NCBI GenBank assembly: GCA_038895375.1 | Contig: JAWANM010000001.1 | Coordinates: forward strand, 3,587-67,586 | Origin: Candidatus Pacearchaeota archaeon | GTDB lineage: Archaea > Nanobdellota > Nanobdellia > Pacearchaeales > UBA284 | Length of the DNA: 64,000 bases | Direction: 5' to 3' | In this document: positions 1 to 64,000 of the stretch, piece after piece | Numbering within the stretch: the stretch's first letter is position 1 | Layout: every line of letters starts with the position of its first letter | Position numbers and translations under genes: made by a program | Notes under the pieces: generated by a model | What the model was told of the DNA's origin: nothing | The model's input: only the letters and a program-made list of their open reading frames with translations | Database searches by the model: none

Positions 1-542
1 TCGCGATAAGGAAACAACAACAATCCTTTTTCTCTTAAAAGTTTTTGACCCATTTCTTTTACAAGAGGCAAATGCTCTTTGGAGACGCCTGCTGTGAAAA
101 AAATCCTGTCATAGGTTTGATTCCATATTGGGTTTTCTTTGTCGAGAGCATCACCCACCACGAATCGAATTTCAAATCGTTTTCTAAACTTTTTGTCCAA
201 ATGAGCTATAAAATTGTTTATGTTTTTGATAGCATTCTCTGTTAAAGGTTGAAAAATTTCTATAGTTGTGACTTGTCCAGGATAAACAAGCCAAGAAACA
301 AGAGCAGCATGATAGCCGGTATTTGTTCCGACTTCGAGAACATCGAGCCCGGGCCTGAGTTCGAGTTTTCTCAACATTCTCGCGATTGTCGTAGGTTGAC
401 TTATTGTCTGACCGAAAGCAATATGCTTGGCCTCATCGCTATAAGGATCGTCCTTAACAAAAAATTTTCTATCAACAATTCTAAAAGCTTGTTCGATTTC
501 TTCCGGCAATCCGGGGTTGTTAATTTTTATCGATTTTATCAT
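1..542 (-). CDS. pcm: Protein-L-isoaspartate O-methyltransferase (partial, runs off window start)
   Basis: Manual minus-strand translation from ATG at 542: MIKSIKINNPGLPEEIEQAF...GQTISQPTTIARMLRKLELRPGLDVLEVGTNTGYHAALVS. This is the PIMT SAM-binding motif. Not in the ORF track because the ORF is open at the window edge. Confidence 0.7.
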   Translation of the reverse strand, partial: MIKSIKINNPGLPEEIEQAFRIVDRKFFVKDDPYSDEAKHIAFGQTISQPTTIARMLRKLELRPGLDVLEVGTNTGYHAALVSWLVYPGQVTTIEIFQPLTENAIKNINNFIAHLDKKFRKRFEIRFVVGDALDKENPIWNQTYDRIFFTAGVSKEHLPLVKEMGQKLLREKGLLLFPYR

Positions 543-747
543 CAATTCCAATTCGTTTTTTACTGGAACGAAAATTTTTTTCTGAATCTTGCTTTTTTTT
601 GTTTTTTTCTTCCTAGATTTTATTTTTCTATGTTTTCTCTTCTTTTTGCTCTTTTTCATAAAGATTTTAAAAACAAAATGGTTAATAAAGTTTCTGTTTC
701 ACGAAAAGCCACACAACATTTAAATAGAAACAAACTCTAAGCCAACT

Positions 748-1983
748 ATGAACAAATTCGTAACAACCATAGTAGTAGTGACGCTTTTAATAATCGGAAT
801 TGTAGGAGCGGCATTTTTTCTTTATCCTTACGAACCGAAAAAACCGCCGAGAGCAGACGATAGCGATTCAACGCTACATGGCATTCAAGAAGTTGTTGGC
901 TCGAACAACAAATTCGCTTTTGAGTTGTACTCCAGAATGGCCAATTACGAAGAAAATGTTTTCTTTTCTCCTTACAGTATTTATGCTGCTCTGGCAATCA
1001 CTTATGAAGGTGCAAAAGGAAGAACTGCCGAAGAAATCAAAAAAGTTTTCCATTTTCCGGAAAGCAGAGTATTGAGACCAAATTTTGCAGCAATCTACAA
1101 TTCTTTAAATGAAGAGCAAAAGAATTGTGAGCTTAAGACAGGAAACGCCTTATGGATACAAAAAGACCATCCTTTGCTTGAAGATTATAAAAGCAGAGTA
1201 GAAAAGTATTATGGCGCTAAAGCAGCCAACCTCGATTTTACTAAAGAAGAATCGAGACAAATGATTAATAATTTTATCGAAGAGCAAACAAACGGCAAAA
1301 TCAAAGATCTTATACCTAAAGGTTCTTTAGATCCAACAACTAGATTGGTTATTACAAATGCTATCTACTTCAAAGGAACCTGGTTATGGGAATTCGATCC
1401 AAAAAATACAAGAGAAATGGACTTCAAGGTAAACCAAACAAAAGTGGTAAAAGTTCCTATGATGTGTATGAAGCCAGATAAACCAAGATTCAACTATGCC
1501 GATCTAGATGATTTACAAATACTGGAGTTGCCTTACAAAGGAGAAAAAATTTCTATGCTGATTTTATTGCCGAAAGAAAATCTCGAAAGGATTGATTTAA
1601 CAGCAGAAAAAATTGAAGAATGGAAAAGTAAGATGGAAGAAACCAAATTGGACAGTATCTGCATACCAAAATTCGAACTTAAAACTAAATATTTGATGAA
1701 CGACCATCTCAAAGAATTGGGGATGCCTACCGCCTTTACTATAGAAGCGGATTTTTCTGGCATGAGTAAGGAAAAACTCTTTATCAATTTTGTAATTCAT
1801 CAAGCATACGTTAAAGTTGACGAAAAAGGAACAGAAGCGGCTGCAGCAACCGCAGTTACCATGGTGATGGCAACACCAAAAATGAAAGAATTCAAAGCAG
1901 ATCGTCCATTTATTTTTATAATTCAAGAAAAAATTACAGGAAATATTTTGTTTATAGGAAAGATAGTCGACCCTACGAAATAG
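748..1983 (+). CDS. Serpin (serine/cysteine protease inhibitor) with N-terminal TM/signal anchor
   Basis: SPYSIYAALAITYEGAKGRTAEEI and ITNAIYFKGTWLWEFD motifs. Hinge/reactive-centre loop DEKGTEAAAATAVTMVMATPK..RPFIFIIQE. N-terminal hydrophobic segment. Confidence 0.85.
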   Translation: MNKFVTTIVVVTLLIIGIVGAAFFLYPYEPKKPPRADDSDSTLHGIQEVVGSNNKFAFELYSRMANYEENVFFSPYSIYAALAITYEGAKGRTAEEIKKVFHFPESRVLRPNFAAIYNSLNEEQKNCELKTGNALWIQKDHPLLEDYKSRVEKYYGAKAANLDFTKEESRQMINNFIEEQTNGKIKDLIPKGSLDPTTRLVITNAIYFKGTWLWEFDPKNTREMDFKVNQTKVVKVPMMCMKPDKPRFNYADLDDLQILELPYKGEKISMLILLPKENLERIDLTAEKIEEWKSKMEETKLDSICIPKFELKTKYLMNDHLKELGMPTAFTIEADFSGMSKEKLFINFVIHQAYVKVDEKGTEAAAATAVTMVMATPKMKEFKADRPFIFIIQEKITGNILFIGKIVDPTK

Positions 1984-1987
1984 CGCT

Positions 1988-3211
1988 TCATCCAAGTTTC
2001 CTTTCAATTCTTAAAAGTTCATGCAGTTTTGCAAATCTTTCTTTTCCAAGAATTCCTGCTTTGATTATAGGAATTTGCCATCCTACTGCGAAGTGCGCTA
2101 GAGCATTATCGGAGGTTTCGCCAGAACGATGTGAGATTATGGGTATTAAATCATGCTTCCTCGCAAGCTCAACAACTTTTTTTGTTTCAAGCAAGCTCGC
2201 TACTTGATTCGGCTTTATTATTATAGCATTAATTGCTTTAAGCTTGATTGCTTTCTCTGCACGCTCTAAAGAAGTGCATGTCAAATCGTCACCACAAACC
2301 AAACAGTTCGTTGTTCTTGTTAGGGCAGCAAAATAATCAAAAGCTTCTTCATGAAAAGGATCTTCGACATAGAAAAGATTGTATTTTTTGATAAGCTCTT
2401 CAATGTATTGCTTCTGTTCCTCGTTTGTCAATGCCTTTTGTTTCTTTTTTTCGCTGAAATTTTTGTATTTGTAGTGCTTGGCTTGCCACAAAGAGTTTGC
2501 AGCAATATCTACTCCGAGCTTTAACTTTATATTGAATTTTTCTTTTATTTTGTCTCTAACTTCTAACATAATTTCAAGAACTTTTTCATTGTCAAGCGTG
2601 GCGGCCAAAGCGTTTTCATAAGTTAGGGTATTGTGCCATGTTTTATCTTTTTCTTTGAGTAAAGCTTTTGCTTCTTTGTATGCCTGAAGATTGATAAAAT
2701 AAGCATCGGAAAAGTTTTTTGTTTCTGGCATGATCAAAAATTCCTGAAAATCTGTTTTAAGTTCTTGTTCTGTGTGTTTACCGCCTCCGATGCAATTTCC
2801 TAGAGGCATTGGCATTTCGATTTTTTTCTCACCTGCAAGAAACTGCCATAGTTCTTTTCCTTGAGAAAAAGCCATGGCTTTCAAAACAGCAGTCTCTAAA
2901 GCGTAGAGAGCGTTTCCTCCGATGAGCGAAAAATCTTTAGTTTTGTCAAACTTTCTTACAAGTTCCTCGATTTTTGCAAGATCCTCAAAGGTTTCAAAAG
3001 TCAGTTGTTGTATAGGCTTTTGAAGCGCATTTATTACTCTAACTGAAAAGTCTATGCCTCTAATCGAAAAAGCCCTGACTTCATGCTTGCCTTTGCTCGA
3101 GCCTTCTGGAGCGCTAGCCTCAAAAGTTTTTTCCGTCTTGACAGTGACTGCAATCGTTTCTTCGTTTTTACTATTAAGAATTTTTCTCGCAAATACCTCC
3201 TTTATTTGCAT
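1988..3211 (-). CDS. eno: Enolase
   Basis: C-terminal SHRSGETSDNALAHFAVG motif. 407 aa. Adjacent to rpoK, a conserved archaeal neighbourhood. Confidence 0.9.
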   Translation of the reverse strand: MQIKEVFARKILNSKNEETIAVTVKTEKTFEASAPEGSSKGKHEVRAFSIRGIDFSVRVINALQKPIQQLTFETFEDLAKIEELVRKFDKTKDFSLIGGNALYALETAVLKAMAFSQGKELWQFLAGEKKIEMPMPLGNCIGGGKHTEQELKTDFQEFLIMPETKNFSDAYFINLQAYKEAKALLKEKDKTWHNTLTYENALAATLDNEKVLEIMLEVRDKIKEKFNIKLKLGVDIAANSLWQAKHYKYKNFSEKKKQKALTNEEQKQYIEELIKKYNLFYVEDPFHEEAFDYFAALTRTTNCLVCGDDLTCTSLERAEKAIKLKAINAIIIKPNQVASLLETKKVVELARKHDLIPIISHRSGETSDNALAHFAVGWQIPIIKAGILGKERFAKLHELLRIERKLG

Positions 3212-3241
3212 AACTATTTTCAGAAAAAGTTATATAAAAAC

Positions 3242-3541
3242 TTAACTTTCCTCGCTTGAAGTTTTTTCGCTTTCGACTTTCCTCGAAGGTTCTTCTTCGA
3301 TGAGCTCTTTTATTTCTTCTTTAAACTCTACTTTTCTAGGTTTTGGACGTTTCACTGTTATAGGTAAAACTCCAGCTTCAAATTCGGCTTCAGCTATTTT
3401 AATCGGATCATAACGCATTTCCTCTAGTTGTTCTTTACTCAACTTTATTAGTATGGGAGCGTTTGCACTAATCTGCAAAGCACGAGCTCCCAAAATTCTT
3501 GCAATCTCGTACTTCGTATATTTTTCTTGAACTTTTTTCAT
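3242..3541 (-). CDS. rpoK: DNA-directed RNA polymerase subunit K (Rpb6 homolog)
   Basis: [27 protein letters not shown] matches the Rpb6/RpoK core. Acidic C-terminal tail. Confidence 0.75.
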
Positions 3542-3568
3542 TTTTATTGATTCTTAAACTTTATTTCT

Positions 3569-4378
3569 TTATTTGCTTTTAAATTTAATTTTTTCTCGAA
3601 GTTTTTTACCTTCTTTTACCAGAGTTTCTAAAATGTCTAACAATTTTTCTATTTCGATTGCTTCTTTACCATCTTTAAGCAAGCCGTGAATTATCGGTTC
3701 TTTATCGTAAACGACAGAAACTGTAAGCTGAAGAGTTGAAGCTTCTTGTTCTTCAGAACAAGGATCTAAAACAAAGGAATCGCCAATTTTATAAGCCGTT
3801 ATCGTTACAGGAGGCTCGTTCAGAGGAAGTTTTTTCTGCGTCAAACTGCCGAATTCTATCTTGCCGTTTTCGAATTTTGGAAATTTTGTGTCTAAAAGCG
3901 CGAGAACGCCTGCAAGAGCGCTCGCATCGATAAGATTGCCATCGTCATTCAAAGCGTAAATATCTAAAAAGATTGCCCAAACTAGCTTTCCTTCCTCTAT
4001 GCACAATTTTTTGAAATCGATAAATCCAGACTCGCGAATAGCTCTATCTACGATTCTAGCCAATTTTACAGCATCTATGTCTGGCGGACCCAACTCGAAT
4101 TTTTCCGAGGCAAGCGGATGAAGTTCTGCATCCACTATAAGTATACCCTCGTCTGGCGTATCAGGAAAAGGTTCGAGAACTTCTAACTTCGTTCCTGCTA
4201 TTACTTCTGTTTCTCCTATTCTTACACGTACAGAACCTTCTGCCTTGGAAGAAACGTTGAACTCTATAAAAATGTCTCTAAATTCATAAGGTTTTCTGGC
4301 ATCAATTCTTCTTCCCTTTTCAAGCAATTCACAAATTTTCTCTTTGGTCAGATTTGAAAGCTCCATTTTATTCAGCAA
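3569..4378 (-). CDS. rrp42: Exosome complex component Rrp42 (RNase PH-like, inactive)
   Basis: RNase PH fold signature R.DGR...E.R.I....V.....GS. Last gene of the Rrp4-Rrp41-Rrp42 order. 10-nt overlap with rrp41. Confidence 0.8.
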   Translation of the reverse strand: MLNKMELSNLTKEKICELLEKGRRIDARKPYEFRDIFIEFNVSSKAEGSVRVRIGETEVIAGTKLEVLEPFPDTPDEGILIVDAELHPLASEKFELGPPDIDAVKLARIVDRAIRESGFIDFKKLCIEEGKLVWAIFLDIYALNDDGNLIDASALAGVLALLDTKFPKFENGKIEFGSLTQKKLPLNEPPVTITAYKIGDSFVLDPCSEEQEASTLQLTVSVVYDKEPIIHGLLKDGKEAIEIEKLLDILETLVKEGKKLREKIKFKSK

Positions 4379-5087
4379 TCTTTTTAAGCGCTTGTTTTTG
4401 TATTGTTTCCAGTTTCAAACAAACTTTTTTTCCAAGTTCTAAAGCTTCTTTAAGCTCTGAAAGAGTTATATGACCATCGAGATGTAACAAAGAAAGTTTT
4501 TTCGAGCGCGGAAGAAATGCTAAGGCTATATCTGTAGCTGCTTTGATCTCTTTTCCATCTTTCTTTATTTTGTATTGCTCTTCATCATGGCTAAGATCTA
4601 CAACAATAGCATTGCCGACTTTGCCAACAGAAACTGCAGTAACCAGTTCGCTCATAGGAACGCCTGCAGAGGCCAAAGCCATCGAAGCAGCGTTTATAGC
4701 AGCGCATCTTGTAGAAGCATCTGCTTCGAGAATTTCAACATAAACATCGATTACTGTATTTGGAAAAGGTTCAAGGAGTACTGCCGGCTCGAGCGCTCTC
4801 GTAATTTCATCTGAAATCTCCAAACTTCTACGGCTTGGACCAGGTCTTTTTCTTTCTGCTACAGAAAAACTTATCATGTCATAATAACATCTAAGTATTG
4901 CTTTTTTCGGATTTTGTAAATGCTGCGGATAAAGCTGTCTAGGTCCATAAACAGCTGCTATAGCTTTACTATTGCCAAAAGCAAAAAAAGCAGATCCGTC
5001 TGCTCTCTTAATTACATTTATTTTTGCTTCTATTTTTCTCGTTTCATCAAAAGCTCTACCATCGGGTCTATTGAATTTTTCGCTCAT
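4368..5087 (-). CDS. rrp41: Exosome complex exonuclease Rrp41 (RNase PH)
   Basis: RPDGRAFDETRKIEAKINVIKRADGSAFFAFGNSKAIAAVYGPR. 4-nt overlap with rrp4. Confidence 0.85.
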   Translation of the reverse strand: MSEKFNRPDGRAFDETRKIEAKINVIKRADGSAFFAFGNSKAIAAVYGPRQLYPQHLQNPKKAILRCYYDMISFSVAERKRPGPSRRSLEISDEITRALEPAVLLEPFPNTVIDVYVEILEADASTRCAAINAASMALASAGVPMSELVTAVSVGKVGNAIVVDLSHDEEQYKIKKDGKEIKAATDIALAFLPRSKKLSLLHLDGHITLSELKEALELGKKVCLKLETIQKQALKKIAE

Positions 5088-5767
5088 TTTTTCTTTGCTT
5101 TCCTTAAAAATTCTTTTACATGATCTGTTAAGCCTTCTATAAAAGGTTTTTCAACAATAATTTTTATAGCTTCTCTTGCAAGCATTTCTTCTTCTATGCT
5201 TGGGCCTTTGATCCATATTAAACCATTTTGTCCTACGATTATGCTACAGTTAGTTTCTTGTTTTACTGTCGTAACCATGCTGCCTTCTTTTCCTATAATT
5301 CTAGGTACTCTTGTCGGGTTTACTCGCATCAAAAAGCCGGAAGTTAATTTTTTGCATGTCCTATCTTTCATTGTCAGTTCTACGCTTCTAGTCTTAATAC
5401 TTCGAACTTTGCTTACTATAATGTCGTTAACATCATAATACTCTGACAAATCTTTCTTATTTACATATCCTGCACATTCTGTTATCGGCAAAAAACCGAG
5501 ATGTGGCGACAATATGTCTACAATCCATCCATTGAAAGTAATGTCTATTACTTGTCCTATTACGGTGTTTCCGACTCTAGGTATATAAGTACCACTCAAA
5601 GGAATTACTTTAACAAGTTTGTCTGTTTTTTCTAGCAAACCAAATCTTAAAGCTACTATGTCTTTTCCTTCTCTTCTCGTTCCTTCACCGGGTAAAAAAT
5701 CTTGACCCGATGCGAGAATTTCACCGGGAACTACAATTTCTCCTCTAAGCTTCTCTTTCTTTTCCAT
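5084..5767 (-). CDS. rrp4: Exosome complex RNA-binding protein Rrp4 (S1 + KH)
   Basis: S1 domain (IPRVGNTVIGQVIDITFNGWIVDI). KH domain (VPRIIGKEGSMVTTVKQETNCSIIVGQNGLIWIKG). Confidence 0.85.
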   Translation of the reverse strand: MEKKEKLRGEIVVPGEILASGQDFLPGEGTRREGKDIVALRFGLLEKTDKLVKVIPLSGTYIPRVGNTVIGQVIDITFNGWIVDILSPHLGFLPITECAGYVNKKDLSEYYDVNDIIVSKVRSIKTRSVELTMKDRTCKKLTSGFLMRVNPTRVPRIIGKEGSMVTTVKQETNCSIIVGQNGLIWIKGPSIEEEMLAREAIKIIVEKPFIEGLTDHVKEFLRKAKKK

Positions 5768-5996
5768 TTTCTTCCTCGATTTTTGATGCTATTTTAATCA
5801 ATTCGAAAAAATTTGGTAAAAATAAAAGCAAGCGCCATCTTGAGTGCGGCGGTGCAAACTTGTTTATCCATTCATAAAAGAAAAAATTTTTTTCCACCCG
5901 GACCTTGATTTCTCTATTCTGCTCTTCTTCGATTTCCTTCAAAAGTTTTTCTATAAAATTGTCTTGAATTGTTTCTTCATAATTCATTTTCTTCAA
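5745..5996 (-). CDS. Hypothetical small protein (83 aa), possibly spurious
   Basis: ORF fills the rrp4-SBDS gap and overlaps both neighbours (23 nt and 4 nt). Low-complexity K/E/F-rich sequence. No recognisable motif. Confidence 0.2.
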   Translation of the reverse strand: MKKMNYEETIQDNFIEKLLKEIEEEQNREIKVRVEKNFFFYEWINKFAPPHSRWRLLLFLPNFFELIKIASKIEEENGKEREA

Positions 5997-6676
5997 GATT
6001 TAATTTCTTCGGTAATTGCAGATCCTTTTGTTAAATTGTTTAATTTATTATAAAATTCGAATTGCATTCCAGCCGGCAAATCAAGAATACATTTTAAAGA
6101 GCCATCGTTGAGCCATTCCTCTTTCTCTTTTCTGAATTTTTGTAAAAAAGAATATACTTGAGCTGTATATTGTGCCGGGACTGTAACGCTGATTTTTTTT
6201 GTTGCAATTTTTATTGGAATCTTTTTTTCGAGTTGTTTTAGTATGGCCAAAGCTTGTTCCATCGTGTCTCGATCATCTATTTTAACTCCTATCTCTTTGA
6301 TTGTATTTTCGAGCAGCGTTAACGTGTATGGCATATTCGTCCTTGGGTCTATACAATTTTTAGCTAGAAAATCTAGAATTTGCTTTAATTTTGCTTCTCT
6401 CGCTTTATCTCTGTACTCTTGCGGCAGTTGTATTTCCCCCTGCTTCAAAATCTTTGCAGCAATTTCATAAATGTCTTGAGTTCCAAAAGCTGTTTTCAAA
6501 TCATTGGAAGAAGCCCTAAGACCTTTTTTGTGATCTGTAAATATAACGTCTGTTACGAGAATTTCTCTAATAGCACCAACATCAAGTTTTCCTTTTTTGA
6601 ATTCTAATGCTTTATCACAATCAACAAGTATTTCAAAAGATTTATTTTTAACTCTTAATTTTGCGATAGTATCCAT
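5993..6676 (-). CDS. sdo1: Ribosome maturation protein SBDS/Sdo1
   Basis: VTDVIFTDHKKGLRASSNDLKTAFGTQDIYEIAAKIL is the SBDS N-terminal (FYSH) domain. Canonical position between psmA and rrp4. Confidence 0.8.
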   Translation of the reverse strand: MDTIAKLRVKNKSFEILVDCDKALEFKKGKLDVGAIREILVTDVIFTDHKKGLRASSNDLKTAFGTQDIYEIAAKILKQGEIQLPQEYRDKAREAKLKQILDFLAKNCIDPRTNMPYTLTLLENTIKEIGVKIDDRDTMEQALAILKQLEKKIPIKIATKKISVTVPAQYTAQVYSFLQKFRKEKEEWLNDGSLKCILDLPAGMQFEFYNKLNNLTKGSAITEEIKS

Positions 6677-6685
6677 TTTGAAGAA

Positions 6686-7408
6686 TTACTTTACATACTT
6701 GCTAAGCTGTTCCGGAGACAATTTTTTTGTTTTTTGATCTGATTTGGTAACATAATAAACGTCAAATCTTAGAAGATTGAAAGCCTTGCCGAGAATTTTT
6801 TTGAAAATGTTCAATGCCAATTTTATTCCTTGTTCTATTGTCATGCTTTCCTTATAAGACTCTCTCAGCATTTCAATGATTTTATCATCATTCTCGCCTA
6901 TGGCCGTAGCTTTATAACAAAAATAATTTCCTGTAACTTCACTAACGAAAAGTTTGACTGTTTCGTCTGTATTGACCCCGGCAATCATTATCTTTGTTCC
7001 GAAAGGCCTAACTCCGCTATATTGAGTATAAGCTTGTTTTATGTTTGCTATTTCCTTCATAACGCTTTCGACATCTATAGGCTCTTCGTAAGTTATTTTA
7101 TGCTGTTGTGCAAGAACTTGTGCTCTTTCTATAAGAATTCGAGCATCGCTCAAAACGCCTGCTGCACTAGCAATAATATGATCATCAACTTGATAAATTT
7201 TCATCGAAAATCCGGAATCCATCAGAGGATCGACAATTCTTTTATCTGTAACTATTAGCACGCCATCGCTGCAAACCATACCGATGCTTGCACTTCCTAG
7301 TCTTACTGTTTTTTCAGCATACTCTACCTGCAGCAATCTGCCTTCTGGCGAAAAAAGAGTGGCTGCTCTATCATAACCCATAACTTGATGTTGCATCTCA
7401 AAAGCCAT
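6686..7408 (-). CDS. psmA: Proteasome subunit alpha
   Basis: GYDRAATLFSPEGRLLQVEYA alpha-subunit N-terminus. 240 aa. Confidence 0.9.
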   Translation of the reverse strand: MAFEMQHQVMGYDRAATLFSPEGRLLQVEYAEKTVRLGSASIGMVCSDGVLIVTDKRIVDPLMDSGFSMKIYQVDDHIIASAAGVLSDARILIERAQVLAQQHKITYEEPIDVESVMKEIANIKQAYTQYSGVRPFGTKIMIAGVNTDETVKLFVSEVTGNYFCYKATAIGENDDKIIEMLRESYKESMTIEQGIKLALNIFKKILGKAFNLLRFDVYYVTKSDQKTKKLSPEQLSKYVK

Positions 7409-7537
7409 TTTAAAAATCGTTTAATTATTTTTTCTTTCCTTTACCTTTTACTCTTATTAAAAAAGAGAGATGATTTATAAAGGTTTCTATATAGCGCTTT
7501 CTAAAAGTCAAGAAAATAAAGCACGAGTTTAAAATTG

Positions 7538-7555
7538 AAAGCTCCGAGGAGCTTT
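7538..7555. promoter_or_regulatory. Perfect 8-bp inverted repeat AAAGCTCC-GA-GGAGCTTT in the divergent psmA / pilin-cluster intergenic region, followed by T5
   Basis: Read directly from the sequence. Could be an operator site or a hairpin. Confidence 0.3.
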
Positions 7556-7623
7556 TTGCTTTTAAATAGCATGCATAAAAAAACTTTTAAACTTATGAAG
7601 CGATAACTAACAAAAGAGGGAGA

Positions 7624-8142
7624 ATGAAAAAAGCACAAGCAATGGGTGTTCCTTTTCAGCTTATCTTTTCCTTAATACTTGTAGCTGCTGTAATCGTTTT
7701 TGGTTTTTTTGCAATAAGAATGTTTTTGCAGAGAGCAGAACAAGCAAAATTTGGGGTTGCTTTTAAAGAATTTGAACAAGAAATACAAAGCGTTTGGCAA
7801 GAAAGCGGTGAAAGCAATAAAACAATAAGCGTGCTTGTTCCGAAAAAAGTAGAAGCTGTTTGCTTTGTGAACAGAAGCGCAAGCTGTAGAGATCCTTATG
7901 GAATTTACGATTTTTGTAATTCAATAAATTTATATTCTAGTAATAAAGAAAATTTTTTCTTTTATCCTCTTGGAATAGCAGAGCAATACAATAGCAAATC
8001 GGCATGGTCTTTATTGTGTCAAGATCATTCTTGTGTAAAACTAAGCAGCGTACAATGTTTTTTCAAAAATGAAAGAAATGAAGTAAAAATTAGATTGGTA
8101 AAAGAGTATGGAGATCCTCTAATTAAGCTTTACTCTGCCTGA
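7624..8142 (+). CDS. Class III signal peptide (archaeal type IV pilin-like) protein, Cys-rich
   Basis: N-terminus MKKA|QAMGVPFQLIFSLILVAAVIVFGFFAI fits the [KR][GA]|Q plus hydrophobic-stretch prepilin pattern. GGGAG RBS 6 nt upstream. 9 Cys in the mature part. Confidence 0.55.
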   Translation: MKKAQAMGVPFQLIFSLILVAAVIVFGFFAIRMFLQRAEQAKFGVAFKEFEQEIQSVWQESGESNKTISVLVPKKVEAVCFVNRSASCRDPYGIYDFCNSINLYSSNKENFFFYPLGIAEQYNSKSAWSLLCQDHSCVKLSSVQCFFKNERNEVKIRLVKEYGDPLIKLYSA

Positions 8143-8156
8143 AGCTTTGATCAAAA

Positions 8157-9074
8157 ATGAATAAAAAAGCTATAGAATTTGCATGGATCTTTTCGATTAT
8201 CATAGGTGCTATCGTCTTGTTTCTTGCTTTTTACTTTGTCGGCTCGCAAATATTTTTGAAAGAAAAAACAGAAGCTACCGAACGAGCGCATAGTCTTGAC
8301 ATATTGTTCAATCCTTTCGCTTATCTTGGTGCAATGGGTGCTGTTACTGCTAAGCCGATAGAATTGCAAAAAACAGCAAGCCTTGAGTTTGATTGCTTTG
8401 CAGAAGGACTCGGAAGTAATGTGATAATGGTTGATTCTGGCTTGCCGAGAAGCGTATATGACAAGTATATTTTTGCAGAAAATTTTCGTGCAAAAAAAAT
8501 ACAAACAATAAGCAAAGCTTTTTCAATGCCGTGGCGTGTTGCCGATTTGATTTTTGTTTTTCCTTCAACAAAAGAGTATTGTTTTGTAAGAGCTCCACAA
8601 AAACTAAAACAAGAGCTAGAACTGCTTAACATTACAAACATAAAACTAGAAAATTCGATAGAAAATTGCGAGGAAAATGCTACAAAAGTTTGTTTTTCAA
8701 GGCTAGAAAGTTGTGAAATAAAAGTTAATGGCTTAGAAGCAGATTATTCAAAAGGTTACGTTGAAAAGCAAAACAAAAAATTGTATTTTGCTGGCGATGA
8801 TTATGCTTTAATGCTAGGAGCTATTTTTTCTAGTAAAGAATTGTACGATTGTAATGTTAAAAGAATCGCTTCAAGGCTTGAAGCGCAGATTGAAGTTTAT
8901 GAAGAAAAAAGAAGAATGATGGCACAAAGATGCACAAGCATGATAAATTTGGAGCGTTTAGAGCAAAAAGCATCACGGCTTCTCGCGAATGTAAATGAAG
9001 AAAATATGAATGCTTTGTATGATGCAGCTAAAGAAATTGAAAATTTAAACTCTTATGATTGTCCTTTGTTTTAA
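8157..9074 (+). CDS. Class III signal peptide (pilin-like) protein
   Basis: MNKKA|IEFAWIFSIIIGAIVLFLAFYF. Rest predicted extracellular. Confidence 0.5.
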   Translation: MNKKAIEFAWIFSIIIGAIVLFLAFYFVGSQIFLKEKTEATERAHSLDILFNPFAYLGAMGAVTAKPIELQKTASLEFDCFAEGLGSNVIMVDSGLPRSVYDKYIFAENFRAKKIQTISKAFSMPWRVADLIFVFPSTKEYCFVRAPQKLKQELELLNITNIKLENSIENCEENATKVCFSRLESCEIKVNGLEADYSKGYVEKQNKKLYFAGDDYALMLGAIFSSKELYDCNVKRIASRLEAQIEVYEEKRRMMAQRCTSMINLERLEQKASRLLANVNEENMNALYDAAKEIENLNSYDCPLF

Positions 9075-9546
9075 AATGCTTAGAAAAACTCAGTTCAAGA
9101 TACAAGAAATGGCGTTTGTTTTGCTTGCAGTAGTCTTGCTTTTCGGACTTATTTTTGTATTTTTTGCGAGATTCGAATTTGCAAGAGTTAGACAGCTAGC
9201 AGAAAAAACAAGAGAAGAAAGAGTAATAACTCTTGTTAGAAGTATAGCATCTATGCCAGAGCTGAGATGTTCGGGAAGTATTGTAAAGACAAGCGAAGCT
9301 GCTTGCCTCGATCTTGACAAAGTTCGTGCATTCAATGAAAGCTCGGCTTTAAGAGAAAGATATAAAAAATTATGGACAAGCAGCTATATTACAGAAGTCG
9401 TTGTTCAAGAGATTTATCCTTCGAATAAAGTTTATTATGTTTATAAAGGGCAAGCAAGCAATTTAAGCTATTTTAGCTTTTTTCCTTTATGCTCTCAAGA
9501 AAATTGTAGTTTGGCGAGATTGAGCGTTGGTATAAAGATAGACTGA
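9055..9546 (+). CDS. Pilin-like/N-terminal TM protein
   Basis: N-terminal ..KIQEMAFVLLAVVLLFGLIFVFFA hydrophobic helix. Overlaps the upstream gene by 20 nt. Cys-containing ectodomain. Confidence 0.4.
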   Translation: MIVLCFKMLRKTQFKIQEMAFVLLAVVLLFGLIFVFFARFEFARVRQLAEKTREERVITLVRSIASMPELRCSGSIVKTSEAACLDLDKVRAFNESSALRERYKKLWTSSYITEVVVQEIYPSNKVYYVYKGQASNLSYFSFFPLCSQENCSLARLSVGIKID

Positions 9547-9556
9547 AAGTTGAAAA

Positions 9557-10039
9557 ATGAAACGTAAAGCACAGGAAGAGATGATGGGTTTTTTGATAAT
9601 TGTTGTAATTGTAGTAATAATAGGTCTTGTTTTTCTTGCTTTTTCATTAAGACAAAAAACAAAAAGCGTTGAGCAACATAAAATGCAGGCAGATGATTTG
9701 CTTCAGGCGGTGCTTCTTTATACTACCGACTGCAAAAAAGATTATATGCTGAATGTAAGAGAACTCATCAGAGAATGCAATACTAATGAAGGAAATTGTG
9801 ATGATCAAACAAGGATGTGCGAAAAACTGAACGAAACTTTAGGAAAACTTCTAGATAAAGCCTTGGGCACTAAAATAGAGAATGCTTTTATTCATGGCTA
9901 TTGCCTTGAAATAAACAGCTCAAGATACTTGAAAATAGAAAAAGGCAACTTGACTGGAAATTATTTTAGCTCTGTTGTTCCTATACCTGTTGGCTATAAT
10001 GCTGAAGCTATTGTTAGATTAAGGTTATATCATGGCTAA
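9557..10039 (+). CDS. Class III signal peptide (pilin-like) protein, Cys-rich
   Basis: MKRKA|QEEMMGFLIIVVIVVIIGLVFLAF. Mature part has 8 Cys (TDCKKD..ECNTNEGNCDDQTRMCEKL..GYCLEI). Confidence 0.55.
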   Translation: MKRKAQEEMMGFLIIVVIVVIIGLVFLAFSLRQKTKSVEQHKMQADDLLQAVLLYTTDCKKDYMLNVRELIRECNTNEGNCDDQTRMCEKLNETLGKLLDKALGTKIENAFIHGYCLEINSSRYLKIEKGNLTGNYFSSVVPIPVGYNAEAIVRLRLYHG

Positions 10040-10121
10040 ATTGTTTTGCTTTGTTCAGATTGGCGTTAGTTCTCGAATGTTCATTAGCTTTGATATTTTG
10101 AAAGCCGAGTAGCTTTAGTGC

Positions 10122-10616
10122 TTAAATGTTTATAGATAAATTTAGTTTGTTGACTTGTAGCACAGGTTTCAATTTTTCGCGTTTTTTTTCACGAATCCTT
10201 ACAAACTTAATTAAACCGAACTTTTCAAGAAGCATCAAGTCTTGCTTTACTGCTTTAAAGTTTCTTCCTGAAATTTTAGCAAGCTTATAAATAGAATCTG
10301 GTTTTTTTGTTTTTATTAAATACAAAAGTCTTGCTTTTTCATTGCTCAATAAAGCCCTGATGTCTTGAAGCTCTATTTTCGGTTGAGGCAAATGCACAGG
10401 AGGTATGCTTTTTGTAACTTCTTCTAGTTTTTCTGTTACTTTTGTTCTCAACTTTTTAAAAGTTGGAACCCATAAAGCAAGAGGTGTTTGCTCTAAAACG
10501 CTTGAAATACGTCCTTTTTTAATTTGCTCTTCTTGTTCTTGCTCTTTTTTCTTATCTTTAAAGCCTAGAGTTATGGTTAAATTTTTTACTCTTTCCATCT
10601 TCGTCGTAAATTTCAA
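10122..10616 (-). CDS. Winged-helix (ArsR/MarR-like) transcriptional regulator
   Basis: C-terminal region IRALLSNEKARLLYLIKTKKPDSIYKLAKISGRNFKAVKQDLMLLEKFGLIKFVR is a typical wHTH. Convergent with the pilin cluster. Confidence 0.55.
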   Translation of the reverse strand: MKFTTKMERVKNLTITLGFKDKKKEQEQEEQIKKGRISSVLEQTPLALWVPTFKKLRTKVTEKLEEVTKSIPPVHLPQPKIELQDIRALLSNEKARLLYLIKTKKPDSIYKLAKISGRNFKAVKQDLMLLEKFGLIKFVRIREKKREKLKPVLQVNKLNLSINI

Positions 10617-10772
10617 AGATAATTTGCTTTTTAAATATTATGCTTTCGAATTATATATATTTTTCTTACATATATGGTAAAAAAGAACATATATTTTCAG
10701 CAAAAAATTAAATCATTTTTAAAAGTTTTTCTTGTATTAAAAGTGATGTAACTCTAGCATGGAAGCATAAGC

Positions 10773-10780
10773 TTTATAAA
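10773..10780 (+). promoter_or_regulatory. TATA-box-like TTTATAAA upstream of the S-layer gene (would give a ~115-nt leader)
   Basis: The motif CTTTATAAA recurs upstream of the r-protein operon (48678) and the RNase P RNA (21361). Confidence 0.3.
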
Positions 10781-10920
10781 CAATCCCCTAAAAAGAGGAT
10801 TGAAATAAAGCATTTAGCGAAAGCTTTTTAAAGGGTCTTTGCTTGATGTTAGCATAAATGCTGGCCAGCGTTTCAATTCTGAAACGCGTAATTTGTAATT
10901 TATTGAAAGGAGGTTAGAAA

Positions 10921-13158
10921 ATGAAATTACTTAAAAAGATAGCACCTATTGCTGTCGGAGCAGTTTTAGGACTAGCAACTATGGGTAGCGCGATAGCAGC
11001 AGATCTAGGAACATGGAAAAACAACTTCCCAGCAGCAAACACGGTTGTTGTTGCTTACGATAGTGATGCTGCAGCCATCGCAGAAATTGCAAACTACCTA
11101 GGCCTAAGAGGCGGGACAACAATAACCGGTGAAAGCTGGGGATTTGAAAAATCAACAAACAAACTCAACTTAGGAGAAAACTTAAGTGAGATAAGACCTA
11201 CAATTTCAAAAGAACAACTGCCAACAATTCTTGCAGAAGGTACTTACTGGGACGAAGAAAATAATGAGCACAAGTATACGCAAAAAATAACAGTAGGCGA
11301 TCTCACATTAACGCACTTCCAGGATTATGACTACAAGGACAACGAACCTACACTCGGCTTTAAAATAACAGATACCAGCTCTATCTTGAATTACACCCTT
11401 ACATTCAGCGGAAGCGGACCTGAAATAGGAGACATGAATGGAACATCAATAGAAATGCTTGGTAGAGAGTTTTTCATCAGCAAAGCTGAGGCTGGAAAAA
11501 TAACACTATTAGAAACATCAACAAGAGCTACAATAGAAGAAGAGGAAACAGCTACTGTTGGAGGAAAAACAATAAAAATTAATTATTTCGTTGAAGATGG
11601 GAAGAAAGTATCTTTAATTGTTAATGGAGAGGAGACCAACCCTATAGAAGCAGGAAAAACATACAAGCTTCGTGACGGAACTGTTGTCGGAGTAAAAACA
11701 ATAATATTTGACAGAAGAGAAGGCCGTAAGAGTAAAGTTGTAGTAACAGTGGGAACAGGAAAAATAGAGCTTATCAATGATACAGAAGTAAAAATTAATG
11801 ATAAGACAGTATATGGTTTAAAATCATACATTGATGTACCCAGTAGCAATTTGAAATCGATAACTCTTGAATGGATAGCAGACGATGATTATTACATCGG
11901 GGCTGGTGACGAGCTTGTAATGCCTGGACTTAAGGCATTAAAGCTCATGATGACAGAAATGGTGTTCCCAGCAGGAGAAGACATAACAATAAAAGGAGAT
12001 GGAAGAAAAGCCAAGCTTGAGGTTCCGATAAAAGACGGAACAGCAAATATTGTTCTTTTAGAAGGTGATGGTACAAACTGGACAACAATCGGAGAAGAAG
12101 GTAGGGTATTAAAGACGACTCTTGGAAATGCGCTTATCGACCTAACTACAAGAGATAGGTTCTTCACAACATACATAAACGGTGAAGAAGGAGAATCTTA
12201 TTATTGGGAAGTGGAAAGCTTCGACACAGACAACAACAAAGTAACATTTAAAACATTAGTAGGAAGTAAAAGCTGCACTGTCGCAGAAGGTGATGATTGT
12301 GAAGTTGGCGAAGTTTCCTTCACAGTCACGGGCCTAAATGCAACTGCTAAAAAGGTGAACATAACCGCAGGTGAGTACGTCAATTTCCACACAATAGTGT
12401 CCAGCAAAGGAGCTCTTTTCTACCTTCCACAAACGGAAAATGGGAGTATATGGGGTTATCTAAATTCCTCAAACCCTACGGGATGGGTCTTAGGAATGTA
12501 CGAAGAGGACAAAGAAGGATACATTGGCTTCGGAAACTGGACAGCGTTTTTATTCGGATTTAATGACGATGGAAAAGCGACTGTTGCTGATGTAGATAGC
12601 GAGAAATGGGCTGGTGAAGGGATGCTAAAGAAAGGTGAAGACACTGAGATTGGTTATGTAGAATCGCCACTAGCGACAAAAGTTGTTTATGAAACTGGTG
12701 GAAGGCAAGATTATGCAATTGTAACATACTATGGCGAAGAGGTTTATGGAAATGTGTTCATTGCAGGAGCTGGTGCAGCAGCGGGTGGTGGAGAAGTTGC
12801 AATAACATACCCTGAGTTGACAGAAAGCATGAAAGCAACAAAGAACATCATAAGCATTGGTGGTTCTGGAGTCAACCCATTCAGCGCAGAGCTATTGTTC
12901 GGCTCACCTACGCTTGTTTATGGAAGCGACTCAAGATGGGTGAGCGCTACAGGCGTTGATGGTGTTGGCAAGGCGCTTGTTCAGCTATATCAAGGTACAT
13001 CAGCATGCCAGAAAGTTTGCTTGCTTGTAGCAGGATTCGAAGCAAGCGACACATTGAAAGCTGCAAGATTCTTAACAACAAAGGCTGATGAGTTGGCAGG
13101 AAAAACAAAAGCTGTGCTCGACACAACAGGAGACACTGCAAGCGTAATAACAACCTAA
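10921..13158 (+). CDS. S-layer / major cell-surface protein (secreted, 745 aa)
   Basis: Signal peptide MKLLKKIAPIAVGAVLGLATMGSAIAADLG. GGAGG SD at 10909-10913. GC content and codon usage differ from neighbours (highly expressed look). T/S/G-rich beta-type composition. T-rich terminator 13180-13230. All antisense ORFs inside are spurious. Confidence 0.6.
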   Translation: MKLLKKIAPIAVGAVLGLATMGSAIAADLGTWKNNFPAANTVVVAYDSDAAAIAEIANYLGLRGGTTITGESWGFEKSTNKLNLGENLSEIRPTISKEQLPTILAEGTYWDEENNEHKYTQKITVGDLTLTHFQDYDYKDNEPTLGFKITDTSSILNYTLTFSGSGPEIGDMNGTSIEMLGREFFISKAEAGKITLLETSTRATIEEEETATVGGKTIKINYFVEDGKKVSLIVNGEETNPIEAGKTYKLRDGTVVGVKTIIFDRREGRKSKVVVTVGTGKIELINDTEVKINDKTVYGLKSYIDVPSSNLKSITLEWIADDDYYIGAGDELVMPGLKALKLMMTEMVFPAGEDITIKGDGRKAKLEVPIKDGTANIVLLEGDGTNWTTIGEEGRVLKTTLGNALIDLTTRDRFFTTYINGEEGESYYWEVESFDTDNNKVTFKTLVGSKSCTVAEGDDCEVGEVSFTVTGLNATAKKVNITAGEYVNFHTIVSSKGALFYLPQTENGSIWGYLNSSNPTGWVLGMYEEDKEGYIGFGNWTAFLFGFNDDGKATVADVDSEKWAGEGMLKKGEDTEIGYVESPLATKVVYETGGRQDYAIVTYYGEEVYGNVFIAGAGAAAGGGEVAITYPELTESMKATKNIISIGGSGVNPFSAELLFGSPTLVYGSDSRWVSATGVDGVGKALVQLYQGTSACQKVCLLVAGFEASDTLKAARFLTTKADELAGKTKAVLDTTGDTASVITT

Positions 13159-13179
13159 AGCAAAGGTGCTAAATAATAT

Positions 13180-13230
13180 TGTTTTTATTTTTTGATTTTT
13201 GTTTTTTCTTTTTATTTTTAATAAAGTTGA
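13180..13230 (+). terminator. Oligo-T tract cluster (archaeal-type terminator) downstream of S-layer gene
   Basis: ttgtttttattttttgatttttgttttttctttttattttt. Confidence 0.45.
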
Positions 13231-13372
13231 TAAAAAGCCGGCTGCTAAAATAAAATTTTCAACAAATTAAACAAAGTTTCTTAATTTTTGACTATTCAAT
13301 TTTCAAATCTTAATTTTTGAAGGAAGCTGTTTTTTCTTAAAATTTATAAATCAATGCTTTTTAGAAATCATC

Positions 13373-13993
13373 ATGCTTAAGCCACTGGAAACAAAAGAAG
13401 CGAGAGAAAAAAGAATAAGAAGGCAAAATACAATTTTTGGCATTGTAATCGCGATTATTATGATAGCTGGAACAATCGGCTGGGCAATAACAAGTCGCGA
13501 AACAGAAAAACAACAAAGCTACAATGGATTCAAATTCAAAAATAATGAAAATTTTTGGCAAACGACCATCAAAGTTTATGGACAAAACTTTTTACTACAA
13601 ACAAGTTTTTTGCCTCAAGAAGTCGAAAGCGTTGCTAGCAATTTAGAAACGCTAAGTTTGGAAAAATTTTTAGGAAAAGTTGTCTTTTTTGTTGCTTTCT
13701 CTGCTTCAGAGCTACAAGCAGCACAAGAACTTGCAATAAATTTACAATATTTCGTTGTAAGAATGCAAATGGCTTGTTCTTCGGAGCATGCCAACGAAAG
13801 TTTTTGTTTAGAAAAGCCAATCAAAAGCTGCGACGATGCTGATCTGGATACTGTAATTATACTTTTAGAGGAGTCGAACGAAACAAGAATAGATTTTGAA
13901 AAAGGTTGTTTAAGAATTTCTGGAAAAGAAACAGAAATTATAAAGGCTGCTGACAAAACTCTTTTTGTTGCTTTCGGAATAATGAAAGGCTAA
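13373..13993 (+). CDS. Membrane-anchored hypothetical protein (N-terminal TM, extracytoplasmic domain)
   Basis: Basic N-terminus then TM IFGIVIAIIMIAGTIGWAI. No motif recognised. Confidence 0.4.
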   Translation: MLKPLETKEAREKRIRRQNTIFGIVIAIIMIAGTIGWAITSRETEKQQSYNGFKFKNNENFWQTTIKVYGQNFLLQTSFLPQEVESVASNLETLSLEKFLGKVVFFVAFSASELQAAQELAINLQYFVVRMQMACSSEHANESFCLEKPIKSCDDADLDTVIILLEESNETRIDFEKGCLRISGKETEIIKAADKTLFVAFGIMKG

Positions 13994-13994
13994 A

Positions 13995-14594
13995 ATGAAA
14001 GGAAAAAAGATATTTATTTTTTTACTGCTAATCGCTATATTCTTTGCTTCAGTTTTTTTCTTGAAAAAAGAAATTTCCGACCTTTCCGAGCCTAATTTTC
14101 AATACAAGAGCTTGGAATTTGTAAAAACAAATTTGGACAACTTAACGCTCTATGCAACAAGCGTCTTGCTAAAAAACAATGGTATAAGCATGCAGACTTT
14201 TTACTTTAGAAACGACCCTAGAAAGCTCGGTAAAATTCCTTTCGATGCAGAAATGAACATAACAAAAAGAGGCTATGTTTCTTTTACGCCACAAGCTCTT
14301 GATTGTGAAGAAGTAAACATTGCTGCTTGGAACATTGGATATTTTTTTGCTCGAATCGGAACCGAAATGAAAGCAGGAGTTACAGAAAAAACAGAAAAAA
14401 GCAATGCAACAATAATTAATTGTTCGAGCAGCGATAGAGAAATGATTGTAATTTTGAAGGCACAAGCTAAAAAAACAAAAATTTATCAAGATAAGGAAAA
14501 TAAGAACTGCATCATTATCGAGGCTAAAGAATGCAGGCTAATCGAAGCTACAGAAAGATTGATTCTAGAAGTGCTTTTGAAGCAAAAAGCATAA
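13995..14594 (+). CDS. Secreted hypothetical protein
   Basis: Signal/TM MKGKKIFIFLLLIAIFFASVFFL. Abuts the upstream gene with a 1-nt spacer. Confidence 0.4.
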   Translation: MKGKKIFIFLLLIAIFFASVFFLKKEISDLSEPNFQYKSLEFVKTNLDNLTLYATSVLLKNNGISMQTFYFRNDPRKLGKIPFDAEMNITKRGYVSFTPQALDCEEVNIAAWNIGYFFARIGTEMKAGVTEKTEKSNATIINCSSSDREMIVILKAQAKKTKIYQDKENKNCIIIEAKECRLIEATERLILEVLLKQKA

Positions 14595-14655
14595 GCATTT
14601 AAGCTTGAAAAACAAAACTAGAAAACTTTTAAACTCTTTTCTCTTGCTTTATTAT

Positions 14656-14754
14656 GCCGGGATGGCCCAACTGGTACGGCGCAGGCCTTGAGAGCCTGTT
14701 GGACGCAAGTCCTGTCAGGGTTCGAGAACAAGAATCGAAAATCCCTGTCCCGGC
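14656..14754 (+). tRNA. tRNA-Ser (anticodon TGA) with a 15-nt insertion (putative intron) in the T-loop
   Basis: Acceptor GCCGGGA/TCCCGGC. Anticodon stem CAGGC/GCCTG with loop CTTGAGA. Long variable arm GGACGCAAGTCC. T-stem CAGGG/CCCTG encloses 22 nt (TTCGAGAACAAGAATCGAAAAT) instead of 7. Confidence 0.6.
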
Positions 14755-14755
14755 G

Positions 14756-15352
14756 TTATTTTTCAGAAAAAATAGTGTATTTTGCAATGTAGTTCTTTTC
14801 TTTCTTTAAGATAACTTCAAGATTTAGATCTTTTTCTTTGTTTTTAACTTTGCCAGCAAAGCTAACTTTATTTACTTTTTTAAAAATAGGTAGAAGATGA
14901 ATCTCAAGAATGATGCTGGCAGAAGGAAAAACTTTAGAAAAAGAGACAACTTTAGAAGTGAGCTCTTTTTTATATTTAATTATACCGACTGGAAAATATT
15001 TTTCTTTAAATTCTATTAGATAAAGATTGTTTTTTGTCGTAACATAAGGAATTTTTTCCATGCTTTTATTAAAAATTTTAATACCATATTTATCGCTTAT
15101 CTCTTGCAACTCTCTAAAGGAAAAAGAACAAACATACACTTCTTTCCAGTTTTCTTTATTTTTTCCTTTTTCATTAACAAAATTTATCAATTTTTCATAA
15201 ACATCTTTCTCGAGATCGAAAAAAACATTAAGCTGAGAACAGCAATGCAAAATGAGATCTACATCTTGATCTCTAGAAAATTCTGAGAAGGCTTCGCTGA
15301 TTTTTCTATAAATATCTGCATATTCTGCTGAAATTATATTTGCGCTTATCAT
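14756..15352 (-). CDS. Hypothetical protein (198 aa)
   Basis: ORF only. No recognisable motif. Confidence 0.35.
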   Translation of the reverse strand: MISANIISAEYADIYRKISEAFSEFSRDQDVDLILHCCSQLNVFFDLEKDVYEKLINFVNEKGKNKENWKEVYVCSFSFRELQEISDKYGIKIFNKSMEKIPYVTTKNNLYLIEFKEKYFPVGIIKYKKELTSKVVSFSKVFPSASIILEIHLLPIFKKVNKVSFAGKVKNKEKDLNLEVILKKEKNYIAKYTIFSEK

Positions 15353-15442
15353 TTTATTTTTTTCTACTTTTAATTTAGAAGCTAGATTTAGAAATGAGCA
15401 AAGAAAAAATTTATAAATTTTTCTAAAGCCAATGTTTGAATA

Positions 15443-17104
15443 TTATCTTTTACCGAGTAGTTTTTGTTTTCTTCTTATGCGTGCAATCATAATAATTATG
15501 CCAAGCAAAGCAACAATTACGCATGCAACAATAACAACAAGCCATCTCCATAATTCTGCTTTACCAAACTTTTTCTCTAAGATACTGCATTCTTTTGTTT
15601 CCTCTGGTTTTCTTTCTGCTGTGCCGCAATTATTCAAATCGATGCATGTTCTTGTTTTTACACCATCTACGCAAGAGCTCCAAGCAGTGCAATTCCAATT
15701 TGGTTCGCATTTACTCGGCTCTGAAATTGCTCTTAGCATTAAATCGACTTTGTTGTTGCTTATGCTCAAAACAGTTATTGAAAAATCATTTATGTTGTTC
15801 GCGTTCAAATCAAATTCTTTTGTTTCATTGATGTAAATAGTAGCAACAATCGAGTTGATTTCCAGAGTTGTTGAATTGCTCGTTATGTTCTTTACGGTAA
15901 TTATATGACTTTCATTACCAAGAGTAAAGTTGATTTTCTCGTCTTTTGCAACATTGTTTATAGTTTTGTTTGTTCCTGTTATGTTGCCAACGTCGTGTAT
16001 TCGAGCGGGGTTGCATTCTTTAGTATTGACATTACAGCCATAAGTGCAATATTCTATTGTTCGCCATGCATTGTTGATGCATTTTTGTAAAGCATCTCCG
16101 GAACATCTTTTTGCATTTTCAGTACATACTGTACCGCTTTCGCCATTTTCGCTTGTAGAAGACTTTATAGTTATACTCCATTTTTCAGAGCTGTCCGAAT
16201 TGCCAGCATAATCATAACACCTAACCTGCCATTCATAAGTGCCTCTTTCGAGTTCTATATCTGAAAATTCTTGCTGTGTACCATTTTCTATGCTAGTATC
16301 TGTTTGTCTTAAGCTGCCATCTATATACAAAGAACAATTCTTAATGCCAAAATTATCTGTAACATTGTACTTGAAATCTATGGTTGTTGAAGTTGTATTA
16401 TAATTGTTTGTCGGCGACTTTAAATGCACTTCTGGCTTTGTTGTGTCTATTGTCAAAGTTCTGTTGCTCGAGAAGTTACAATTGCCAGCAGCATCACAAG
16501 CTTGACAAGCCCATAAATAGCGTGCGTTTGCGGCTAAGCTCTGTGCAAATGTTGTTGTATTGTTTGTTCCTGAAACATTGCTCGAGTTTTTTGCACCCCA
16601 GCCAAACCAATTGCCGTAAAGCGTTATGTTACTCAAATTGTAATTGTCTTGAGCTGTACAATTAAAAGTTATGTTTGTAGTTGAAAAATTGGCATAAGCG
16701 ACTGGCGCGTTTAACATTATATTTGGTGCTGTAGTATCGTTTACTTTGAGTTCTAATGCAATGTTCCAAGATCCTGTTGCATTAGTGATAGTTATTGTTA
16801 AATTATAATCTCCAGGCTCTGAAACTGTGACGTTAAACCAAAAATGTTCAATAGAGTTGTTCATAACAAGACCGTCTTTTTCCCAGCTTAACACGCTTGA
16901 GGTGTTAGAAAAATTTGCTTCAGCAACACTGCTACCATTGGAATCTGCAATAAATATAAAGCCATCAGGCAAAGTTATATTAACTTGAGTTATATTTGAT
17001 TCTTCTGTTTCGTAACTATTGTTTATTGAAATATTAATCAAAGATGAAACGTCTTCGTTGATTGAATTTTCTTGTAGCCAAGCAGAATATTCCGCAAAAG
17101 TCAT
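15443..17104 (-). CDS. Cell-surface protein with C-terminal TM anchor and N-glycosylation-sequon-rich Ig-like repeats; signal peptide out of frame (see finding)
   Basis: C-terminus WRWLVVIVACVIVALLGIIIMIARIRRKQK (TM plus basic tail). Shares a ~75-aa block with the giant protease (NCTAQDNYNLSNITLYGNW...WACQACDAAGNC). A 45-codon ORF starting at 17171 encodes a signal peptide in another frame. Confidence 0.6.
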   Translation of the reverse strand: MTFAEYSAWLQENSINEDVSSLINISINNSYETEESNITQVNITLPDGFIFIADSNGSSVAEANFSNTSSVLSWEKDGLVMNNSIEHFWFNVTVSEPGDYNLTITITNATGSWNIALELKVNDTTAPNIMLNAPVAYANFSTTNITFNCTAQDNYNLSNITLYGNWFGWGAKNSSNVSGTNNTTTFAQSLAANARYLWACQACDAAGNCNFSSNRTLTIDTTKPEVHLKSPTNNYNTTSTTIDFKYNVTDNFGIKNCSLYIDGSLRQTDTSIENGTQQEFSDIELERGTYEWQVRCYDYAGNSDSSEKWSITIKSSTSENGESGTVCTENAKRCSGDALQKCINNAWRTIEYCTYGCNVNTKECNPARIHDVGNITGTNKTINNVAKDEKINFTLGNESHIITVKNITSNSTTLEINSIVATIYINETKEFDLNANNINDFSITVLSISNNKVDLMLRAISEPSKCEPNWNCTAWSSCVDGVKTRTCIDLNNCGTAERKPEETKECSILEKKFGKAELWRWLVVIVACVIVALLGIIIMIARIRRKQKLLGKR

Positions 17105-17224
17105 GGGAAAAAGAAGTAAAAATAATAATGCTAAAGAAAATGCAAAAGTAAAAATTAAATTTTTTTTTCATTTGCATCACCTTTTTAGCTTCAAAGCAAG
17201 TGCATGCTAAAAATCTTTCGTTTT

Positions 17225-20200
17225 TTATTTTCTTTTCTTTTTGAAAACTGCAAAGAAAATGGTAATAATTAAAGCCATCGCAACCAAAATTAAAACAATA
17301 TAAAGAGTTGGGAAAGAAACTTTTCTAGCTTCTTCTTGCTTTTCTTCTGCTTTGCCTTGAATTTTTTCTTCTCTAACTAGTGGCTCCGGCAGCTCCGGCA
17401 GTGTTATGTTTGTTATGTTTGTTTGATTTGTTGGGCCAATGTTTATAGTGCTAGCTCCGCCACCAGCGCCACCACCAGCACCGCCGCCAGCGCCGCCACC
17501 GCTGCTAGGAGAGTAATACATAGGAGCAAAGATGCTTGAATTAGCTATACTAACGTTTCCAGAATAAACATAATTGTGTTCTGTGTCGACTCCGCTGCTT
17601 GCAAGCTCGCTCCAAGAGCCATTATAAGCAAACATTTTCAAACTAGTTTCATCACTGATTTCTCTTTCATTATAGCTCATATTAAGATAGATCCACGAGC
17701 CTACTGATGCTGCAATTACATTGACAAATTTACCAATGTTTCTATAATTTCTCGGGTCTGGTGCTGGTGCTATTGTCTTGTTCAAAGCAATATTTTCTGA
17801 TATAAAGTTTATTGTTTCTTCCAAGCCGATATCAAAATAAGAGACTATATTGTTTGTTGAGTTTAGTGAAACAAATGCAAAAAATTGATTATTTTTCGAC
17901 TCGTCATCAATTAAAATGTTGTTATTGCTAGAAGAGTTAATAAATAAACCAATCTGATTATTGTTTGTTTCAGTTGAAATAATATAATTATCGCGACTAA
18001 ATCCTAAAAGAATACCAAATTCATTTGAATTGGCCTTTGTATTAAAAATACTGTTTTTTGAAGAAGAAAGAACTCCAATGCCTACATAATTATCATTAAA
18101 AGAAGAATTTGTTATGTTGTTGTGGTTAGAATTAAAAAGAGCCAAACCAAAATAATTACCGGAAGAATTGATTAGATCAAAAGTTGTATTTTCAGTTGCT
18201 AAAACAAGCAAGCCATTATTATCAAGACTCTCAGATCCAGCAATGGTTATGTTCTTAAGTGAAGAATTATCGGCATTGCATAAAATTAATTCTGAGAGAG
18301 TTTCATTTTCTAAGGTTACGCTAGAATTATAGAATTTTATTTCTCTGTCGCCAGAACCCGTGTTATTTTCTATAATATTATTACAATAAGTGTCAATATT
18401 AGCATAACCAATCAAATCGAACAAATTATTTTCTCTTATTATATTATCGATGATAACATTATTTTGACCATCTTCAAGATAAAGGCCATAATCATTATAT
18501 TCAAAAATGCTATCATTAATATTGTTGCCATTAGAATCTTCTAAATAAATTCCATAATAATTTCCAGAAGAATTAATCAAAGAAAAATTAGAATCATTTG
18601 TATAATAGACAAATATGCCATTGTTTTGCAAGTAATCTGAGCCGATAACAGTTACATTATAAATTGAAGAGCTATCGGCATCACACAAAATAAGTTCAGA
18701 AAAAATTTCGTCGCTTAAGTTAACACTTTCATTATAGAAGGCAATAGCTCTATCGCCAGAACCAGTAACATTTTCAATAAAGATACGATCACAACTAGAA
18801 TCTGATAAGCTATTAAACCCTACATCTTGCTGTAAGTTATCTTGAACATTGCAATTGCTTATGTTTATACTTAGCTCGCCGCTGACAGGAAGATCATAAA
18901 TATAAATGCCTGTACTAAAATTAGAAATTGTCAAATTAAAGATAGTTATATTTCCACCTTGAGCAGTGTTTATTCCGTAACCTGTGCTATTGCCAGTGAT
19001 GCTATAGCCGGCGCCATTAATTGTTATGTTATTTGAACCAATTGTGAAGCAAGTTCCATTGCTCTGTAAGTTTCCATTTAAAGTGCATGATTCATAAATT
19101 CTATCGCCACATGTATAAATCATGCCGCTTTCTGCAACACAGCCATAAGGAATTGTTAAAGTTCTATTGTTTGAAGCAAAAACACAATTTCCAGCAGCAT
19201 CACAAGCTTGACAATTCCAAACATAGGTTCCTGAATCAAGAATTTTTTCAAAAATTACTGGTATTGCATTTTCTGGCGAGCTATTGGTTTCGTTAGCGTG
19301 CCAGCCACCAGACCAATTGCCATAAAGAGTTACATTTGTTAAATTTACATTATCAGAAGCAGTACAATTAAATATAATATTTCTTGAGTTTGAAGTAAAG
19401 TTATCTTGTGGTTCGTTTAAAATAACTGTAGGTTCTCCAGATATTACGATTAAAGTTCTTGTTGTTGAAATGTTGATTATTCCTATATTTTCTTCCCAAC
19501 ACTGAATTTTCCAGTTGTAAATTCCTTCTTTACTAAGATTGTATGTTATTGTAGTAAATGTATTATTTTCTGCAATAGTTGTATTAACAATGGTGTTGTT
19601 TATTATTAAATCGCATGTCGCATTTGTTGCATTTTTATTTATCGTTGTAAAATTAAAAGTTATTAAAGAATTGTTTGTTATATAACCATTCTCTGGCGAG
19701 TTTAACAAGATGCTCGGCTTAAAGTTCGGCGCATTAACCACATGAGGATACTCGACTTCTACACCAACGCCGCTACAATTAAACCTTATATAAATATAAC
19801 CATTATCGCCCCATCCTGCTCCCCAGCTGTTTTTGACAATCCAATAACTAGTATTTATGTTTCCTGTATCATTATAACCCACAAGCAAGACGCCATGATT
19901 TAAATCAGACCAATTTTGTGGTATATTGCATGTACTATCATTGAACAAACCACCAGAATAGTTGAACCACGCACTGGTAGCTTTAACACCTATAATAATT
20001 GGACCATTATCTATCAATAATTGTTTGAGTTCTTCATTTGATAAAGGGACGGTAACATTTGGATAATTACTTATGTTGACGTTTGTTGTAAAATTAGTTA
20101 TGTTCCACAATCTGGTCGCATAATCTGAACATCTGTCTGAGCATATAGCGTTAGAACAGTTTCCTCCAGTATGGTAAACACATGATGTAGAGCAATTAGA

Positions 20201-21061
20201 ATTGGAGCAATTGCAATTCGTACCATCAACGTAATTAAAACAATTTTCGTCACTTATACCATCCCTCATAATAAAATCAAGGGCAACATCCATCCAACCA
20301 CCACAACAATTCTCATACGATCCATAATAAGGATCTGTGTGGCAGTTAGAAACAAGGTACTCTTCTGCAAGGTCAGGATTTAATCTTGAATTGTTCTGAT
20401 TAATCTCATACTTGGCCTCGAGAGAGGCTATAGTAGAAAAAGCCCAGCAAGAACCGCAAGAACCTTGATTCTTAACAGAAGTAAGCCATCCATGAATTTC
20501 GTCAAAAAATGTAAAATTATATTTGCTATAGTTTGTTCCATTCGGAGGATTGCGCCAGTCCCAATAAGGAAAATCAGAAGCATTATAAGTTTTAACTGGA
20601 ATTTCTTTGATTAATAATTTTGTATCCTCTCTAGATTCTTCAAAAAAATTCTCTTTAAAACTTTCTCTTGCTCTATTCTCTGCATAAATACATTTAGAAG
20701 ATTTTGTCAAGTCTAATAGCTCATTAACGGGAATTTCTTTCATAATTTTTTTACCTGTTTCGTTAGATGGAACAATACAAAAAGCCATGCCATTTTTGCT
20801 TTTAAGCTCATAGCCATGCTTAGAACAGTAAGAAAATTCCTTGCCGCATTCGCCTCTCAAAAAAGACCATTCTTCGCATCTTTCTTTATTTGGCATCACA
20901 CAAATGCCTTTCTGGCCTAAAGCAGTTTCTACAATTTTATATTCATAACCCAATTCGCTACAATAAACTGCCGCAGGGTTTGGTAATGCAGAAACATAAC
21001 TTGTAAGAAAAATTAAAGCGAATATCACAAAGATAATCAAAAAAAATCTTGAGATTCTCAT
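17225..21061 (-). CDS. Giant membrane-anchored surface protein: signal peptide, DUF333-like modules, papain-family (C1) cysteine peptidase domain, Ig-like/beta-helix repeats, (GGGA)n linker, C-terminal TM
   Basis: NPAAVYCSELGY..GICVMPNKERCEEWSFLRGECG (DUF333). QGSCGSCWAFS (C1 catalytic Cys), LNHGVLLVGY (His), IVKNSWG (Asn). Right-handed beta-helix-like repeats (NITIFNLTISNFSTGIYIYD...). GGGAGGGAGGGAGGGAS. C-terminus LYIVLILVAMALIITIFFAVFKKKRK. Confidence 0.75.
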   Translation of the reverse strand: MRISRFFLIIFVIFALIFLTSYVSALPNPAAVYCSELGYEYKIVETALGQKGICVMPNKERCEEWSFLRGECGKEFSYCSKHGYELKSKNGMAFCIVPSNETGKKIMKEIPVNELLDLTKSSKCIYAENRARESFKENFFEESREDTKLLIKEIPVKTYNASDFPYWDWRNPPNGTNYSKYNFTFFDEIHGWLTSVKNQGSCGSCWAFSTIASLEAKYEINQNNSRLNPDLAEEYLVSNCHTDPYYGSYENCCGGWMDVALDFIMRDGISDENCFNYVDGTNCNCSNSNCSTSCVYHTGGNCSNAICSDRCSDYATRLWNITNFTTNVNISNYPNVTVPLSNEELKQLLIDNGPIIIGVKATSAWFNYSGGLFNDSTCNIPQNWSDLNHGVLLVGYNDTGNINTSYWIVKNSWGAGWGDNGYIYIRFNCSGVGVEVEYPHVVNAPNFKPSILLNSPENGYITNNSLITFNFTTINKNATNATCDLIINNTIVNTTIAENNTFTTITYNLSKEGIYNWKIQCWEENIGIINISTTRTLIVISGEPTVILNEPQDNFTSNSRNIIFNCTASDNVNLTNVTLYGNWSGGWHANETNSSPENAIPVIFEKILDSGTYVWNCQACDAAGNCVFASNNRTLTIPYGCVAESGMIYTCGDRIYESCTLNGNLQSNGTCFTIGSNNITINGAGYSITGNSTGYGINTAQGGNITIFNLTISNFSTGIYIYDLPVSGELSINISNCNVQDNLQQDVGFNSLSDSSCDRIFIENVTGSGDRAIAFYNESVNLSDEIFSELILCDADSSSIYNVTVIGSDYLQNNGIFVYYTNDSNFSLINSSGNYYGIYLEDSNGNNINDSIFEYNDYGLYLEDGQNNVIIDNIIRENNLFDLIGYANIDTYCNNIIENNTGSGDREIKFYNSSVTLENETLSELILCNADNSSLKNITIAGSESLDNNGLLVLATENTTFDLINSSGNYFGLALFNSNHNNITNSSFNDNYVGIGVLSSSKNSIFNTKANSNEFGILLGFSRDNYIISTETNNNQIGLFINSSSNNNILIDDESKNNQFFAFVSLNSTNNIVSYFDIGLEETINFISENIALNKTIAPAPDPRNYRNIGKFVNVIAASVGSWIYLNMSYNEREISDETSLKMFAYNGSWSELASSGVDTEHNYVYSGNVSIANSSIFAPMYYSPSSGGGAGGGAGGGAGGGASTINIGPTNQTNITNITLPELPEPLVREEKIQGKAEEKQEEARKVSFPTLYIVLILVAMALIITIFFAVFKKKRK

Positions 21062-21381
21062 TTTTTAAAATCTCCTGGTTTACATTCTCCTCGATAATAA
21101 GCCCATTCTTCGCATTTCGAACCATCTGGAAAAATGCAAACGCCGTACTGGCCTTTTTCGTTTTCTCTAATTTCAAGAGTTCCATTATTTTGAATGCAAT
21201 AAACACTTGCCGGATTTGGTATTGACTGATTTGCTTTTTTTTCTTTATTTGAATTCAAGAATTTTAGCATTACCAAAACTAAAGCAAAAACTAGAACTAA
21301 AGTCGTGAAAAGCAAAATTTTTTTCATCTTGCCTCTTTTCGAAAATAGAAATTTTCTGCATTTATAAATTTTCTCGATCAA
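21058..21381 (-). CDS. Small secreted DUF333-domain protein
   Basis: Signal peptide then NPASVYCIQNNGTLEIRENEKGQYGVCIFPDGSKCEEWAYYRGEC. Stop overlaps the start of the giant gene (ATGA). Confidence 0.6.
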   Translation of the reverse strand: MIEKIYKCRKFLFSKRGKMKKILLFTTLVLVFALVLVMLKFLNSNKEKKANQSIPNPASVYCIQNNGTLEIRENEKGQYGVCIFPDGSKCEEWAYYRGECKPGDFKK

Positions 21382-21414
21382 TAAATTTTTAAACTTTTTT
21401 TTATTAATTGTATT

Positions 21415-21740
21415 GCAGTTGAGAAGTTGGCTCTCCGGAAGGAGGAAGGTCCGCTCACCCCATCAAATTTTTGATGGAAGTGGCCGGCTTTCGCAAGAAA
21501 GCTTGCCGCGAGGCAAAGCTCTGCCACAGAAACGACACAGCTCTTGCTGAGAAATGAAGCTTGCGCAGATCTTTGAAGCAAGAGATTTGATGAAACGCCT
21601 CGAAAGAGGGACGCAAAAAATTTTTGCGTCGGCAACTCGGCCGGTGCAACTCGCATTCGCGAGGCTTAGTAGGATGCCAACATGGTCTGTTTGAAGCCAA
21701 AACTTCAAAGACCAACAAAAAGCGGCCTATTCTCAACTGC
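21415..21740 (+). ncRNA. rnpB: Structured GC-rich ncRNA, most likely RNase P RNA
   Basis: 340-nt GC-rich island with no coherent ORF. Termini form a perfect 10-bp helix (GCAGTTGAGA 21415-21424 / TCTCAACTGC 21731-21740). P3-like hairpin CUCC-GGAA-GGAG followed by GAAGGUCCGCUC (like CR-I GGAAAGUCCGGGCUC). ACAAAAAGCGGCCUAU near the 3' end (like CR-V ACAGAANCCGGCUUA) can pair with GGUCCGC (P4). Followed by hairpin GCTCGG-CTATC-CCGAGC plus TTTT. Confidence 0.6.
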
Positions 21741-21744
21741 ACTG

Positions 21745-21768
21745 CTCGGCTATCCCGAGCAGCTTTTC
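21745..21768 (+). terminator. Hairpin (GCTCGG/CCGAGC) plus T4 immediately after the ncRNA
   Basis: ctgctcggctatcccgagcagcttttcg. Confidence 0.4.
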
Positions 21769-21810
21769 GAAAACAAAAATTTTTTATATTTTGAAAGCTG
21801 AAACTTAAAC

Positions 21811-21966
21811 ATGGCAGAAGAAATTACAATACCTGCATCAAGCGGCGGATTGATAAGATATGGTGAAGAGTATGAAACAAAATTCAAGTTGAAACCTGCA
21901 CATGTAATAGCTCTTATCATAGCGATCATAGCTTTTGAACTTCTTTTAAGAATCTTCAAAGTATAA
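21811..21966 (+). CDS. secG: Preprotein translocase subunit Sec61-beta (SecG), 51 aa
   Basis: Manual translation: MAEEITIPASSGGLIRYGEEYETKFKLKPAHVIALIIAIIAFELLLRIFKV. The SSGGLIRY motif plus C-terminal TM is diagnostic. Below the ORF-track size cutoff. Confidence 0.75.
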   Translation: MAEEITIPASSGGLIRYGEEYETKFKLKPAHVIALIIAIIAFELLLRIFKV

Positions 21967-21992
21967 TTGATGATAAAAATTTTATATCTCAA

Positions 21993-22406
21993 ATGCTTCT
22001 CTTTTTTATGAATTTTGAGAAAGCCGAGATTTTTTTAAAAGCAGCCGATCATCTAGCTTATGTCACCTATCCTTTAACTAAAGATAAAAATTTGTTGAAG
22101 AAAATTTTTGAAAATCTAGAAGCTAGCATTGAAAACATTCTTAATTTTTCTGAAATAAAAGAAGAAACTATAAAGAAAGAGTTTTCTAGGATGCTTGACG
22201 AAAAAGAAATAAACAAACTTCTAGAAATGGCAGAAATTTTAAAAAGAAAGAAAAGTTCTACTGTAGAATTTTTAAGAAAAAACCAACTTGTATGGATGGA
22301 TGAAAACTTAAAGTCGAGCGCAATAAGTTTGGAGGAATTGAAAGAATATATTCGATTGACCAAAAAAATATTGATAAAATTGAAAACCGATAAGTATATA
22401 AAATGA
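21993..22406 (+). CDS. Hypothetical protein; paralog of next gene
   Basis: Shares the pattern AEHL.YV....K....L..I.E.....I with the 22463 ORF. Confidence 0.35.
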   Translation: MLLFFMNFEKAEIFLKAADHLAYVTYPLTKDKNLLKKIFENLEASIENILNFSEIKEETIKKEFSRMLDEKEINKLLEMAEILKRKKSSTVEFLRKNQLVWMDENLKSSAISLEELKEYIRLTKKILIKLKTDKYIK

Positions 22407-22462
22407 GATTGCTATGTATTTTGTTTTCAAAATGTTAATAGAGAATTAAAAAGGATTCTAAA

Positions 22463-22909
22463 ATGAAAAATTTATTGAAAGAGATTAAGCGCGAACAAAA
22501 AATGGCAGAACATCTTTTTTATGTTAGCTTAAAATATACAAAAAGCAGCGATGTAATTTTAAATTTAATACAAAAATGGGAAAAAATTATGGAGCTTTGT
22601 ATAGAATTGCTCTTGAAGAAAGCCAAGAAAAAGAAACAAATTTCTGTCATACCAAGTGCGCCAAAAGCGAAAGAGCTTCTTGTAAGGCAAATTTACAAAG
22701 AACTGGAAGAACCTTTAAATCTTTATGCTTTATTTAGAAAAATGCCGAACCTTGAAAAGATAAGAGAGCATGAATTTAGAAAGAACGTTGCCATTCGCGT
22801 GCTCGATCAAGGCAAAGAAATAGAAATCAACATGGAAAAATTGAAGAAATGGTATGAGCTTTTCAATGAAACAATTAAATTCTGCGAAAAAGTTTATGCA
22901 AGTAAATAA
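22463..22909 (+). CDS. Hypothetical protein; paralog of previous gene
   Basis: Tandem duplicate. No motif recognised. Confidence 0.35.
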   Translation: MKNLLKEIKREQKMAEHLFYVSLKYTKSSDVILNLIQKWEKIMELCIELLLKKAKKKKQISVIPSAPKAKELLVRQIYKELEEPLNLYALFRKMPNLEKIREHEFRKNVAIRVLDQGKEIEINMEKLKKWYELFNETIKFCEKVYASK

Positions 22910-22988
22910 GCTAAAGCATTGTCTAAGGATTCGTAACAGCACATGCAAATCAAGTTAAATTTTTAAATGTAAATGCTTAAATAAAAAC

Positions 22989-23753
22989 ATGAAAAGAGGA
23001 AAAGTTATTGTGATAACCTCCGGAAAAGGAGGAACCGGAAAAACCGTGACTGCAATAAATCTAGCTGCTTCTCTGCATGCTCTTGGAAAAGATGTTATAC
23101 TTGTAGATGCTAACTTGACTACTCCAAACATAGGTCTGCATCTGGGCGCGCCGATTGTTCCCGTTGCGTTGAATCATGTATTGCAAGGTAAAAAAGATAT
23201 AACCCAAGCTATATATCAACATCATTCTGGGCTAAAAATTGTGCCTTCAAGCATTTCAATAGATGCTCTTAAAAATGTAAAGCCCGAAAATCTTGAAAAA
23301 GCAATAAAACGCTTGAAAGACTTGGCTGAAATAATAATCTTAGATTCTTCAGCAGGCCTTGGAAGAGAAGCTTTAACTGCTATACAACAAGCCGATGAAA
23401 TTTTTATTGTTACCAATGCTGAAATGCCGGCTGTAGCAGACGCTTTGAAAACAATAAAGCTTGCAGAAAAGCTGAGAAAAAAAGTTTCTGGAGTCATCGT
23501 TACAAGAAAAAAAGGTAAAAACGAAATGAAAATTAAAAACATATCTTATTTGCTTGAAAAACCAATAATAGGCATTGTTCCAGAAGACGATTCTGTTTCT
23601 GAGGCTATTATGTTGCGCGACATTCTTGTAAATATAAAACCAAAAAGCAAAGCAGCAAAAAGTTATAAAAGAATTGCGGCACGCATCGTCGGCGAGAAAT
23701 ACGAGGAGCCAAAAAGTTTTTTTGCAAGCTTATTCAGTTGGATTAAAAGATAA
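22989..23753 (+). CDS. minD: MinD/ParA-family P-loop ATPase
   Basis: Deviant Walker A VITSGKGGTGKTVTAINLA. 254 aa. Confidence 0.8.
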   Translation: MKRGKVIVITSGKGGTGKTVTAINLAASLHALGKDVILVDANLTTPNIGLHLGAPIVPVALNHVLQGKKDITQAIYQHHSGLKIVPSSISIDALKNVKPENLEKAIKRLKDLAEIIILDSSAGLGREALTAIQQADEIFIVTNAEMPAVADALKTIKLAEKLRKKVSGVIVTRKKGKNEMKIKNISYLLEKPIIGIVPEDDSVSEAIMLRDILVNIKPKSKAAKSYKRIAARIVGEKYEEPKSFFASLFSWIKR

Positions 23754-23846
23754 AAAATTTAAATTTTTGATTGGTAAAATTATTTAGATTTTACAGAATT
23801 CTCAACTCAAAAGATTTTTAATCTATTCTATTCTTGAATTATATAT

Positions 23847-23918
23847 GGTGGCTGTAGTATAATGGCAATACGCACGGCTGTGGCCCGTGAGACCTGGGTT
23901 CGATTCCCAGCTGCCACC
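23847..23918 (+). tRNA. tRNA-His (anticodon GTG) with encoded G-1
   Basis: G-1 then acceptor GTGGCTG/CTGCCAC (one U-U mismatch). D-stem GTAT/ATAC. Anticodon stem CACGG/CCGTG, loop CTGTGGC. T-arm CTGGG-TTCGATT-CCCAG. Discriminator C pairs with G-1. Confidence 0.8.
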
Positions 23919-23931
23919 CTTCCAAAATAAA

Positions 23932-25080
23932 ATGATGCCTGTGAAAGGTTTTCGCGACTTTACAGAAGAAGAAGCGTTAAAAAGAGAAAAAATTAAAGAA
24001 ATCATAATAAAAAAATTTAAAACTTATGGTTTTGAGCCTGCAGAAACGCCTATAATCGAATATGAAGATTTTGCAAAAAAAGAACAATTCGAGGAAACTA
24101 TAAGCGAAATTTTCAAGTTGAAAGACAGAGGCAAAAGAAATCTTGCATTGCGCTATGAGCTTACATTTCAACTTAAAAGAATTGCAAAAAACAAAAAGCT
24201 CCCGTATAGAAGATATCAAATAGGAGAGGTTTTTCGTGACGAGCCTGTTTCTGCTAACAGATTCCGACAATTCACTCAATGCGATATTGACGTTGTTGGC
24301 TCGACAATAAGAGACGAAGCTGAAATTTTAAAAATTTTTTCTGAAATTTTGGAGGAATTAAAAATCGATGCAACAATTGTAATCAACAATAGAAAATTGT
24401 TGGACGAAATTTTGGAAGAGCAAGGAATTGAAAAGCAAAACAGAGAAAAAGTGATCAAAGAGCTCGACAAACTCAATAAGCTACCAGAATCGGAAGTTAA
24501 AGAGAATTTAAAAAAATTCAATGCAGAAAAGCTAATCGAGATAGTAAAAAAACCAAAAAAATTTTTCGAAAAATATTCTGCCTTCAAAGAAATAAAAGAG
24601 TTACTAAAGTATTGCAAAATTTTTAAAGTCAAGGTGAAATTTTTGCCTTCTTTAGCGAGAGGTTTGGCTTACTACAACGGAAATATTTTTGAAATTTTCA
24701 CCAAAAAAATGAAAGAAAGCATTGCGGGCGGAGGTTCTTATCTGATTGAAAAAATTCAAAGTACAGGCATTTCTTTTGGTTTAGAAAGATTGAGCTCGTT
24801 GGCAAAAGTTCAAGTAGAGGGTGTAAAATGTTTGATTATTTCTATAGGGCAAGAAAAAGAAGCCATAGAGCTTGCACAAAAATTAAGAAAAAAGCAAATT
24901 TCTTGTTTTGTTATGGACAAAATTTATAAAGCTGTAGAATACGCTAATGCAAAAAAAATCCCTTATGTAATTTTCGTAGGAAAAAAAGAGCTCGAAAAAG
25001 AAAAGTTCAAACTGCGAGACATGAAAACCGGAGAAGAAAAACTTCTTACACTAAACAAACTGCTTGAATTTCTTTCTTGA
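23932..25080 (+). CDS. hisS: Histidyl-tRNA synthetase
   Basis: MMPVKGFRDF..YGFEPAETPIIEYEDF and the motif-2 region RYQIGEVFRDEPVSANRFRQFTQCDIDVVG. True start is at 23932; the ORF-track start 23887 lies inside tRNA-His. Confidence 0.85.
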   Translation: MMPVKGFRDFTEEEALKREKIKEIIIKKFKTYGFEPAETPIIEYEDFAKKEQFEETISEIFKLKDRGKRNLALRYELTFQLKRIAKNKKLPYRRYQIGEVFRDEPVSANRFRQFTQCDIDVVGSTIRDEAEILKIFSEILEELKIDATIVINNRKLLDEILEEQGIEKQNREKVIKELDKLNKLPESEVKENLKKFNAEKLIEIVKKPKKFFEKYSAFKEIKELLKYCKIFKVKVKFLPSLARGLAYYNGNIFEIFTKKMKESIAGGGSYLIEKIQSTGISFGLERLSSLAKVQVEGVKCLIISIGQEKEAIELAQKLRKKQISCFVMDKIYKAVEYANAKKIPYVIFVGKKELEKEKFKLRDMKTGEEKLLTLNKLLEFLS

Positions 25081-25088
25081 AAATCTAC

Positions 25089-25517
25089 TTAAGCAGATGC
25101 TGGAGACGCTGCTCTTACTAAGGCAATTATTGCTCCTATAATAGCAAGCACAGGACCAACAACAAAGCCGGCCGGTGGTATAAGCAAAGCTATTATCGAA
25201 AAAACTAGAAGCGTTAGACCTGCTGCCAAGAAATTTTTTTTCAGAGTTGCTGCAACCACAAAAAGAACGAAGCCGCAAACAATGTTTATTATTCCAAGAT
25301 CGCCAAGATTCCACCATGTAAAAGCTTCCAGTTTCCAAGAAAGTAAAGAGCCAAGAAGCCACAAAATCCCTGCAAGCAAAGTAATTATGCCTCCGGTTAT
25401 GCCTAGCAAGTGTATTGCTGTAACCGGTTGTACAACTTTTTTTTCCACTTTTAACTCTTTTTTTTCTACTTTTCTAGCTTGAGTTTTTTTGCTGACTCTT
25501 TTTGTTTTTTTTGCCAT
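25089..25517 (-). CDS. Small integral membrane protein (3-4 TM) with basic N-terminus
   Basis: Hydrophobic segments ITGGIITLLAGILWLLGSLL, IVCGFVLFVVAATL, GLTLLVFSIIALLIPPAGFVVGPVLAIIGAIIALV. Confidence 0.4.
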   Translation of the reverse strand: MAKKTKRVSKKTQARKVEKKELKVEKKVVQPVTAIHLLGITGGIITLLAGILWLLGSLLSWKLEAFTWWNLGDLGIINIVCGFVLFVVAATLKKNFLAAGLTLLVFSIIALLIPPAGFVVGPVLAIIGAIIALVRAASPASA

Positions 25518-25550
25518 GCTCTTTTAAAGCAATTGAAGTTTAAAAATGTT

Positions 25551-26219
25551 TCACTCGGCGCTTAGAATTATTTTTTCAATTTCTTGATTTGATATTGAGC
25601 ATCCTTTGAATTTCAAAGCATAAAGCATGGCTTCGATTATTTTTTGCTTCGGAGCATCAAAATTTATAATCTTTTTATTCAAAGCGATCAAGACAAGTTC
25701 GCTAGAGCGAATGATGTTTATATTTTGAAAAAAATTATAATTTTCTCTATGAGCCTCGATTTTTCTATGCAATTTTTTTTCTAATAGCCTATGCAAGTTA
25801 TTCGGTGCTTCGCATAGCATTCTAGTAGTTCTTTCGTCTATTACTATCGCTTTTTTTTCTGCTCTAAGAATTTTGTATAAAGCAATACAAGAAGCCTCGC
25901 CTTCATGAATCAGCCTGACAAACTCGTTATTGGCTTTAAAAGTTTTATTTGCTTTTTCAAGAATTTTTTGTTTTTCTTTTTCTAAAAAAGAATCATCTGG
26001 ATAAATAGTTAAAATTCCTTTATCGATTAAATTTTTGATCATCAAGGCTTCCAAAGCAAAGCGATTTGTTTCTAGAGATTTATCGATGAGCTCTTCTTTT
26101 ATTGTTTTGGTAAGATAAAAATCTCCACCAAAAATTTTTTTCAAGGGTTCTAAAGTATAGAGCAAGTCGTTCAGAGCTAAAGAAATTATTGCGCTCGAAT
26201 CAAAAATCAGTGCTTTCAT
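25551..26219 (-). CDS. PIN-domain nuclease-like protein
   Basis: MKALIFDSSAIISLA N-terminus (Asp in strand 1). Further acidic positions (VIDERT). 222 aa. 4-nt overlap with the upstream HTH gene. Confidence 0.5.
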   Translation of the reverse strand: MKALIFDSSAIISLALNDLLYTLEPLKKIFGGDFYLTKTIKEELIDKSLETNRFALEALMIKNLIDKGILTIYPDDSFLEKEKQKILEKANKTFKANNEFVRLIHEGEASCIALYKILRAEKKAIVIDERTTRMLCEAPNNLHRLLEKKLHRKIEAHRENYNFFQNINIIRSSELVLIALNKKIINFDAPKQKIIEAMLYALKFKGCSISNQEIEKIILSAE

Positions 26220-26776
26220 CTGAACAAAGATTCTGCAAGTTTAATTCTTTTTTCTATAGGCAAAGTAATCGACAAGTCTATATCTGCTATTCCAGTAAGA
26301 CCAACGTATTCTGCAAGTTCCCATTGTGTAATTCCAAGTAGTCTTGCAGTTTCCGCTCTGGAAATGCCATGTTCGTAAATTCTAGAAGCCTTGTTTATTG
26401 CAGCTTTTCTAAAAACCTCTAAAATGTAAGTTTTCAACTTTGAACTTATTTTCTCTGTTTCTTTCCTTATGTTTATCATTTGCTCTCTAAAAGCCTCAAC
26501 ATTATCTTGTTCTAGAGCTTTTATGGCTCTATCTAAAAATTTCAGACATGCTCTAATAAAGCTTCGCCATTCGGGATATTCTCTGTAGTTCTGACGTTCA
26601 AGAATTTTGCTTAAAGTATAGATTGTAACTGCAAGCATAACAGCATCGGGATCTTTATAGATAGAAGCCGAGTGAATTGTTCTGTTCGACATATTTTTCA
26701 ACAAAACAATATCTCTTTCTTTTATTGCTTTTTTTGCATTTCTTAAAACTTTTAGAACGTTCTTTTTCTCTATCAT
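26216..26776 (-). CDS. Helix-turn-helix domain protein (C-terminal HTH) co-transcribed with PIN gene
   Basis: C-terminus GISRAETARLLGITQWELAEYVGL is a classic HTH. Confidence 0.45.
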   Translation of the reverse strand: MIEKKNVLKVLRNAKKAIKERDIVLLKNMSNRTIHSASIYKDPDAVMLAVTIYTLSKILERQNYREYPEWRSFIRACLKFLDRAIKALEQDNVEAFREQMINIRKETEKISSKLKTYILEVFRKAAINKASRIYEHGISRAETARLLGITQWELAEYVGLTGIADIDLSITLPIEKRIKLAESLFR

Positions 26777-26808
26777 TAATTCATAAAAAACAATGTTTTT
26801 TTTAAATG

Positions 26809-28611
26809 TTACTTTCCTTTTTCTATTATCTCTGGTCTTAAAATTTCTTTGTATAGATCTAAAACATAATCCGGAAAGCTAACATCTTCATCTCCTATTT
26901 TTTCTCCATACAACCATTCTCCAATTACCGAATAGCCCTCAACACAAACTATTCTTTCAAAATATTCTTTATCGTTTTTTGGCTTATAATGTTCTTCCCA
27001 TGCTTTGAGCCTTTCTATGAGTTTTTCTCTAGTTCTTTTCTGCGCTTCGGTCAGTTGCTCATCTTTCATAAATTTTCTCATAGCTTGCTCCACTTCTTTT
27101 TGCTTTCCTTTTTGCCTAAAAAAATGATGTAAAATTTCATGAACAAGAATAGTATCATCCAAACCTTGTCTTGTTATTTCTATGGTTGCTGAAGAAGAAT
27201 AATAAACACCACTATAATAAGGAATTTTAGCTCTTAGATCTGTAACCCGGATCTTAGAAGGAATTTTATGTATAACTTTTTCTTCAAACACTTCTCTTTT
27301 AACAGAATCTATCTCTTTTTTTAGAAAAATGGGAGCAATATCTATTACGACCATTCCTTCAGGAGCGGAAAAAATAGTTCTACCAACTATCTTTTCATCA
27401 ACTTTTATTTCGACTATTTTTCCTTTGGCTTCAATTTTTCTCACTAGAACCTCTCCTCTTTTGTGAAGGATGTCTTTCTTCTCATGAAGCCTATATACTT
27501 CTAGGAAACTTGGAGTAATTTTGGTTGGTTTACCATCATAGAATTCTATTTCTTCCCCATTTACAACAATTTGAAGATTGGCTTTGTCGCTAACCAACAA
27601 AGTTTTCGTTATTCTATCAAAGAAAACTGCTCCATTGTTTTTTAGCTCCTGGTCTTCAAATTCTTCGAGTGTTCTCACCGAAGATAAAAAATAAAAATTC
27701 TCGCCTTTAATTTTTGTTCCATCGATTTCGAGCTCGCCATCGATAATTTTAAGGTCGTCCCCTATTGAAAAAGAAAGAAATTTTCCATTCACGCTTTTAA
27801 TGTAACTCCTTGATTCCTTTACAGCTTCTGTGAATGGAAAAAGAATCATGCATCCTTTTTCAAAATTATTTAGCCCTCCAATCGCCTCAAAAACAACTTC
27901 TTTTTTTGGAATAAACTTGAAAGAATCGAATCCTTTCGATATCTCTATAGATTCTTTTGGGAAAAAAATAAATTTACTATGATTTATTTCAAAAAAGCCG
28001 CCTTTATTTAAGCTTATTCCTAAATTGCAAAAGGGCAAAAGTGTTCTGCTATTGTTACCAAGAATAGCTTTTAATCGAATCTCGCTAAGTTCGTCAAATT
28101 CCAACGGGCTAAAAAAGATATACTCTACATCGCTTTTATTGTTAATTTGTATGCTATAGCATATGTTATCCGTAAAATAATTTGAATCAAAAAGAAAGAT
28201 TTTTTTGAAATAAATTTTCAATCCTTTGTCTACCAAAACTGTTATATTTTGGTGTTGTATATCTATCACGCAATCAAAAAAATAAATTTTTTCAGAAGGT
28301 TCTGCATAATAATACAGAATTTCGAGTGTTGGTATGATGCGATCTATTTTTATTTCTGTACTAAAAAAACTTGTCTTAATTCTGGCTTCGCTAACGTTGA
28401 TCAAAATTATTCCATCTATTCCGCCTTCGATTTTGTCTACTTTTTCAATTTTTCCTTTAACTAAAAAATAATGACCACTAGAAAATTCTACTTTTTCACC
28501 ATTGCTATAGTTGCCATCATGATAAATGTCTTGTGCGAAAGTTTCCGTAAGGCTTGCTATAGCAAAAACTATCGCAATTAACAAAATTGTTTTATTCATT
28601 TTCGACGGCAA
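26809..28611 (-). CDS. Secreted 600-aa protein with C-terminal HExxH (putative zinc metallopeptidase) domain
   Basis: Signal peptide MNKTILLIAIVFAIASLTETFA. Beta-rich body. TILVHEILHHFF motif near the C-terminus. Confidence 0.45.
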   Translation of the reverse strand: MPSKMNKTILLIAIVFAIASLTETFAQDIYHDGNYSNGEKVEFSSGHYFLVKGKIEKVDKIEGGIDGIILINVSEARIKTSFFSTEIKIDRIIPTLEILYYYAEPSEKIYFFDCVIDIQHQNITVLVDKGLKIYFKKIFLFDSNYFTDNICYSIQINNKSDVEYIFFSPLEFDELSEIRLKAILGNNSRTLLPFCNLGISLNKGGFFEINHSKFIFFPKESIEISKGFDSFKFIPKKEVVFEAIGGLNNFEKGCMILFPFTEAVKESRSYIKSVNGKFLSFSIGDDLKIIDGELEIDGTKIKGENFYFLSSVRTLEEFEDQELKNNGAVFFDRITKTLLVSDKANLQIVVNGEEIEFYDGKPTKITPSFLEVYRLHEKKDILHKRGEVLVRKIEAKGKIVEIKVDEKIVGRTIFSAPEGMVVIDIAPIFLKKEIDSVKREVFEEKVIHKIPSKIRVTDLRAKIPYYSGVYYSSSATIEITRQGLDDTILVHEILHHFFRQKGKQKEVEQAMRKFMKDEQLTEAQKRTREKLIERLKAWEEHYKPKNDKEYFERIVCVEGYSVIGEWLYGEKIGDEDVSFPDYVLDLYKEILRPEIIEKGK

Positions 28612-29308
28612 AATAAAATTCCCATATTCTATTGTCTATCATCGTTGAATTGTCAGCAATTCTATAAATTATAGTATTTTCATCAAAAATTAGCGGACTT
28701 ATAATAACGCTATAGTTTTTTTGCAAATCGAATAGAAGCTCCAAGTTGATTTTTCCAGGATCTGCCTTAACATTTTCTGCAATTGTCTTGCTTATGTTTA
28801 GCATCTTATCAAAATCTATATTTTTTCTTTCATAATAAACTTCAAACAAGGTTTGTTCCTCGCCTTTTTTCATTTTTACAGGAATTGCTACTTTTATCAA
28901 ATTGTTCAACTCTATTTTAGGATCGCTCATTTGCAGTTCGAATCTGCTAAAATTTGATTCTATTGCTAGAATCCTTCCGGTAATTTCTTTTTTTATTTCT
29001 TCTTTCACGCGATTTGAAGAAGGGACTATGACTTTTTTGTTATAATAATAATATGGAATAAAATGAAATTGCATTTGTAAGAACTTTTCAGATTTCTCGC
29101 TATAACCTCCTTGTAATCCTAGCAATAGCAACGCACCGTCGACTTCGTAAGCCAGCCTTTCTTGTAAAAAGTTTTTTGCTAAAGTAATTTCTTCGGAAAG
29201 AGTTTTGGTTTTGGAATGACTTCTATAAACGAACCACCCAATAAGACCGGCAATAACAATTGAAATTGCAATTACAATGAATAACGTAACTTGGCCTCTT
29301 TTTTTCAT
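28592..29308 (-). CDS. Membrane-anchored hypothetical protein (N-terminal TM); 20-nt overlap with downstream HExxH gene
   Basis: MKKRGQVTLFIVIAISIVIAGLIGWFVY. Confidence 0.4.
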   Translation of the reverse strand: MKKRGQVTLFIVIAISIVIAGLIGWFVYRSHSKTKTLSEEITLAKNFLQERLAYEVDGALLLLGLQGGYSEKSEKFLQMQFHFIPYYYYNKKVIVPSSNRVKEEIKKEITGRILAIESNFSRFELQMSDPKIELNNLIKVAIPVKMKKGEEQTLFEVYYERKNIDFDKMLNISKTIAENVKADPGKINLELLFDLQKNYSVIISPLIFDENTIIYRIADNSTMIDNRIWEFYFAVENE

Positions 29309-29388
29309 AATAATTAAAAATCAAAATATATTTAAATTTTTTATTACTCGATTGAAATATTTAAATTTGCTAAAAGATTTTAGTTAAG

Positions 29389-30111
29389 ATGACAAAGACA
29401 GAAGCGCTTTACCTTGAAGACAGTTATTTGAAAGAATGGCAAGCACAAGTTGTTGAAGTTTTTGGAGACAAACAACAGTTTGTTGTTCTAGATAAAACAG
29501 CTTTTTACCCAAAAGGCGGTGGTCAGCTTAACGACAAAGGCAAAATTATTCGTGACAACAATGAAGAATTTGAAGTGATTAATGTAGAGAATTCAAACGG
29601 CAAAATAGTTCACGAAGTAAATAAGCCAGGGCTTAAAGTAGGAGACAAAGTTTTCTGCATTTTAGATTGGCAACGTAGGTATAAAATGATGAGAATGCAT
29701 ACGGCTGCACACATTATTTCAGGTATAATCGAACAAGAATCTGGAGCACTTATTTCTGGAAATCAACTAGACTTGGATAAAAGTAGAATTGATTTTAATC
29801 TTGAAATTTTCGACAAAGAAAAATTAAAAGAATATATAGAGAAAGCAAACGAGATTGTTTCAAAAGATTTGAAAGTAAAAATTTATTTTTTGCCTTATGA
29901 TGAGGCAATTAAACAAAAAGAACTTTTCAAATTGCTAAAAGGTTTCGATAAAGTAGTAGAGCAAATCAGAATTGTTGAAATCGAAGGATTTCAAAAGCAA
30001 GCGGATGGCGGAACACATGTTGCTAAAACAAGCGAAGTCGGAAAAATAATTTTTCTCGGAGCAGAAAACAAAGGGGCGAAAAAAAGAAGAATTTATTTTA
30101 CAGTTGAATAG
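29389..30111 (+). CDS. alaX: Alanyl-tRNA editing protein AlaX (AlaX-M type)
   Basis: TAFYPKGGGQLND N-domain. HTAAHII (HxxxH). QADGGTHV (second zinc motif, with Asp where Cys is usual). Confidence 0.7.
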   Translation: MTKTEALYLEDSYLKEWQAQVVEVFGDKQQFVVLDKTAFYPKGGGQLNDKGKIIRDNNEEFEVINVENSNGKIVHEVNKPGLKVGDKVFCILDWQRRYKMMRMHTAAHIISGIIEQESGALISGNQLDLDKSRIDFNLEIFDKEKLKEYIEKANEIVSKDLKVKIYFLPYDEAIKQKELFKLLKGFDKVVEQIRIVEIEGFQKQADGGTHVAKTSEVGKIIFLGAENKGAKKRRIYFTVE

Positions 30112-30186
30112 ATTAAAAAATTTTCTATTTAAAAGAATAAAAGAGGGTCGGATTCAGAAGAACTTAAAAAGGTCTTTTAACTATTA

Positions 30187-31656
30187 TTGAATATAAAAAC
30201 AAACATAAAAATGGAAAAAGATCAAAAGCAAGAAAAGAGAAAGGATCTAGGGCTGAAAGCCAAAAAAGAAGAAGCCGAATGGTTTGCTGAATTGCTACAA
30301 AAAGCAGAACTAATTTCTTATACCCAAGTTTCGGGATGTTATGTTTTAAGACCGAGAGCTTATGCTATTTGGGAACAAGTTCAAAAATATCTTGATGAGA
30401 AACTAAAGAAGGATGGTGTAAAAAATGTTTATTTTCCTTTGTTAATTCCAGAATCGCTTCTAAAAAAAGAACAACAACACGTCAAGGGATTTGAGCCAGA
30501 AGTTGCCTGGGTAACAGAACACGGCAAGAAAAAATTTGAAGAAAAACTTGCAATCAGGCCGACCTCGGAAACTATAATGTATGCAAGCTATGCTAAATGG
30601 ATTCGTTCGTGGCGCGATCTTCCGTTAAGGCTTAATCAATGGTGTAATGTAATTAGATGGGAATTCAAAAACCCAATTCCTTTGATAAGATCGAGAGAGT
30701 TTTTATGGCAAGAAGGGCACTCTTGTTTTGCGAGCAAAGAAGAAGCTGAAAAAGAGGCTGCAAAAATTTTAGATATTTATGCTAAAACTTATGAAGAAAT
30801 GTACGCCGTGCCTGTAATCAAAGGCAGAAAAACAGAAAAAGAGAAATTTCCTGGAGCTGAAAGAACTTTAACTTTAGAAGTTTTCTTGCCTTCTGGGAAA
30901 GCGGCACAGGCTTGTACTGTTCATAACTTGGGACAGAACTTTGCAAAAGTTTTCAACATTAAATTTAGAGACAAAGACGAGAAAGAAAAGTATGTATGGC
31001 AAAACTCGTGGGGCCTTTCGACGAGAAGCATGGGTATAGCAATAATGATGCATTCTGATGATAAAGGCCTTGTTTTGTCGCCAAAAGTAGCAGATCCTCA
31101 AATTGTTATCGTTCCTATTTTCAAGGAAGAGGAAAAAACGAAAGTAATAGAAGAAGCCGAAAAAATAAAGCAAGAATTGAAAGAGTTTAGAGTCGAACTC
31201 GACACCAGGGCTTTTACACCGGGCTATAAGTTTAATGATTGGGAAATGAAGGGAGTTCCACTCAGAATTGAAATAGGTCCAAAAGACTTGAAAGCTAAAC
31301 AAGTTGTTCTTGCAAGGCGCGACTCTGGAAAGAAAGAAGTTGTAAAAAGAAATAAACTAAAAAAGAAAATTTCTGAAGTTTTAGAAGACATTCACAATTC
31401 GCTTTACAAAAAAGCTGAAGACTTTCTAAAAAAAAGCATTGTTAGAGTTTCCAAAATGGATAAGTTGATTGAAGCCATAAAGAATAAAAAACTTGCCAAA
31501 ACAGAATTTTGTGGCGCGCAGGAATGTGAGGACTGGATTAAAGCAAAAACTCAAGGAGCCAAAATAATTTGTATTGTAGAAGAAAAAGCCAAGGGAAAAT
31601 GTGTTTATTGCAATAAAGTTGCAAATCACGTTGTTTATATAGCAAAAAGTTATTGA
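30187..31656 (+). CDS. proS: Prolyl-tRNA synthetase (archaeal/eukaryotic type)
   Basis: EWFAELLQKAELISYTQVSGCYVLRPRAYAIWEQV..IRPTSETIMYASYAKWIRSWRDLPLRLNQWCNVIRWE. Start may be the internal Met at 30211. Confidence 0.85.
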   Translation: MNIKTNIKMEKDQKQEKRKDLGLKAKKEEAEWFAELLQKAELISYTQVSGCYVLRPRAYAIWEQVQKYLDEKLKKDGVKNVYFPLLIPESLLKKEQQHVKGFEPEVAWVTEHGKKKFEEKLAIRPTSETIMYASYAKWIRSWRDLPLRLNQWCNVIRWEFKNPIPLIRSREFLWQEGHSCFASKEEAEKEAAKILDIYAKTYEEMYAVPVIKGRKTEKEKFPGAERTLTLEVFLPSGKAAQACTVHNLGQNFAKVFNIKFRDKDEKEKYVWQNSWGLSTRSMGIAIMMHSDDKGLVLSPKVADPQIVIVPIFKEEEKTKVIEEAEKIKQELKEFRVELDTRAFTPGYKFNDWEMKGVPLRIEIGPKDLKAKQVVLARRDSGKKEVVKRNKLKKKISEVLEDIHNSLYKKAEDFLKKSIVRVSKMDKLIEAIKNKKLAKTEFCGAQECEDWIKAKTQGAKIICIVEEKAKGKCVYCNKVANHVVYIAKSY

Positions 31657-31758
31657 AACTCAAGTAAATTATTTTTTATTTGCGCTTTCCATAAGCTTCC
31701 TGCAAGTATTGATGGTAATAGCTTAATACAATAACCTAAAAAATTTTAAAGATTGAAA

Positions 31759-31974
31759 CTATTCTTCGTTTTCTTCAATTTCTTCGGCTTTCTCCATTTT
31801 TTCTTCAGGCTTTTTTCTTGTTATGCCTTTCTTTTTCATGAAGCACTCGCTGCAATAAACCGGTGTACCTTCCCTAGGCTTAAATGGAACTTCTGCTTCT
31901 TTACCGCATTCGCTGCAAGTAATTTTGTGCATTCTCCTGAAATTTCGAAAGCCTCGTCTAAAAGCAAACGGCAT
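31759..31974 (-). CDS. Small zinc-ribbon protein (CxxC...CxxC) with acidic tail
   Basis: CSECGKEAEVPFKPREGTPVYCSEC. Confidence 0.45.
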   Translation of the reverse strand: MPFAFRRGFRNFRRMHKITCSECGKEAEVPFKPREGTPVYCSECFMKKKGITRKKPEEKMEKAEEIEENEE

Positions 31975-32125
31975 TTCAAAAAACCTCCTATTTATTTTTT
32001 AAATTCCATAAGAAGTCTTGACCCTCCTTATCTTGCTCTAACCTCAATATAGTTTATAAATCTTTTGTTCATGCTCTTGGCTTCGATTCAAAAAAAAATT
32101 TAAAGATGGTTTTTTATAATCAACA

Positions 32126-32728
32126 ATGGAAAAAGTTATAGCACAGGGAGCAGAAGCAATTCTTTTAAGGAAAAACAAATCACTTGAAAAAAAGCGTATT
32201 AAAAAAAGTTACAGACATAAAGAGCTAGATCTTTTTTTGCGAGCCTCCAGAACAAGACGCGAGGCAAGACTGCTAGAAAAAGCCGCAAGTCTTATTCCCG
32301 TACCGAAAATCAAAAAATTAAGGAAGTTTGAAATAGAAATGGAATTTCTTGAAGGAAAAAAGCTGAGCGAATGGCTGGACAAGTTTCCGAAGGAAAAAGC
32401 ATTCGAAATTTGCAACGAAATCGGCATGAATATAGCAAAATTGCATGCAAACAATATTATCCATGGAGACTTAACAACTAGCAACATGATTTATAAAGAC
32501 GGTAAAGTTTATTTTATCGATTTCGGTCTCGGCTTTCATTCAAGCAGAGTAGAAGACAAAGCTGTCGATCTATACTTGCTAAAACAAGCATTGAAATCGA
32601 AACATTTTAAAAGCTGGAATAACTATTTTGAAGAGGTGATAAAAGGATATAAATGGCAAGGTTCAGAACAAGTTTTAAAACAGCTAGAAAAAGTTGAGAA
32701 GAGAGGAAGATACAAAGGAAAAAAATAA
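32126..32728 (+). CDS. bud32: KEOPS complex kinase Bud32 (Kae1-associated, RIO-like)
   Basis: IAQGAEAILL..RTRREARLLEKAA..NIIHGDLTTSNMIYKDGKVYFIDFGLG. Confidence 0.8.
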   Translation: MEKVIAQGAEAILLRKNKSLEKKRIKKSYRHKELDLFLRASRTRREARLLEKAASLIPVPKIKKLRKFEIEMEFLEGKKLSEWLDKFPKEKAFEICNEIGMNIAKLHANNIIHGDLTTSNMIYKDGKVYFIDFGLGFHSSRVEDKAVDLYLLKQALKSKHFKSWNNYFEEVIKGYKWQGSEQVLKQLEKVEKRGRYKGKK

Positions 32729-32778
32729 AAATGTTATCAAACATGCTTAAAAGAAAAATAAAAAATAAAAATTAGCAA

Positions 32779-33477
32779 ATGAAAGTTGCAATTTTATTTT
32801 CTGGAGGAAAAGATAGCGTTTATGCTATAGAGTACGCTATGCAAAGAGGCTGGAAAATCAAATATTTATTGTCTTTCAAACCTAACAGAACGGACTGCTA
32901 TTTGTTTCATTTTGCCGGCGTTGAGGCAACACCAAAAATTGCCAATGCAATCGGGCTTAAACATATATATGCTGCTTGCGATGTAGCAGATCCTGAAAAG
33001 GAAGCAGAATTGGTTCGTAAAATCGTTTCTAAAAATCGCGTTGACGCTTTAATTCTAGGCGGTGTCGGACTTCAAGAAACACAACTGCGCGCATTACAGC
33101 ATGCCTTGATGCCTTTAAGAATAGAAGTTTTTGCTTCGCATGCAGGCTATGATCATGAAGAAATCATGCAAGAGATGATAAAAAAAGGTTACGACATAAG
33201 GATTTCTCAATTTGCAGTCGAAGGCCTAGGAATGGAATGGCTAGGGAAAAAGTTGGACGAGCAAGCATTCGAAGATTTAAAAACAAGAGCACAGAAATTT
33301 GGATTTCATGTTGGCGGTGAAGGAGGTCATTACGATACTATAGTGTTGGATGGACCTATATTCAAGAAAAAACTACACATCGAAGCCGAAAAAGTTGAAG
33401 AATCCGAATACAGCGGATACATTAAAATCAAGAATGCAGAGCTTATAGAGAAAAGCGAGATAAAATGGGTCGTATAA
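32779..33477 (+). CDS. dph6: Diphthine-ammonia ligase-like PP-loop ATPase (Dph6/MJ0570 family)
   Basis: MKVAILFSGGKDSVYAIEYA PP-loop. ~230 aa MJ0570-type. Confidence 0.6.
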   Translation: MKVAILFSGGKDSVYAIEYAMQRGWKIKYLLSFKPNRTDCYLFHFAGVEATPKIANAIGLKHIYAACDVADPEKEAELVRKIVSKNRVDALILGGVGLQETQLRALQHALMPLRIEVFASHAGYDHEEIMQEMIKKGYDIRISQFAVEGLGMEWLGKKLDEQAFEDLKTRAQKFGFHVGGEGGHYDTIVLDGPIFKKKLHIEAEKVEESEYSGYIKIKNAELIEKSEIKWVV

Positions 33478-33647
33478 AGTCGCTGGTTATAAAAAAAACT
33501 GCAAAAAAACTTTTTGAAGAACACGCGGATCTTTTCACAGACAAATTCGAAGAAAATAAGCAAATAATTCAGAAACTTGTAGAGTGCGATAAAAAAACAA
33601 GAAACAAAATTGCAGGCTATATAACAAAACTAAAAAAGCAAAAATAA
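33465..33647 (+). CDS. rps17e: Ribosomal protein S17e
   Basis: MGRIKSLVIKKTAKKLFEEHADLFTDKFEENK...RNKIAGYITKL. Confidence 0.8.
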   Translation: MGRIKSLVIKKTAKKLFEEHADLFTDKFEENKQIIQKLVECDKKTRNKIAGYITKLKKQK

Positions 33648-33727
33648 ATAAAAAGCAGAAAAGCGATCATGCTAAGCGATTGCTTAGGACAAAAACAAAA
33701 AATAAAATAAAGTTGTGGAGGTAAAAA

Positions 33728-34018
33728 ATGGCAGAAAAAGATGAGAATGTGGTTTTTATAGGAGGCAAACCATTTATGAACTACGTGACAGGAGTTGTAA
33801 TGCAGTTTACAACAAAAGGAGCGAAAGAAGTGACAATAAAAGCAAGAGGGAAGTTTATCAGTAGAGCAGTAGACGTAGCAGAAGTTGCAACAAAAAGATT
33901 CTTGAAGGATTTCGGAGTTTCGGTGAAAGACATAAAAATTAACAGCGAAGAATTTGAAAACAAAGAAGGCAAAAAAGTGAACGTAAGCACAATCGACATA
34001 GTTTTGGCAAAGAAGTAA
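33728..34018 (+). CDS. albA: DNA/RNA-binding protein Alba
   Basis: [43 protein letters not shown]-rich terminator follows (34044-34078). Confidence 0.85.
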
Positions 34019-34178
34019 AGCAACAACACCAAGGATAGTAGCTTTGGTTTTTTATTTTTTCTTTTTTCTTTTTTATTAGTCAAGCTTGATTTTAAAATCG
34101 TAAAAAGATTGCTTAAAGATTCTCATTGCTCTTCAGAAAGAGCGTAACTTTTAAAATGATAGAGTTCTTTTAAATTTT

Positions 34179-34252
34179 GGCTGTGTAACTCAGTTGGTTA
34201 GAGTGCCGCTCTCATAAGGCGGATGTCGAGGGTTCGAATCCCTCCACAGCCA
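34179..34252 (+). tRNA. tRNA-Met (anticodon CAT; elongator Met or Ile2)
   Basis: Acceptor GGCTGTG/CACAGCC. D-stem ACTC/GAGT. Anticodon stem CCGCT/GGCGG, loop CTCATAA. T-arm GAGGG-TTCGAAT-CCCTC. Confidence 0.8.
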
Positions 34253-34261
34253 TAAGCAAAG

Positions 34262-34915
34262 ATGAAAAAATTAATGCTTATCTTGTTATTGCTTATCCTT
34301 TTTACTTCTGGCTGCATAACGCAACAAACAACAAAGCAAGAAGAAAAGACAACACTGGAAAAGGCGATTGTTACAAAAATTATCGATGGCGACACAATCG
34401 TTATTCAAGGAGGAAAACATGTAAGATTGTTAGGAATAGATGCTCCAGAAAAAGGCAAGCCATATTATTTTGAGGCTAAAAATTATTTAGAAAGCAAGCT
34501 ATACTTGAAAGAAGTTCTTCTAGAATCGGATGTTGAAAATGAAGACCAGTACGGCAGGCTTTTAAGATGGGTATGGTTCAACGACTCGCTTATTAATGTC
34601 GAGCTCGTGGAAAATGGTCTGGCCATCGCAAGCTTCTATAAAGATATGAAATATAAACAAGCAATTATCGAAGCAGAAAAATTTGCTTCTGAAAATAAAA
34701 TCGGCTTATGGTCTTTGTCAAAATCAAACACAGACGCTTGTGTCGCTCTCGGATGTCCCGAAGGGACTGTTTTTGTAGCTTCAAAGAATTCCAAAAAGTA
34801 CCATAGATGCGATTGCAAATGGGCAAAAAAGATCAAGCCAGAAAATCTTTTATGTTTCAAAAGCAAAGAAGAAGCTGAAAAAGATCACGAACCTTGCTCG
34901 AGTTGCAACTTTTAA
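34262..34915 (+). CDS. Secreted staphylococcal-nuclease-like (thermonuclease) lipoprotein-type protein with Cys-rich C-terminal extension
   Basis: Signal ending LFTSGC. IIDGDTIVIQGGKHVRLLGIDAPE (SNase active-site region). C-terminus ACVALGCPEG..YHRCDCKW..EPCSSCN. Confidence 0.75.
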   Translation: MKKLMLILLLLILFTSGCITQQTTKQEEKTTLEKAIVTKIIDGDTIVIQGGKHVRLLGIDAPEKGKPYYFEAKNYLESKLYLKEVLLESDVENEDQYGRLLRWVWFNDSLINVELVENGLAIASFYKDMKYKQAIIEAEKFASENKIGLWSLSKSNTDACVALGCPEGTVFVASKNSKKYHRCDCKWAKKIKPENLLCFKSKEEAEKDHEPCSSCNF

Positions 34916-34938
34916 TTTTTCATAAGTCGATATTTTTC

Positions 34939-35011
34939 ATGCCCCTTCTGGGAGTCGAACCCAGATCTCAGCCTCCGCAGGGCTGCATTCTATCCTGTTA
35001 AACTAAAGGGG
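34939..35011 (-). tRNA. tRNA-Arg (anticodon GCG)
   Basis: Minus strand: acceptor GCCCCTT/AAGGGGC. Anticodon stem CAGCC/GGCTG, loop CTGCGGA. T-arm CTGGG-TTCGACT-CCCAG. Confidence 0.75.
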
Positions 35012-35064
35012 CTAAGAAAAAAAGGCTTCGAGACTTTTATAGTTTTTGTTATTTTCTCTTGACC

Positions 35065-36279
35065 TTAAATCAACTTTTTTTGCTTATCCGACTCGAGAAT
35101 TAATTCACCATATTTGCCATCATAACCCGGCTTAACTTTAATCTTTGCTTCTCTATTTTTTATAATTGCATTTGCAATTTTTTCAGAGGTTACTTTTACA
35201 AGTTCATTAAAAGGAACATTCAAAAGAATGTTGAATTCGTTTTCAAATGCTTTGATTAAAGCGTTGTACTCTCGCCAAACTTTTTTTGTTGTTAGCGTTG
35301 ACTGCATTATTGTTGAAATCAACTCATGTAAAGGCAACAAAGTTTTGAAAGGCCTTGCATTTTGTGGCTTGAAGCCTTCTTCGCGATCTGCCAGTTCTTC
35401 GACGCGATGCAAGACGCCTATCGTCAAAGGTTTTTTGCATACGGGACATTTGTTATTAAGCTTTACTGCTTCTTCCGGAGAGCAAGAAAATTTACAGAAT
35501 CTATGACCATCGAAGTGATACTTGCCATAAGCAGGAGGCGTTTCTATTGTAAAAGCAATTTTCTTTTCCCTTATCGATTCGATTATTTCTTTATAAGTTA
35601 ATTTCTTTAGCTCAAAAACAGTGGCTTCTCGACCGAGACGCCAAGGCCAATAGCTATGCGAATCTGAAAAAGAAACAATAGCATATTTATCAAGCATGCT
35701 CAAACGCCAATTCATTGCAGGATCTGAAGACATGCCCGTTTCGAATGCATGAATGTAGTTTGTTTTATCTTGAAAAGCTTCTTCCATGCTATTGAAGCCT
35801 GTTGCAGAACCGAAGATTCCAAACCAAGACGTCCATACATGGGCCGGAATTATTTCTATGTCTTTAGAAATGCTCATCATTTGTTCGACAAATTCATAGC
35901 AGGGAATATTGAAAATGGGTCTTCCGTCATAATCGACTCTACCATGTTTTCTTAGATAATCTGTAATTTGTTCGACAATCTCAAAACTAGGAGCTAACAA
36001 AACAAGATGGACCCTTCTCTCTTTATTGTTTTGCTCATAAATTAAAGATACTTCATTTTGTAACAGAAAATGAAATCCTGTTTTTGTTTCTAGAATTCCT
36101 TCTTGCTCTTGCAATTCTCTTTTCAACTCTTTGAACCATTCTGGATGTGAAAAATCGCCAGTGCCAAGCAAATCTAAACCTTTGATTCTGGCCCACTTTT
36201 CTAGATTCGCGATTGTAATATCATGCGAGGTTGCTCTGCTAAATCTTGAATGAATATGCAAATCAGCTATACATTGCAT
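35065..36279 (-). CDS. endQ: Endonuclease Q (PHP-domain 5' endonuclease for deaminated bases)
   Basis: MQCIADLHIHSRFSRATSHDITIANLEKWARIKGLDLLGTGDFSHPEW PHP N-terminus. C-terminal zinc finger CPVCKKPLTIGVLHRVEEL. ~400 aa as in Pyrococcus EndoQ. Confidence 0.65.
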   Translation of the reverse strand: MQCIADLHIHSRFSRATSHDITIANLEKWARIKGLDLLGTGDFSHPEWFKELKRELQEQEGILETKTGFHFLLQNEVSLIYEQNNKERRVHLVLLAPSFEIVEQITDYLRKHGRVDYDGRPIFNIPCYEFVEQMMSISKDIEIIPAHVWTSWFGIFGSATGFNSMEEAFQDKTNYIHAFETGMSSDPAMNWRLSMLDKYAIVSFSDSHSYWPWRLGREATVFELKKLTYKEIIESIREKKIAFTIETPPAYGKYHFDGHRFCKFSCSPEEAVKLNNKCPVCKKPLTIGVLHRVEELADREEGFKPQNARPFKTLLPLHELISTIMQSTLTTKKVWREYNALIKAFENEFNILLNVPFNELVKVTSEKIANAIIKNREAKIKVKPGYDGKYGELILESDKQKKLI

Positions 36280-36345
36280 TTTTGAATTTCAATATATACT
36301 TTTCACGATAAATTTGTTTAAATATTATTTGGTCTTTTATAGACC

Positions 36346-37038
36346 ATGCCAGAAGAAATTATTTTAAGCTCAAAAAGTGAAGATTTTTTTAATTTTGAAA
36401 ATTGCATTAAAACTATGAATTGCATTACAAACCCCGTTACAGAGAAGATTGTCGTTGATATAAATGCTAAAAACAGATGGTTTCTTTTCAATTTTGGAAT
36501 GCTTTTCGCGTATTTGCATTATTTTCCAAATAAAAAAATAGTCTCGGCAAAAAAGATAGAAAGAACTCCATACAAAAGCTTTGAAAATGTTCTTATTAGC
36601 ATAATTGAAAAAATTCAGCCATTGCAAAATTATAAAATAAATCAAAAGAAAGCATTCATAATAAGTCCTGTAAGGGAAACGCAAGACAAAATAACAAATT
36701 ATTTGAGATACTATAAATCGAAACTGCTAGAAAAAAATTTCGAGATGGTTCATCTTCCAATAGACGACACCAATCAAATGGACCCTATAGGAATAAACAT
36801 TTGCAGAAACAACTTGGAGGCAGCAGCAAGTTCCGGAACAATAAAAGTATTCTATCAAAAAAACAGTCTTGGAAGTGTTTTTGATTTAGGGATGATTTTT
36901 ATGTTGAAATACTATATCGACTTAAAAATTTATCCTAATGAAAAAAGAAAAATTGAAATTATCAATCCATTCAACTTAAGCAACGGAAATTACGAGAAAT
37001 TTTTATTACAATTAACAAAAAGAATAGGAAAAACATAG
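36346..37038 (+). CDS. Hypothetical protein (230 aa)
   Basis: ORF only. Confidence 0.35.
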   Translation: MPEEIILSSKSEDFFNFENCIKTMNCITNPVTEKIVVDINAKNRWFLFNFGMLFAYLHYFPNKKIVSAKKIERTPYKSFENVLISIIEKIQPLQNYKINQKKAFIISPVRETQDKITNYLRYYKSKLLEKNFEMVHLPIDDTNQMDPIGINICRNNLEAAASSGTIKVFYQKNSLGSVFDLGMIFMLKYYIDLKIYPNEKRKIEIINPFNLSNGNYEKFLLQLTKRIGKT

Positions 37039-37063
37039 TTTGAATTGCAATTATATTTAAAAA

Positions 37064-38542
37064 TTGTTGGCATTAAAATTAAAAATGAAAAGTCCGTATG
37101 TAATGCTTTATGGCTTCAATGTAGATGTTCTACATTTAAAGTACAGATTAAAAAAAGATTCTCTTCTTAAAAACAGTAAACAACTTAATTTGATTATCAA
37201 CAAAGTTTCTCCTGCAGTTATTGCTACAGCTTGCGCAGGCATAAGCCATCAGGAAAAAAGTTTTTCTTGGCTTAGAAAAAAATATAGAAATCTTGATAAG
37301 TTGATCGGCTTGGATAAAAAGCTTGTTGAGATGGGGCATTCCTCTATAGTCGAACACATGTTTTTTAATTTTGATGTTGTCTTGAGCAGGCTTGCTGTGG
37401 AGTTCTTGGAAAGCCATAGATTGGCAAGCTACACCGAAAAATCACAGAGATTTACCGAAGTTGATTACAATGCTTTTTATTTGCCATCTGAACATCAAGA
37501 TTTTGTTTCTCTTTTCAAAAAGCAAATTGAGCTATACAAAAAAGCTTTAGACTTGTCGAGAAAGCAACTAAAAGAAAAATTTGGAGAAAATTGGAAAAAA
37601 TACGATAATAAGGCCAAAGAAGACTCAAGATTTGTTTTGCCTCTGGCAGTTTTAGCTCCTTTAAATTTTAGCGTGAATGGACGTGAATTAGAATATATCA
37701 TTCAAAAGGCAAATTCTCACTCTTTACCAGAAATAAAAAAATTTGGTGAATTGCTAATTAAGGAATTGAATAGCAAAGTTCCTTGGGCCATGCACTTAAT
37801 CAAGCATACAGAAAAAGATGTTTATTATGAAAAAAATAAACAACTGGAAGAAGTTGTAAAGAGCTTGGCCTTGTATCAAAATTGTCAACAAAATACTTCT
37901 ATTGAAGTAGAAAAAGACGCCGACGACAAAATAATTGCTGCTCTTATTTTTGAAAATGCTCAGATCTCGTATGAAAAAGCTCTTGATTTTGTAAAAAAAC
38001 AAGATCAAAAGCTAAAATTTGAAATTGTTAGAAAAGCCTTAAAAAACATGGAAATGTATCATAGACCTCCGAGAGCTTTTGAAATTCCTTATGTAACTGT
38101 ATCTACTGCAATATCTGCTTCTTGTTTTGCCCAACTAAAAAGACATAGAATGCTTACGCTTTTGGTACAGCCCTACGATCCTAGCTTGGGATACACTATT
38201 CCGGAATCTATACATGAAATCGGTCTTGCAAAGGAGTATCTCGAATTAATGGAGCAATCCTCGGAATTGCTTTTCAAGCTTAGAAAGCAAGAGGATCCAG
38301 AAGCGGAATATGTAGTTACAAATGGCCACAAAAGAAGGGTGATTATTAAAATGAATTTTAGAGAGCTCTATCACTTTTCTAGATTAAGACAAGACAAGCA
38401 TGCTCAATGGGAAATTAGGAACCTAGCAAACGAAATTGTTGATCGAGTTAAAAAAGATATGCCTATAACGACAATTCTTCTTGGCGGCAAACACGAATTC
38501 CAAGACATCAAAAAATTGTTTGAAAAATATGAACAAATCTAA
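37064..38542 (+). CDS. thyX: Flavin-dependent thymidylate synthase ThyX-like, double-length
   Basis: N-half HSSIVEHMFFNFDVVLSRLAVEFLESHRLASYTEKSQRF is the ThyX signature (SHR..S....SQRF). C-half has a degenerate second copy (LKRHRMLTLL). 492 aa. Confidence 0.5.
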   Translation: MLALKLKMKSPYVMLYGFNVDVLHLKYRLKKDSLLKNSKQLNLIINKVSPAVIATACAGISHQEKSFSWLRKKYRNLDKLIGLDKKLVEMGHSSIVEHMFFNFDVVLSRLAVEFLESHRLASYTEKSQRFTEVDYNAFYLPSEHQDFVSLFKKQIELYKKALDLSRKQLKEKFGENWKKYDNKAKEDSRFVLPLAVLAPLNFSVNGRELEYIIQKANSHSLPEIKKFGELLIKELNSKVPWAMHLIKHTEKDVYYEKNKQLEEVVKSLALYQNCQQNTSIEVEKDADDKIIAALIFENAQISYEKALDFVKKQDQKLKFEIVRKALKNMEMYHRPPRAFEIPYVTVSTAISASCFAQLKRHRMLTLLVQPYDPSLGYTIPESIHEIGLAKEYLELMEQSSELLFKLRKQEDPEAEYVVTNGHKRRVIIKMNFRELYHFSRLRQDKHAQWEIRNLANEIVDRVKKDMPITTILLGGKHEFQDIKKLFEKYEQI

Positions 38543-39474
38543 GTTTGATTTGTTATACAATAAGTTTCCTCATGAAAATTTCTTACTAGGAAAACTTCTT
38601 TTAATATTTTTATAATCTCTTCCTTTACTTTTTTGCTTTCCTGCTCTGAAAGGCTATAGATCATAAAAGGCTTATTATAGTTGCCTGCTGTAAAAGTTTG
38701 CCACTTTCTCAAGTTAAAAGAATAGCAATATAAAGTTATTGGATTTTTCTGCAAAATTTTGATAAGAGGCTCGTTGTAAGGCCACAAATCTTTCGATGTA
38801 ATCAAATCGCAACAAACTTTGAAAATTTTCCTCACATCGCCATCACAAGAAATTCCAACAAGCGGCTCGCCAAAAGCAGAGTCTATTAAAGCTGCCACGA
38901 ATTTTTCATCGGTATGCAGATCTTCATATACTTTATGATAAATTTTTTTCTCACACTTAGAAGGCTTAAATTTTTTCATCGAGCCTTTTTCAGTAAGAAT
39001 TTCTATAATTTCTACTAAAGCGCTATAACGTTCTTTACTTTTTGGATTGTATATTTTTCTTTTCGCTTCTTTTACCAATTCATTAGCTAAAAAGCAAAGG
39101 TCATTAAAAATTTTTTTATTATAGCTAGGCTCGTTCAATTTTCGACGATATTTTATCCTAGGATTTAAGTTTTTTTCAAGCACATTGAGATATTTGGCTT
39201 TTTCGCTCAATATTTTAGAAAAGCTATAAAGCTCGTCAACAGTGCTGTCGATTATTTTTACATTGTGCAAGCTTAACAAGTTTAGAGCCATGCATATTTT
39301 ATTCTTTGCATTATCCAATTGTTCGTGATCCATTTCTTTGTAAAGTCGTGCTTTATAAAAAGTGCGATAAAAACTTTGTGGTACGATAATAAGACTAGAA
39401 GTTTCTAATAAGAATTCTTGTTCTCGATTCATTATCCTTTCAAGATTCGAAATGCTTGTATTACAAACTTCCAT
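38539..39474 (-). CDS. Hypothetical protein (311 aa)
   Basis: ORF only. 4-nt overlap with thyX on the opposite strand. Confidence 0.35.
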   Translation of the reverse strand: MEVCNTSISNLERIMNREQEFLLETSSLIIVPQSFYRTFYKARLYKEMDHEQLDNAKNKICMALNLLSLHNVKIIDSTVDELYSFSKILSEKAKYLNVLEKNLNPRIKYRRKLNEPSYNKKIFNDLCFLANELVKEAKRKIYNPKSKERYSALVEIIEILTEKGSMKKFKPSKCEKKIYHKVYEDLHTDEKFVAALIDSAFGEPLVGISCDGDVRKIFKVCCDLITSKDLWPYNEPLIKILQKNPITLYCYSFNLRKWQTFTAGNYNKPFMIYSLSEQESKKVKEEIIKILKEVFLVRNFHEETYCITNQT

Positions 39475-39562
39475 ATCTCAATGAGAACAAAAAAATTTTT
39501 AAAATTTTTGAAAGACTTTAAGTTATAGTAAAATATTTTAATTTCCAATTTTTTATTGTTCT

Positions 39563-40255
39563 ATGAAAATTTTCGTTGGTACTAGCGGTTGGTTTTATAG
39601 CTGGAACAAAGAGAGAAGCCTGGAATGGTTTGTCAAAAATTCTGGTTTGAATGCTGTTGAGCTTAATGCATCTTTTTACAGATTTCCCTTTCCGAATCAA
39701 GTAAAAGCATGGGCCTCTAAAGCTAAAAGCTTAAGATGGACAATCAAAGTGAATCGTCTAATTACGCACGTACATAAATTCAATAAAGAAGCTACAAAAA
39801 TTTGGAAAAGATTTTATGAATTGTTTGAACCTTTAAATCCTTGTGTAGACTTTTATTTGTTTCAATTGCCTCCTAGTTTTGTCGATATCGAAAAAGCGCT
39901 CGAGTTTGCAAAAAAAATAAAACTGAAAGAAAGGTTTGCTTTGGAGTTGAGAAACAAAAAAATAATTGAAAATTTAAAAGAAAAAGAAATAGAAAAAATC
40001 AATAAAAGAGTTACTCTCGTTTCTTTGGATTCGCCAGATTTTAAAAACAAAATTTTTGCAGGCAAAATTATTTACTTAAGAATGCATGGAAGAAATTTTT
40101 GGTATCGTCATAATTATTCTGAAAAAGAATTGAAAGAAATTGCAAACACAATAAAAAAAATCGAGCCGGAAAAAGTTTATGTTTTCTTCAACAATAATCA
40201 TGACATGCTAAACAATGCAAGACTAATGTTGAAGTTGCTACAGCAAAATTTTTAA
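39563..40255 (+). CDS. DUF72 family protein
   Basis: MKIFVGTSGWFYSWNKE..FYRFPFPNQVKAW, typical DUF72 N-terminus. Confidence 0.7.
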   Translation: MKIFVGTSGWFYSWNKERSLEWFVKNSGLNAVELNASFYRFPFPNQVKAWASKAKSLRWTIKVNRLITHVHKFNKEATKIWKRFYELFEPLNPCVDFYLFQLPPSFVDIEKALEFAKKIKLKERFALELRNKKIIENLKEKEIEKINKRVTLVSLDSPDFKNKIFAGKIIYLRMHGRNFWYRHNYSEKELKEIANTIKKIEPEKVYVFFNNNHDMLNNARLMLKLLQQNF

Positions 40256-40279
40256 TGTCTTCTTTATTTCTTTATCTAT

Positions 40280-40362
40280 GCCGCGATGGCCCAACTGGTA
40301 CGGCGCACGCTTGGAGAGCGTGTTTCCGAAAGGATTTCCAGGTTCGAATCCTGGTCGCGGCG
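40280..40362 (+). tRNA. tRNA-Ser (anticodon GGA), intron-less
   Basis: Acceptor GCCGCGA/TCGCGGC. Anticodon stem CACGC/GCGTG, loop TTGGAGA. Variable arm TCCGAAAGGA. T-arm CCAGG-TTCGAAT-CCTGG. Confidence 0.8.
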
Positions 40363-40365
40363 TTT

Positions 40366-41178
40366 TCAGGCTTTTCTAAAAAGCTCTACAAGCTCTTTGA
40401 ATTCTTTTTCTAGAGGTTCTGTATTCAGAAAGTCGGCAAGTTTTGCATTGCGCAATCTAAAGTGCAGATCACTAAGAAGTTCTCTCAAAGTTTTCGGCTT
40501 GTATTTTTTCTCATACTTCTTCAAATAAATAAAATTGTTGACTGTAATTGTGATCAAAAGTATAAACAAAATTGACGCTGCGATTATTCCACCAAAATCC
40601 CAAAGAGTCAGGCTCCCTAAAAAAGAATTTTTAAACACGATTAGCGGATAAGGAAAAACGAAACTAATAAAGCTAAAGGTTATTAAGATTAAACGACATT
40701 CGCTCGGGCCAAGCTTCCCATAAGAAATTCTAAAAGTGTTCTCTATATAAGTCATCAAAAGAACATTGATGGTTATCATAAAATAAAAAGCAATTATAAG
40801 CAGAGCTATTGAAAATTTAAGCGCAGAAAGACCTAGGCCTAAAAAAATGAAAAGAATTGCAAACATATCAGCTATATGATCGGCATAAAATCCTTGCTTG
40901 CTAACTACTTTTTTATATCGGGCTACTTCTCCATCCAAAGCGTCGGCAATCCAAAATACAAAAGCGAAAAAAATCGCACCCAAAAACCAAAGTTTATTGT
41001 AATTCGTAAGATAAAAACAAAGACCATTCAAAAAAGCGCTTATCAATGCTATAAAAGTTAATTGCATCGGTGTAAGTATCTTTGAAACTTTTGGAGCAAG
41101 TCTCGGCCATATTTTATTTTCTATAGGCCTTAAAAAAGATTCTTGTATCTTTTTTTCTTGTTTTTCCTTTTTTTTCAT
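40366..41178 (-). CDS. CDP-alcohol phosphatidyltransferase family membrane protein with C-terminal soluble extension
   Basis: WIADALDGEVARYKKVVSKQGFYADHIAD matches D..DG..AR........G...D...D. Confidence 0.75.
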   Translation of the reverse strand: MKKKEKQEKKIQESFLRPIENKIWPRLAPKVSKILTPMQLTFIALISAFLNGLCFYLTNYNKLWFLGAIFFAFVFWIADALDGEVARYKKVVSKQGFYADHIADMFAILFIFLGLGLSALKFSIALLIIAFYFMITINVLLMTYIENTFRISYGKLGPSECRLILITFSFISFVFPYPLIVFKNSFLGSLTLWDFGGIIAASILFILLITITVNNFIYLKKYEKKYKPKTLRELLSDLHFRLRNAKLADFLNTEPLEKEFKELVELFRKA

Positions 41179-41228
41179 AAAAGCATGAAAACGAATATAT
41201 TTATAAATTCATCTTAACTAAATAAAAA

Positions 41229-41768
41229 ATGGAACTCGAGAATTTGCAAAAAATAATAAAAAACAAACTAAAAAATTTGAAAGAATTGAAAAAAATTCGT
41301 TTTTCTTCCAATAAAAAGATGGTCTTTTTGCCAGGTTGTTTTGACGTTCTTCATCCAGATCATTTTCTTCTTTTTGCATGGGCGAAAAGCCTTGGAGATT
41401 ATTTGGTTGTTGCAACTAATTCCGATGCTTCTATAAGAAAATTAAAAGGAAAAAACAGACCTGTTGTACCGTTAAAGCAAAGAATAATCATGCTCGCATC
41501 CAATGGTTTTATAGATTATATAATTGTCTTTAAAGAAACCAACACTGTAAAGCTGCTGAAAGCATTGAAGCCACAAGTATATGCAAAAGGATCGGATTAC
41601 GTTCTCGACAAATCTTTTCTGAAAAAAAACGATAAAAGAAAAGTAATGAATCAAGAAGAGAGAAAAATAGTCGAATCTTATGGAGGGGAAATTAAATTTA
41701 GACCGGGTTCTTTCAACTATTCCACAACAAAACTTTTGAAAAAAATACAAACTTTCTTCAGAGATTAA
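41229..41768 (+). CDS. Cytidylyltransferase-like (HxGH nucleotidyltransferase; TagD/RfaE-domain-II-like)
   Basis: FLPGCFDVLHPDHFLLFAWAKSLGDYLVVATNSD..GKNRPVVPLKQRIIML..VKLLKALKPQVYAKGSDY. Confidence 0.65.
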   Translation: MELENLQKIIKNKLKNLKELKKIRFSSNKKMVFLPGCFDVLHPDHFLLFAWAKSLGDYLVVATNSDASIRKLKGKNRPVVPLKQRIIMLASNGFIDYIIVFKETNTVKLLKALKPQVYAKGSDYVLDKSFLKKNDKRKVMNQEERKIVESYGGEIKFRPGSFNYSTTKLLKKIQTFFRD

Positions 41769-42592
41769 CTTTCTAAAAGTCTCTCTATTTCTTCCTTAAA
41801 GTCTTGAGAAAAGCTTATGCCTTCTTCTTTTAAGCGAGCCAAAAAAGCGCTCTTTTCTAGCAACTCCCTCAAAGACATTTCTTTATAGCTTTTTTTATCT
41901 ATTTTGTTCAAATATTTCAAATTTTCTACAACACAAACCACTAGCATGTAAAATAAAAAAAACAAGCAAACAATTCCGGCAAAATCGAAAAGCGTTATCT
42001 GTGTTGTTTTTATGTTGAATAAGTAAAAAGGAAATTTGGGCAAAAATAAAGAAACCATGCTGAAGCCAAACAATATTATTCTTCCTTCTGTTCCTCCCAA
42101 GCCACAATAGGCTATTTTATACTTTCCTTGTGTATAAACTGCGAGAGCTGTGCTAATTAGAAGAAGCAAATAAAAGATAATTAAGCCGAGAGCAATCGGA
42201 AGCTTTAATAAAGGCGACAAACCAAGGCCGAACAGCATTGCTGTAACGGCAAAAGCATCTGAAAAATGATCAACATAATAACCATATCTTGGTCTTTGAA
42301 TTTTTCTGTATCTTGCAACTTCGCCATCAAAGCTATCTCCGAACCAATTTAAAAACAAAAAAATACAACTGCCTATAAGCCACCATTTGCTAAAATTTGT
42401 TAGGTAATAGCTTATGCCAACTAAAATAGCAGAAACAACGGAAATTAAAGTCAACCTGTCTGGAGTTAAAAAACCTGGAAGACGAGAAACCCATCTTTCG
42501 ATAATTTTCCTTTCTGTTTTATAAAAAATACCACCTTCTCTTTTTTTGTCTGCTTTTTTTATCTTTTCTTTTAATCTCTTTATTTTTTTCAT
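41765..42592 (-). CDS. CDP-alcohol phosphatidyltransferase family membrane protein (paralog of 40366..41178)
   Basis: NWFGDSFDGEVARYRKIQRPRYGYYVDHFSDAF. Same architecture with a C-terminal extension. Confidence 0.75.
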   Translation of the reverse strand: MKKIKRLKEKIKKADKKREGGIFYKTERKIIERWVSRLPGFLTPDRLTLISVVSAILVGISYYLTNFSKWWLIGSCIFLFLNWFGDSFDGEVARYRKIQRPRYGYYVDHFSDAFAVTAMLFGLGLSPLLKLPIALGLIIFYLLLLISTALAVYTQGKYKIAYCGLGGTEGRIILFGFSMVSLFLPKFPFYLFNIKTTQITLFDFAGIVCLFFLFYMLVVCVVENLKYLNKIDKKSYKEMSLRELLEKSAFLARLKEEGISFSQDFKEEIERLLES

Positions 42593-42640
42593 AAAAGTTA
42601 AAAAGCACTTGGCTTTTTAATCTTTCTAGTCGAAGCAAAA

Positions 42641-43279
42641 TCAAATTAGATTGTAATCTAAAAGTTGATTTTCAAGATTCAAGCCAGGACATGCTGTATT
42701 GAGCCATGCCAAATCTGGCCAGTTTTCGAGTTGCTCTGGAACAAAATTGTCCATCAAAAACAAGTAAACTTTTCCGCCTTTTTTTTCCAATCTTTTTTTA
42801 ATTTCTAAGGCTTCTCTCAGCTTGAGCTGGCCCGGCTTAATTGAAACAAGTATCCCTTTTTTGTCTGAAGAGAGAAACTTAACGTAAGCTGCTTTTTGTC
42901 TTGCTTTAATCTTGTTTATTTCCTCTTGATCAAGCTTATAAAATTGCGAGCTATTTGGATTAAAAACAAAAATCGGTTTTTTAAGAGAAAGAGCAAGCAG
43001 CATAGGATGAAAATTTCCTGAACCTATGTAAAGAAAACAAGAAACTTTATCCTGAAGCTTTAAAGCAGCTTCAAGCTTGCAGCCAAGAATTATACCTTCT
43101 CTATACACAAAAACTTTCTTGCCTTTTTCTTTGAATATAAAATAAAATTTTTTAAGCAAATACGAGAATTGTATTGTAGTAATCAAGCCAACTTTTTTAG
43201 GAAGCTTTTTAGCTATTTCTTCAATTGTTTCTTTAGAAATAAAAATTTTTTGCCGTGCTGGAATATAGAGAATTTTCAT
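42641..43279 (-). CDS. dph2: Dph2-like (diphthamide synthesis radical-SAM-like) protein, short two-domain form
   Basis: FLYIGSGNFHP, GILVSIKPGQLKLREALEIKKRLEKKGGKVYLFLMDN and ACPGLNL resemble the C-terminal two domains of archaeal Dph2. No room for an N-terminal domain because the SepF stop abuts the start. Confidence 0.4.
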   Translation of the reverse strand: MKILYIPARQKIFISKETIEEIAKKLPKKVGLITTIQFSYLLKKFYFIFKEKGKKVFVYREGIILGCKLEAALKLQDKVSCFLYIGSGNFHPMLLALSLKKPIFVFNPNSSQFYKLDQEEINKIKARQKAAYVKFLSSDKKGILVSIKPGQLKLREALEIKKRLEKKGGKVYLFLMDNFVPEQLENWPDLAWLNTACPGLNLENQLLDYNLI

Positions 43280-43669
43280 TTATTCTTTCTTTTCGCCTGC
43301 TGGCTTTGCTGTAGTTTCGCTTTCTCCTTTGTAGATTTCGACAAAAGAAGGAGTTGCTACAATAATATTCTCTCCAAATCCTGCAATATTTCCTTCCAAA
43401 GCATCTACAGTTTTCTTGAGTTTTGCTATTGCTCTCTTCAATTCAACAACATCTTTGCTTTTCAATGGTTTGATGTCTATAATAGCTATGCTATAGCCTT
43501 CTCTCAATACTTCAAGAATTTTATTGGTATCCTCAAAAGTTTTAAGAATGAAAGGCCTTATAAGAATTTTAGCTTTCTTTGTCTCTTTACCTGTTTCTAT
43601 TTCAAGATAATCTGCCTCACTCGGCTCTTCTTTAGCTCCAAAGATTTTTTTGAAAATAGACATTTTCAA
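43280..43669 (-). CDS. sepF: Cell division protein SepF (DUF552)
   Basis: YSIAIIDIKPLKSKDVVELKRAIAKLKKTVDALEGNIAGFGENIIVATPSFVEI. Confidence 0.7.
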   Translation of the reverse strand: MKMSIFKKIFGAKEEPSEADYLEIETGKETKKAKILIRPFILKTFEDTNKILEVLREGYSIAIIDIKPLKSKDVVELKRAIAKLKKTVDALEGNIAGFGENIIVATPSFVEIYKGESETTAKPAGEKKE

Positions 43670-43707
43670 TTTTAGTTTTCAGTTTTCTTGAGTTTATAAA
43701 TTTTTTG

Positions 43708-44052
43708 CTATTTTTTTTCAACTTTTAACTTGTTCAAAATTGACGATCTTGCTTTTAAAATTTTTTCTCTAAGCTCTTTTTCTTGATTTTCTATGGCTTT
43801 AATTCTAAGCTCCAAAATTTCTGCTTTTTTCTTCAACTCTTTCTCGAGCTCTGCTTTGTCTGCTTTGAACATAACAGATCCTATAATTTTGTAAGTTTCA
43901 TTATCCTTAAGCTTTAAAAGTTCTTGCAGGGCATTGTTTGTTTCAAGCAACTCTAGATTGAATACTTGCTTTTGCAAGATTAAATTTTGAAGAGCTTGCT
44001 CTGTAAGCTGCAATTGCTCTAGTGTTAATTTTTCCTTTTCTGCTTTTTCCAT
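43708..44052 (-). CDS. pfdB: Prefoldin subunit beta
   Basis: Coiled-coil EQLQLTEQALQNLILQKQ..YKIIGSVMFKADKAELEKELKKKAEILELRIKAIE. Confidence 0.75.
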   Translation of the reverse strand: MEKAEKEKLTLEQLQLTEQALQNLILQKQVFNLELLETNNALQELLKLKDNETYKIIGSVMFKADKAELEKELKKKAEILELRIKAIENQEKELREKILKARSSILNKLKVEKK

Positions 44053-44053
44053 T

Positions 44054-44191
44054 TTATATGGCTTTAACTTTCTTGATGGCTTTTCTTGGCTTGAAAAATA
44101 TCTTGCTACCGCAATAAGGGCAAGAAAATCTCGTCTTCAAAACTTTATCAGATACCTCTTTACCGCATGAAAAGCATTTATAAACTGGCAT
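44054..44191 (-). CDS. rpoP: DNA-directed RNA polymerase subunit P (RpoP/Rpc10), 45 aa
   Basis: Manual translation MPVYKCFSCGKEVSDKVLKTRFSCPYCGSKIFFKPRKAIKKVKAI (CxxC...CxxC). Immediately upstream of pfdB and downstream of rpl37ae, as in the conserved archaeal cluster. Confidence 0.7.
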   Translation of the reverse strand: MPVYKCFSCGKEVSDKVLKTRFSCPYCGSKIFFKPRKAIKKVKAI

Positions 44192-44245
44192 TTTTCTATT
44201 TTCTTTAATTTATAAGTTTATAAACTTATGGGTCATTGTAATGCT

Positions 44246-44461
44246 TTAAGCTGTAAGAAAGTAAGCATTTGAAGTGAATTTTCTTTCGCAAGCTTTGCAA
44301 ATCCATAGTCCTTTGGCCAGTCTTTTAGCTTGAAGCTTTTTGCAATATGGACATTTTTGCTTTTTTCTTTGCTTTTCTTCTATTTCAGACCATTTCGCTC
44401 TAACCCTGGCTCCATAACGCGGTCCGAATTTGCCTGCAATATTTCTCTTTACTTTTTGCAT
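44246..44461 (-). CDS. rpl37ae: Ribosomal protein L37Ae (eL43)
   Basis: IAGKFGPRYGARVR..IEEKQRKKQKCPYCKK..KGLWICKACERKF. Confidence 0.85.
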   Translation of the reverse strand: MQKVKRNIAGKFGPRYGARVRAKWSEIEEKQRKKQKCPYCKKLQAKRLAKGLWICKACERKFTSNAYFLTA

Positions 44462-44494
44462 TCTAAACCTAAAGCTAAGAGGTTTTTAAAATTA

Positions 44495-44598
44495 TGGGGC
44501 TGCCCGGATTTTCATTTGGAATTTTGAACCGGGGTCTCGAGTGTTCTTGGATTTTTCTCCCAAGACTCGGGTACTAAACCAAGCTATACTACAGCCCC
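44495..44598 (-). tRNA. tRNA-Pro (anticodon TGG) with two introns: ~15 nt in the anticodon loop and ~14 nt in the T-loop
   Basis: Minus strand: acceptor GGGGCTG/CAGCCCC. D-stem GTAT/GTAC. Anticodon stem CGAGT ... ACTCG with loop CTTGGGA followed by insertion GAAAAATCCAAGAAC (contains UCCAAG complementary to the anticodon loop). T-stem CCCGG/CCGGG encloses 21 nt TTCAAAATTCCAAATGAAAAT. 104 nt total, 75 nt after removal of both inserts. Confidence 0.6.
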
Positions 44599-44642
44599 TT
44601 AAGAGTAAAGCAAAAATATATTTAAAAAGATTATTTCATTCG

Positions 44643-45254
44643 CTATTTGGCAGTTGCAGTTGCAGTTTCGGCAGCTTTTGCTTTTTTCTCCTCTAGCTCC
44701 TTAATGAGGCTTTCTTGTTTCTTCTTTACTTGCTCGAAATCCTGAGCAAGCTTTTTTATTTTATCTTCAGAAGCCTTTTCTTCTTTTCTCGCTATTAAAT
44801 CATCATAAATGCCTTGATCTACTTCTTGAATAACTTCCTTCGGTTCTTTACTTTCAACAAGAATGCCTAATGAAACACAAGAACCTAAAACGGACTTAAC
44901 GGCTGCTTTGAAATTTCCTACAAACATGTCTTTTTCTTTAATTTTTGCTATCTTGATTACAAGCTCTATCGGAATGTTGGCGATTTTAATTTTATTTGGC
45001 ATCGGCGATCCTTTCTCTATTCCTATCTCTTTTTTCAACAATTCTGAAGTAGAAGGAGTCAGAACTCTTACTTTTATGTTTTTAGCTTTGTCTATTTCTA
45101 GCACTACAGGAACTTTCATTCCAGAAAACTCACGAGTAGCATTGTTGACCTCGGCAATAACTTTTCCTATGTTTATTCCCAAAGGCCCGAGTTTTTGAGA
45201 AAGCGCAGGGCCCGGCTTCATTTCGCCTGCATCGACAAGCAATTTGATTTCCAT
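44643..45254 (-). CDS. rpl11: Ribosomal protein L11 (uL11) with K/E-rich C-terminal extension
   Basis: LLVDAGEMKPGPALSQKLGPLGINI..FSGMKVPVVLEID..TPSTSELLKKEIGIEKGS. Confidence 0.75.
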   Translation of the reverse strand: MEIKLLVDAGEMKPGPALSQKLGPLGINIGKVIAEVNNATREFSGMKVPVVLEIDKAKNIKVRVLTPSTSELLKKEIGIEKGSPMPNKIKIANIPIELVIKIAKIKEKDMFVGNFKAAVKSVLGSCVSLGILVESKEPKEVIQEVDQGIYDDLIARKEEKASEDKIKKLAQDFEQVKKKQESLIKELEEKKAKAAETATATAK

Positions 45255-45296
45255 CAGAAAATTAAGGGAATTGGTTTTTAAAACTTTTCTTTAAAA

Positions 45297-45617
45297 TTAA
45301 GAAACGGGACAAAAAACTTTGCAGTCATTGCTCACTTCTGGCACACAAGAGCTTGCAAAACATAAAACTTCTATGCCTGTATTTGTTCTTTTTATCTTTC
45401 CTTTTTCTCTACAAAAATCCCATATTTCGCTATAAGATTTTTCATAACAATTTTCTATACATAAGTAAGCCAAAGGATTTCTTTCAATGCAACTAAGATT
45501 GGTTGCTTTCCACCTTCCGTTTTCAACTTTTTCCCATTTCGTTTGCTTTTCGCAATTAAGACCGCTAATAGCTATAAAAAGAAATGCTAAAAAAATTATA
45601 AAAGTAAAGAGTTTCAT
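45297..45617 (-). CDS. Small secreted Cys-rich protein (10 Cys)
   Basis: Signal MKLFTFIIFLAFLFIAISGLNC. Spaced cysteines through the mature part. Confidence 0.4.
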   Translation of the reverse strand: MKLFTFIIFLAFLFIAISGLNCEKQTKWEKVENGRWKATNLSCIERNPLAYLCIENCYEKSYSEIWDFCREKGKIKRTNTGIEVLCFASSCVPEVSNDCKVFCPVS

Positions 45618-45662
45618 TTGTTCTTAAATGCATAAATATTTTAAATTTTTTTAAATAAGCAT

Positions 45663-45938
45663 TTATAAAATTTCTACTTCGTCATTGATTGCCTGCCCTG
45701 GCAAACCTTTTTCAAAAACAGCACGCAAAAGACCTTTATTGCCGTGAGTCGAAGTTATAATTCCATGAATTTTCTTACCGGAAGGGCTTTTCCACACAAC
45801 TTTTTTTCCTAAAAAAGATTTCGCCTTTTCTTTATTGGCAATGCCATCTACTTCTATTATAAAATGTCTAGGCTTATAAGTGTGCTTGCCTCTTCTAAAG
45901 CTTACGACCTTGCCTTTCATTCTTTTAAGAAAAAACAT
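45663..45938 (-). CDS. rpl35ae: Ribosomal protein L35Ae (eL33)
   Basis: GKVVSFRRGKHTYKPRHFIIEVDGIANKEKAKSFLGKKVVWKSPSGKKIHGIITSTHGNKGLLRAVFEKGLP. Confidence 0.8.
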   Translation of the reverse strand: MFFLKRMKGKVVSFRRGKHTYKPRHFIIEVDGIANKEKAKSFLGKKVVWKSPSGKKIHGIITSTHGNKGLLRAVFEKGLPGQAINDEVEIL

Positions 45939-45965
45939 ATTTTTAAAAATCTTGCTAACAGCTAA

Positions 45966-47813
45966 TTAAAAAATAATTTCGAAATCTCCCAAATGTTTTT
46001 TCAATGCAAAAATCAATTGCGGCGTAATCTTTTTGCTTGCTTTCTTCTTAAGATAAGAGTTTAGTTCTTCAGTGCTTGAATCTTGAATCTTATCGCCTGT
46101 TATTTTTTTAATTTTTTCTGACTCTACATCTGGAACCAAAAATGCTACGTTGTCAAAAATGAATAAATGACCTTGTTTCTTTATTTTTTTATCTTGCTCT
46201 TTAGCATAATAAATTATGTCTGCTTTATTTTTTTGCGAATCTATAAATTCTTGTCTCTGAATGTATTCGAGCAAAGCCGTTGAAAGTTCATGCACTGCTT
46301 TATGCATATTTGCTATATCGTGCTTGCTAATTTTTCCTTTTTTATGCTTCTTTACTATTTCCAAAATTTCCTTAAGCAAAATTAAATTCCTTCTGGAGAT
46401 TTTGTTTTTATCTACAAGTTTCTTTTTGAATACTTCTAAAAGCGAGCTTTCTGGAGTTTCACCTATAAGAGGTTTAAGAAGCTCTTTAACTTGAACGTAC
46501 TGTTGTTTTATTTCTCTACTTGCTATTTTCTCTTCTATCTGCTTCATCAGTTTCTTAAGTCTTTCTATGTATTCGGAAACCTCTTCAAGTAGTTCATCTA
46601 TATCTTTTCCTGTTATTTCTAACTTAGAAGTATGCTCGTATTTTTTGTAAAGGTTTACAATTTTCTCAAGAATTTTTACATATTTTTCCTCAAGAAGCTT
46701 TTCCTTTTCTACAAGAATTTCTTGCATCAGAGTTACTGTTTCTCTAGGCGTTGGAGGGGCCAAGCCATAAAGCATTAAAACGGCTTGACTCGGTGTTATA
46801 ACACCCCACCATATATCTTCTAAAACAATATCGTTGAGTTTACGTTTTACATTTTCTGCAACTTTCTCGCCGAGAGACATAAACAAGTCTATGGCTTCTG
46901 GGCTTGGTTTTATTTTTCCCATTTTCAATAGCAATTTCCATGGCATAAAAGCTCCTCTATCGTAAAGCGGAACACCATCACGAATAAAAGTAAAAATTAC
47001 AGGATGCGCATCTTTTACAGCTTCCCAGAATTCTGTTAAGATGTAAACTTGCACGTTCAATTTATTTTTAACTCCAGCCTGTTCTGCAGCCTCGACAGCA
47101 TAACTCCATATAATGGCTCTCAACTTTTCTTTGAGCTCATACCTTGACATTCTCTTGACATCTGTATCGTCTATAACAAGATACACATCGACATCGCTTG
47201 TTTTTTTTGCGGTTCCTCTAACCAAAGAGCCAGCTATAACATAGCTTACCACATATCTCTCAAACTTGGCAAGACACATTCTTTTGTGGATTGTTGCAAG
47301 CCTCAAGGCTGCTAAAAAATCTTGCGAATCGTGCAATGGAAAAGAAAGTGCATAGCTATCTATAAGTTCATACTTGCCATCAAAACAAGCTTCCCATACC
47401 ATCGATCTTGTCTTGATGTGCAACCAGATTCTAGGCCTAAAGTCTTTAACAAGCGCTATAGCTTCTGCCTTTACAACCGGAAGCTCCTTGAGTTTTTCGT
47501 CTGGCAAAATTATGAGCAAATGTATCAATCTCTCATCTTCTCTTTCTTTGATAACTTCTTCCTCTTCCTCTAAAATTTTAGAAGCAAAAGGAGGCAAAAT
47601 TCCTATCGATTCGACAAAAGGAAATTTCTTAAGAAGCTCTTTTTTAAATTCTTGTAATTTGCCTTTCGTCTTCTCGATTTCTTTTTTAACTTCTTCTGGG
47701 ATTCTTTTCTCAAAATCTTTTAAATCTTGAACATTAAAGCCTTGTAAGCTAGACTCTTTGCTTTCGTCTTTTTGCTTTTCCTTTTTCTCTTCAGGCATAG
47801 CTTTCCAAGGCAA
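45966..47813 (-). CDS. Large (615 aa) Pol-beta-superfamily nucleotidyltransferase-domain protein with long helical C-terminal region
   Basis: Central GS..RGT motif plus the acidic pair IAGSLVRGTAKKTSDVDVYLVIDD. No signal peptide. K/E-rich coiled-coil-like C-terminal half. Confidence 0.5.
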   Translation of the reverse strand: MPWKAMPEEKKEKQKDESKESSLQGFNVQDLKDFEKRIPEEVKKEIEKTKGKLQEFKKELLKKFPFVESIGILPPFASKILEEEEEVIKEREDERLIHLLIILPDEKLKELPVVKAEAIALVKDFRPRIWLHIKTRSMVWEACFDGKYELIDSYALSFPLHDSQDFLAALRLATIHKRMCLAKFERYVVSYVIAGSLVRGTAKKTSDVDVYLVIDDTDVKRMSRYELKEKLRAIIWSYAVEAAEQAGVKNKLNVQVYILTEFWEAVKDAHPVIFTFIRDGVPLYDRGAFMPWKLLLKMGKIKPSPEAIDLFMSLGEKVAENVKRKLNDIVLEDIWWGVITPSQAVLMLYGLAPPTPRETVTLMQEILVEKEKLLEEKYVKILEKIVNLYKKYEHTSKLEITGKDIDELLEEVSEYIERLKKLMKQIEEKIASREIKQQYVQVKELLKPLIGETPESSLLEVFKKKLVDKNKISRRNLILLKEILEIVKKHKKGKISKHDIANMHKAVHELSTALLEYIQRQEFIDSQKNKADIIYYAKEQDKKIKKQGHLFIFDNVAFLVPDVESEKIKKITGDKIQDSSTEELNSYLKKKASKKITPQLIFALKKHLGDFEIIF

Positions 47814-47898
47814 ATGAAGTTTTTAAAGGTTTGCAAAAAAATAAACAAAAAGAATAAAAACCTTTGCTTTTTATTAAAAGCAAAACACAAGGGCCTGT

Positions 47899-47971
47899 GG
47901 GCCTGTGGTCTAGTGGCTATGACGTCTCCCTTACGCGGAGAAGGTCCTCGGTTCGAATCCGAGCAGGCCCA
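47899..47971 (+). tRNA. tRNA-Val (anticodon TAC)
   Basis: Acceptor GGGCCTG/CAGGCCC. Anticodon stem TCTCC/GGAGA, loop CTTACGC. T-arm CTCGG-TTCGAAT-CCGAG. Preceded by an 8-nt direct duplication of its own 5' end (GGGCCTGT). Confidence 0.85.
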
Positions 47972-47978
47972 TGATAAA

Positions 47979-48656
47979 ATGTTTATAAAAAAATTGTTCG
48001 AAGGCGAAATAGACGAATCAGTGCATAAGCAGTTCGTAAGATTTGGAAAAGGTAGCTACAGCTTGAGAGCGATAATAAATGTAAGAAAAAATGACAAAAT
48101 TAAAGTTACGACAAGTTTTGAATTGGCCAACGACTTGGTCGGATTTGTTTCAAATCTTGCAGAAAAATTTTCGATTAACGGAATAATTCTAAGCAAAGAG
48201 CCTATTCAAGGCCTTGAATTCAAAAAGAAAAATATTCTTTCTTGTGAAATCAACAAAGAAATAAAAGCTAAAGATCTAAAAGAGCTTTCTACCAAAGCTT
48301 ATGCAACGCTTCTCGATTGTAGCGCTCAAGGAATTTCGCTAAAGATGAAGAAAAAACTGCCAAGACCAAAAAAAAGCGCAGAACTAAAAGTAGACGACAA
48401 GTTCTGCATGCTCGAGCTTGATAAGAAGTTTTGGGAAAAATTTCATGAGGATTTCTTGTTCGATTTGCCTCACGAGTTTAAAAAAGCAAGAATAGAACAT
48501 ACTTATATAATCGAAGAAATAATCATTCCAAAAGAAATCCAAAACGAAAAAGATTTTGAAAAAATAAGATTGATGGCAAAAAGAAAAGGAAAAATCATAA
48601 GGAAAATTGTTGTCGATGGAAAAGAAATCATAAAAGAAAAGCATTTCGAGGCTTAA
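47979..48656 (+). CDS. Hypothetical protein (225 aa) upstream of the r-protein operon
   Basis: Start reassigned to the Met at 47979. The ORF-track start 47772 would run through tRNA-Val. Confidence 0.4.
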   Translation: MFIKKLFEGEIDESVHKQFVRFGKGSYSLRAIINVRKNDKIKVTTSFELANDLVGFVSNLAEKFSINGIILSKEPIQGLEFKKKNILSCEINKEIKAKDLKELSTKAYATLLDCSAQGISLKMKKKLPRPKKSAELKVDDKFCMLELDKKFWEKFHEDFLFDLPHEFKKARIEHTYIIEEIIIPKEIQNEKDFEKIRLMAKRKGKIIRKIVVDGKEIIKEKHFEA

Positions 48657-48677
48657 ACACCCCTGTTTGCCGTAATC

Positions 48678-48685
48678 TTTATAAA
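48678..48685 (+). promoter_or_regulatory. TATA-box-like TTTATAAA upstream of rpl3 (candidate r-protein operon promoter)
   Basis: The same CTTTATAAA-type motif recurs at 10771 and 21361. Confidence 0.35.
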
Positions 48686-48750
48686 TTAATTTTCTTTCTA
48701 TTTTCAGTTATTGCGAGAATGAAAATAAATAAATTAACGACAAAAACGAA

Positions 48751-49734
48751 ATGGGAAAAATACACAAACCTAGAGCCGGTAGTTTACAATTCTGGCCAAG
48801 AAAGCGTGCGAAGAAGCAATTACCTAGAGTAAACTGGAAGGCCATTGAAAAAAAGCATAGCGGACTTCTCGGTTTTATTGGCTATAAAGCCGGAATGCTT
48901 AGCGCAATAGTACAAGATTTGACTCCGGATAGCATGACTAAAAACAAGCAAATAATCCTACCATGTACTGCTTTAGAAGTTCCTCCGATTAAAATCTTAA
49001 GTGTAAGGTTTTATAAAGAAACCCCTTTCGGCTTGAGAGTTGCAACAGAGGTGCTCGCCGACAATCTCGATAAAGAGTTGAAAAGGAAAATAAAAATACC
49101 AAAAGAAAAAGAAAACGCTAAAGAAAAGCTGGAAAGTTTAGAAAAAGAGCTCAACAGTTATGCTTCTATAAGATTGCTTGTCTATAGTTTGGTCAAAAAA
49201 ACAAAAATAAAAAAAACTCCAGACATTGCCGAAATCGGTCTTGGAGGCTCGATTCAAGAAAAATTTGAATTTGTTAAAAACAACATCAACAAAGAACTCA
49301 GCTTCAAAGATTTTTTCAAAAAGAATCAACTTGTTGATGTGCGTGGTGTTACAAAAGGAAAAGGACTTGCAGGACCGGTGAAAAGATTTGGAATTTCGCT
49401 TAAAGCTCATAAAACAGAAAAAGGAAGGAGAAGACCTGGAAGTTTAGGACCATGGCATCCTGCCAGAGTAACTTTCCGCGTAGCTCAAGCCGGTCAACTA
49501 GGCTTTTTTACTCGTGTTAGTTACAATCAAAAAATAATCGACATAGGGAAAGGTGAAGACTTGCATAAAAGCATTCCTTTCTTCCATCATTTCGGAAAAA
49601 TAAATACAGATTATGTAATTATCAAAGGCTCTGTCCAAGGGCCTCCAAAAAGAGCCATTCTGCTGACAATGCCTCTTAGAGAAACAAAAAAAAGAAAAAA
49701 AGAAAATTTTGAAATCATTAAAATATTAAGATGA
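48751..49734 (+). CDS. rpl3: Ribosomal protein L3 (uL3)
   Basis: MGKIHKPRAGSLQFWPRKRAKK.. Confidence 0.9.
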   Translation: MGKIHKPRAGSLQFWPRKRAKKQLPRVNWKAIEKKHSGLLGFIGYKAGMLSAIVQDLTPDSMTKNKQIILPCTALEVPPIKILSVRFYKETPFGLRVATEVLADNLDKELKRKIKIPKEKENAKEKLESLEKELNSYASIRLLVYSLVKKTKIKKTPDIAEIGLGGSIQEKFEFVKNNINKELSFKDFFKKNQLVDVRGVTKGKGLAGPVKRFGISLKAHKTEKGRRRPGSLGPWHPARVTFRVAQAGQLGFFTRVSYNQKIIDIGKGEDLHKSIPFFHHFGKINTDYVIIKGSVQGPPKRAILLTMPLRETKKRKKENFEIIKILR

Positions 49735-50501
49735 AAGTAAAAATTTATCCAAGCGAAAGAGAAATTGAATTGCCCCAAGTATTTGAAACTCCGGTAAGAG
49801 AAGATCTCATTTGGAAGGCTACAATTACTGGAGTTAAAAGACAACCATATGGTGCTTATCCTTTAGCAGGAAAACAATCTTCAAGCGGAAAACAAAGACA
49901 TGCAAGAAGAAGATGGAAGTCTCTCTATGGAAGAGGTATATCGAGAGTTCCTAGAAAATTTCTAATTAAGAAAGGTGAGTTTTATTATATGATAGGAACT
50001 TTCATTCCAGGAACACGTGGCGGCAGAGAAGCTCATCCTCCAAAAGCTGTAAGAAAAGAAAAAAAGATGAATAAAAAGGAAAAAATCCTTGCTCTGAAAT
50101 CTGCAATTGCAGCAACTGCCTCGAAAGAATGGTTTGAAAAGAAATATAAAAAAACAAGAATCAAATGTGAGTTGCCTATAATTATAGATTCGACAATACT
50201 AGAAAAGAAAAACAAAGAAATCGTTCAATTTCTCGAAAAACTTCTAGGAATTAAAATCAAGAAAAAAAGAAAGATAAGAGCAGGAAAAGGAAAAATGCGA
50301 GGAAGAAAATACAAAAAAAGTTATTCTTTACTTTTAGTTCTTGGAAAAAAAGAAAAGAAAAACCTTAAAAATTATGGAATCGAAACCGTACAAGTCGATA
50401 AGCTAGGAGTAAAGCACCTTGCTTCTGGAGGAATTCCCGGTAGGCTTACTGTTTATACAGAAAATGCTATAAAAGAACTTGAAGAAAGATTTGAAAAATG
50501 A
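49731..50501 (+). CDS. rpl4: Ribosomal protein L4 (uL4)
   Basis: Position after L3. 4-nt overlap. Archaeal L4-like sequence. Confidence 0.85.
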   Translation: MKVKIYPSEREIELPQVFETPVREDLIWKATITGVKRQPYGAYPLAGKQSSSGKQRHARRRWKSLYGRGISRVPRKFLIKKGEFYYMIGTFIPGTRGGREAHPPKAVRKEKKMNKKEKILALKSAIAATASKEWFEKKYKKTRIKCELPIIIDSTILEKKNKEIVQFLEKLLGIKIKKKRKIRAGKGKMRGRKYKKSYSLLLVLGKKEKKNLKNYGIETVQVDKLGVKHLASGGIPGRLTVYTENAIKELEERFEK

Positions 50502-50743
50502 TATTGATAGAACCTGTAACAACGGAAAAGGCTTTGAGGATGATAGAATTGGAAAATAAGATAGTGTTTGTTGTAAAAAGAGATGCGAAAAAACAAGAAA
50601 TAAAAAAAGAAGTAGAAGAAATTTTCAATGTTAAAGTAGAAAAAGTAAATGTTCATATAAAGAAAAATAAAAAAATAGCTTTCATAAAATTGAAAAAAGA
50701 GACTCCTGCAATAGATGTTGCAACAAAACTTGGAATAATGTAA
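50498..50743 (+). CDS. rpl23: Ribosomal protein L23 (uL23)
   Basis: KALRMIELENKIVFVVKRDAKKQEIKKEVEEIFNVKV. Confidence 0.85.
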   Translation: MILIEPVTTEKALRMIELENKIVFVVKRDAKKQEIKKEVEEIFNVKVEKVNVHIKKNKKIAFIKLKKETPAIDVATKLGIM

Positions 50744-50744
50744 A

Positions 50745-51452
50745 ATGGGAAAAAGAATTATACAACAAGCAAGAGGACATGGAAGTTTAACCTATCGAAC
50801 AAGAAAAAAAGCTTTTAGAATTAGCGTTAGCTATCCTCCTTTAGAAGCAAAAGGAAGTGCAACAGTTTTAGAAATAATCAATTCTCCAGCATATAGTGCG
50901 CCTGTAGCGAAAATAAATTTCCAAGGAAAAATTTTTTACAATATTGCGGCCCAAGGCCTTGAAGAGGGTCAAGAAATAAAAATCGGGGAAAATGTTCCTG
51001 CCGAGCCCGGTAACGTGGCTTTCTTAAAAGATTTGCCCGTCGGAACAGAAGTGTTCAATATAGAAACTTTTCCAGGAAGCGGTGGTAAACTTGTAAGAGC
51101 TAGTGGAATTTGCGCTAAAATCACTAAAAAAGAAAAAGATTCTGTAATCTTATTGATGCCTTCAAAAAAAGAAAAGAAAATGTCGCCAAACGTGAGAGCA
51201 ACAGTAGGTGTTATTGCCGCAGGAGGCCGAGTAGAAAAGCCTTTTGTGAAGGCTGGCAAAAAGTTTTATAAAGTAAAAGCAAGAGGAGGAAGAGTTTGGC
51301 CTAGAACGTCTGCAGTAAAAATGAATGCCGTCGATCATCCATTTGGTTCTGGAAGAGGTAAAAGAATTAAAAGCAAAATTGCTAAAAGACATGCTCCTCC
51401 TGGAGCGAAAGTAGGCCATATAAGGCCTAGAAGAACTGGAAGAAAGAAGTAA
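50745..51452 (+). CDS. rpl2: Ribosomal protein L2 (uL2)
   Basis: ..[18 protein letters not shown].. Confidence 0.9.
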
Positions 51453-51453
51453 A

Positions 51454-51840
51454 ATGGTAAAAGAATTTTTATTCCGGGGTAAAACGCTCGAAGAACTGAA
51501 AAAAATGGATCTGAGAGAGTTCGCTAAATATTTAAAATCGAGACAAAGAAGAAGCGTGCTTAGACAATCGCACTTGATTGAAAAGTTTTTGAAAAGAATT
51601 GAAAAGAAAAAAGCAAAAGGCAAGCCAATAAGAACGCATTTGCGTGATTTAATAATAGTGCCGCAAATGGTCGGCTTGACAATATACGTTCACAATGGCA
51701 AAGAGTTTATTCCTGTAAAAATAAATGAGGAAATGCTAGGCCATAGGCTTGGCGAGTTTGCTTTAACTAGAAAACAAGTCAAGCACGGAGCTCCTGGAAT
51801 AGGCGCCACAAGAAGCACTGCGTTCTTGTCTGTTAAGTAA
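51454..51840 (+). CDS. rps19: Ribosomal protein S19 (uS19)
   Basis: [43 protein letters not shown]. Confidence 0.9.
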
Positions 51841-51842
51841 AA

Positions 51843-52346
51843 ATGGAACAAGAAAAAAAAGAAATCGCTGAAGAGAAAAGCAAAGAAGAAAAAAAAGAAA
51901 AAGTTGAAGAAAAAAAAGCAGAAGCTGAAGAAAAGAAAGCAAGAGTTCATGTAAAAGACGCTCCAATATCAACAAAGCACTCTGTTGCGATATGTCGTTT
52001 CATAAAGAATAAAAATCCTCAAGAAGCGATAAAGTTGCTAGAACAAGTCATCGAGCAAAAAATCGCTATACCTATGAAAGGCGAACTGCCGCATAGAAAA
52101 ATAAAAATAAAAGGCCAAAGACCCGAAGGAAGATATCCTAAAAAAGCAACAAAAGTTTTCATTAAAGCCCTTAAAAATCTGATAGCCAACGCAAAAGTAA
52201 AAGCACTAGATCCAGAAAAGCTTTACATTAGTCTCGCAAAAGCAGACAAAGCTTCAAGGCCGATAAGAGCAACAAGACTTGCCTTCGGTGTTAAACGTTT
52301 CAAAAGAACACATATTTTGATAGAAGCAAAAGAAAAAGAAAAATGA
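51843..52346 (+). CDS. rpl22: Ribosomal protein L22 (uL22) with K/E-rich N-terminal extension
   Basis: ISTKHSVAICRFIKNKNPQEAIKLLEQV. Confidence 0.85.
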   Translation: MEQEKKEIAEEKSKEEKKEKVEEKKAEAEEKKARVHVKDAPISTKHSVAICRFIKNKNPQEAIKLLEQVIEQKIAIPMKGELPHRKIKIKGQRPEGRYPKKATKVFIKALKNLIANAKVKALDPEKLYISLAKADKASRPIRATRLAFGVKRFKRTHILIEAKEKEK

Positions 52347-53008
52347 TCGAAAAAAAATTTGTAGAAGCAAAGAAACAAGAATTTGAAATCAAAGAGTTTA
52401 TAAGAAACAAATTTGGCAAAGGCAAAATAAGCGAAATAAAGTTAGAAAGAACACCCATAGGAGAAAAAATAATAATTACCACACCAAAAAAAGGACTTGT
52501 GCTAGGAAAAGCTTATGAAAATATTCAAGAGCTTGTGAGTACCTTAAAAAAGAAATTCAAACTGGAAAATCCGCAAATAGAAGTCGTAGAAATAGATCCT
52601 GAATTTGATGCACAAACAATAGCCGATCGAATTGCTTTGGCTTTAGAAAGATTCGGTCCTTTGAGCTTTAAGCTAATAGCCTATAGAGAGCTAGAAAGAT
52701 TGGCAAAAGCAGGAGCACTCGGAGCAGAAATAAGGTTGAGTGGAAAATTGCCAAGCGAAAGAGCAAAGTCTTGGCTTTTTTCTTTCGGATATCTGAAAAA
52801 AACAGGGGAAACGAGATACATTGTTAAGAAAGCAAAAGCTGTTGCAGAAACGAAGCCAGGAATAATAGGAATTAAAGTAGCAATAGTCCCTAAAGATACT
52901 AAAATACCAGACAAGATTGAAATAAATTATGAAGAGCTTAATAAAATAAGGAAAAAAATAGAAGAATTGGAAAAATTAGAAAAAAATGGCAATAATAAGA
53001 AAAAGTGA
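52343..53008 (+). CDS. rps3: Ribosomal protein S3 (uS3)
   Basis: KH domain. Position in operon. Confidence 0.85.
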   Translation: MIEKKFVEAKKQEFEIKEFIRNKFGKGKISEIKLERTPIGEKIIITTPKKGLVLGKAYENIQELVSTLKKKFKLENPQIEVVEIDPEFDAQTIADRIALALERFGPLSFKLIAYRELERLAKAGALGAEIRLSGKLPSERAKSWLFSFGYLKKTGETRYIVKKAKAVAETKPGIIGIKVAIVPKDTKIPDKIEINYEELNKIRKKIEELEKLEKNGNNKKK

Positions 53009-53174
53009 ATTGAGAGCTATGTCTAAAGAAGAACTCGAAGAAAAATTGAAACAGCTAAAATTAGAAATTTTAAAAATAAAAAGTAAAAAGGGACAAACAC
53101 CTAGTGGAACTAAAAAAATTAAAGAAATTAAAAAAACCATAGCTAGAATTTATACTAAGTTGAAAGAAAAATAA
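52986..53174 (+). CDS. rpl29: Ribosomal protein L29 (uL29)
   Basis: MAIIRKSELRAMSKEELEEKLKQLKLEILKIK. Confidence 0.85.
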   Translation: MAIIRKSELRAMSKEELEEKLKQLKLEILKIKSKKGQTPSGTKKIKEIKKTIARIYTKLKEK

Positions 53175-53175
53175 G

Positions 53176-53466
53176 ATGGAGATATGTCCTAGATGTGGTT
53201 TGCCAAAAGAAGCTTGCAGTTGCAGTGCTCTAGAGAAACAGCAGCAAAAAATAAGAATTTCAACAGTAGAGAGAAAGTTTAAAAAGAAAGTTACAATAAT
53301 CGAAGGAATATCTCAAGACATAAAAAAGATAGCCAAACAATTGAAAGAAGAACTTGCATGCGGAGGTACTGTCAAAGACAATAGAATAGAATTGCAGGGA
53401 GATCATGAAAAAAAAGTAAGAGAGAAACTGATAAAGCTTGGATTCAGTGAGGAAAATATAGAATAA
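53176..53466 (+). CDS. sui1: Translation initiation factor SUI1 (aSUI1/eIF1 homolog)
   Basis: N-terminal Cys cluster (CPRCGLPKEACSC). ..ACGGTVKDNRIELQGDHEKKVREKL. Confidence 0.8.
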   Translation: MEICPRCGLPKEACSCSALEKQQQKIRISTVERKFKKKVTIIEGISQDIKKIAKQLKEELACGGTVKDNRIELQGDHEKKVREKLIKLGFSEENIE

Positions 53467-53511
53467 AAAATAAAAAAGAAAAAATAAAGGAAAAAGTTAA
53501 ACAAAGGTAAA

Positions 53512-53808
53512 ATGGAATATACATGTAAAGATAAAAAATGTCCTTTCCATGGAAAGCTTAGTACAAGAGGACGAATCTTCAAAGGGACGGTAAAAAAGAT
53601 ACACGATAGTAGAGCAGTAGTAGAGTTTACAAGATTTGTGTATTATAAAAAATATGAAAGATACGCTAAAGCAAAAACAAGATTGCATGCACATATTCCG
53701 GCATGCATGCTAAAAGACATAAAGCCTGGCGACACTGTAAAAGTTTCGGAATGCAGGCCTTTAAGTAAAATAATACATTTTGTCGTTATAGAAATAGTGA
53801 AAAAATGA
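53512..53808 (+). CDS. rps17: Ribosomal protein S17 (uS17)
   Basis: CPFHGKLSTRGRIFKGTVKKIHDSRAVVEF. Confidence 0.85.
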   Translation: MEYTCKDKKCPFHGKLSTRGRIFKGTVKKIHDSRAVVEFTRFVYYKKYERYAKAKTRLHAHIPACMLKDIKPGDTVKVSECRPLSKIIHFVVIEIVKK

Positions 53809-54206
53809 AAGCCGTAGCAGCAAGAATAACAAAAGCTCTGAACCTTGGAAGTCTGGTGGAAGTAGTCGACAATAGCGGAGCAAAGCTAGCGAGAATTGTT
53901 GCAGTTAAAAAAGGAAAATCTAGAAAAGGAAGACAAATAGCATGCGGAGTAGGGGATCTTATAAAAGTTAGCGTTAGAGAAGGAGCAAAAGAATTAAGAA
54001 AGCAGGTCTTTTGGGCAGTAGTTGTTAGACAAAAAAAAGCTTATAGAAGAGCTACTGGCGAAAGAATAGCTTTTGAAAGCAATGGTATTGTCTTGCTAAA
54101 AGACGAAGACGGCAATCCGAAAGGTACTCAAATAAAAGGGCCTATCGCTAAAGAAGCCGCAGATAGATGGCCTTTTGTAGCTAAAATTGCAAGTATGATT
54201 GTTTAA
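53805..54206 (+). CDS. rpl14: Ribosomal protein L14 (uL14)
   Basis: ..LGSLVEVVDNSGAKLARIV.. Confidence 0.9.
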   Translation: MKAVAARITKALNLGSLVEVVDNSGAKLARIVAVKKGKSRKGRQIACGVGDLIKVSVREGAKELRKQVFWAVVVRQKKAYRRATGERIAFESNGIVLLKDEDGNPKGTQIKGPIAKEAADRWPFVAKIASMIV

Positions 54207-54573
54207 AATGAAAGAATTTTCACCGAAATGGATTGCGAGCAAAAACAGAAAAAAACAAAGAAAGTATAGAGCCAAAGCGCATAAAAAATTAAGGCATAAG
54301 ATGATGAGTATAAATTTGAGTAAGGAATTAAGAGCGCGTTTCAAAAGAAGAAGCATTCCGCCTAGAAAAGGAGACTTGGTTAAAGTACTACGTGGAGAAT
54401 TCAAGAATAAAGAAGGCAAAATTGTCAAGGTGGATATGAAAAAATACAGGGTTTATATAGAAGGAATTCAAAAAACAAAAAAAGATGGAACAAAAATCAA
54501 TGTTCCTTTTAGACCGTCAGCATTACAGATAAAAGAACTAAATCTTGAAGATAAAAGGAGAATAAAACAATAA
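54199..54573 (+). CDS. rpl24: Ribosomal protein L24 (uL24)
   Basis: KOW: KGDLVKVLRGEFKNKEGKIVKVD. Confidence 0.85.
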   Translation: MFKMKEFSPKWIASKNRKKQRKYRAKAHKKLRHKMMSINLSKELRARFKRRSIPPRKGDLVKVLRGEFKNKEGKIVKVDMKKYRVYIEGIQKTKKDGTKINVPFRPSALQIKELNLEDKRRIKQ

Positions 54574-54574
54574 A

Positions 54575-55243
54575 ATGCATCTAAAAAGACTTGCAATCCC
54601 AAAATCATGGCCTCTGCCAAAGAAAGTCGCAAAGTTTGCAGTAGTTCCAAAAGGAAAAGCGCTCAGCACGAGCATAGCTTTGGCTGTATTTTTAAGAGAC
54701 CTTTTGAAAGAAGTCAAAACTTTCAAAGAAGCAAAGAAAGTAATTAAAGAAGGCAATATAGAAGTTAATGGAAAAGTTGTAAAAGACGAAAAGTTTGCTT
54801 TAACGATTTTCGATAGAATTTTTATAAAGAAATTGGATAAGTATTTTACAATTCATTTGAACAAAAAAGGTAAAATTGAAGTAAAGGAAATCGATAAAGA
54901 AAAGTATCAATATAAGCCATGCAAAATAATAGGAAAAACTATTTTGAATAAAGGAAAAACTCAACTGAATCTCTACGATGGCTGGAATCTTATAGTTGAA
55001 AAAAACGATTTCAAGGTTGGTGATACTATAATTGTAAGAGTAAAAGACAAAAAAATAGAAAAAGTCTTACCGCTAACAAAGAATGCAAAAGTTTTCATAA
55101 TAAAAGGAAAAAACGTTGGAAAAATCGGAAGAGTTTTAGAAATAGGGGAAAAAGTAAAAATTAAATTTGAAAATGAAATAAAAGAAATTCCAAAAGAAAA
55201 TTTGTTTGTTATAGACGAAAATGAACCCGATGAGAGAAATTGA
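54575..55243 (+). CDS. rps4e: Ribosomal protein S4e
   Basis: MHLKRLAIPKSWPLPKK. Confidence 0.85.
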   Translation: MHLKRLAIPKSWPLPKKVAKFAVVPKGKALSTSIALAVFLRDLLKEVKTFKEAKKVIKEGNIEVNGKVVKDEKFALTIFDRIFIKKLDKYFTIHLNKKGKIEVKEIDKEKYQYKPCKIIGKTILNKGKTQLNLYDGWNLIVEKNDFKVGDTIIVRVKDKKIEKVLPLTKNAKVFIIKGKNVGKIGRVLEIGEKVKIKFENEIKEIPKENLFVIDENEPDERN

Positions 55244-55715
55244 ATTGGAAAAAGTTGTACTGCATTGTAGTACTGCTGATCAGCAGAAGCTAGAAAGATA
55301 TATGAAACTTTTAAAATTGATTTCAGGAAAAAAGCCTGTAAAGACTTTGGCAAAAAAAAGAATTCCTTCTTTCAAAATTAGACCTGGTTTGCCTATAGGA
55401 TGTAAAGTTACATTAAGAAAAGAAGAAGCAAAAAAAATCTTGAAACTAGTGCTTACTGGTGTAAAAGAAATAAAAGAAGAACAATTCGGTCCTGGTTATT
55501 TAAATTTTGGAATTAAGGAATATATTGATATTCCGTCTCTACAATTTCAAAGAGATATAGGGATTTTGGGTTTTGATGTAAGCGCTGTTTTGAGAAGAAA
55601 AGGTTTCAAAAAAGAAGGCAGAAAAAAATGTAAAATAGGAAAAAAGCATAAAATAACCAAAGCCGAAACAATAGAATTTTTCAAAAAAAATTTCAATATA
55701 AATTTGAAAACTTGA
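55221..55715 (+). CDS. rpl5: Ribosomal protein L5 (uL5)
   Basis: Position in operon. L5-like sequence. Confidence 0.85.
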
Positions 55716-55719
55716 AAAA

Positions 55720-55950
55720 ATGACGGCAAGCGATTGGAATAAAATTTTGAAGCAGCTTGAAGCAAAACCTGCTATAAAAGCAAGATTTTTAAAATTCTGC
55801 AAGCCAAAAGAAAGAAAATTCGGAATAGCTGCCAAAAGATGTGTAAGATGCGGTCGATTTGGTGCACACTTAAGCCAATACAACTTGCATTTATGCAGAC
55901 AATGTTTTAGAGAAATAGCCGAAGAACTCGGATTTAAAAAATATAATTAA
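55720..55950 (+). CDS. rps14: Ribosomal protein S14 (uS14, zinc type)
   Basis: [25 protein letters not shown]. Confidence 0.85.
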
Positions 55951-55951
55951 A

Positions 55952-56335
55952 ATGATACGCGACTGGTTGTCCGCTTTGTTGAACGATATAACGAATTGCA
56001 AAAAGGCTGGAAAAAAAGAAACGGCGATTGTTTGCGATTCTAAACTATTGTTAGAAGTGTTAAAAATAATGAAAGAAAACGGCTACATTGAAGACATACA
56101 AATAGAAGATGAAAAATTCAAAAAAATAAAAATCAAAATAGGAAAATTAAACGAATGCAGAGCAATAAAACCAAGATTTTCTGTTAGAAAAGACGAATTT
56201 GAAAAATACATTAAAAGATTTTTGCCTGCTCGTGATGTAGGTATTTTAATTGTTTCAACGAGTAAAGGCGTAATGACGCATAAAGAAGCAATAGAAAAAG
56301 GTTTGGGCGGCTGCTTGCTTGCCTATTGTTTTTAA
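55952..56335 (+). CDS. rps8: Ribosomal protein S8 (uS8)
   Basis: Position in operon. S8-like sequence. Confidence 0.85.
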   Translation: MIRDWLSALLNDITNCKKAGKKETAIVCDSKLLLEVLKIMKENGYIEDIQIEDEKFKKIKIKIGKLNECRAIKPRFSVRKDEFEKYIKRFLPARDVGILIVSTSKGVMTHKEAIEKGLGGCLLAYCF

Positions 56336-56888
56336 AATGAAAAAGTGCATAGAAAAAGTTCTTGAAATACCGGAAGACGTGATTGTTAAAATTGAAAACA
56401 ACACAGTCATAGTAAAAGGACCTCTTGGAGAGTGCAAACGCGATTTTCAGTTTAGAGACATTGAAAAAAAAATAGAAGATAGAAGATTGATTTTGAAAAA
56501 AGAAAAAGCAACAAAAAAAGAAAAAAGAATAATGCATGCAATCGCTTCACATATAGACAATATGATTAAAGGTGTAAAGAAAAAATACGAGTATGTGTTA
56601 GAGATATGCTCTATACATTTCCCGATGAACGTAAAAGTAGAAGAAAATAAAATAATAGTCAAAAATTTTCTCGGAGAAAGAAAAGAAAGGATAATCGAAT
56701 TGCTTCCAGAGGTAGAAATAGAAATAAAAGGTAATAAAATATTTGTAAGATCTGTAGATAAAGAAAAAGCCGGAAGACAAGCTGCTTTAATTGAAAGTAT
56801 TTCAAGAAAAGTTCCACGAGACAAAAGAGTTTTCCAGGACGGAATCTGGATAATAAAAAAAGAAAAAGGTAAAAGGGAAGAAAAATGA
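56319..56888 (+). CDS. rpl6: Ribosomal protein L6 (uL6)
   Basis: Position in operon. L6-like sequence. Confidence 0.85.
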   Translation: MPIVFKMKKCIEKVLEIPEDVIVKIENNTVIVKGPLGECKRDFQFRDIEKKIEDRRLILKKEKATKKEKRIMHAIASHIDNMIKGVKKKYEYVLEICSIHFPMNVKVEENKIIVKNFLGERKERIIELLPEVEIEIKGNKIFVRSVDKEKAGRQAALIESISRKVPRDKRVFQDGIWIIKKEKGKREEK

Positions 56889-57223
56889 AGAAAAGAAAAC
56901 CAAAGTTTGTGAGAAAAGATAGCTACAGAATTTCAAGACTTGGGAAAAGAAGAAAAAAGAAATTGAAGTGGAGAAGACCTAAAGGAAGACATAGTAAAAT
57001 AAGAGAAAAAAGAAAAGGATACTTAAAACAACCTTCAATAGGTTATGGCTCGCCAAAACGTTCGCATGCCAAGCTCATACATAACTTGAGCGAGCTTGAA
57101 AGCTGCAAAGAAAATGAAGAAATAATCATAGCGCACGTAGGAAAGAAAAAAAGGAGAGAGATTATAAAAAAAGCTTTAGAAAAAAAAATCAAAATTCTAA
57201 ATTTAAAGCCAGAGGAAAAATGA
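56885..57223 (+). CDS. rpl32e: Ribosomal protein L32e
   Basis: Position in operon. K/R-rich. Confidence 0.8.
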   Translation: MKKRKPKFVRKDSYRISRLGKRRKKKLKWRRPKGRHSKIREKRKGYLKQPSIGYGSPKRSHAKLIHNLSELESCKENEEIIIAHVGKKKRREIIKKALEKKIKILNLKPEEK

Positions 57224-57648
57224 AAACCCTAAGAAGCCAAAGAAGGATGGCGGCACAAATACTTAAAGTAGGCATTAATAGAGTATGGTTCGATCCAGAA
57301 AGACTGCAAGAAATAAAAGAAGCTGTAACAAAACAAGACATTATAGATTTGATAAAAGACAAGGCTATTAAAAAAAAGCCTGCAAAAGGAAGAAAAAAAA
57401 GAGCCCATAAGAGAAGAGTTGAAAGAAAAAGAAAAGGAAGAAGAAGAGGTAAAGGTAAAAGAAAGAAAACTGTAAAAAAAAGAAAGCAAAATTATGTAAA
57501 AAAAATAAGAAAATTAAGAAGATATTTGAAAGAACTAAAAAAAGTGTTGCCGAAAGAGGAATATAGAAAACTTAAAAGATGGGTAAAAGGCGGTAAAATT
57601 CGTGAAGTTAAAGAATTGATGGCGTTTAAAAATGAGAATAAAATATAG
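57220..57648 (+). CDS. rpl19e: Ribosomal protein L19e
   Basis: MKTLRSQRRMAAQILKVGINRVWFDPERLQEI. Confidence 0.85.
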   Translation: MKTLRSQRRMAAQILKVGINRVWFDPERLQEIKEAVTKQDIIDLIKDKAIKKKPAKGRKKRAHKRRVERKRKGRRRGKGKRKKTVKKRKQNYVKKIRKLRRYLKELKKVLPKEEYRKLKRWVKGGKIREVKELMAFKNENKI

Positions 57649-58126
57649 AAGAAGAAGGGAGGGAAAAACAGATTATAAGGCAAGATTGGCCATGCTCAAG
57701 TCTGGCTTATTGAGACTTGTCGTAAGAAAAAGCAATCGCTATATAATTGCTCACATAGTTAAAAGTATAGAAGCCCAAGACTACACTCTTGCTTATGCTA
57801 ATTCGAAAGAACTTAAAAAGTACGGATGGCCGCTCGGTTTTAAAAATCTTGCAGCTTCCTATTTAACCGGTTTTTTACTAGGTAAAAAATTTATAAAGAT
57901 ATATCCTGAAGCCAAAAATCAAAAAATGATATTGGACATAGGTCTACAAAGATCGACGAAAGGCTCGAGAATATATGCTTGCGTTCAAGGCATGCTCGAT
58001 AGCGGTATAGAAGTTTTATGCAAAAAAGAAATGCTGCCCGGCGCTAGAGTGATGATGGAATATAAAAATAAAAAAATTAAAGAGATTTTAGAAGAAGTAA
58101 AAAAAGAAATAGAAAAAAATGAATGA
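57632..58126 (+). CDS. rpl18: Ribosomal protein L18 (uL18)
   Basis: Position in operon. L18-like sequence. Confidence 0.85.
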   Translation: MRIKYRRRREGKTDYKARLAMLKSGLLRLVVRKSNRYIIAHIVKSIEAQDYTLAYANSKELKKYGWPLGFKNLAASYLTGFLLGKKFIKIYPEAKNQKMILDIGLQRSTKGSRIYACVQGMLDSGIEVLCKKEMLPGARVMMEYKNKKIKEILEEVKKEIEKNE

Positions 58127-58874
58127 AAAGCAAGAAAACGAGGAGATGGAAATAGAAAAAATTGAAGAAACAGGAACAGAGGAAAAAGCCGAAGAAAAAA
58201 AAGCAACCGAAGAAGAAAGAGAAAGAGAAGAAAAACTAAAAGAATGGAAACCAAAAACAGAGCTAGGAAAAGAAGTTCTTGCAGGAAAAATTAAAAGTAT
58301 AGACGAAATTTTGGATAAAAATTTAAAAATCTTTGAACCAGAAATAGTGGATTTTCTAATGCCGCAATTGGAAATTGAAATAATAAACATAGGACAAGCA
58401 AAAGGAAAGTTTGGCGGTGGTAAAAGAAGGCCTTGGAGACAAACACAGAAAAAAACTGCCGAAGGCAATGTTCCGACCTTTTCTTGCATGTGCGTTGTTG
58501 GCGATAAGAATGGACATATAGGCCTTGGCTACGGAAAAGCAAAAGAAACGGTTCCTGCCAAACAAAAAGCAATACGAGAAGCCAAACTCAATATGTTTAG
58601 AGTAAAAAGAGGTTGCGGAAGTTTTGATTGTACTTGTAAAGAGCAGCACAGCATTCCCATGAAGGTCGAAGGAAAAGAAGGCAGTGTAAGAATTGTTTTG
58701 ATGCCGGCTCCTCGTGGTACAGGCCTGGTTGCGGACGATGAATGCAAGAAAGTTTTTAGGCTTGCTGGAATAAAAGATATCTATACTAAAAGTTATGGAC
58801 AAACAAGAACTAAAATAAACATGATAAAAGCTTGTATTGCTGCTTTAAAAAAACTTACGAAAATAGCAGAATAA
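58119..58874 (+). CDS. rps5: Ribosomal protein S5 (uS5) with acidic N-terminal extension
   Basis: ..VVGDKNGHIGLGYGKAKE.. Confidence 0.85.
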   Translation: MNEKQENEEMEIEKIEETGTEEKAEEKKATEEEREREEKLKEWKPKTELGKEVLAGKIKSIDEILDKNLKIFEPEIVDFLMPQLEIEIINIGQAKGKFGGGKRRPWRQTQKKTAEGNVPTFSCMCVVGDKNGHIGLGYGKAKETVPAKQKAIREAKLNMFRVKRGCGSFDCTCKEQHSIPMKVEGKEGSVRIVLMPAPRGTGLVADDECKKVFRLAGIKDIYTKSYGQTRTKINMIKACIAALKKLTKIAE

Positions 58875-58875
58875 A

Positions 58876-59313
58876 ATGAAAATAGCTGTAATAAGAATTA
58901 GAGGCCTGGTTGGTGTAAGAAGAGAAATAAGAGAAACTCTCGACAAGTTGAGACTGAGGAAAAAATTTGTATGCGTTATTGTTGACGATACAAAAGAAAT
59001 TATGGGAATGCTAAAAAAAGCACAAAATTATATAGCTTACGGCGAGATAGACGAAGAAACACTTAAAGAGCTCATAATGAAACGTGGTAGAAAGCCTGGC
59101 AATAAGCCTATAGAAATAGGAGGAAAAAAGCTTGAAGAGTTTATTAAAGAATTTTTACAAGGCAAGAAAAAATTAAAAGATCTTGGAATTAAACCTTTTT
59201 TTAGATTGCATCCTCCAAGACAGGGGTTCAAGAAAAGCATTAAATTGCTTTACCCAAAAGGCGTTCTAGGCTATAATCCTAAAATAAAAGAATTGATACG
59301 AAGAATGTTGTAA
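58876..59313 (+). CDS. rpl30: Ribosomal protein L30 (uL30)
   Basis: MKIAVIRIRGLVGVRREIRETLDKLRL. Confidence 0.85.
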   Translation: MKIAVIRIRGLVGVRREIRETLDKLRLRKKFVCVIVDDTKEIMGMLKKAQNYIAYGEIDEETLKELIMKRGRKPGNKPIEIGGKKLEEFIKEFLQGKKKLKDLGIKPFFRLHPPRQGFKKSIKLLYPKGVLGYNPKIKELIRRML

Positions 59314-59314
59314 A

Positions 59315-59749
59315 ATGAAAAGGAAAAGAAGCAAACGTTCTAGACTTCGAGGAAGACGAACTTGTGGTTATGGTCATAAGTTTAAGCATAGAGGTAAAGG
59401 CTCAAAAGGCGGTAAAGGTATGGCCGGCACTGGAAAAATGGCCGGTCATAAAAAAACTTTTATCTTGAAGTATATGCCAGATTATTTCGGTAAGAAAGGT
59501 TTTAAAACAAAAAAAGAAAAACTAGAAGCAATAAATCTTGAAGAAATAAAAGAAAAACTTCAAGATTTTCTTGAAAAAGGAATTGCAAAAAAAACTCCAG
59601 AGGGGATAGAAATTAATTTACCAAACTACAAAGTACTTGCTTCTGGAAAAATAGATTCTGGTTTGATTATCAAAGCTTCGGGCTTTTCCGAAAAAGCCAA
59701 GGCTAAAATTATCGAAGCCGGAAGTAAAGCTGAAATTATAAAAAAATGA
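59315..59749 (+). CDS. rpl15: Ribosomal protein L15 (uL15)
   Basis: Position in operon. L15-like sequence. Confidence 0.85.
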   Translation: MKRKRSKRSRLRGRRTCGYGHKFKHRGKGSKGGKGMAGTGKMAGHKKTFILKYMPDYFGKKGFKTKKEKLEAINLEEIKEKLQDFLEKGIAKKTPEGIEINLPNYKVLASGKIDSGLIIKASGFSEKAKAKIIEAGSKAEIIKK

Positions 59750-61158
59750 GTTTTTTTAAAAAGCTCTTGACTGTTCTGCCTGAAGTAAAAGTACCTGTTG
59801 AAAAAAGACTTGGTTTTGCAACAAGACTGAAATGGACTTTACTCATGCTTGTTGCTTTTTTTGTTCTTTCTGCAATTCCTTTGTATGGATTGACAGCAAA
59901 TGCTCTTGCAGAATTTGAATATCTTTCAATTATATTGGGCGCAAGTTTTGGTTCGTTAATGTCTTTAGGTATAGGTCCGATAGTTACTGCTTCAATAATC
60001 TTACAATTACTTGTCGGTTCAAAATTACTTACTATAGATATGACAACAAAAGAAGGTAAACAGTACTACAATGGATTGCAAAAACTTCTTGCAATTTTTT
60101 TTACGATTTTTGAGGCTTTTATCTATATATCGATGGGCGGCTTGACTGGTCGTAGCGGCTTGCTTTTTATACAGCTTTTCATCGGCGGCTTACTGGTTAT
60201 TTTTATGGACGAAGTTGTTAGCAAGTATGGTTTCGGTTCTGGAGTTGGATTGTTTATCGTTGGCGGAGTTGCTTCTCAACTCGTAATTCGCGCATTCGGC
60301 TTCTTGAGCAAAGTTAGATTTCCATGTCCTCCAGATGCTATTAATTGTGTACCTAAAACTGTAGTCACAGTCAAAGCAGTTGGTAAAGTTCTTGTTTTCT
60401 TTGCTTCTCTTATTAGTGCTAACACAACAGGAGCCTTGGCTGCTCTCGTTGCAATTCTTGCTACAATCTTGATTTTCGTAATAGTTGTTTATACACAAAG
60501 CATAAAAGTAGAAGTCCCTTTATCTTTCGGAAGAATTAGAGGTTTAAGCATAAGATGGCCTCTTCCTTTTTTCTATACAAGCAACATTCCTGTAATTTTA
60601 ACAGCTGCTTTGCATGCTAACATAACTCTATTTGCAACTCTTGCTCAAAAATGGACGGGTCACGCAACATGGCTGGGAAGTTTTATGAATGGCATTCCTG
60701 TTTCTGGATTGGCTTTTTGGATATCTGCTCCGCCTGGAGGCTTGATAGAACATATTATTAAAGGATCTTTTACACCGATAATGCTAGCACAATCTTTGGT
60801 TTATATTTTGTTTATGGTTGCTGGCTCTGTAGTGTTTGCAATATTTTGGGTTAAAACCTCTGGAATGGATGCAAGAAGTCAGGCTGAAACTCTTGTTAAA
60901 AGCGGCTTGCAAGTGCCAGGCTTTAGAAGAGATCCAAGAGTTATAGAAGCATTGCTTTCAAGGTATATAATGCCGCTAACAATAATGGGAGGAGCTGCTG
61001 TAGGGTTGCTAGCTGCTGGAGCCGATATCTTGGGCGCGTTAGTTAGAGGCACCGGTATTTTGCTTGCAGTTATGATACTTTACAGGATGTATGAAGACAT
61101 CGCACAACAGCATGCTTTAGACATGAGCCCGGCTGCGAGAAAATTTATTAAAATCTGA
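59746..61158 (+). CDS. secY: Preprotein translocase subunit SecY
   Basis: 470 aa, 10 TM. Canonical position after L15. Confidence 0.9.
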   Translation: MSFFKKLLTVLPEVKVPVEKRLGFATRLKWTLLMLVAFFVLSAIPLYGLTANALAEFEYLSIILGASFGSLMSLGIGPIVTASIILQLLVGSKLLTIDMTTKEGKQYYNGLQKLLAIFFTIFEAFIYISMGGLTGRSGLLFIQLFIGGLLVIFMDEVVSKYGFGSGVGLFIVGGVASQLVIRAFGFLSKVRFPCPPDAINCVPKTVVTVKAVGKVLVFFASLISANTTGALAALVAILATILIFVIVVYTQSIKVEVPLSFGRIRGLSIRWPLPFFYTSNIPVILTAALHANITLFATLAQKWTGHATWLGSFMNGIPVSGLAFWISAPPGGLIEHIIKGSFTPIMLAQSLVYILFMVAGSVVFAIFWVKTSGMDARSQAETLVKSGLQVPGFRRDPRVIEALLSRYIMPLTIMGGAAVGLLAAGADILGALVRGTGILLAVMILYRMYEDIAQQHALDMSPAARKFIKI

Positions 61159-61173
61159 ATCCTTTGAAGTAAA

Positions 61174-61653
61174 ATGAGTTTCATAACTGTTTTCGTGCAA
61201 AAGAATCCTTTGATAAGCGTCATTGTTTTTTCATTCATCATTACCTTTTTCCTAACTCTTCTGTACAAAAAGCTTGTGGATCAAAATAGACTTCAAGAAA
61301 TTAATGAAAAACAGAAACAATTGCGTGAGCAATTGAAACAATGCAATGATCAACAAAAAGCGATGGAAATTCAAAAAGAAATGATTCAATACAGTGTTGA
61401 AAGCCTTAAAATGTCTTTCAAACCGATGATAATTAGCTTTATCCCTATGATAATAGTTCTAGGACTCTTGAACAAACTTTATAAAAGCTTAAATATAAAA
61501 ACAATTCTTACTTTGTTTAATAAGTTAGAATTGAATTGGTTTTGGATTTATATCATTTTTAGCTTTATTTTTAGCCTCATCCTGCAGAGAGTAATGAAAA
61601 GTAAGCCTAAAAAACAAACAGAAAGTAAAACAAAAGATTTAAAAACAATCTAA
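61174..61653 (+). CDS. DUF106-family membrane protein (archaeal YidC/Oxa1/EMC3-like insertase candidate)
   Basis: TM, K/Q-rich coiled coil, TM-TM topology. Located directly downstream of secY, where DUF106 proteins sit in the conserved archaeal secY-(adk)-DUF106 arrangement. Confidence 0.5.
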   Translation: MSFITVFVQKNPLISVIVFSFIITFFLTLLYKKLVDQNRLQEINEKQKQLREQLKQCNDQQKAMEIQKEMIQYSVESLKMSFKPMIISFIPMIIVLGLLNKLYKSLNIKTILTLFNKLELNWFWIYIIFSFIFSLILQRVMKSKPKKQTESKTKDLKTI

Positions 61654-61656
61654 AAA

Positions 61657-62058
61657 ATGAAAGAACAGAAAAAATTGGAGCAAAAAATTTTAGAATTCAA
61701 TGCCCTAGAGCTTCAATTCAATGAGCTCGAACAATATCAGGCTTTTGTAGAAAAGCAAATTGCAGAGCTTAAAATTTTAGAAAATTCTTTAGAAAAATTA
61801 AAAGAAATTAAGCAAGACACAGAAATGTTTAGTCCAATTAGTCAAGACGTTTTTTTAAGTTCAAAACTAAAAGAAAATAAAAAAGTTTTAGTGAACATTG
61901 GCGCCAAAGTTTTTGTCAAAAAAACAATCGAAGAAGCAAAAGAAAGCGTTCGTGGAAAGATAGAAAAATTGGAAAAGCTATATGAAGAATTGACAAAAAA
62001 AATAGAAGAAACAGCATCAAGGCTTCTGCAATTAGAAGAAGAAATTAAAAATGTTTAA
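61657..62058 (+). CDS. pfdA: Prefoldin subunit alpha
   Basis: Coiled coil, central VLVNIGAKVFVKKTIEEA hairpin, coiled coil. Confidence 0.7.
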   Translation: MKEQKKLEQKILEFNALELQFNELEQYQAFVEKQIAELKILENSLEKLKEIKQDTEMFSPISQDVFLSSKLKENKKVLVNIGAKVFVKKTIEEAKESVRGKIEKLEKLYEELTKKIEETASRLLQLEEEIKNV

Positions 62059-62707
62059 TTTTTGACAAGCATTTAGGCAAAAAAGATATGTCTTTAATTA
62101 TACAATCTGCTCCTTGCTTTTTTAGTTCGGCCTTTTTTGCTTTTCCTGTTAGTACTGCGATTGCTATTGCTTTTGCTCTTTTTGCTGCAATAACATCATA
62201 AACAGAATCGCCAACATGAATATCTGAACTAACGTTTGCAAGTTTTTTTGCTTTGAAAATTTCGTCTGGCCATGGCTTTGGCTTCAAGTTTTTTGACTGC
62301 TCGGCGCAAACGATAAAATCAAAAACTTTTACAGGAATCTTTGCAGCTTCCAATAAAAGCTTGGCCTGCGCTTTAGAGGAATTAGTAACCAAGGCTAGCT
62401 TGTATTTTCTTTTCAAAAATTTTAATGTTTCATAAGCTTTCTCCATAGGCTTAACAAACTCGACTGTTTTTTTCAAAAATTTGTGTTGGTCTCTCACTAT
62501 TTTTTCTACAATGCTTTTCTTAAGTTTCGGTCTTAAGGCTTTGACTATCTCGTAACTATGTCTTCCATCGATAAGCTTCTCTATATCTTGTAGTCTAATG
62601 TTAATGCCATGCTTTTGAAATGCTTGCTTAAAAGCTAGAGCGTGTGCTTTGGTTGTTTTGACTAAAGTTTGATCTAAGTCAAAAGTTATTAACTTTTGTT
62701 TTTTCAT
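62045..62707 (-). CDS. HAD-superfamily hydrolase
   Basis: MKKQKLITFDLDQTLV (motif I DxDxT). ..GDSVYDV (motif IV). Confidence 0.75.
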   Translation of the reverse strand: MKKQKLITFDLDQTLVKTTKAHALAFKQAFQKHGINIRLQDIEKLIDGRHSYEIVKALRPKLKKSIVEKIVRDQHKFLKKTVEFVKPMEKAYETLKFLKRKYKLALVTNSSKAQAKLLLEAAKIPVKVFDFIVCAEQSKNLKPKPWPDEIFKAKKLANVSSDIHVGDSVYDVIAAKRAKAIAIAVLTGKAKKAELKKQGADCIIKDISFLPKCLSKIKHF

Positions 62708-62708
62708 C

Positions 62709-63557
62709 TTACTTTGAAAACAAGAAAGGATAGTTTTTTTCTAGCTCGCTTACAAAAGTTTCCGGCTTAAGAATGCCAAGCTCTGAAATAATTCCTGTAA
62801 TAAGTTCAGAAGGAATTTCCTCGAAAATAACATTGTTGATTTTCAGTCCCTTGGGCTTGTTTTTCCAGACCTCGCTTGCTTTTCTTGTTTCAAGTTTTTC
62901 TATTTTTCCGAGAGTTGTTTTTGGATCGAACTTCCAAGAAAAAGTACAGGCATAACAAGGCACTTCATATTTGTGAGCCATTTCCGCCATCATCTTGTTT
63001 CCTATTTTATTTATAACACTTCCTGTAGAAGTTATTGCATCAACACCAAACAAAAACAAAGAAGCCTTTTTTAAAGCCAAAGTAGCTGCAGAATCGACAA
63101 ACATAGTTACAGGAATTTTCATCTTCAAAAGCTCTTTTGCTGTAATACGGCCTTGAAAATTTGGACGCGTTTCTGTATTGTAAACTTGAAAACGCTTTCC
63201 TTGCTGTTTTGCTTCTTTCAAAATCGAAATAACGGTACTGCTATGACAATGTAAAAAAATTATCATGCCATTCTCTATTCTAGAGGCTCCTATCTTTGCT
63301 ATTTTCTTTCGTGCATTGTCCATTATTCTTAAAGTTTCTTCGACGCCTTCACGAATATCTTGAAAAGAAAGAGCATATTTCAGACAATTGTTAAGACAAG
63401 GTTCTGTAGGTCTTAAACTCATCAGCTTTTTAACTGACTTTGGATCGTTTTTCAACAACAAAGCTCGAAGTGCTGCTCTTGCGATTTGTTCCGCTCCTTG
63501 AATTTTCAAAGTTTTAATGTCACGACATATTTTTTCAAACTCTTTTTCCTTTTGCAT
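62709..63557 (-). CDS. eIF-2B alpha/beta/delta family protein (aIF2B / ribose-1,5-bisphosphate isomerase-like)
   Basis: IQGAEQIARAALRALLL N-terminus typical of the e2b2 family. Confidence 0.6.
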   Translation of the reverse strand: MQKEKEFEKICRDIKTLKIQGAEQIARAALRALLLKNDPKSVKKLMSLRPTEPCLNNCLKYALSFQDIREGVEETLRIMDNARKKIAKIGASRIENGMIIFLHCHSSTVISILKEAKQQGKRFQVYNTETRPNFQGRITAKELLKMKIPVTMFVDSAATLALKKASLFLFGVDAITSTGSVINKIGNKMMAEMAHKYEVPCYACTFSWKFDPKTTLGKIEKLETRKASEVWKNKPKGLKINNVIFEEIPSELITGIISELGILKPETFVSELEKNYPFLFSK

Positions 63558-63643
63558 GCAAATAAAAAGAAAGAATGTTTTTTAAATTTGTTGTTACTGA
63601 ACCAAAAATAAAACTTATAAACTACCTTTTCGTTGAAAAAGAT

Positions 63644-64000
63644 ATGCTAGAAACAATAGTGATGCCAAAAAAAGCAGAAAGAAAGCCATGGGAAATGTTT
63701 TTTGTTGGTTTTGTTTATGCAGCCATAGCCGTTCTTTTAGCCAATTTCTTATTTTTGAAAAATCCTGCGTTAGAACAGTATGCTAGCATCTTCATTTTAC
63801 TTTTTGTGGTTGTTTTTTCCTTGCCTTTTATGTATCATCTAATCAAGAGAGAAGAAAAAAAAGATGAAAGAATAGAGAACGAGAAAATATTGATAAAAGA
63901 ACATGGCAAAGCCATAGCTGCTTTAATGTTTTTATTTTTAGGATTCGTCACTGCTTTTTCTTTACTCTATCTTGTATTGCCAACAGACATTGCCAACATA
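63644..64000 (+). CDS. Membrane protein, partial (runs off window end)
   Basis: MLETIVMPKKAERKPWEMFFVGFVYAAIAVLLANFLFL..; multiple hydrophobic segments. No stop within the window. Confidence 0.35.
   Translation, partial: MLETIVMPKKAERKPWEMFFVGFVYAAIAVLLANFLFLKNPALEQYASIFILLFVVVFSLPFMYHLIKREEKKDERIENEKILIKEHGKAIAALMFLFLGFVTAFSLLYLVLPTDIANI

Follow-up and report, generated by a model that had tools for sequence, protein, structure and literature searches.

The four genes described here lie in a 64-kb window, which is the whole stretch of DNA that was analysed. They occupy the + strand as consecutive open reading frames at 7624-10039, just as the first-pass annotation had reported. Their host is a member of the Pacearchaeota, a tiny archaeon of the symbiotic type. 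The features at the locus are as follows (a slash marks the junction between leader and mature part).

7538-7555, no strand: perfect 8+2+8 palindrome AAAGCTCCGAGGAGCTTT in the divergent intergenic region psmA/P1
7624-8142, + strand: P1, 172 aa, pilin-like, MKKA/QAMGVPFQLIFSLIL..., ectodomain with 6 Cys
8157-9074, + strand: P2, 305 aa, pilin-like, MNKKA/IEFAWIFSIIIGAIVLFLAFYF..., 8 Cys
9076-9546, + strand: P3, 156 aa, pilin-like, MLRKT/QFKIQEMAFVLLAV..., 4 invariant Cys
9557-10039, + strand: P4, 160 aa, pilin-like, MKRKA/QEEMMGFLIIVVIVV..., 5 Cys
10122-10616, - strand: winged-helix (wHTH) protein of the HVO_A0114 family (PF25212, E 1.7e-14)
10921-13158, + strand: probable S-layer protein, 745 aa, Sec/SPI signal peptide ..SAIA/AD, no C-terminal membrane anchor
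13373-13993, + strand: T5, 206-aa plain signal-anchor protein with 4 invariant Cys
13995-14594, + strand: T6, 199-aa signal-anchor protein with 4 Cys

The gaps P1/P2, P2/P3 and P3/P4 measure 14, 1 and 10 nt, respectively, and P1-P4 thus form a tight operon. For P3, the start at 9076, which is also that of the NCBI annotation of the same MAG, was favoured over a longer version beginning at 9055. P2 is the largest of the four subunits (305 aa vs. 156-172 aa). Cysteine accounts for 2.6-3.5% of the residues of P1-P4 compared to a background of 0.95%; every Cys is located C-terminal to the N-terminal helix and the majority of them are invariant, so that the Cys-rich character ascribed to the mature parts was borne out. 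The wHTH gene points towards P4 and away from the S-layer gene, and its PF25212 match confirmed the convergent regulator that had been proposed. The palindrome occurs once in the window, just upstream of the TATA-like box TTTTAAATA. It is indeed perfect, as had been pointed out, but its core was recovered from none of 98 related loci, which gives no support for a function, and matches with up to three mismatches are expected by chance.

Three of the four proteins had been noted to begin with a short basic segment, a junction and a hydrophobic helix (P1 MKKA/QAMGVPFQLIF.., P2 MNKKA/IEFAWIF.., P4 MKRKA/QEEMMGFLII..). The pattern is real, but the count was too low, as the N-terminus of P3, MLRKT/QFKIQEMAFVLL, also fits the class III-type pattern. 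In all four, the leader is short and basic, and a [KR][GAST]/Q junction connects it to a hydrophobic helix of about 20 residues. The P3 of the window carries Thr at -1, and 18 of 20 P3 orthologues read K[GAS]/Q. The junction was placed by a regular expression requiring [KR] at -2 and G, A, S or T at -1; such a site precedes the hydrophobic domain in 65 of the 69 orthologues of the four families. Leaders are between 4 and 31 aa long, with conservation setting in exactly at the junction. In the orthologue alignments, Gln occupied position +1 in 9/14 (P1), 11/21 (P2), 19/20 (P3) and 11/11 (P4) sequences, many P2 orthologues being devoid of it. Within the 98 loci, the motif [KR][GAS]Q was present just ahead of the N-terminal TM helix in 40/52 P1, 17/62 P2, 72/82 P3 and 63/67 P4 proteins. 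Only one of 41 neighbouring anchor proteins (T5/T6) of the related loci contained it, and among 100 other ORFs with an N-terminal TM helix it was detected in five, all of which belong to the X238 family described below.

Across the roughly 60 orthologues of each family, conservation is highest in the junction and helix. For P1-P4, mean column identity amounted to 0.47-0.78 in the eight columns before the TM helix, 0.48-0.63 in the helix and 0.26-0.33 in the rest, meaning that junction and helix are approximately twice as conserved as the heads. No such excess was seen in T5/T6 (0.24, 0.23-0.38 and 0.27-0.32, respectively); T5 is devoid of a [GAS]Q junction and its N-terminus is conserved no more than the remainder of the protein. 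In the alignment of the P1 family (A3), F11, I14, F15 and I18 are invariant and the Cys residues are conserved, while in that of the P4 family (A4) G11, F12 and I15 are invariant and Q6 and E8 nearly so. All four families have one invariant Phe in common. Comparison of the N-terminal modules by hhalign yielded probabilities of 94.5% for P1 and P2 and of 88% for P1 and P4; judged by these profiles, all four families have related N-terminal modules. The top and only significant PDB match of the P1 profile was helix alpha-1 of PilE1, a type IV pilin (8pfb, E 5.9e-4). A non-canonical element is the polar spacer of 5-9 residues (e.g., QEEMMG, QFKIQEMA) between junction and hydrophobic core, the latter beginning 5-10 residues past the junction. 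FlaFind-type rules expect the hydrophobic domain to begin directly past the cut. By this class III rule, which the first-pass annotation had named as a check, P1-P4 fail on account of the polar residues before the core. Their [KR][GAS]/Q junction agrees with the EppA-type sites KGQ and RAQ, which have been defined experimentally in Methanococcus pilins, where the +1 Gln is essential (PMC4371748, PMC4390842). The sequences hence support a pilin-type N-terminal architecture of all four proteins.

The mature parts had been described as unrelated to each other. This is essentially so, since similarity in hhalign was confined to the N-terminal module, a weak signal between P1 and P4 being the exception. 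AlphaFold2 (AF2) models of P2 and P3 showed a long N-terminal helix bearing a globular head, the helix comprising residues 3-51 in P2 (49 residues, pLDDT 86) and 3-58 in P3 (56 residues, pLDDT 88). In P3, an alpha-beta loop and then a four-stranded antiparallel sheet follow the helix, in the same order as in a pilin; the closest structural neighbours of this protein are membrane-anchored PDC/Cache ectodomains. The models thus returned the long helices of the pilin type, but heads unlike any solved pilin. The head domains are novel, without a match to solved pilins or to any Pfam or NCBIfam family, and P1 as a whole has no match in Pfam or NCBIfam either. Pilin HMMs of both collections, including Class_IIIsignal and Pilin_N, gave no real match among P1-P4; a Pilin_N match in 2 of 63 members at E 0.08 was dismissed as noise. 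Of the proposed set of pilins or pseudopilins, the N-terminal architecture, the alpha-1 match of P1 and the modelled helices hold up, but the heads, the pilin HMMs and the spacer speak against it.

The order of the cassette is conserved in 98 loci of Pace- and Woesearchaeota. In those with enough flanking sequence, the wHTH gene, lying directly past P4 in nearly all cases, an anchorless S-layer gene and two plain signal-anchor genes follow with few exceptions; the positions of T5 downstream of the S-layer gene and of T6 downstream of T5 are likewise conserved. Comparative synteny, recommended previously, thus bore out both the cassette and its linkage to the S-layer gene. We identified 41 ORFs orthologous to the 745-aa protein in related loci; among those listed, the complete ones possess a signal peptide and a non-hydrophobic C-terminus. 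The designation of this neighbour as a probable S-layer protein draws on its Sec signal and on an orthologue (L001, E 7e-124) matching PF05124 (S_layer_C), to which a second one (L016) is faintly similar, but the window protein itself matched no Pfam model.

A motif scan of the window disclosed a fifth protein with a class III-like N-terminus, accompanied by a gene for a large secreted protein.

28592-29308, - strand: X238, fifth class-III-like protein, junction MKKRG/QVTLFIVIAISIV
26809-28611, - strand: Y600, 600-aa Sec-secreted protein, immediately downstream of X238

Unlike P1-P4, X238 (KRG/QVTLFIV) satisfies the FlaFind-type rule. Its family is small, and it probably is part of the same system as P1-P4. 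Homologues are located just upstream of P1 and co-directional with it in five loci (L004, L044, L068, L084 and L091), the last of which contains an additional copy on the opposite strand; an X238-type ORF also resides on a contig bearing P3 (L098). Y600 has no match in Pfam and is a candidate for a displayed or adhesin-like partner. The pairing of X238 with Y600 is kept in L099-L105, and in other lineages large Cys-rich secreted proteins fill the slot between X238 and P1. A co-directional array of X238, one or more large Cys-rich secreted proteins and P1-P4 was found in L004, L044, L068 and L084; L091 is ordered likewise, except that a trypsin-domain protein substitutes for the Cys-rich one. 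By analogy, this array resembles a minor-pilin/adhesin operon.

Neither an assembly ATPase nor a prepilin peptidase was detected in the 64-kb window by Pfam searches of 42 ORFs and a six-frame motif scan, in agreement with the first-pass annotation. A T2SSF platform gene was likewise missing from the window. Within 10 kb on either side of the cassette, none of the 98 loci (about 0.9 Mb) encoded a T2SSE ATPase, a T2SSF platform or an A24 peptidase. The contig of a relative with an X238 homologue contains genes for a T2SSF platform, a KaiC/FlaH-like ATPase and a canonical KGQAAMEF pilin. For Woesearchaeota, FlaI/J/K have been annotated (PMC8407392) and type IV pilus systems were reported in DPANN relatives (PMC6142677, 10.64898/2026.04.22.720090), while according to one preprint type IV pilus components are missing from DPANN genomes (10.1101/2020.05.14.094862).

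Our best reading is that P1-P4 are accessory type IV pilin-like proteins (minor pilins or pseudopilins) and not subunits of a major filament. Pilin-like N-termini next to an S-layer gene instead of a pilus motor suggest a hitherto undescribed envelope complex derived from pilins. We see roughly an even chance that P1-P4 are a minor-pilin-like set which is processed at K[GA]/Q and assembles into a short, heteromeric structure of the envelope that is coupled with the S-layer. The filament for host attachment proposed earlier would turn P1-P4 into the building blocks of a long type IV pilus. This draws on the same N-terminal evidence (junction, specificity and conservation) and on the pilus systems of DPANN relatives, but we consider it improbable. 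The four heads are single-copy, unrelated, encoded in fixed order and embedded in proteins of 156-305 aa, and a small duplicated gene of the major-pilin type is missing; the N-terminal helices differ among the families, whereas co-polymerising major pilins share theirs; and a canonical KGQxxxEF pilin is absent from the window and the cassette loci. As the cassette never lies beside a pilus ATPase, platform or peptidase in the 0.9 Mb or so of related loci and is linked to the S-layer gene instead, an accessory complex coupled to the S-layer fits better than a host-attachment filament. That P1-P4 are ordinary Sec substrates, from which signal peptidase I removes the hydrophobic segment to release soluble secreted proteins, is very unlikely indeed. 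The hydrophobic segment coming after a basic N-terminus would suit this, but the hydrophobic runs comprise 20-23 residues and open the continuous 49-56-residue helices modelled for P2 and P3, and no AxA-type site follows the segment, whereas the neighbouring S-layer protein has a short h-region and AIA/A. P1-P4 accordingly lack the features of Sec/SPI substrates (an h-region of about 7-15 aa and a small-x-small site). Moreover, conservation in each protein peaks in the hydrophobic segment, which is not to be expected of a signal peptide that is discarded.

A more serious competitor, though still a doubtful one, holds that P1-P4 are uncleaved type II (N-in/C-out) proteins forming a hetero-tetrameric TM complex, which together with T5/T6 tethers or spaces the S-layer. 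No prepilin peptidase or motor would then be involved, and KK[GA]Q would be a cytoplasmic juxtamembrane motif with another role. The nearly universal linkage with the wHTH gene, the S-layer gene, T5 and T6, pilus machinery never being adjacent, agrees with it, as do the S-layer protein without membrane anchor, the heads unlike known pilins and the PDC/Cache neighbours of P3. TM-TM packing could equally account for the conserved TM helices, and ArlF/ArlG, which are pilin-derived, monotopic and S-layer-binding, provide a precedent (PMC4425475, PMC8667602). Left unexplained, however, are the [KR][GAS]/Q motif common to four unrelated heads and missing in plain anchors, the onset of conservation exactly at the junction despite variable leaders, the repeated occurrence of a canonical class-III protein in a co-directional array and the profile match to a pilin alpha-1 helix. 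A bolder idea, to which we give a rather small chance, regards P1-P4 with T5 and T6 as a pilin-derived, motor-independent scaffold. In Pace- and Woesearchaeota, the conserved N-terminal helices would join P1-P4 into pillars rooted in the membrane that hold and space the anchorless S-layer.

Among known systems, the EppA-processed Epd pilins of M. maripaludis (TFF system 1, EpdA-E) resemble P1-P4 in the basic leader, the [KR][GA]/Q junction with +1 Gln, an acidic residue a few positions past the junction and the hydrophobic helix. The Epd system needs several different minor pilins, some of which are encoded apart from the motor genes (PMC4371748, PMC4390842, 10.64898/2026.04.22.720090). Unlike Epd pilins, P1-P4 match neither Class_IIIsignal nor Pilin_N (Pfam), their acidic residue is not fixed at +5, the polar spacer ahead of the helix is longer, the heads are novel, no genes for EppA, EpdL or EpdJ/K were found nearby and the genomic partner is an S-layer gene. 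The minor-pilin operon fimU-pilVWXY1E of P. aeruginosa and the minor pseudopilins GspH-I-J-K of type II secretion also present four (plus one) pilin-like proteins in fixed order, one of them much larger, which have only the N-terminal helix in common; as in minor-pilin/adhesin operons, P1-P4 are co-transcribed with a large secreted protein in some lineages. The role ascribed to bacterial minor pilins and pseudopilins is that of a priming or tip complex (work cited in PMC4858521). The likeness is one of analogy alone, homology being undetectable, and the junction is [KR][GA]/Q in P1-P4 but G/F with E5 in the bacterial proteins. ArlF and ArlG (FlaF/FlaG) are archaellin-derived monotopic proteins whose ectodomains bind the S-layer from below (PMC4425475, PMC8667602), so that a coupling of pilin-like proteins with the S-layer has a precedent. 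They are encoded in archaellum operons beside ArlH/I/J and have beta-sandwich ectodomains, whereas P1-P4 are without archaellum context and have other predicted folds and the [KR][GA]/Q junction. The bindosome of Sulfolobus (BasABC and class-III sugar-binding proteins) forms no long pili; it is integrated in the envelope, its complexes contain S-layer protein and it affects the S-layer pattern (PMC3047682). Bindosome proteins are solute-binding, linked to ABC transporters and assembled by an adjacent ATPase-platform pair, BasE/BasF; P1-P4 show neither the transporter link nor such a pair.

Under our preferred reading, P1-P4 would be inserted into the membrane N-in/C-out through the class III-type signal, and a prepilin peptidase of the EppA/PibD kind, encoded elsewhere, would cut [KR][GAS]/Q on the cytoplasmic face. 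The four conserved N-terminal helices might then bundle into a short heteromeric stem carrying four different disulfide-stabilised heads between membrane and S-layer. P1-P4, the wHTH protein, the anchorless S-layer protein, T5 and T6 together constitute a conserved envelope module; upstream of it, some lineages have a fifth class-III protein as well as large secreted proteins rich in Cys. Most likely, the complex connects to the S-layer or passes through it; it may prime or cap a short structure like a type IV filament that displays the large secreted proteins, or it may tether the S-layer. The genes with their conservation and synteny, the specific N-terminal motif, the long helices of the models and the novel heads are what we observed; leader cleavage, hetero-oligomerisation, contact with the S-layer and motor dependence of P1-P4 are what we infer.

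The construction of the DPANN envelope and the contact with the host are largely obscure, and most surface proteins are unannotated. All four of the widespread protein families defined by the cassette go by the label 'hypothetical' at present. When clustered at 50% identity, the P3 family by itself comprises more than 1,100 cluster representatives. If P1-P4 are processed, they would be a conserved pilin-like set genomically apart from any pilus motor and candidates for a structure that spans the S-layer or keeps it in place. Without processing, P1-P4 would be candidates for the missing membrane anchor of the anchorless S-layer. Should the motor-independent scaffold prove true, it would represent a previously unknown mode of archaeal S-layer attachment and, after ArlF/ArlG, a second independent repurposing of pilins.

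Four consecutive ORFs on the + strand (P1 to P4, together the cassette) were found to encode pilin-like surface proteins. Their coordinates agree with the placement of a four-gene cluster in the first-pass annotation. A fifth class-III-like protein (X238) and a 600-aa Sec-secreted protein (Y600) are encoded on the opposite strand of the window.

7538-7555: perfect palindrome AAAGCTCCGAGGAGCTTT in the psmA/P1 divergent region, upstream of the TATA-like sequence TTTTAAATA
7624-8142, + strand: P1, 172 aa
8157-9074, + strand: P2, 305 aa
9076-9546, + strand: P3, 156 aa (9076 is the start favoured by NCBI and the orthologues; an ATG further upstream, at 9055, is an alternative)
9557-10039, + strand: P4, 160 aa
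28592-29308, - strand: X238, 238 aa, class-III-like, with the canonical junction MKKRG|QVTLFIVIAISIV
26809-29308, - strand: pair of X238 and the following Y600

The window stems from a metagenome-assembled genome of Candidatus Pacearchaeota (DPANN). The gaps P1/P2, P2/P3 and P3/P4 comprise 14, 1 and 10 nt, respectively, and the G+C content is approximately 34%. P2 is 100% identical to the NCBI entry 'hypothetical protein QXW65_00095' on a 78.5-kb contig. Upstream of P1, exosome subunits, SBDS and proteasome alpha are encoded on the opposite strand. The convergent regulator gene already proposed downstream of P4 was confirmed as an HVO_A0114-type winged-helix gene (wHTH; PF25212, E 1.7e-14). 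It is followed by the gene of a 745-aa secreted protein, one orthologue of which matched PF05124 (S_layer_C), and by those of T5 and T6, two N-terminally anchored proteins. The P1-P4 feature is real, conserved and unannotated. At 748-1983, the window of this DPANN archaeon also encodes a full-length serpin (PF00079, E 1e-120), whose N-terminus carries a hydrophobic segment.

For comparison, 98 related loci (approximately 0.9 Mb) were collected from genomes and metagenomes. The order P1-P2-P3-P4 was kept throughout. Where the flank sufficed, the cassette was followed, with few exceptions, by the wHTH gene on the opposite strand, the S-layer gene, T5 and T6, while its left flank was variable. 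This near-universal coupling to the S-layer module is a finding that goes beyond the first-pass annotation. The S-layer protein possesses a normal Sec/SPI signal peptide, and a C-terminal membrane anchor was present in none of the complete orthologues examined. T5 (206 aa) and T6 (199 aa; window 13373-14594) contain four conserved Cys each and lack a [GAS]Q junction; most related loci with enough flank have them downstream of the S-layer gene, and the cytoplasmic tails of the T6 orthologues are long and charged. The P3/P4 gap is a recurrent insertion site, the other parts of the cassette remaining intact (L002, 11462-12984; L007, 10457-12034; L011, 2297-2749; L017, 11443-12050). The inserts include genes for a GNAT acetyltransferase, for an NTP_transf_2/HEPN pair and for a multi-pass membrane protein of 525 aa, as well as small ORFs. 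At 15443-21381 (- strand) the window encodes two large secreted proteins, one of 1278 aa (37 Cys) that combines DUF333, papain-C1 protease and beta-helix domains, and an Ig-domain protein of 553 aa (19 Cys). Several related loci contain homologues of these proteins close to the S-layer module. The palindrome upstream of P1, correctly noticed in the first pass, has no second copy in the window, and its core occurred in 0/98 related loci. Since it is not conserved, we ruled it out as an operator, and a regulatory role is unsupported.

The N-termini of P1, P2 and P4 read MKKA|Q.., MNKKA|I.. and MKRKA|Q.. (the proposed EppA/PibD-type cut being written -1|+1). P3 starts with MLRKT|QFKIQEMAFVLL, and 18/20 of its orthologues have K[G/A/S]|Q. 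Thus, the class III-type N-termini originally described for three ORFs could be extended to all four including P3. A [KR][GAST] junction was locatable in 65 of 69 orthologues, with Gln at +1 in 50 of the 65; the -2 and -1 residues in this count were fixed by the regular expression that placed the junction. The leader of the P1-P4 orthologues varies from 4 to 31 residues, and conservation sets in exactly at the junction. The control set consisted of every non-overlapping ORF in the 98 loci that was at least 120 aa long and had a TM helix at its N-terminus. The motif [KR][GAS]Q directly preceded the helix in 40/52 P1, 17/62 P2, 72/82 P3 and 63/67 P4 sequences, but only in 1/41 of the plain signal-anchor proteins T5/T6 and in 5/100 other N-terminal-TM proteins, all five belonging to the X238 family. 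Its rarity in these proteins indicates that the positive-inside rule does not account for the motif. The junction agrees with the EppA sites KGQ and RAQ mapped experimentally in Methanococcus maripaludis pilins, whose processing requires Gln at +1 (PMC4371748, PMC4390842). A non-canonical trait of P1-P4 is a polar spacer of 5-9 residues between junction and hydrophobic core; the start of the canonical DPANN pilin of L102 (RKG|QAAMEFLMTYGW) is likewise partly polar. An alternative cut just before an invariant Phe (G|F in P4, A|F in P3) was rejected, because the -1 position is mostly Pro in P1 and the equivalent residue is variable in P2.

The first-pass description of the mature parts as Cys-rich and mutually unrelated essentially held as well. 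Cys accounts for 2.6-3.5% of P1-P4 versus 0.95% in the other genes of the window; all Cys lie beyond the helix and the majority is invariant. Profile-profile comparison linked only the N-terminal modules of the families (P1~P2 94.5% over 39 columns, P1~P4 88%, P3~P4 30%) and disclosed no link between the heads. Mean column identity in P1-P4 was 0.47-0.78 in the eight pre-helix columns, 0.48-0.63 in the 20 helix columns and 0.26-0.33 in the remainder; the values for T5/T6 from the same loci were 0.24, 0.23-0.38 and 0.27-0.32, respectively. The cross-family alignment follows the pattern [KR][KR][GAS](Q)-x(2-6)-F-x-x-[IVL], in which the one Phe is invariant. Type IV pilins are recognised by an N-terminal helix that is conserved and by heads that diverge (PMC4371748). 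When the P1 family profile was run against 177,635 PDB sequences, the sole significant match was the Streptococcus sanguinis type IV pilin PilE1 (8pfb, E 5.9e-4), the region matched being residues 5-55, its alpha-1 helix. The corresponding PDB searches with P2, P3 and P4 gave no match, and with the pooled N-terminal profile PilE1 again ranked top at a non-significant E of 0.11. Pfam and NCBIfam scans of P1-P4 and 63 family members yielded no significant match and nothing beyond transmembrane noise below the threshold (FtsL, DUF6377 and Pilin_N, the latter with E 0.08 in 2/63 members). One canonical DPANN pilin (KGQAAMEFLMTYGW) was aligned weakly by hhalign (probability 22% for the N-terminal profile, 0.6% for P2). 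The P3 family is large; with clusters formed at 50% identity, it comprises 1171 cluster representatives at E<=1e-3, of which 426 reach E<=1e-10.

Confident AlphaFold2 models of P2 and P3 were built with family alignments. In P2 (pLDDT 86, pTM 0.80), a helix at 3-51 leads via a short low-confidence linker to beta and alpha/beta domains and a C-terminal helical bundle. P3 (pLDDT 88) shows a helix at 3-58, short helices and a four-stranded antiparallel sheet, elements that succeed one another as they do in a classical pilin. Modelling had been suggested in the first pass; it revealed the long N-terminal helices, but neither head matched a pilin among the solved structures. The best Foldseek hit of P3 had an E of 0.18. 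Generic helical bundles (P2) as well as PDC/Cache sensor domains and ribosomal protein uS3 (P3, low Z) were not read as homology. Since the heads resemble no solved pilin and matched no Pfam or NCBIfam family, the designation pilin-like refers to the N-terminal module and the overall architecture.

Neither a T2SSE-type ATPase nor a T2SSF platform or an A24 peptidase was detected in the window (Pfam on 42 ORFs and a motif scan), as stated in the first pass for assembly ATPase and PibD peptidase, or near any cassette of the 98 loci. A regular expression for the T2SSE Walker A and A24 GxGD motifs, applied to the window and these loci, hit solely an SMC/Rad50-like ATPase. With motor genes absent nearby and the S-layer flank nearly constant, the cassette is tied to the S-layer gene and not to a pilus motor. 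X238 neighbourhoods contained T2SSF and a KaiC-like ATPase in one lineage only (L102/L103). There, an X238/Y600 pair (40% identity) shares its contig with genes for a T2SSF platform and a KaiC/FlaH-like ATPase, a canonical KGQAAMEF pilin and a bacterial-type G|FTLMELL prepilin. On this archaeal-looking L102/L103 contig, positions 543-4855 comprise a split T2SSF, a KaiC/FlaH-like ATPase, an archaeal pilin (RKG|QAAMEFLMTYGWAILI) and an N-methyl prepilin (KNG|FTLMELLVVL), an unusual side-by-side occurrence of archaeal and bacterial-type prepilin genes. Annotations of FlaI, FlaJ and FlaK exist for Woesearchaeota (PMC8407392), and T4P systems have been reported for Nanoarchaeota and other DPANN (PMC6142677; 10.64898/2026.04.22.720090). 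Together with the L102/L103 genes, these reports point indirectly to the presence of a motor, while a preprint describing T4P components as missing from DPANN genomes (10.1101/2020.05.14.094862) speaks against it.

A further finding beyond the first pass is the link of the cassette to the fifth class-III protein and to large secreted proteins. In lineages other than that of the window, P1 is directly preceded by the X238/Y600 pair or by X238 with large Cys-rich proteins. Four loci (L004, L044, L068 and L084) encode, co-directionally and immediately upstream of P1, an X238 homologue together with one or two large secreted proteins rich in Cys (550-1457 aa, 23-61 Cys). L091 contains X238 homologues upstream of P1, then a trypsin-domain protein, and in L098 an X238-type ORF resides on the contig bearing P3. 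The pilin-like genes thus number one plus four, all different, and are accompanied by a large secreted protein, an organisation known from bacterial minor-pilin/adhesin operons (fimU-pilVWXY1E; cited in PMC4858521). The Cys-rich proteins upstream of P1 disclosed no informative Pfam domain. Very Cys-rich secreted proteins lie between X238 and P1 at 2558-8268 (L004), 4311-8227 (L044) and 3869-8242 (L068); they are candidates for displayed or adhesin proteins of the system.

The proposal of a pilin/pseudopilin set was supported as to N-terminal module and architecture, but not by the heads or by the genomic context. It is in this context, an S-layer module rather than a pilus motor, that our reading departs from the earlier one; comparative synteny, suggested there as a check, showed a conserved P1-P4 order whose partner is the S-layer gene. 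A long host-attachment pilus built of P1-P4, akin to the candidate attachment filament of the first pass, fits poorly to the gene content and is improbable despite the pilin-type N-termini. Sec/SPI cleavage of P1-P4 is most improbable. The main rival is that P1-P4 are never cleaved and that, as a membrane complex of four subunits, they anchor the anchorless S-layer or act as its spacer. Both this rival and the best-supported reading have precedents, namely the Sulfolobus bindosome, in which class-III proteins occur in complexes with S-layer protein (PMC3047682), and the S-layer-binding pilin duplicates ArlF/ArlG (PMC4425475, PMC8667602). We consider this anchor possible, though rather unlikely.

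P1-P4 are pilin-like class-III proteins in four new families and in a new genomic context. The best-supported reading, to which we give an even chance, is that they are accessory pilin-like proteins, cut by a peptidase encoded elsewhere and joined into a short heteromeric stem. They would be inserted N-in/C-out and cleaved at [KR][GAS]|Q, whereupon the conserved helices would assemble the stem, and the four heads, each different and disulfide-bonded, would lie under the S-layer or within it. Such a stem may prime or cap a short filament displaying large secreted proteins, or may connect to the S-layer.

Follow-up and report, generated by a model that had tools for sequence, protein, structure and literature searches.

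The tRNA-Ser(UGA) gene of a Pacearchaeota archaeon carries a 15-nt insert in its T loop that is very probably an intron of the archaeal BHB type, spliced by EndA, at tRNA position 59/60, with a predicted motif of the relaxed hBH/BHL form. The insert varies in length at a fixed site among orthologues, it forms a helix between exon and intron, and its removal leaves a normal tRNA. The gene lies in the 64-kb stretch of DNA analyzed here (the window), in which two of the seven tRNA genes, the other being tRNA-Pro(UGG), have T-loop inserts. The window has a G+C content of ~34% and carries a ribosomal-protein operon together with genes for the exosome, the proteasome, HisRS, ProRS, diphthamide synthesis, and ThyX. 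It also contains an archaeal RNase P RNA at 21415 to 21740 (97.8 bits, Rfam). An NCBI protein entered as "MAG: Candidatus Pacearchaeota archaeon" matches the L11 protein with 100% identity, and a neighboring S-layer-like protein is 51 to 57% identical to proteins of two Candidatus Pacearchaeota MAGs. Thus, from the RNase P RNA and the protein matches, the host is a DPANN archaeon (GTDB phylum Nanobdellota), and an archaeal host is what an EndA-dependent intron calls for. The layout of the gene, with the parts of the predicted splicing motif, is as follows.

14627-14633, plus strand: TATA-box-like TTTTAAA, 23 to 29 nt 5' of the tRNA-Ser start (−29 to −23)
14656-14755, plus strand: tRNA-Ser(UGA) gene, 100 nt including the discriminator G, no CCA encoded; Rfam tRNA 38.3 bits
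Within the gene, plus strand: acceptor stem GCCGGGA/TCCCGGC, discriminator G at 14755, read from the sequence
Within the gene, plus strand: D stem of 3 bp, read from the sequence
14687-14693, plus strand: anticodon loop CTTGAGA of the arm CAGGC-CTTGAGA-GCCTG
14689-14691, plus strand: anticodon TGA, from the local Rfam scan and from ARAGORN on the spliced form
Within the gene, plus strand: long variable arm GGAC-GCAA-GTCC, as in a class II tRNA
14716-14720, plus strand: T-stem 5' strand CAGGG, which is the outer helix h of the splicing motif
14721-14742, plus strand: T loop TTCGAGAACAAGAATCGAAAAT, 22 nt
14721-14724, plus strand: exon nucleotides 54 to 57, TTCG, the 5' strand of the central 4-bp helix H
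14725-14727, plus strand: 5' bulge, A58 G59 / A (intron nucleotide 1), predicted 5' splice site 14726/14727
14727-14741, plus strand: intron AACAAGAATCGAAAA, 15 nt, at tRNA position 59/60, absent from syntenic orthologues
14736-14739, plus strand: intron CGAA (H'), the 3' strand of the central helix, pairing with TTCG 54 to 57
14740-14742, plus strand: 3' bulge, A A / T60, predicted 3' splice site 14741/14742
14743-14754, plus strand: T-stem 3' strand CCCTG (14743-14747), followed by the acceptor 3' strand TCCCGGC
14756-14763, plus strand: T-rich trailer TTATTTTT, probably a transcription stop

Standard searches passed over this gene. The interval from 14656 to 14755 was undetected by ARAGORN, and Rfam reported nothing there either at gathering thresholds or in a whole-window E-value scan, since the speed filters drop the gene. 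Only two procedures detected it. A local Rfam scan matched the RF00005 tRNA model with 38.3 bits (gathering score, 29; E = 5e-7); its T-loop segment has 17 nt in place of the 2 of the model. The other was a structural scan that looked for an acceptor stem with an adjacent T stem and a loop starting with TTC, oversized loops being allowed; besides the known tRNAs, it found the Ser gene and, on the minus strand, tRNA-Pro(TGG). An earlier note on this DNA had counted 22 nt instead of 7 within the T stem CAGGG/CCCTG at 14656 to 14754, and the sequence and the local Rfam scan bear this out. When 14727 to 14741 was removed in silico, ARAGORN called tRNA-Ser(tga), and the product was 85 nt long. The gene is contiguous and colinear, which sets it apart from split and permuted tRNA genes. 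A G+C-island analysis of the window brought no other hidden genes for structured RNA to light.

The gene has the marks of a functional locus. An element of the TTTTAAA/TTTTTAA type occurs at an equal upstream distance in front of all seven tRNA genes and the RNase P RNA gene of the window, and also 5' of the Ser orthologues L001 to L003; judging from the archaeal promoter consensus, TTTTAAA is presumably a promoter element. Across five spliced Ser orthologues, every stem cell is paired (118 of 118), and 12 of the 24 stem pairs show compensatory changes; none of 500 shuffles matched the observed values, and slid controls fell to 29 to 47% paired. Several of the compensatory changes are specific to the window's copy; therefore, this copy is under selection.

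We compared the locus with its relatives in other assemblies. A shared gene order, consisting of an S-layer gene, a 206-amino-acid gene, a 199-amino-acid gene, and tRNA-Ser, with a 553-amino-acid gene on the opposite strand, is common to the window, L001, and L002. A metagenome scan with the conserved 5' half of tRNA-Ser returned L003 as its sole locus, and a viral-contig scan returned none. The tRNA-Ser orthologues are as follows.

L001, 4952-5036 (MAG SKYB115): uninterrupted tRNA-Ser; T loop TTCGAGT; first 45 nt identical to the window
L003 (metagenome contig): uninterrupted tRNA-Ser; T loop TTCGAGT
L002, 9913-10110 (MAG SZTDM-2 bin 215): T loop of 123 nt that starts with TTCGAA and ends with CGAAAAT; implied intron of 116 nt
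L004-L007 (a more distant relative): normal T loop TTCGAAT; 47-nt intron at 37/38

The comparison that the earlier note had proposed, presence or absence of the insert in related tRNA-Ser genes, thus gave two orthologues without it (L001 and L003) and one with 116 nt at the same site (L002). The gap in the alignment of L001 with the window (A1) has a single placement, TTCGAG/15 nt/T, which is position 59/60 and places the insert between nucleotides 59 and 60, as in the known 59/60 class of introns. The second intron-less orthologue agrees with the junction TTCG AG/AACAAGAATCGAAAA/T. Because two syntenic intron-less orthologues have UUCGAGU, the junction falls at 59/60 and the mature loop is UUCGAGU. 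The intron of L002 has the same UUCG:CGAA helix, AA/U bulge, site, and boundaries as the window's Ser intron; its 116 nt hold three perfect 35-nt tandem repeats, each a hairpin, and the repeat unit was found nowhere else in the sequences compared. The L002 gene was missed by every tRNA finder, even by sensitive local scans. At a further locus (L008/L009), the gap in which the syntenic tRNA-Ser was expected yielded no tRNA by any method; its sole tRNA-like traces were 11 nt matching the tRNA 3' end and a hairpin resembling an anticodon arm. That the insert is an intron, as the earlier note had held, is upheld by its absence from syntenic orthologues, its variable length at a fixed site, and the normal tRNA left after its removal.

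The predicted folds suggest how the intron would be recognized. Whole-precursor MFE and centroid folds gave a cloverleaf for both tRNA-Ser and tRNA-Pro, in which the T stem stacks on a 4- to 5-bp exon-intron helix where nucleotides 54 to 57 (58) of the T loop are paired to the 3' part of the insert; the 3' strand has a 3-nt AAU bulge, and the terminal loop is 9 to 10 nt long. In the Ser MFE fold, UUCGA and UCGAA pair to close a 9-nt loop, and the 3-nt AAU bulge lies beside them; this is the pairing that the earlier note had drawn. Thus folded, tRNA-Ser has the core of a BHB, a 4-bp UUCG:CGAA helix that bridges exon and intron and has a bulge of about 3 nt on either side. On the 5' side, AGA is unpaired and merges into the hairpin loop in the MFE fold. 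The T-loop introns lack the strict hBHBh' form, in which 2 bp or more of inner helix h' close the 5' bulge: next to the bulge, Ser could form 1 bp of h' and the window's Pro T-loop intron 2 bp; for L002 and its Pro counterpart, L016, the value is 0 bp. On the predicted fold, the Ser T-arm motif is relaxed, hBH/BHL rather than strict hBHBh'. As it lacks the strict form, EndAs of narrow specificity may cleave it poorly.

In archaeal tRNA splicing, EndA recognizes the BHB whatever its position in the tRNA and cleaves within each bulge, which produces 2',3'-cyclic phosphate and 5'-OH termini; the exons are then joined by RtcB. From the motif, we infer cleavage, ligation, and the enzymes responsible along the same lines. 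In the precursor, U54 to G57 and the intron's CGAA would form the 4-bp helix stacked on the T stem. In each bulge, EndA would cleave directly 3' of the second nucleotide (14726/14727 and 14741/14742), and an RtcB-type ligase would join the exons, bringing ...GGGUUCGAG to UCCCUG... at 59/60. The product would be an 85-nt class II tRNA with the T loop UUCGAGU. Because U54 to G57 would be sequestered in the precursor, the T-loop/D-loop elbow and the T-loop modifications would form only after splicing. Pfam scans of 37 window open reading frames (ORFs), one pass of them lenient, turned up neither EndA nor RtcB nor any other splicing enzyme.

The tRNA-Pro(UGG) gene recovered by the structural scan combines an insert of this kind with a canonical intron.

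44495-44598, minus strand: tRNA-Pro(UGG) gene, two introns; Rfam tRNA 40.4 bits (local scan)
44544-44558, minus strand: canonical 37/38 intron AGAAAAATCCAAGAA, 15 nt; CTTGGG/AGAAAAATCCAAGAA/C
44509-44522, minus strand: 59/60 T-loop intron ATTCCAAATGAAAA, 14 nt; TTCAAA/ATTCCAAATGAAAA/T; T loop of 21 nt

With both inserts removed, ARAGORN called tRNA-Pro(tgg), so that excision gives a canonical tRNA in both genes, Ser(tga) and Pro(tgg), with the loops of the intron-less orthologues. The earlier note had attributed the same T-loop insert design to tRNA-Pro, and the 14-nt 59/60 insert matches that description; its statement that tRNA-Ser(GGA) at 40280 is intron-less also held, as that gene is uninterrupted from 40280 to 40362. 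The 37/38 intron forms a 3-4-3 BHB, with the helix CUUG:CAAG, the bulges GG/A and AA/C, and a 2-bp inner helix. Orthologues of tRNA-Pro(UGG) were taken downstream of the L11 gene, whose identity to the window's L11 is given below.

L012/L013 (L11 98% identical): both Pro inserts present; T-loop insert identical to the window's
L014 (L11 82%): 28-nt intron at 37/38 only; T loop TTCAAAT
L015, from the MAG of L001 (L11 76%): no introns; loops CTTGGGC and TTCAAAT
L016/L017, from the MAG of L002 (L11 73%): 47-nt intron at 37/38 and 41-nt T-loop insert
L018 (L11 71%): no introns; loops CTTGGGC and TTCAAAT

Because the intron-less L015 and L018 have the anticodon loop CTTGGGC, the 37/38 junction of tRNA-Pro is fixed; the T-loop junction is not fixed by sequence alone, owing to runs of A. 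The 41-nt T-loop insert of L016/L017 keeps the window's UUCA...UGAA-AA/U boundaries, and the window's Pro insert is present in independent assemblies (Logan and NCBI). T-loop introns occur in both Ser and Pro in the window's organism and in bin 215, and in neither gene in SKYB115. Of two NCBI assemblies, GCA_038894195.1 has the introns and GCA_025058615.1 lacks them.

All nine intron instances, four at 59/60 and five at 37/38, fit one rule: loop nucleotides 1 to 4 form Watson-Crick pairs with the four intron nucleotides immediately 5' of a 3-nt bulge. A cut after the second bulge nucleotide then yields the loops of the intron-less orthologues, CUUGGGC, UUCAAAU, and UUCGAGU. The junction is uniquely set by sequence in two of these cases, Ser 59/60 and Pro 37/38. 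Moreover, the AA/U bulge is present in all four T-loop intron instances, and the pair formed by nucleotide 57 and H' covaries, being G:C in Ser and A:U in Pro. Each of the two positions lies between the sixth and seventh nucleotides of a 7-nt loop on a 5-bp stem, and 59/60 may accordingly be regarded as the T-arm equivalent of 37/38. The design exceeds what chance would give. With both strands of the 64-kb window counted, the full motif (a GC-rich 5-bp stem, a loop starting with TTCR, and a complementary tetranucleotide placed 3 nt before the 3' stem strand) is present exactly twice, in tRNA-Ser and in tRNA-Pro, and short-loop matches in 98 kb of related loci were limited to the Ser and Pro genes. 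Random inserts satisfied the Watson-Crick helix rule in 0.3 to 0.6% of trials and satisfied it together with the AA dinucleotide in 0.04 to 0.08%.

The nearest competitor to this reading changes only the junction: the insert would still be spliced by EndA, but GAACAAGAATCGAAA (58/59) or AGAACAAGAATCGAA (57/58) would be removed, leaving the T loop UUCGAAU, which is the loop that the earlier note had expected excision to restore. UUCGAAU is the commonest T loop among the window's other tRNAs and is the loop of the L002 and L004 Ser orthologues, and the 5-bp helix UUCGA:UCGAA of the MFE fold would move the 5' unpaired region by one nucleotide. However, the two closest orthologues, whose first 45 nt are identical to the window's, have UUCGAGU, and A1 permits a gap only at 59/60. 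Once the 3' bulge is set as AA/U, the rule of a 4-bp spacing locates the 5' cut just 3' of G59, and the same rule yields the uniquely determined 37/38 junction of tRNA-Pro. With orthologues and 3-4-3 geometry both giving 59/60 and UUCGAGU, we replace the loop proposed in the earlier note and regard a shifted junction as unlikely. Still less probable is that tRNA-Ser(UGA) is a disabled pseudogene whose T-loop insert is a lesion, with another gene supplying the tRNA. Standard finders do reject the gene, and the search for a second tRNA-Ser(UGA) copy covers the 64-kb window only. Nonetheless, all of its stems are perfect, with window-specific compensatory changes in the variable arm and T stem, the promoter element is conserved, and the gene occupies the conserved syntenic position of a functional orthologue. 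Furthermore, the precise helix-plus-bulge boundary is common to the independently diverged 116-nt insert of L002 and to tRNA-Pro, and a second assembly, with an L11 of 98% identity, carries the Pro T-loop insert unchanged.

We give almost no credence to a retained insert, in which the mature tRNA would keep an enlarged T arm or extra hairpin as a lineage-specific structure. The insert does make a stable extension of the T stem in the predicted fold, but the orthologues have inserts of 0, 14, 15, 41, and 116 nt that agree in their boundary and are otherwise unrelated inside, and closely related genomes function without any insert. The helix would also sequester U54 to G57, nucleotides that the universal T-loop fold and the contacts with G18/G19 need unpaired. 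Scarcely credible, too, is an origin as the scar of a mobile element or integrase with a duplicated att site, as a self-splicing intron, or as an assembly artifact. tRNA 3' halves are common integration targets, and TCGA flanks the Ser insert on both sides, a palindrome that can be read as a direct repeat; the Pro flanks TTCA/TGAA, on the other hand, are complementary and form no direct repeat, which argues against target-site duplication, and no integrase was found adjacent among the window ORFs. Inserts of 14 to 15 nt are far below the size of group I/II introns, and local Rfam scans showed no intron family. Group I/II identity was accordingly rejected, since these introns have a catalytic core of hundreds of nucleotides compared with the 15-nt insert. 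An assembly artifact is contradicted by recurrence of the Pro insert in independent Logan and NCBI assemblies.

As an EndA-spliced intron at 59/60, the Ser insert belongs among forms already on record. The noncanonical positions of archaeal BHB introns include 53/54, 56/57, and 59/60 (PMC4090602). [quoted passage not shown] 2011), pre-tRNA-Cys(GCA) has a 13-nt hBH intron at 59/60 that is cleaved in vitro by the epsilon2 EndA, and tRNA-Pro(GGG) has T-loop introns at 53/54 and 59/60 (PMC3239211). Since 59/60 introns are documented, including in ARMAN-2, the Ser case is no new intron class, and the "lineage-specific intron class" of the earlier note falls away. Its use of Ser and Pro as independent evidence for such a class fares no better: both simply satisfy the general endonuclease recognition rule, and they are not fully independent because the Pro 37/38 intron satisfies that same rule.

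The ARMAN-2 tRNA-Cys intron is the closest parallel: it has the same position and a similarly very short length (13 versus 14 to 15 nt), its motif is relaxed, with a helix and one good bulge, and it comes from a DPANN archaeon, which likewise has a tRNA-Pro with T-loop introns. The hosts differ, Micrarchaeota there and Pacearchaeota/Nanobdellota here, as do the tRNAs, Ser-UGA and Pro-UGG here; cleavage by the epsilon2 EndA was shown for ARMAN-2, whereas the present introns are known from sequence and predicted fold. The local geometry is identical to that of the canonical 37/38 hBHBh' intron, of which the window's tRNA-Pro has one of 15 nt; however, the Ser intron lies in the T arm rather than the anticodon arm, and h' is nearly absent (0 to 2 bp in the T-loop introns). 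Introns of Thermoproteales/Crenarchaeota (Sugahara 2007/2008; Fujishima 2010; PMC4090602) resemble those described here in occurring more than one to a tRNA, in occupying positions that include 53/54, 56/57, and 59/60, and in differing between close genomes. Their hosts have a heterotetrameric (alpha-beta)2 EndA with the crenarchaeal loop, and their intron families show sequence similarity suggesting transposition, whereas the introns described here are alike only in what pairing demands and in a possibly coincidental CAAGAA motif. Very short D- and T-arm inserts that are removed posttranscriptionally are also found in the Guillardia theta nucleomorph and in Cyanidioschyzon merolae nuclear tRNAs (PMC4090602, PMC3728597), whose hosts and machinery are eukaryotic, while those of the window are archaeal.

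Relaxed-motif cleavage was first credited to (alpha-beta)2 and epsilon2 EndAs only; later, alpha4 EndAs with an "L3" loop were described in several DPANN lineages and linked to more tRNA disruption, so that the EndA types of broad specificity are epsilon2, (alpha-beta)2 with the specific loop, and alpha4 with the L3 loop (PMC5829648, PMC6379350). A Pacearchaeota genome was part of the survey of EndA and disrupted tRNAs in DPANN by Kaneta et al. (2018) (PMC5829648), in which EndA is reported for DPANN, the Pacearchaeota genome among them, and it is stated that undetected disrupted tRNAs remain (PMC5829648, PMC6379350). In a 2026 preprint on 54 complete Pacearchaeales genomes, no tRNA-Val was detected in 15 and no tRNA-Trp in 9, and split genes were suspected (10.64898/2026.05.13.725050).

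The value of the present case is practical more than conceptual. Standard tRNA finders miss such genes: two of the seven tRNA genes of the window were unseen by ARAGORN and by Rfam with default filters, and missed intron-bearing genes inflate the apparent "loss" of tRNAs in reduced DPANN genomes. For the missing Val and Trp genes, long or noncanonical introns of the L002 type are an alternative to split genes that is worth testing. The orthologue series, with no intron, 15 nt, or 116 nt at 59/60 and 47 nt at 37/38, is a clean natural experiment on how introns are gained, lost, and expanded; it shows that they turn over and expand rapidly and supplies test substrates for the little-studied EndA enzymes of Nanobdellota. 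A broader proposal, which we put forward tentatively and think more apt to fail than to hold, is that T-arm 59/60 introns of Pacearchaeales undergo fast gain, loss, and expansion, are processed by an alpha4-type EndA, and explain many of the "missing" tRNAs. Under this proposal, expansion to 116 nt may have proceeded by tandem duplication at a T-arm site that mimics 37/38, and the site was possibly seeded by transposition of anticodon-loop introns (compare CAAGAA). If the proposal is true, these introns would be processed by a DPANN alpha4-type EndA of a kind long assumed to be strict, and long or multiple introns, not split genes, would explain many missing tRNAs such as Val and Trp.

As a minor observation, the hexamer CAAGAA carried by the Ser T-loop intron is the 3' end motif of a 37/38 intron. 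On the sequences at hand, the likeness between introns amounts to pairing needs plus this one hexamer, which is possibly coincidental.

In MAG SZTDM-2 bin 215, the syntenic tRNA-Ser(TGA) (L002:9913-10110, plus strand; GCA_038894195.1, JAWAPZ010000001.1) carries a 116-nt intron at the T-loop site, 59/60, and was missed by ARAGORN, the local Rfam scan, and the first structural scan. Within this intron a 35-nt unit (AATAAGGAACACATTTCCTTATCAACCTTTGGAAG) is present in three perfect tandem copies, and each copy forms an 8-bp hairpin; they imply a recent tandem expansion inside the intron. No further copy of the repeat unit was found in the sequences compared here. In a more distant relative, the syntenic tRNA-Ser(TGA) (L004:6604-6731; L005 to L007 alike) has a normal T-loop and a 47-nt intron at the anticodon-loop site, 37/38, and the L004 gene was likewise not called by ARAGORN. 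Thus, the orthologous tRNA-Ser(TGA) is interrupted at sites that vary among lineages.

At two other related loci, L008 and L009, the position expected for the syntenic tRNA-Ser is a convergent intergenic gap (L008:1790-1895; L009 alike), in which the tRNA was not found by any method used. The minus strand of the L008 gap holds an 11-nt match to the Ser tRNA 3' end (TGGCGTCGGCG) and an anticodon-arm-like hairpin (ACTTC-CTTGAAT-GGAGT). A relic is one possibility for this content; a gene that has been rearranged or heavily disrupted is another.

Both intron sites are occupied in the tRNA-Pro(TGG) of the window, which received no call from ARAGORN or default Rfam there:

44495-44598, minus strand: tRNA-Pro(TGG), with two introns
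44544-44558, minus strand: intron 1, at 37/38, 15 nt
44509-44522, minus strand: intron 2, at 59/60, 14 nt

When the T-loop insert alone was deleted, ARAGORN miscalled the gene as tRNA-Ser(tga), with the anticodon intron misplaced. The hexamer CAAGAA in the Ser T-loop intron (14729-14734) exactly matches the 3'-terminal stretch of the Pro 37/38 intron, comprising H' (the intron strand of the central exon-intron helix) and the bulge, and CUUG of the Ser anticodon loop is complementary to it. The shared hexamer may hint that the 59/60 intron derived from a 37/38 intron; it may also be a coincidence, its chance being ~0.004 by base composition for a match spotted post hoc.

The window tRNA-Ser gene lies inside a surface-protein cluster (10921-13158, plus strand; 15443-17104 and 17225-21061, minus strand) encoding a 745-aa S-layer-like protein (S_layer_C in homologues), a 553-aa Ig-domain protein, and a papain-family protease of 1278 aa that bears beta-helix repeats. 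Other genes of the window are as follows:

21415-21740, plus strand: archaeal RNase P RNA (97.8 bits)
23848-23919, plus strand: tRNA-His(GTG)
23887-25080, plus strand: histidyl-tRNA synthetase
37064-38542, plus strand: ThyX, 492 aa

Relative to the Rfam model, the RNase P RNA has several lineage-specific insertions; the minus-strand ORFs 21455-21742 and 21750-21992, which overlap or adjoin it, are spurious. tRNA-His(GTG) sits immediately 5' of the gene for its own cognate synthetase, whose longest-ORF start overlaps it. ThyX contains two Thy1 domain stretches, which suggests that this flavin-dependent thymidylate synthase is the product of a tandem duplication or a fusion. In the window, as in other relatives, the L11, tRNA-Pro, and L37ae genes directly adjoin one another; in bin 215 they are separated by a PD-(D/E)XK-family gene and an ORF of 149 aa inserted among them (L016:2590-3729, minus strand).

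Follow-up and report, generated by a model that had tools for sequence, protein, structure and literature searches.

The window analysed here (a stretch of 64 kb of DNA) carries on its minus strand a gene for a large surface glycoprotein in which the start codon is directly followed by nine A residues (A9), and this ATG is offset by one base from the frame of the protein's leader and body. We consider it probable (about 0.6) that A9 is a real allele produced by +1 slippage, OFF or much lowered in expression and reversible in principle; among an error, a mutation and a switch, a plain recent slippage allele was favoured. The window also holds an archaeal RNase P RNA, five tRNAs and an archaeal ribosomal-protein cluster, and the homologues of the gene are named Candidatus Pacearchaeota (DPANN archaea). 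The coordinates of all features are listed in Table 1.

The start of the gene was read directly on the minus strand as GGTGATGCAA-ATG-AAAAAAAAA-TTTAATT or, in a wider view, as ...GCTAAAAAGGTGATGCAA-ATG-AAAAAAAAA-TTTAATTTTTACTTTTGC.... The frame of the ATG runs to a stop at 17034 and amounts to 48 codons when counted from GTG 17180. The frame of the 553-aa ORF is open upstream of Met 17104 as far as a TGA that overlaps the ATG (aTGA), and this extension reads KKNLIFTFAFSLALLFLLLFP; leader and body thus share a frame throughout, and the ATG alone is displaced by one base. When the length of the tract was varied in simulation, A8 and A11 gave a single ORF of 575 and 576 aa, respectively, beginning MKKNLIFTFAFSLALLFLLLFPMTFAEYS, and no single fused ORF was obtained with A7, A9 or A10. 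The leader has the organization of a Sec-type (class I) signal peptide (a basic MKK, then the hydrophobic NLIFTFAFSLALLFLLLF, then PMTFA before the EYS of the mature protein), with a hydropathy above 2 across residues 3-27; both this organization and the cleavage site were judged by eye, the latter using the -3/-1 rule of small residues.

Table 1. Features of the surface glycoprotein gene and its surroundings (positions are those of the window).
Feature	Position	Strand	Remarks
Start codon ATG, ancestral for the surface glycoprotein gene	17169..17171	-	Start of the 574-aa orthologues
A9 homopolymer (plus-strand T9)	17160..17168	-	Directly after the ATG; A8 in nine related assemblies
45-codon out-of-frame ORF, read from the ATG in the A9 allele (MKKKFNFYFCIFF...)	17034..17171	-	
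553-aa ORF, begins MTFAEYS at internal Met23	15443..17104	-	Annotated as MEM4640925.1
Signal-peptide coding region, in the frame of the body (KKNLIFTFAFSLALLFLLLFPMTFA)	17093..17167	-	Predicted cleavage after Ala26 (between TFA and EYS)
Shine-Dalgarno-like AGGTGAT	17176..17182	-	4 nt before ATG 17171; 5 nt in relatives
29-nt insertion/deletion polymorphism, intergenic	17183..17211	-	Just upstream of the Shine-Dalgarno-like motif
C-terminal transmembrane anchor (WRWLVVIVACVIVALLGIIIMIA), then basic tail RIRRKQKLLGKR	15482..15550	-	Kyte-Doolittle scan
Upstream neighbour, 1278-aa secreted papain-family protease with a beta-helix region	17225..21061	-	

A preliminary description of this DNA had proposed that A9, right after the ATG, splits a signal peptide from the 553-aa body, and both the direct reading and the orthologues described below bore this out. 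The same description had taken the 45-codon ORF for the hydrophobic leader; this did not hold, as the 45 codons are a read-through of the wrong frame and the true leader lies in the frame of the body itself. The 45-codon ORF looks hydrophobic because the DNA is T-rich. It is probably a by-product without a function of its own, and by exact look-up the out-of-frame products of 45, 47 or 48 aa were absent from the records of every other assembly.

The Shine-Dalgarno-like AGGTGAT is a 7-nt match to AGGAGGTGATC; about 0.1% of random positions match over 7 nt or more, and just one other such match was found among the 73 gene starts in the window. No such motif precedes ATG 17104. AGGTGAT was rejected as a genome-wide ribosome-binding site, since 58 of the 73 starts are without a Shine-Dalgarno-like match, the same as random positions; because these motifs are rare in the genome, its presence supports a start at ATG 17171 only weakly.

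Orthologue P0001 (574 aa) is 96% identical to the repaired protein over 100% of its length, begins with MKKNLIFTFAFSLALLFLLLFPMTFAEYS as the repaired N-terminus does, and has an identical 22-residue leader. In the DNA of P0001 and of eight further assemblies the sequence is GC-AAAA-TG-A8-TTT, in frame, followed by leader DNA identical to that of the window; this agreement exceeds what coincidence would give. These nine assemblies (five NCBI MAGs, the rest Logan run assemblies) represent at least three haplotypes; they are 0-7 nt per 1620 nt apart, and about 50 nt separate the window from each of them. There is one OFF allele, the A9 of the window, on a lineage that is about 3% diverged, against nine ON assemblies (A8), and beyond the A9 of the window no second variant in tract length was found. 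The earlier prediction that one A fewer would fuse the leader to MTFAEYS is what the nine assemblies have: exactly A8, followed by the predicted leader.

The comparison of orthologues that had been suggested at the same time showed an in-frame A8 to be the ancestral state and none of the distant orthologues to be leaderless: a leader is present in every one of those at 71%, 48% and lower identity, as is the same junction to the mature protein, A followed by (E/D/N)Y. Met23 lies in a 2-residue insertion specific to the lineage and so is not a conserved start. The orthologue at 71% identity starts ATG AAG AAA GTC, without a long A run; as A8 has no counterpart there, the tract is lineage-specific and does not constitute a conserved switch. 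Among the orthologues the tract did not appear to be maintained beyond codon usage, and a conserved two-frame arrangement was not found, the ten homologous loci examined all being single-frame. Members of 552/553 aa in the 90% cluster of P0001 were considered as independent frameshifted alleles and rejected: the DNA of L004, L005 and L006 has A8 in frame, and since the upstream ATG is in frame in all three, the short proteins reflect the annotator's choice of start. The 553-aa member P0071 of this cluster is the gene of the window itself.

Scans of genome contigs and metagenome contigs with a variable-tract DNA pattern gave 0 matches. A second assembly of the window's strain was not found by exact look-ups of the 553-, 198- and 1278-aa proteins, and A9 therefore stands on a single consensus sequence.

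The body of the protein contains Ig-like Big_7 and Big_13 domains, both above Pfam's thresholds, and 19 Cys. As the preliminary description had stated, the 553-aa ORF is full of N-glycosylation sequons and ends in a transmembrane anchor (detected by a Kyte-Doolittle scan): 35 N-X-S/T sequons were counted, against 13.5 ± 3.1 in shuffled sequences. No sequence relatives of the glycoprotein were found in the PDB. A match to the NCBIfam RIFIN family was spurious (16.8 bits, with a cutoff of 177). The 1278-aa protease encoded upstream has a C-terminal transmembrane anchor of its own and, judging from the translations, an Ig-like module in common with the 553-aa protein. Since the spacer between the two genes is only 24-53 nt, co-transcription with internal initiation at AGGTGAT is plausible, and on the basis of this spacer length the two genes are probably co-transcribed.

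Comparison of the gene body with the relatives gave 29 synonymous and 20-22 non-synonymous differences (dS 0.09, dN/dS 0.17-0.19), values that do not discriminate between a recent frameshift, continued expression and an error. The 553 codons contain no further stop or frameshift. The marks of a decaying pseudogene were not seen, a result of low power that speaks against an old inactivation only. Given purifying selection and an intact body, three accounts are compatible with the data: a frameshift that is recent relative to the split of the strains, a gene that continues to be expressed, or an additional A that arose in error.

Of the maximal A/T runs in the window, 146 have 7 nt, 46 have 8 nt and 4 have 9 nt, with no run reaching 10 nt. 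Log-linear extrapolation from the counts at lengths 4-8 would lead one to expect about 24 runs of 9 nt and about 20 that are longer. Depletion of runs of about 9 nt has been interpreted as selection against slippage-prone runs (Baranov et al., PMC1088944). With runs of 9 and more depleted in the window, the A9 allele has a length that the genome otherwise avoids. The T9 at 17160-17168 is the sole T9 in the window and, being in the longest run class, has one mark of a contingency locus, a repeat that is long for its genome. Runs of A8 close to the ATG were also found in housekeeping genes of the window, i.e. those for a CDP-alcohol phosphatidyltransferase (directly after the ATG), L22 and S3, which makes A8 the default of Lys-rich N-termini at 34% GC.

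The quality of the assembly was assessed by comparison with relatives over about 18 kb, i.e. 4.9 kb around the gene and 13.2 kb of the ribosomal-protein region. In the 4.9 kb, the other insertions or deletions either keep the frame (9 nt, 3 nt) or lie between genes (29 nt, 1 nt). In the 13.2 kb, compared with L008 (97.3% identity), 0 of 63 A/T runs of 7 or more had changed length, and four were altered by substitution. In all, length differences from the relatives were found at 0 of about 69 other A/T runs of 7 or more. The two coding A9 runs, which lie within the genes for L6 and L32e (at 56464 and 57180), are in frame and have the same length in L008. Other broken genes or frame-breaking insertions or deletions were not evident in the 64 kb, nor were there long startless 5' extensions other than overlaps with neighbouring genes. 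By these measures the assembly looks clean. A scan for homopolymers at which an edit of +1 or -1 fuses ORFs was uninformative, as it flagged every run inside a gene.

The Tengchong hot-spring set comprises 2,949 archaeal MAGs, obtained by Illumina HiSeq 4000 sequencing (2x150), metaSPAdes assembly and reassembly with SPAdes --careful (PMC11770067). The accessions of the relatives fall inside this set, and MEM4640924.1, a gene neighbouring the one described here in the window, has the locus tag QXW65_00135, of the same QX.. series as the relatives. Judging from the series of locus tags and accessions, the MAG of the window very probably comes from the same project and would hence be an Illumina/SPAdes assembly. 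Homopolymer errors seldom become fixed in Illumina de Bruijn assemblies, and this favours a real A9 allele.

The course of events that we favour starts from the 574-aa Pacearchaeota surface glycoprotein, of which the gene is the orthologue, with its predicted Sec-type signal peptide, Ig-like domains, heavy potential for N-glycosylation and membrane anchor. This lineage spells the Lys-Lys-Asn after the ATG as AAA AAA AAT, giving a run of A8, and in the window's strain A8 would have become A9, most likely through slipped-strand mispairing in replication; 5' poly(A) tracts have been recognised as hot spots for frameshifts (PMC2831843). With A9, ribosomes starting at ATG 17171 would read the 45-codon nonsense frame, and the signal peptide and body are intact in the next frame, lacking a start codon until the non-conserved Met23. 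A start at Met23 would be made without a ribosome-binding motif, and the resulting protein would have no export signal. With no usable start before Met23, the allele would be OFF or strongly reduced, and it would also be young, as the intact body and the purifying selection on it indicate. A slip of -1 could reverse the allele, and some full-length product may leak from A9 via slippage of RNA polymerase or of the ribosome.

The alternative that deserves most attention, although we hold it to be doubtful, is that the strain in truth has A8 and an intact gene, the additional A having been introduced by stutter at the homopolymer or by polishing of the consensus. No run in the window is longer than A9, which is also the length most prone to PCR and sequencing stutter; it was seen in one assembly only, its leader DNA is identical to that of the in-frame relatives, and an intact body under purifying selection fits an intact gene affected by an error equally well. 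Against an artefact, the combination of 2x150 Illumina reads and SPAdes --careful rarely fixes homopolymer errors (the membership of the window in the project being deduced from its accessions), the roughly 69 other A/T runs of 7 or more, including A9 in L6 and L32e, have the same length as in the relatives, and the window has no other frame-breaking insertion or deletion. The 553-aa ORF could instead be the true product, starting at Met23 (17104) and needing no signal peptide; the public record gives this start both for the present gene and for three relatives that are in frame. This we find hardly credible, considering that the relatives have an upstream ATG in frame and owe their short calls to the annotator, that Met23 is neither conserved nor preceded by a Shine-Dalgarno-like motif, and that a protein so rich in Cys and sequons, and anchored at its C-terminus, has to be exported.

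An evolved contingency locus, in which the tract is kept for advantageous ON/OFF slipped-strand switching (e.g. in host contact or virus evasion), is unlikely. Such a locus would be consistent with a surface-exposed protein whose tract stands right after the start codon, the cleanest position for OFF, with an architecture like that of the 5' poly(A) tract in Listeria inlA (PMC2831843), with ON (A8) and OFF (A9) lengths in one species-level group, and with the genome's avoidance of other runs of 9 and more. It is contradicted by the start of the 71% orthologue (ATG AAG AAA GTC), which shows that the tract is not conserved, by nine assemblies of at least three haplotypes that all have A8 while the lone A9 sits on a lineage diverged by about 3%, and by the A8 runs near the ATG of housekeeping genes. 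Equally improbable, in our estimate, is a tract that serves as a working ON/OFF switch, or as a leaky one rescued by slippage, of a surface glycoprotein for host contact in a DPANN archaeon. Obligatory recoding, with A9 as the normal state and the full-length protein made via transcriptional slippage (A8 or A11 mRNA) or +1 ribosomal slippage on AAA AAA AAA, is very improbable. The tract does have the length, about 9 A/T, from which a homopolymer is effectively slippery in many bacteria, and a 9A run in Thermus dnaX gives about 50% slipped product (both PMC1088944); ribosomes slide on poly(A) (PMC4363877), and homopolymer frameshifts can be partly rescued by slippage (PMC5009743; PMC8254509). 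Recoding sites are, however, recognised by a conserved out-of-frame arrangement and every homologue here is in frame; moreover, the in-frame A9 runs in the essential and highly expressed L6 and L32e genes suggest inefficient slippage at A9 in this organism. No report of slippage by an archaeal RNA polymerase was found in the literature searched. The preliminary description had left the choice between a length error and an ON/OFF switch. The error is weakened by the clean runs and the Illumina/SPAdes origin of the relatives, nothing was found in favour of the switch having evolved, and the two together omitted the plainest option, the recent and ordinary slippage mutation that we prefer.

Contingency loci with poly-G/C or poly-A tracts are found in surface genes of Neisseria, Haemophilus, Campylobacter and Mycoplasma. 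The present gene resembles these classical loci in having a mononucleotide tract in the 5' part of a surface gene and, possibly, in having ON and OFF lengths among close relatives, the A9 lineage being about 3% diverged; the classical tracts, in contrast, are conserved, tend to be longer, are present at numerous loci of a genome and differ in length inside clonal populations. The parallel with inlA of Listeria monocytogenes (Orsi, Bowen & Wiedmann 2010, PMC2831843) extends to a surface gene with a poly(A) tract a few codons past the ATG, inside the signal-peptide region, in which a one-base change in length leads to a short truncated peptide and is reversible by slippage. Unlike inlA, the present case is one instance, in an archaeon, known from consensus sequences alone, and its tract is missing in the 71% orthologue.

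Transcriptional slippage at 9A/9T has been described for Thermus thermophilus dnaX, for IS elements and for the rescue of Buchnera and Blochmannia genes (Baranov et al. 2005, PMC1088944; Atkins et al. 2016, PMC5009743). Those systems share with the window a slippage-prone length, a depletion of runs of 9 and more, and a frame that is restored in an mRNA losing one A; where such slippage is put to use, homologues keep the out-of-frame arrangement, whereas here it occurs in one assembly only. Ribosome sliding (Koutmou et al. 2015, PMC4363877) is comparable in that AAA AAA AAA directly after the AUG is a type of sequence that makes ribosomes lose the frame, but it was demonstrated in E. coli and eukaryotes and on longer tracts, and the present case is archaeal and read from sequence. 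The mechanism proposed here is of a well-known kind and its instance in a DPANN archaeon is new; as it stands, it is a single ordinary homopolymer frameshift.

A real A9 would mean that an episymbiotic archaeon has, in one natural population, silenced or lowered a large glycosylated surface protein through a reversible mutation of the simplest sort, and the locus, together with the multi-year Tengchong hot-spring series (2016-2021) that seems to be its source, would offer a cheap test of surface variation by slippage in DPANN archaea. Should a switch or a rescue be true, it would document homopolymer phase variation, or rescue by RNA-polymerase slippage, in an archaeon; neither was found in the literature searched. 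There is also a lesson for annotation. The public record (P0071, MEM4640925.1) treats the frameshifted gene as a normal protein, a plain 553-aa "Ig-like domain-containing protein" in which the frameshift is unflagged. Because three in-frame relatives are likewise annotated from the internal Met, protein lengths in the database mislead on the state of the tract.

The spacer upstream of the gene was also compared. Its 29-nt segment is present in the window and in L006, L010, L011 and L012, and missing in L002-L005. The window has A3-TG-A9 where the relatives have A4-TG-A8, of equal total length. That the two differences are one compensated event was considered and set aside, as A3 restores no frame and the spacer is prone to insertions and deletions; the A3 and A9 changes were taken to have arisen independently, with one complex event or a substitution of 3 nt as possible alternatives. 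In L004, a scaffold gap falls exactly at this point. The variation in the spacer comprises T2/T3, A4/A5 (between L006 and L012) and an insertion of 28 or 29 nt.

The lengths of the A/T runs were tabulated across the window. Runs of seven and eight nucleotides were counted 146 and 46 times, respectively; four runs reached nine, and no run was longer. The expectation from a log-linear fit was about 24 runs of nine and about 20 of at least 10. The counts at both lengths fall far below this fit, and the distribution suggests that runs of nine or more are selected against in this genome. The drop-off between lengths 8 and 9 was abrupt. Two of the A9 runs lie in frame within ribosomal protein genes, those for L6 and L32e (see the table), and both are also A9 in L008, a related MAG contig. 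These two runs could be used as internal controls for A9 stutter and slippage.

Features located in the window (positions in the window; strand where recorded)
Feature	Position	Strand	Remarks
7-nt SD-like match	10899-10920		ahead of the 745-aa ORF at 10921 (large secreted protein)
7-nt SD-like match	17176-17182		ahead of the glycoprotein start, 17171
28/29-nt insertion	17183-17211	-	strain-polymorphic; protease-glycoprotein gene spacer, relatives compared
Archaeal RNase P RNA	21415-21740	+	97.8 bits, full length
A9 run, in frame	56464-56472	+	within the ribosomal protein L6 gene
A9 run, in frame	57180-57188	+	within the ribosomal protein L32e gene

The S3/L29 gene junction was compared with L008 as part of a 13.2 kb alignment. 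The alignment contains a single gap pair, which is located at this junction, immediately 5' of an ATG (53013-53018, +): a -1 and a +1 gap that lie 5 nt from each other and compensate. The pair leaves the total length unchanged, as does A3-TG-A9 relative to A4-TG-A8 at the glycoprotein tract.

The genome has few SD-like motifs: they are absent at 58 of the 73 gene starts in the window, a share about the same as at random positions. Only two of the 73 starts carry 7-nt matches, and both matches precede genes for large secreted proteins. In the related assemblies L004 (GCA_038819655.1), L005 (GCA_038866855.1) and L006 (GCA_038855415.1), the glycoprotein is annotated as 552 aa from an internal Met, and the DNA of all three has the upstream ATG and the leader in frame; these annotations are start-site miscalls that mimic the truncated protein of the window.

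The 28/29-nt insertion in the spacer between the protease and glycoprotein genes is polymorphic among strains. At exactly the insertion point, L004 has a run of N (at about 4700-4800), a scaffold gap with duplicated flanks, and L012, a further related assembly, has A5 in the spacer where L006 has A4. Together with the spacer polymorphism, the gap and the A5/A4 difference hint that variants co-exist within samples.

As judged from the translations, the papain-family protease (1278 aa; 17225-21061, minus strand) and the 553-aa protein (15443-17104, minus strand) have in common the module NCTAxDNxNLxNxTLYGNW...CxACDAAGNC...NRTLTI, and both end in a TM helix followed by a basic tail. A low-complexity stretch, (GGGA)n, also occurs in the protease. 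Close to its C-terminus, a 9-nt tandem duplication (CTGCCGGAG, two copies, 17384-17401, minus strand) encodes ...LPELPEP...; the protease gene of the relatives has one copy. The exact 1278-aa product had no entry in the protein collection searched, and the products of the neighbouring genes were present. The archaeal RNase P RNA lies directly upstream of the DUF333 and protease genes.

At its 5' end (1-590), the L008 contig carries a gene for a RE_BsaWI-like restriction enzyme, broken by a short N gap. This segment gave no alignment to the window upstream of 48664, and the gene may be strain-specific content adjoining the ribosomal protein operon.
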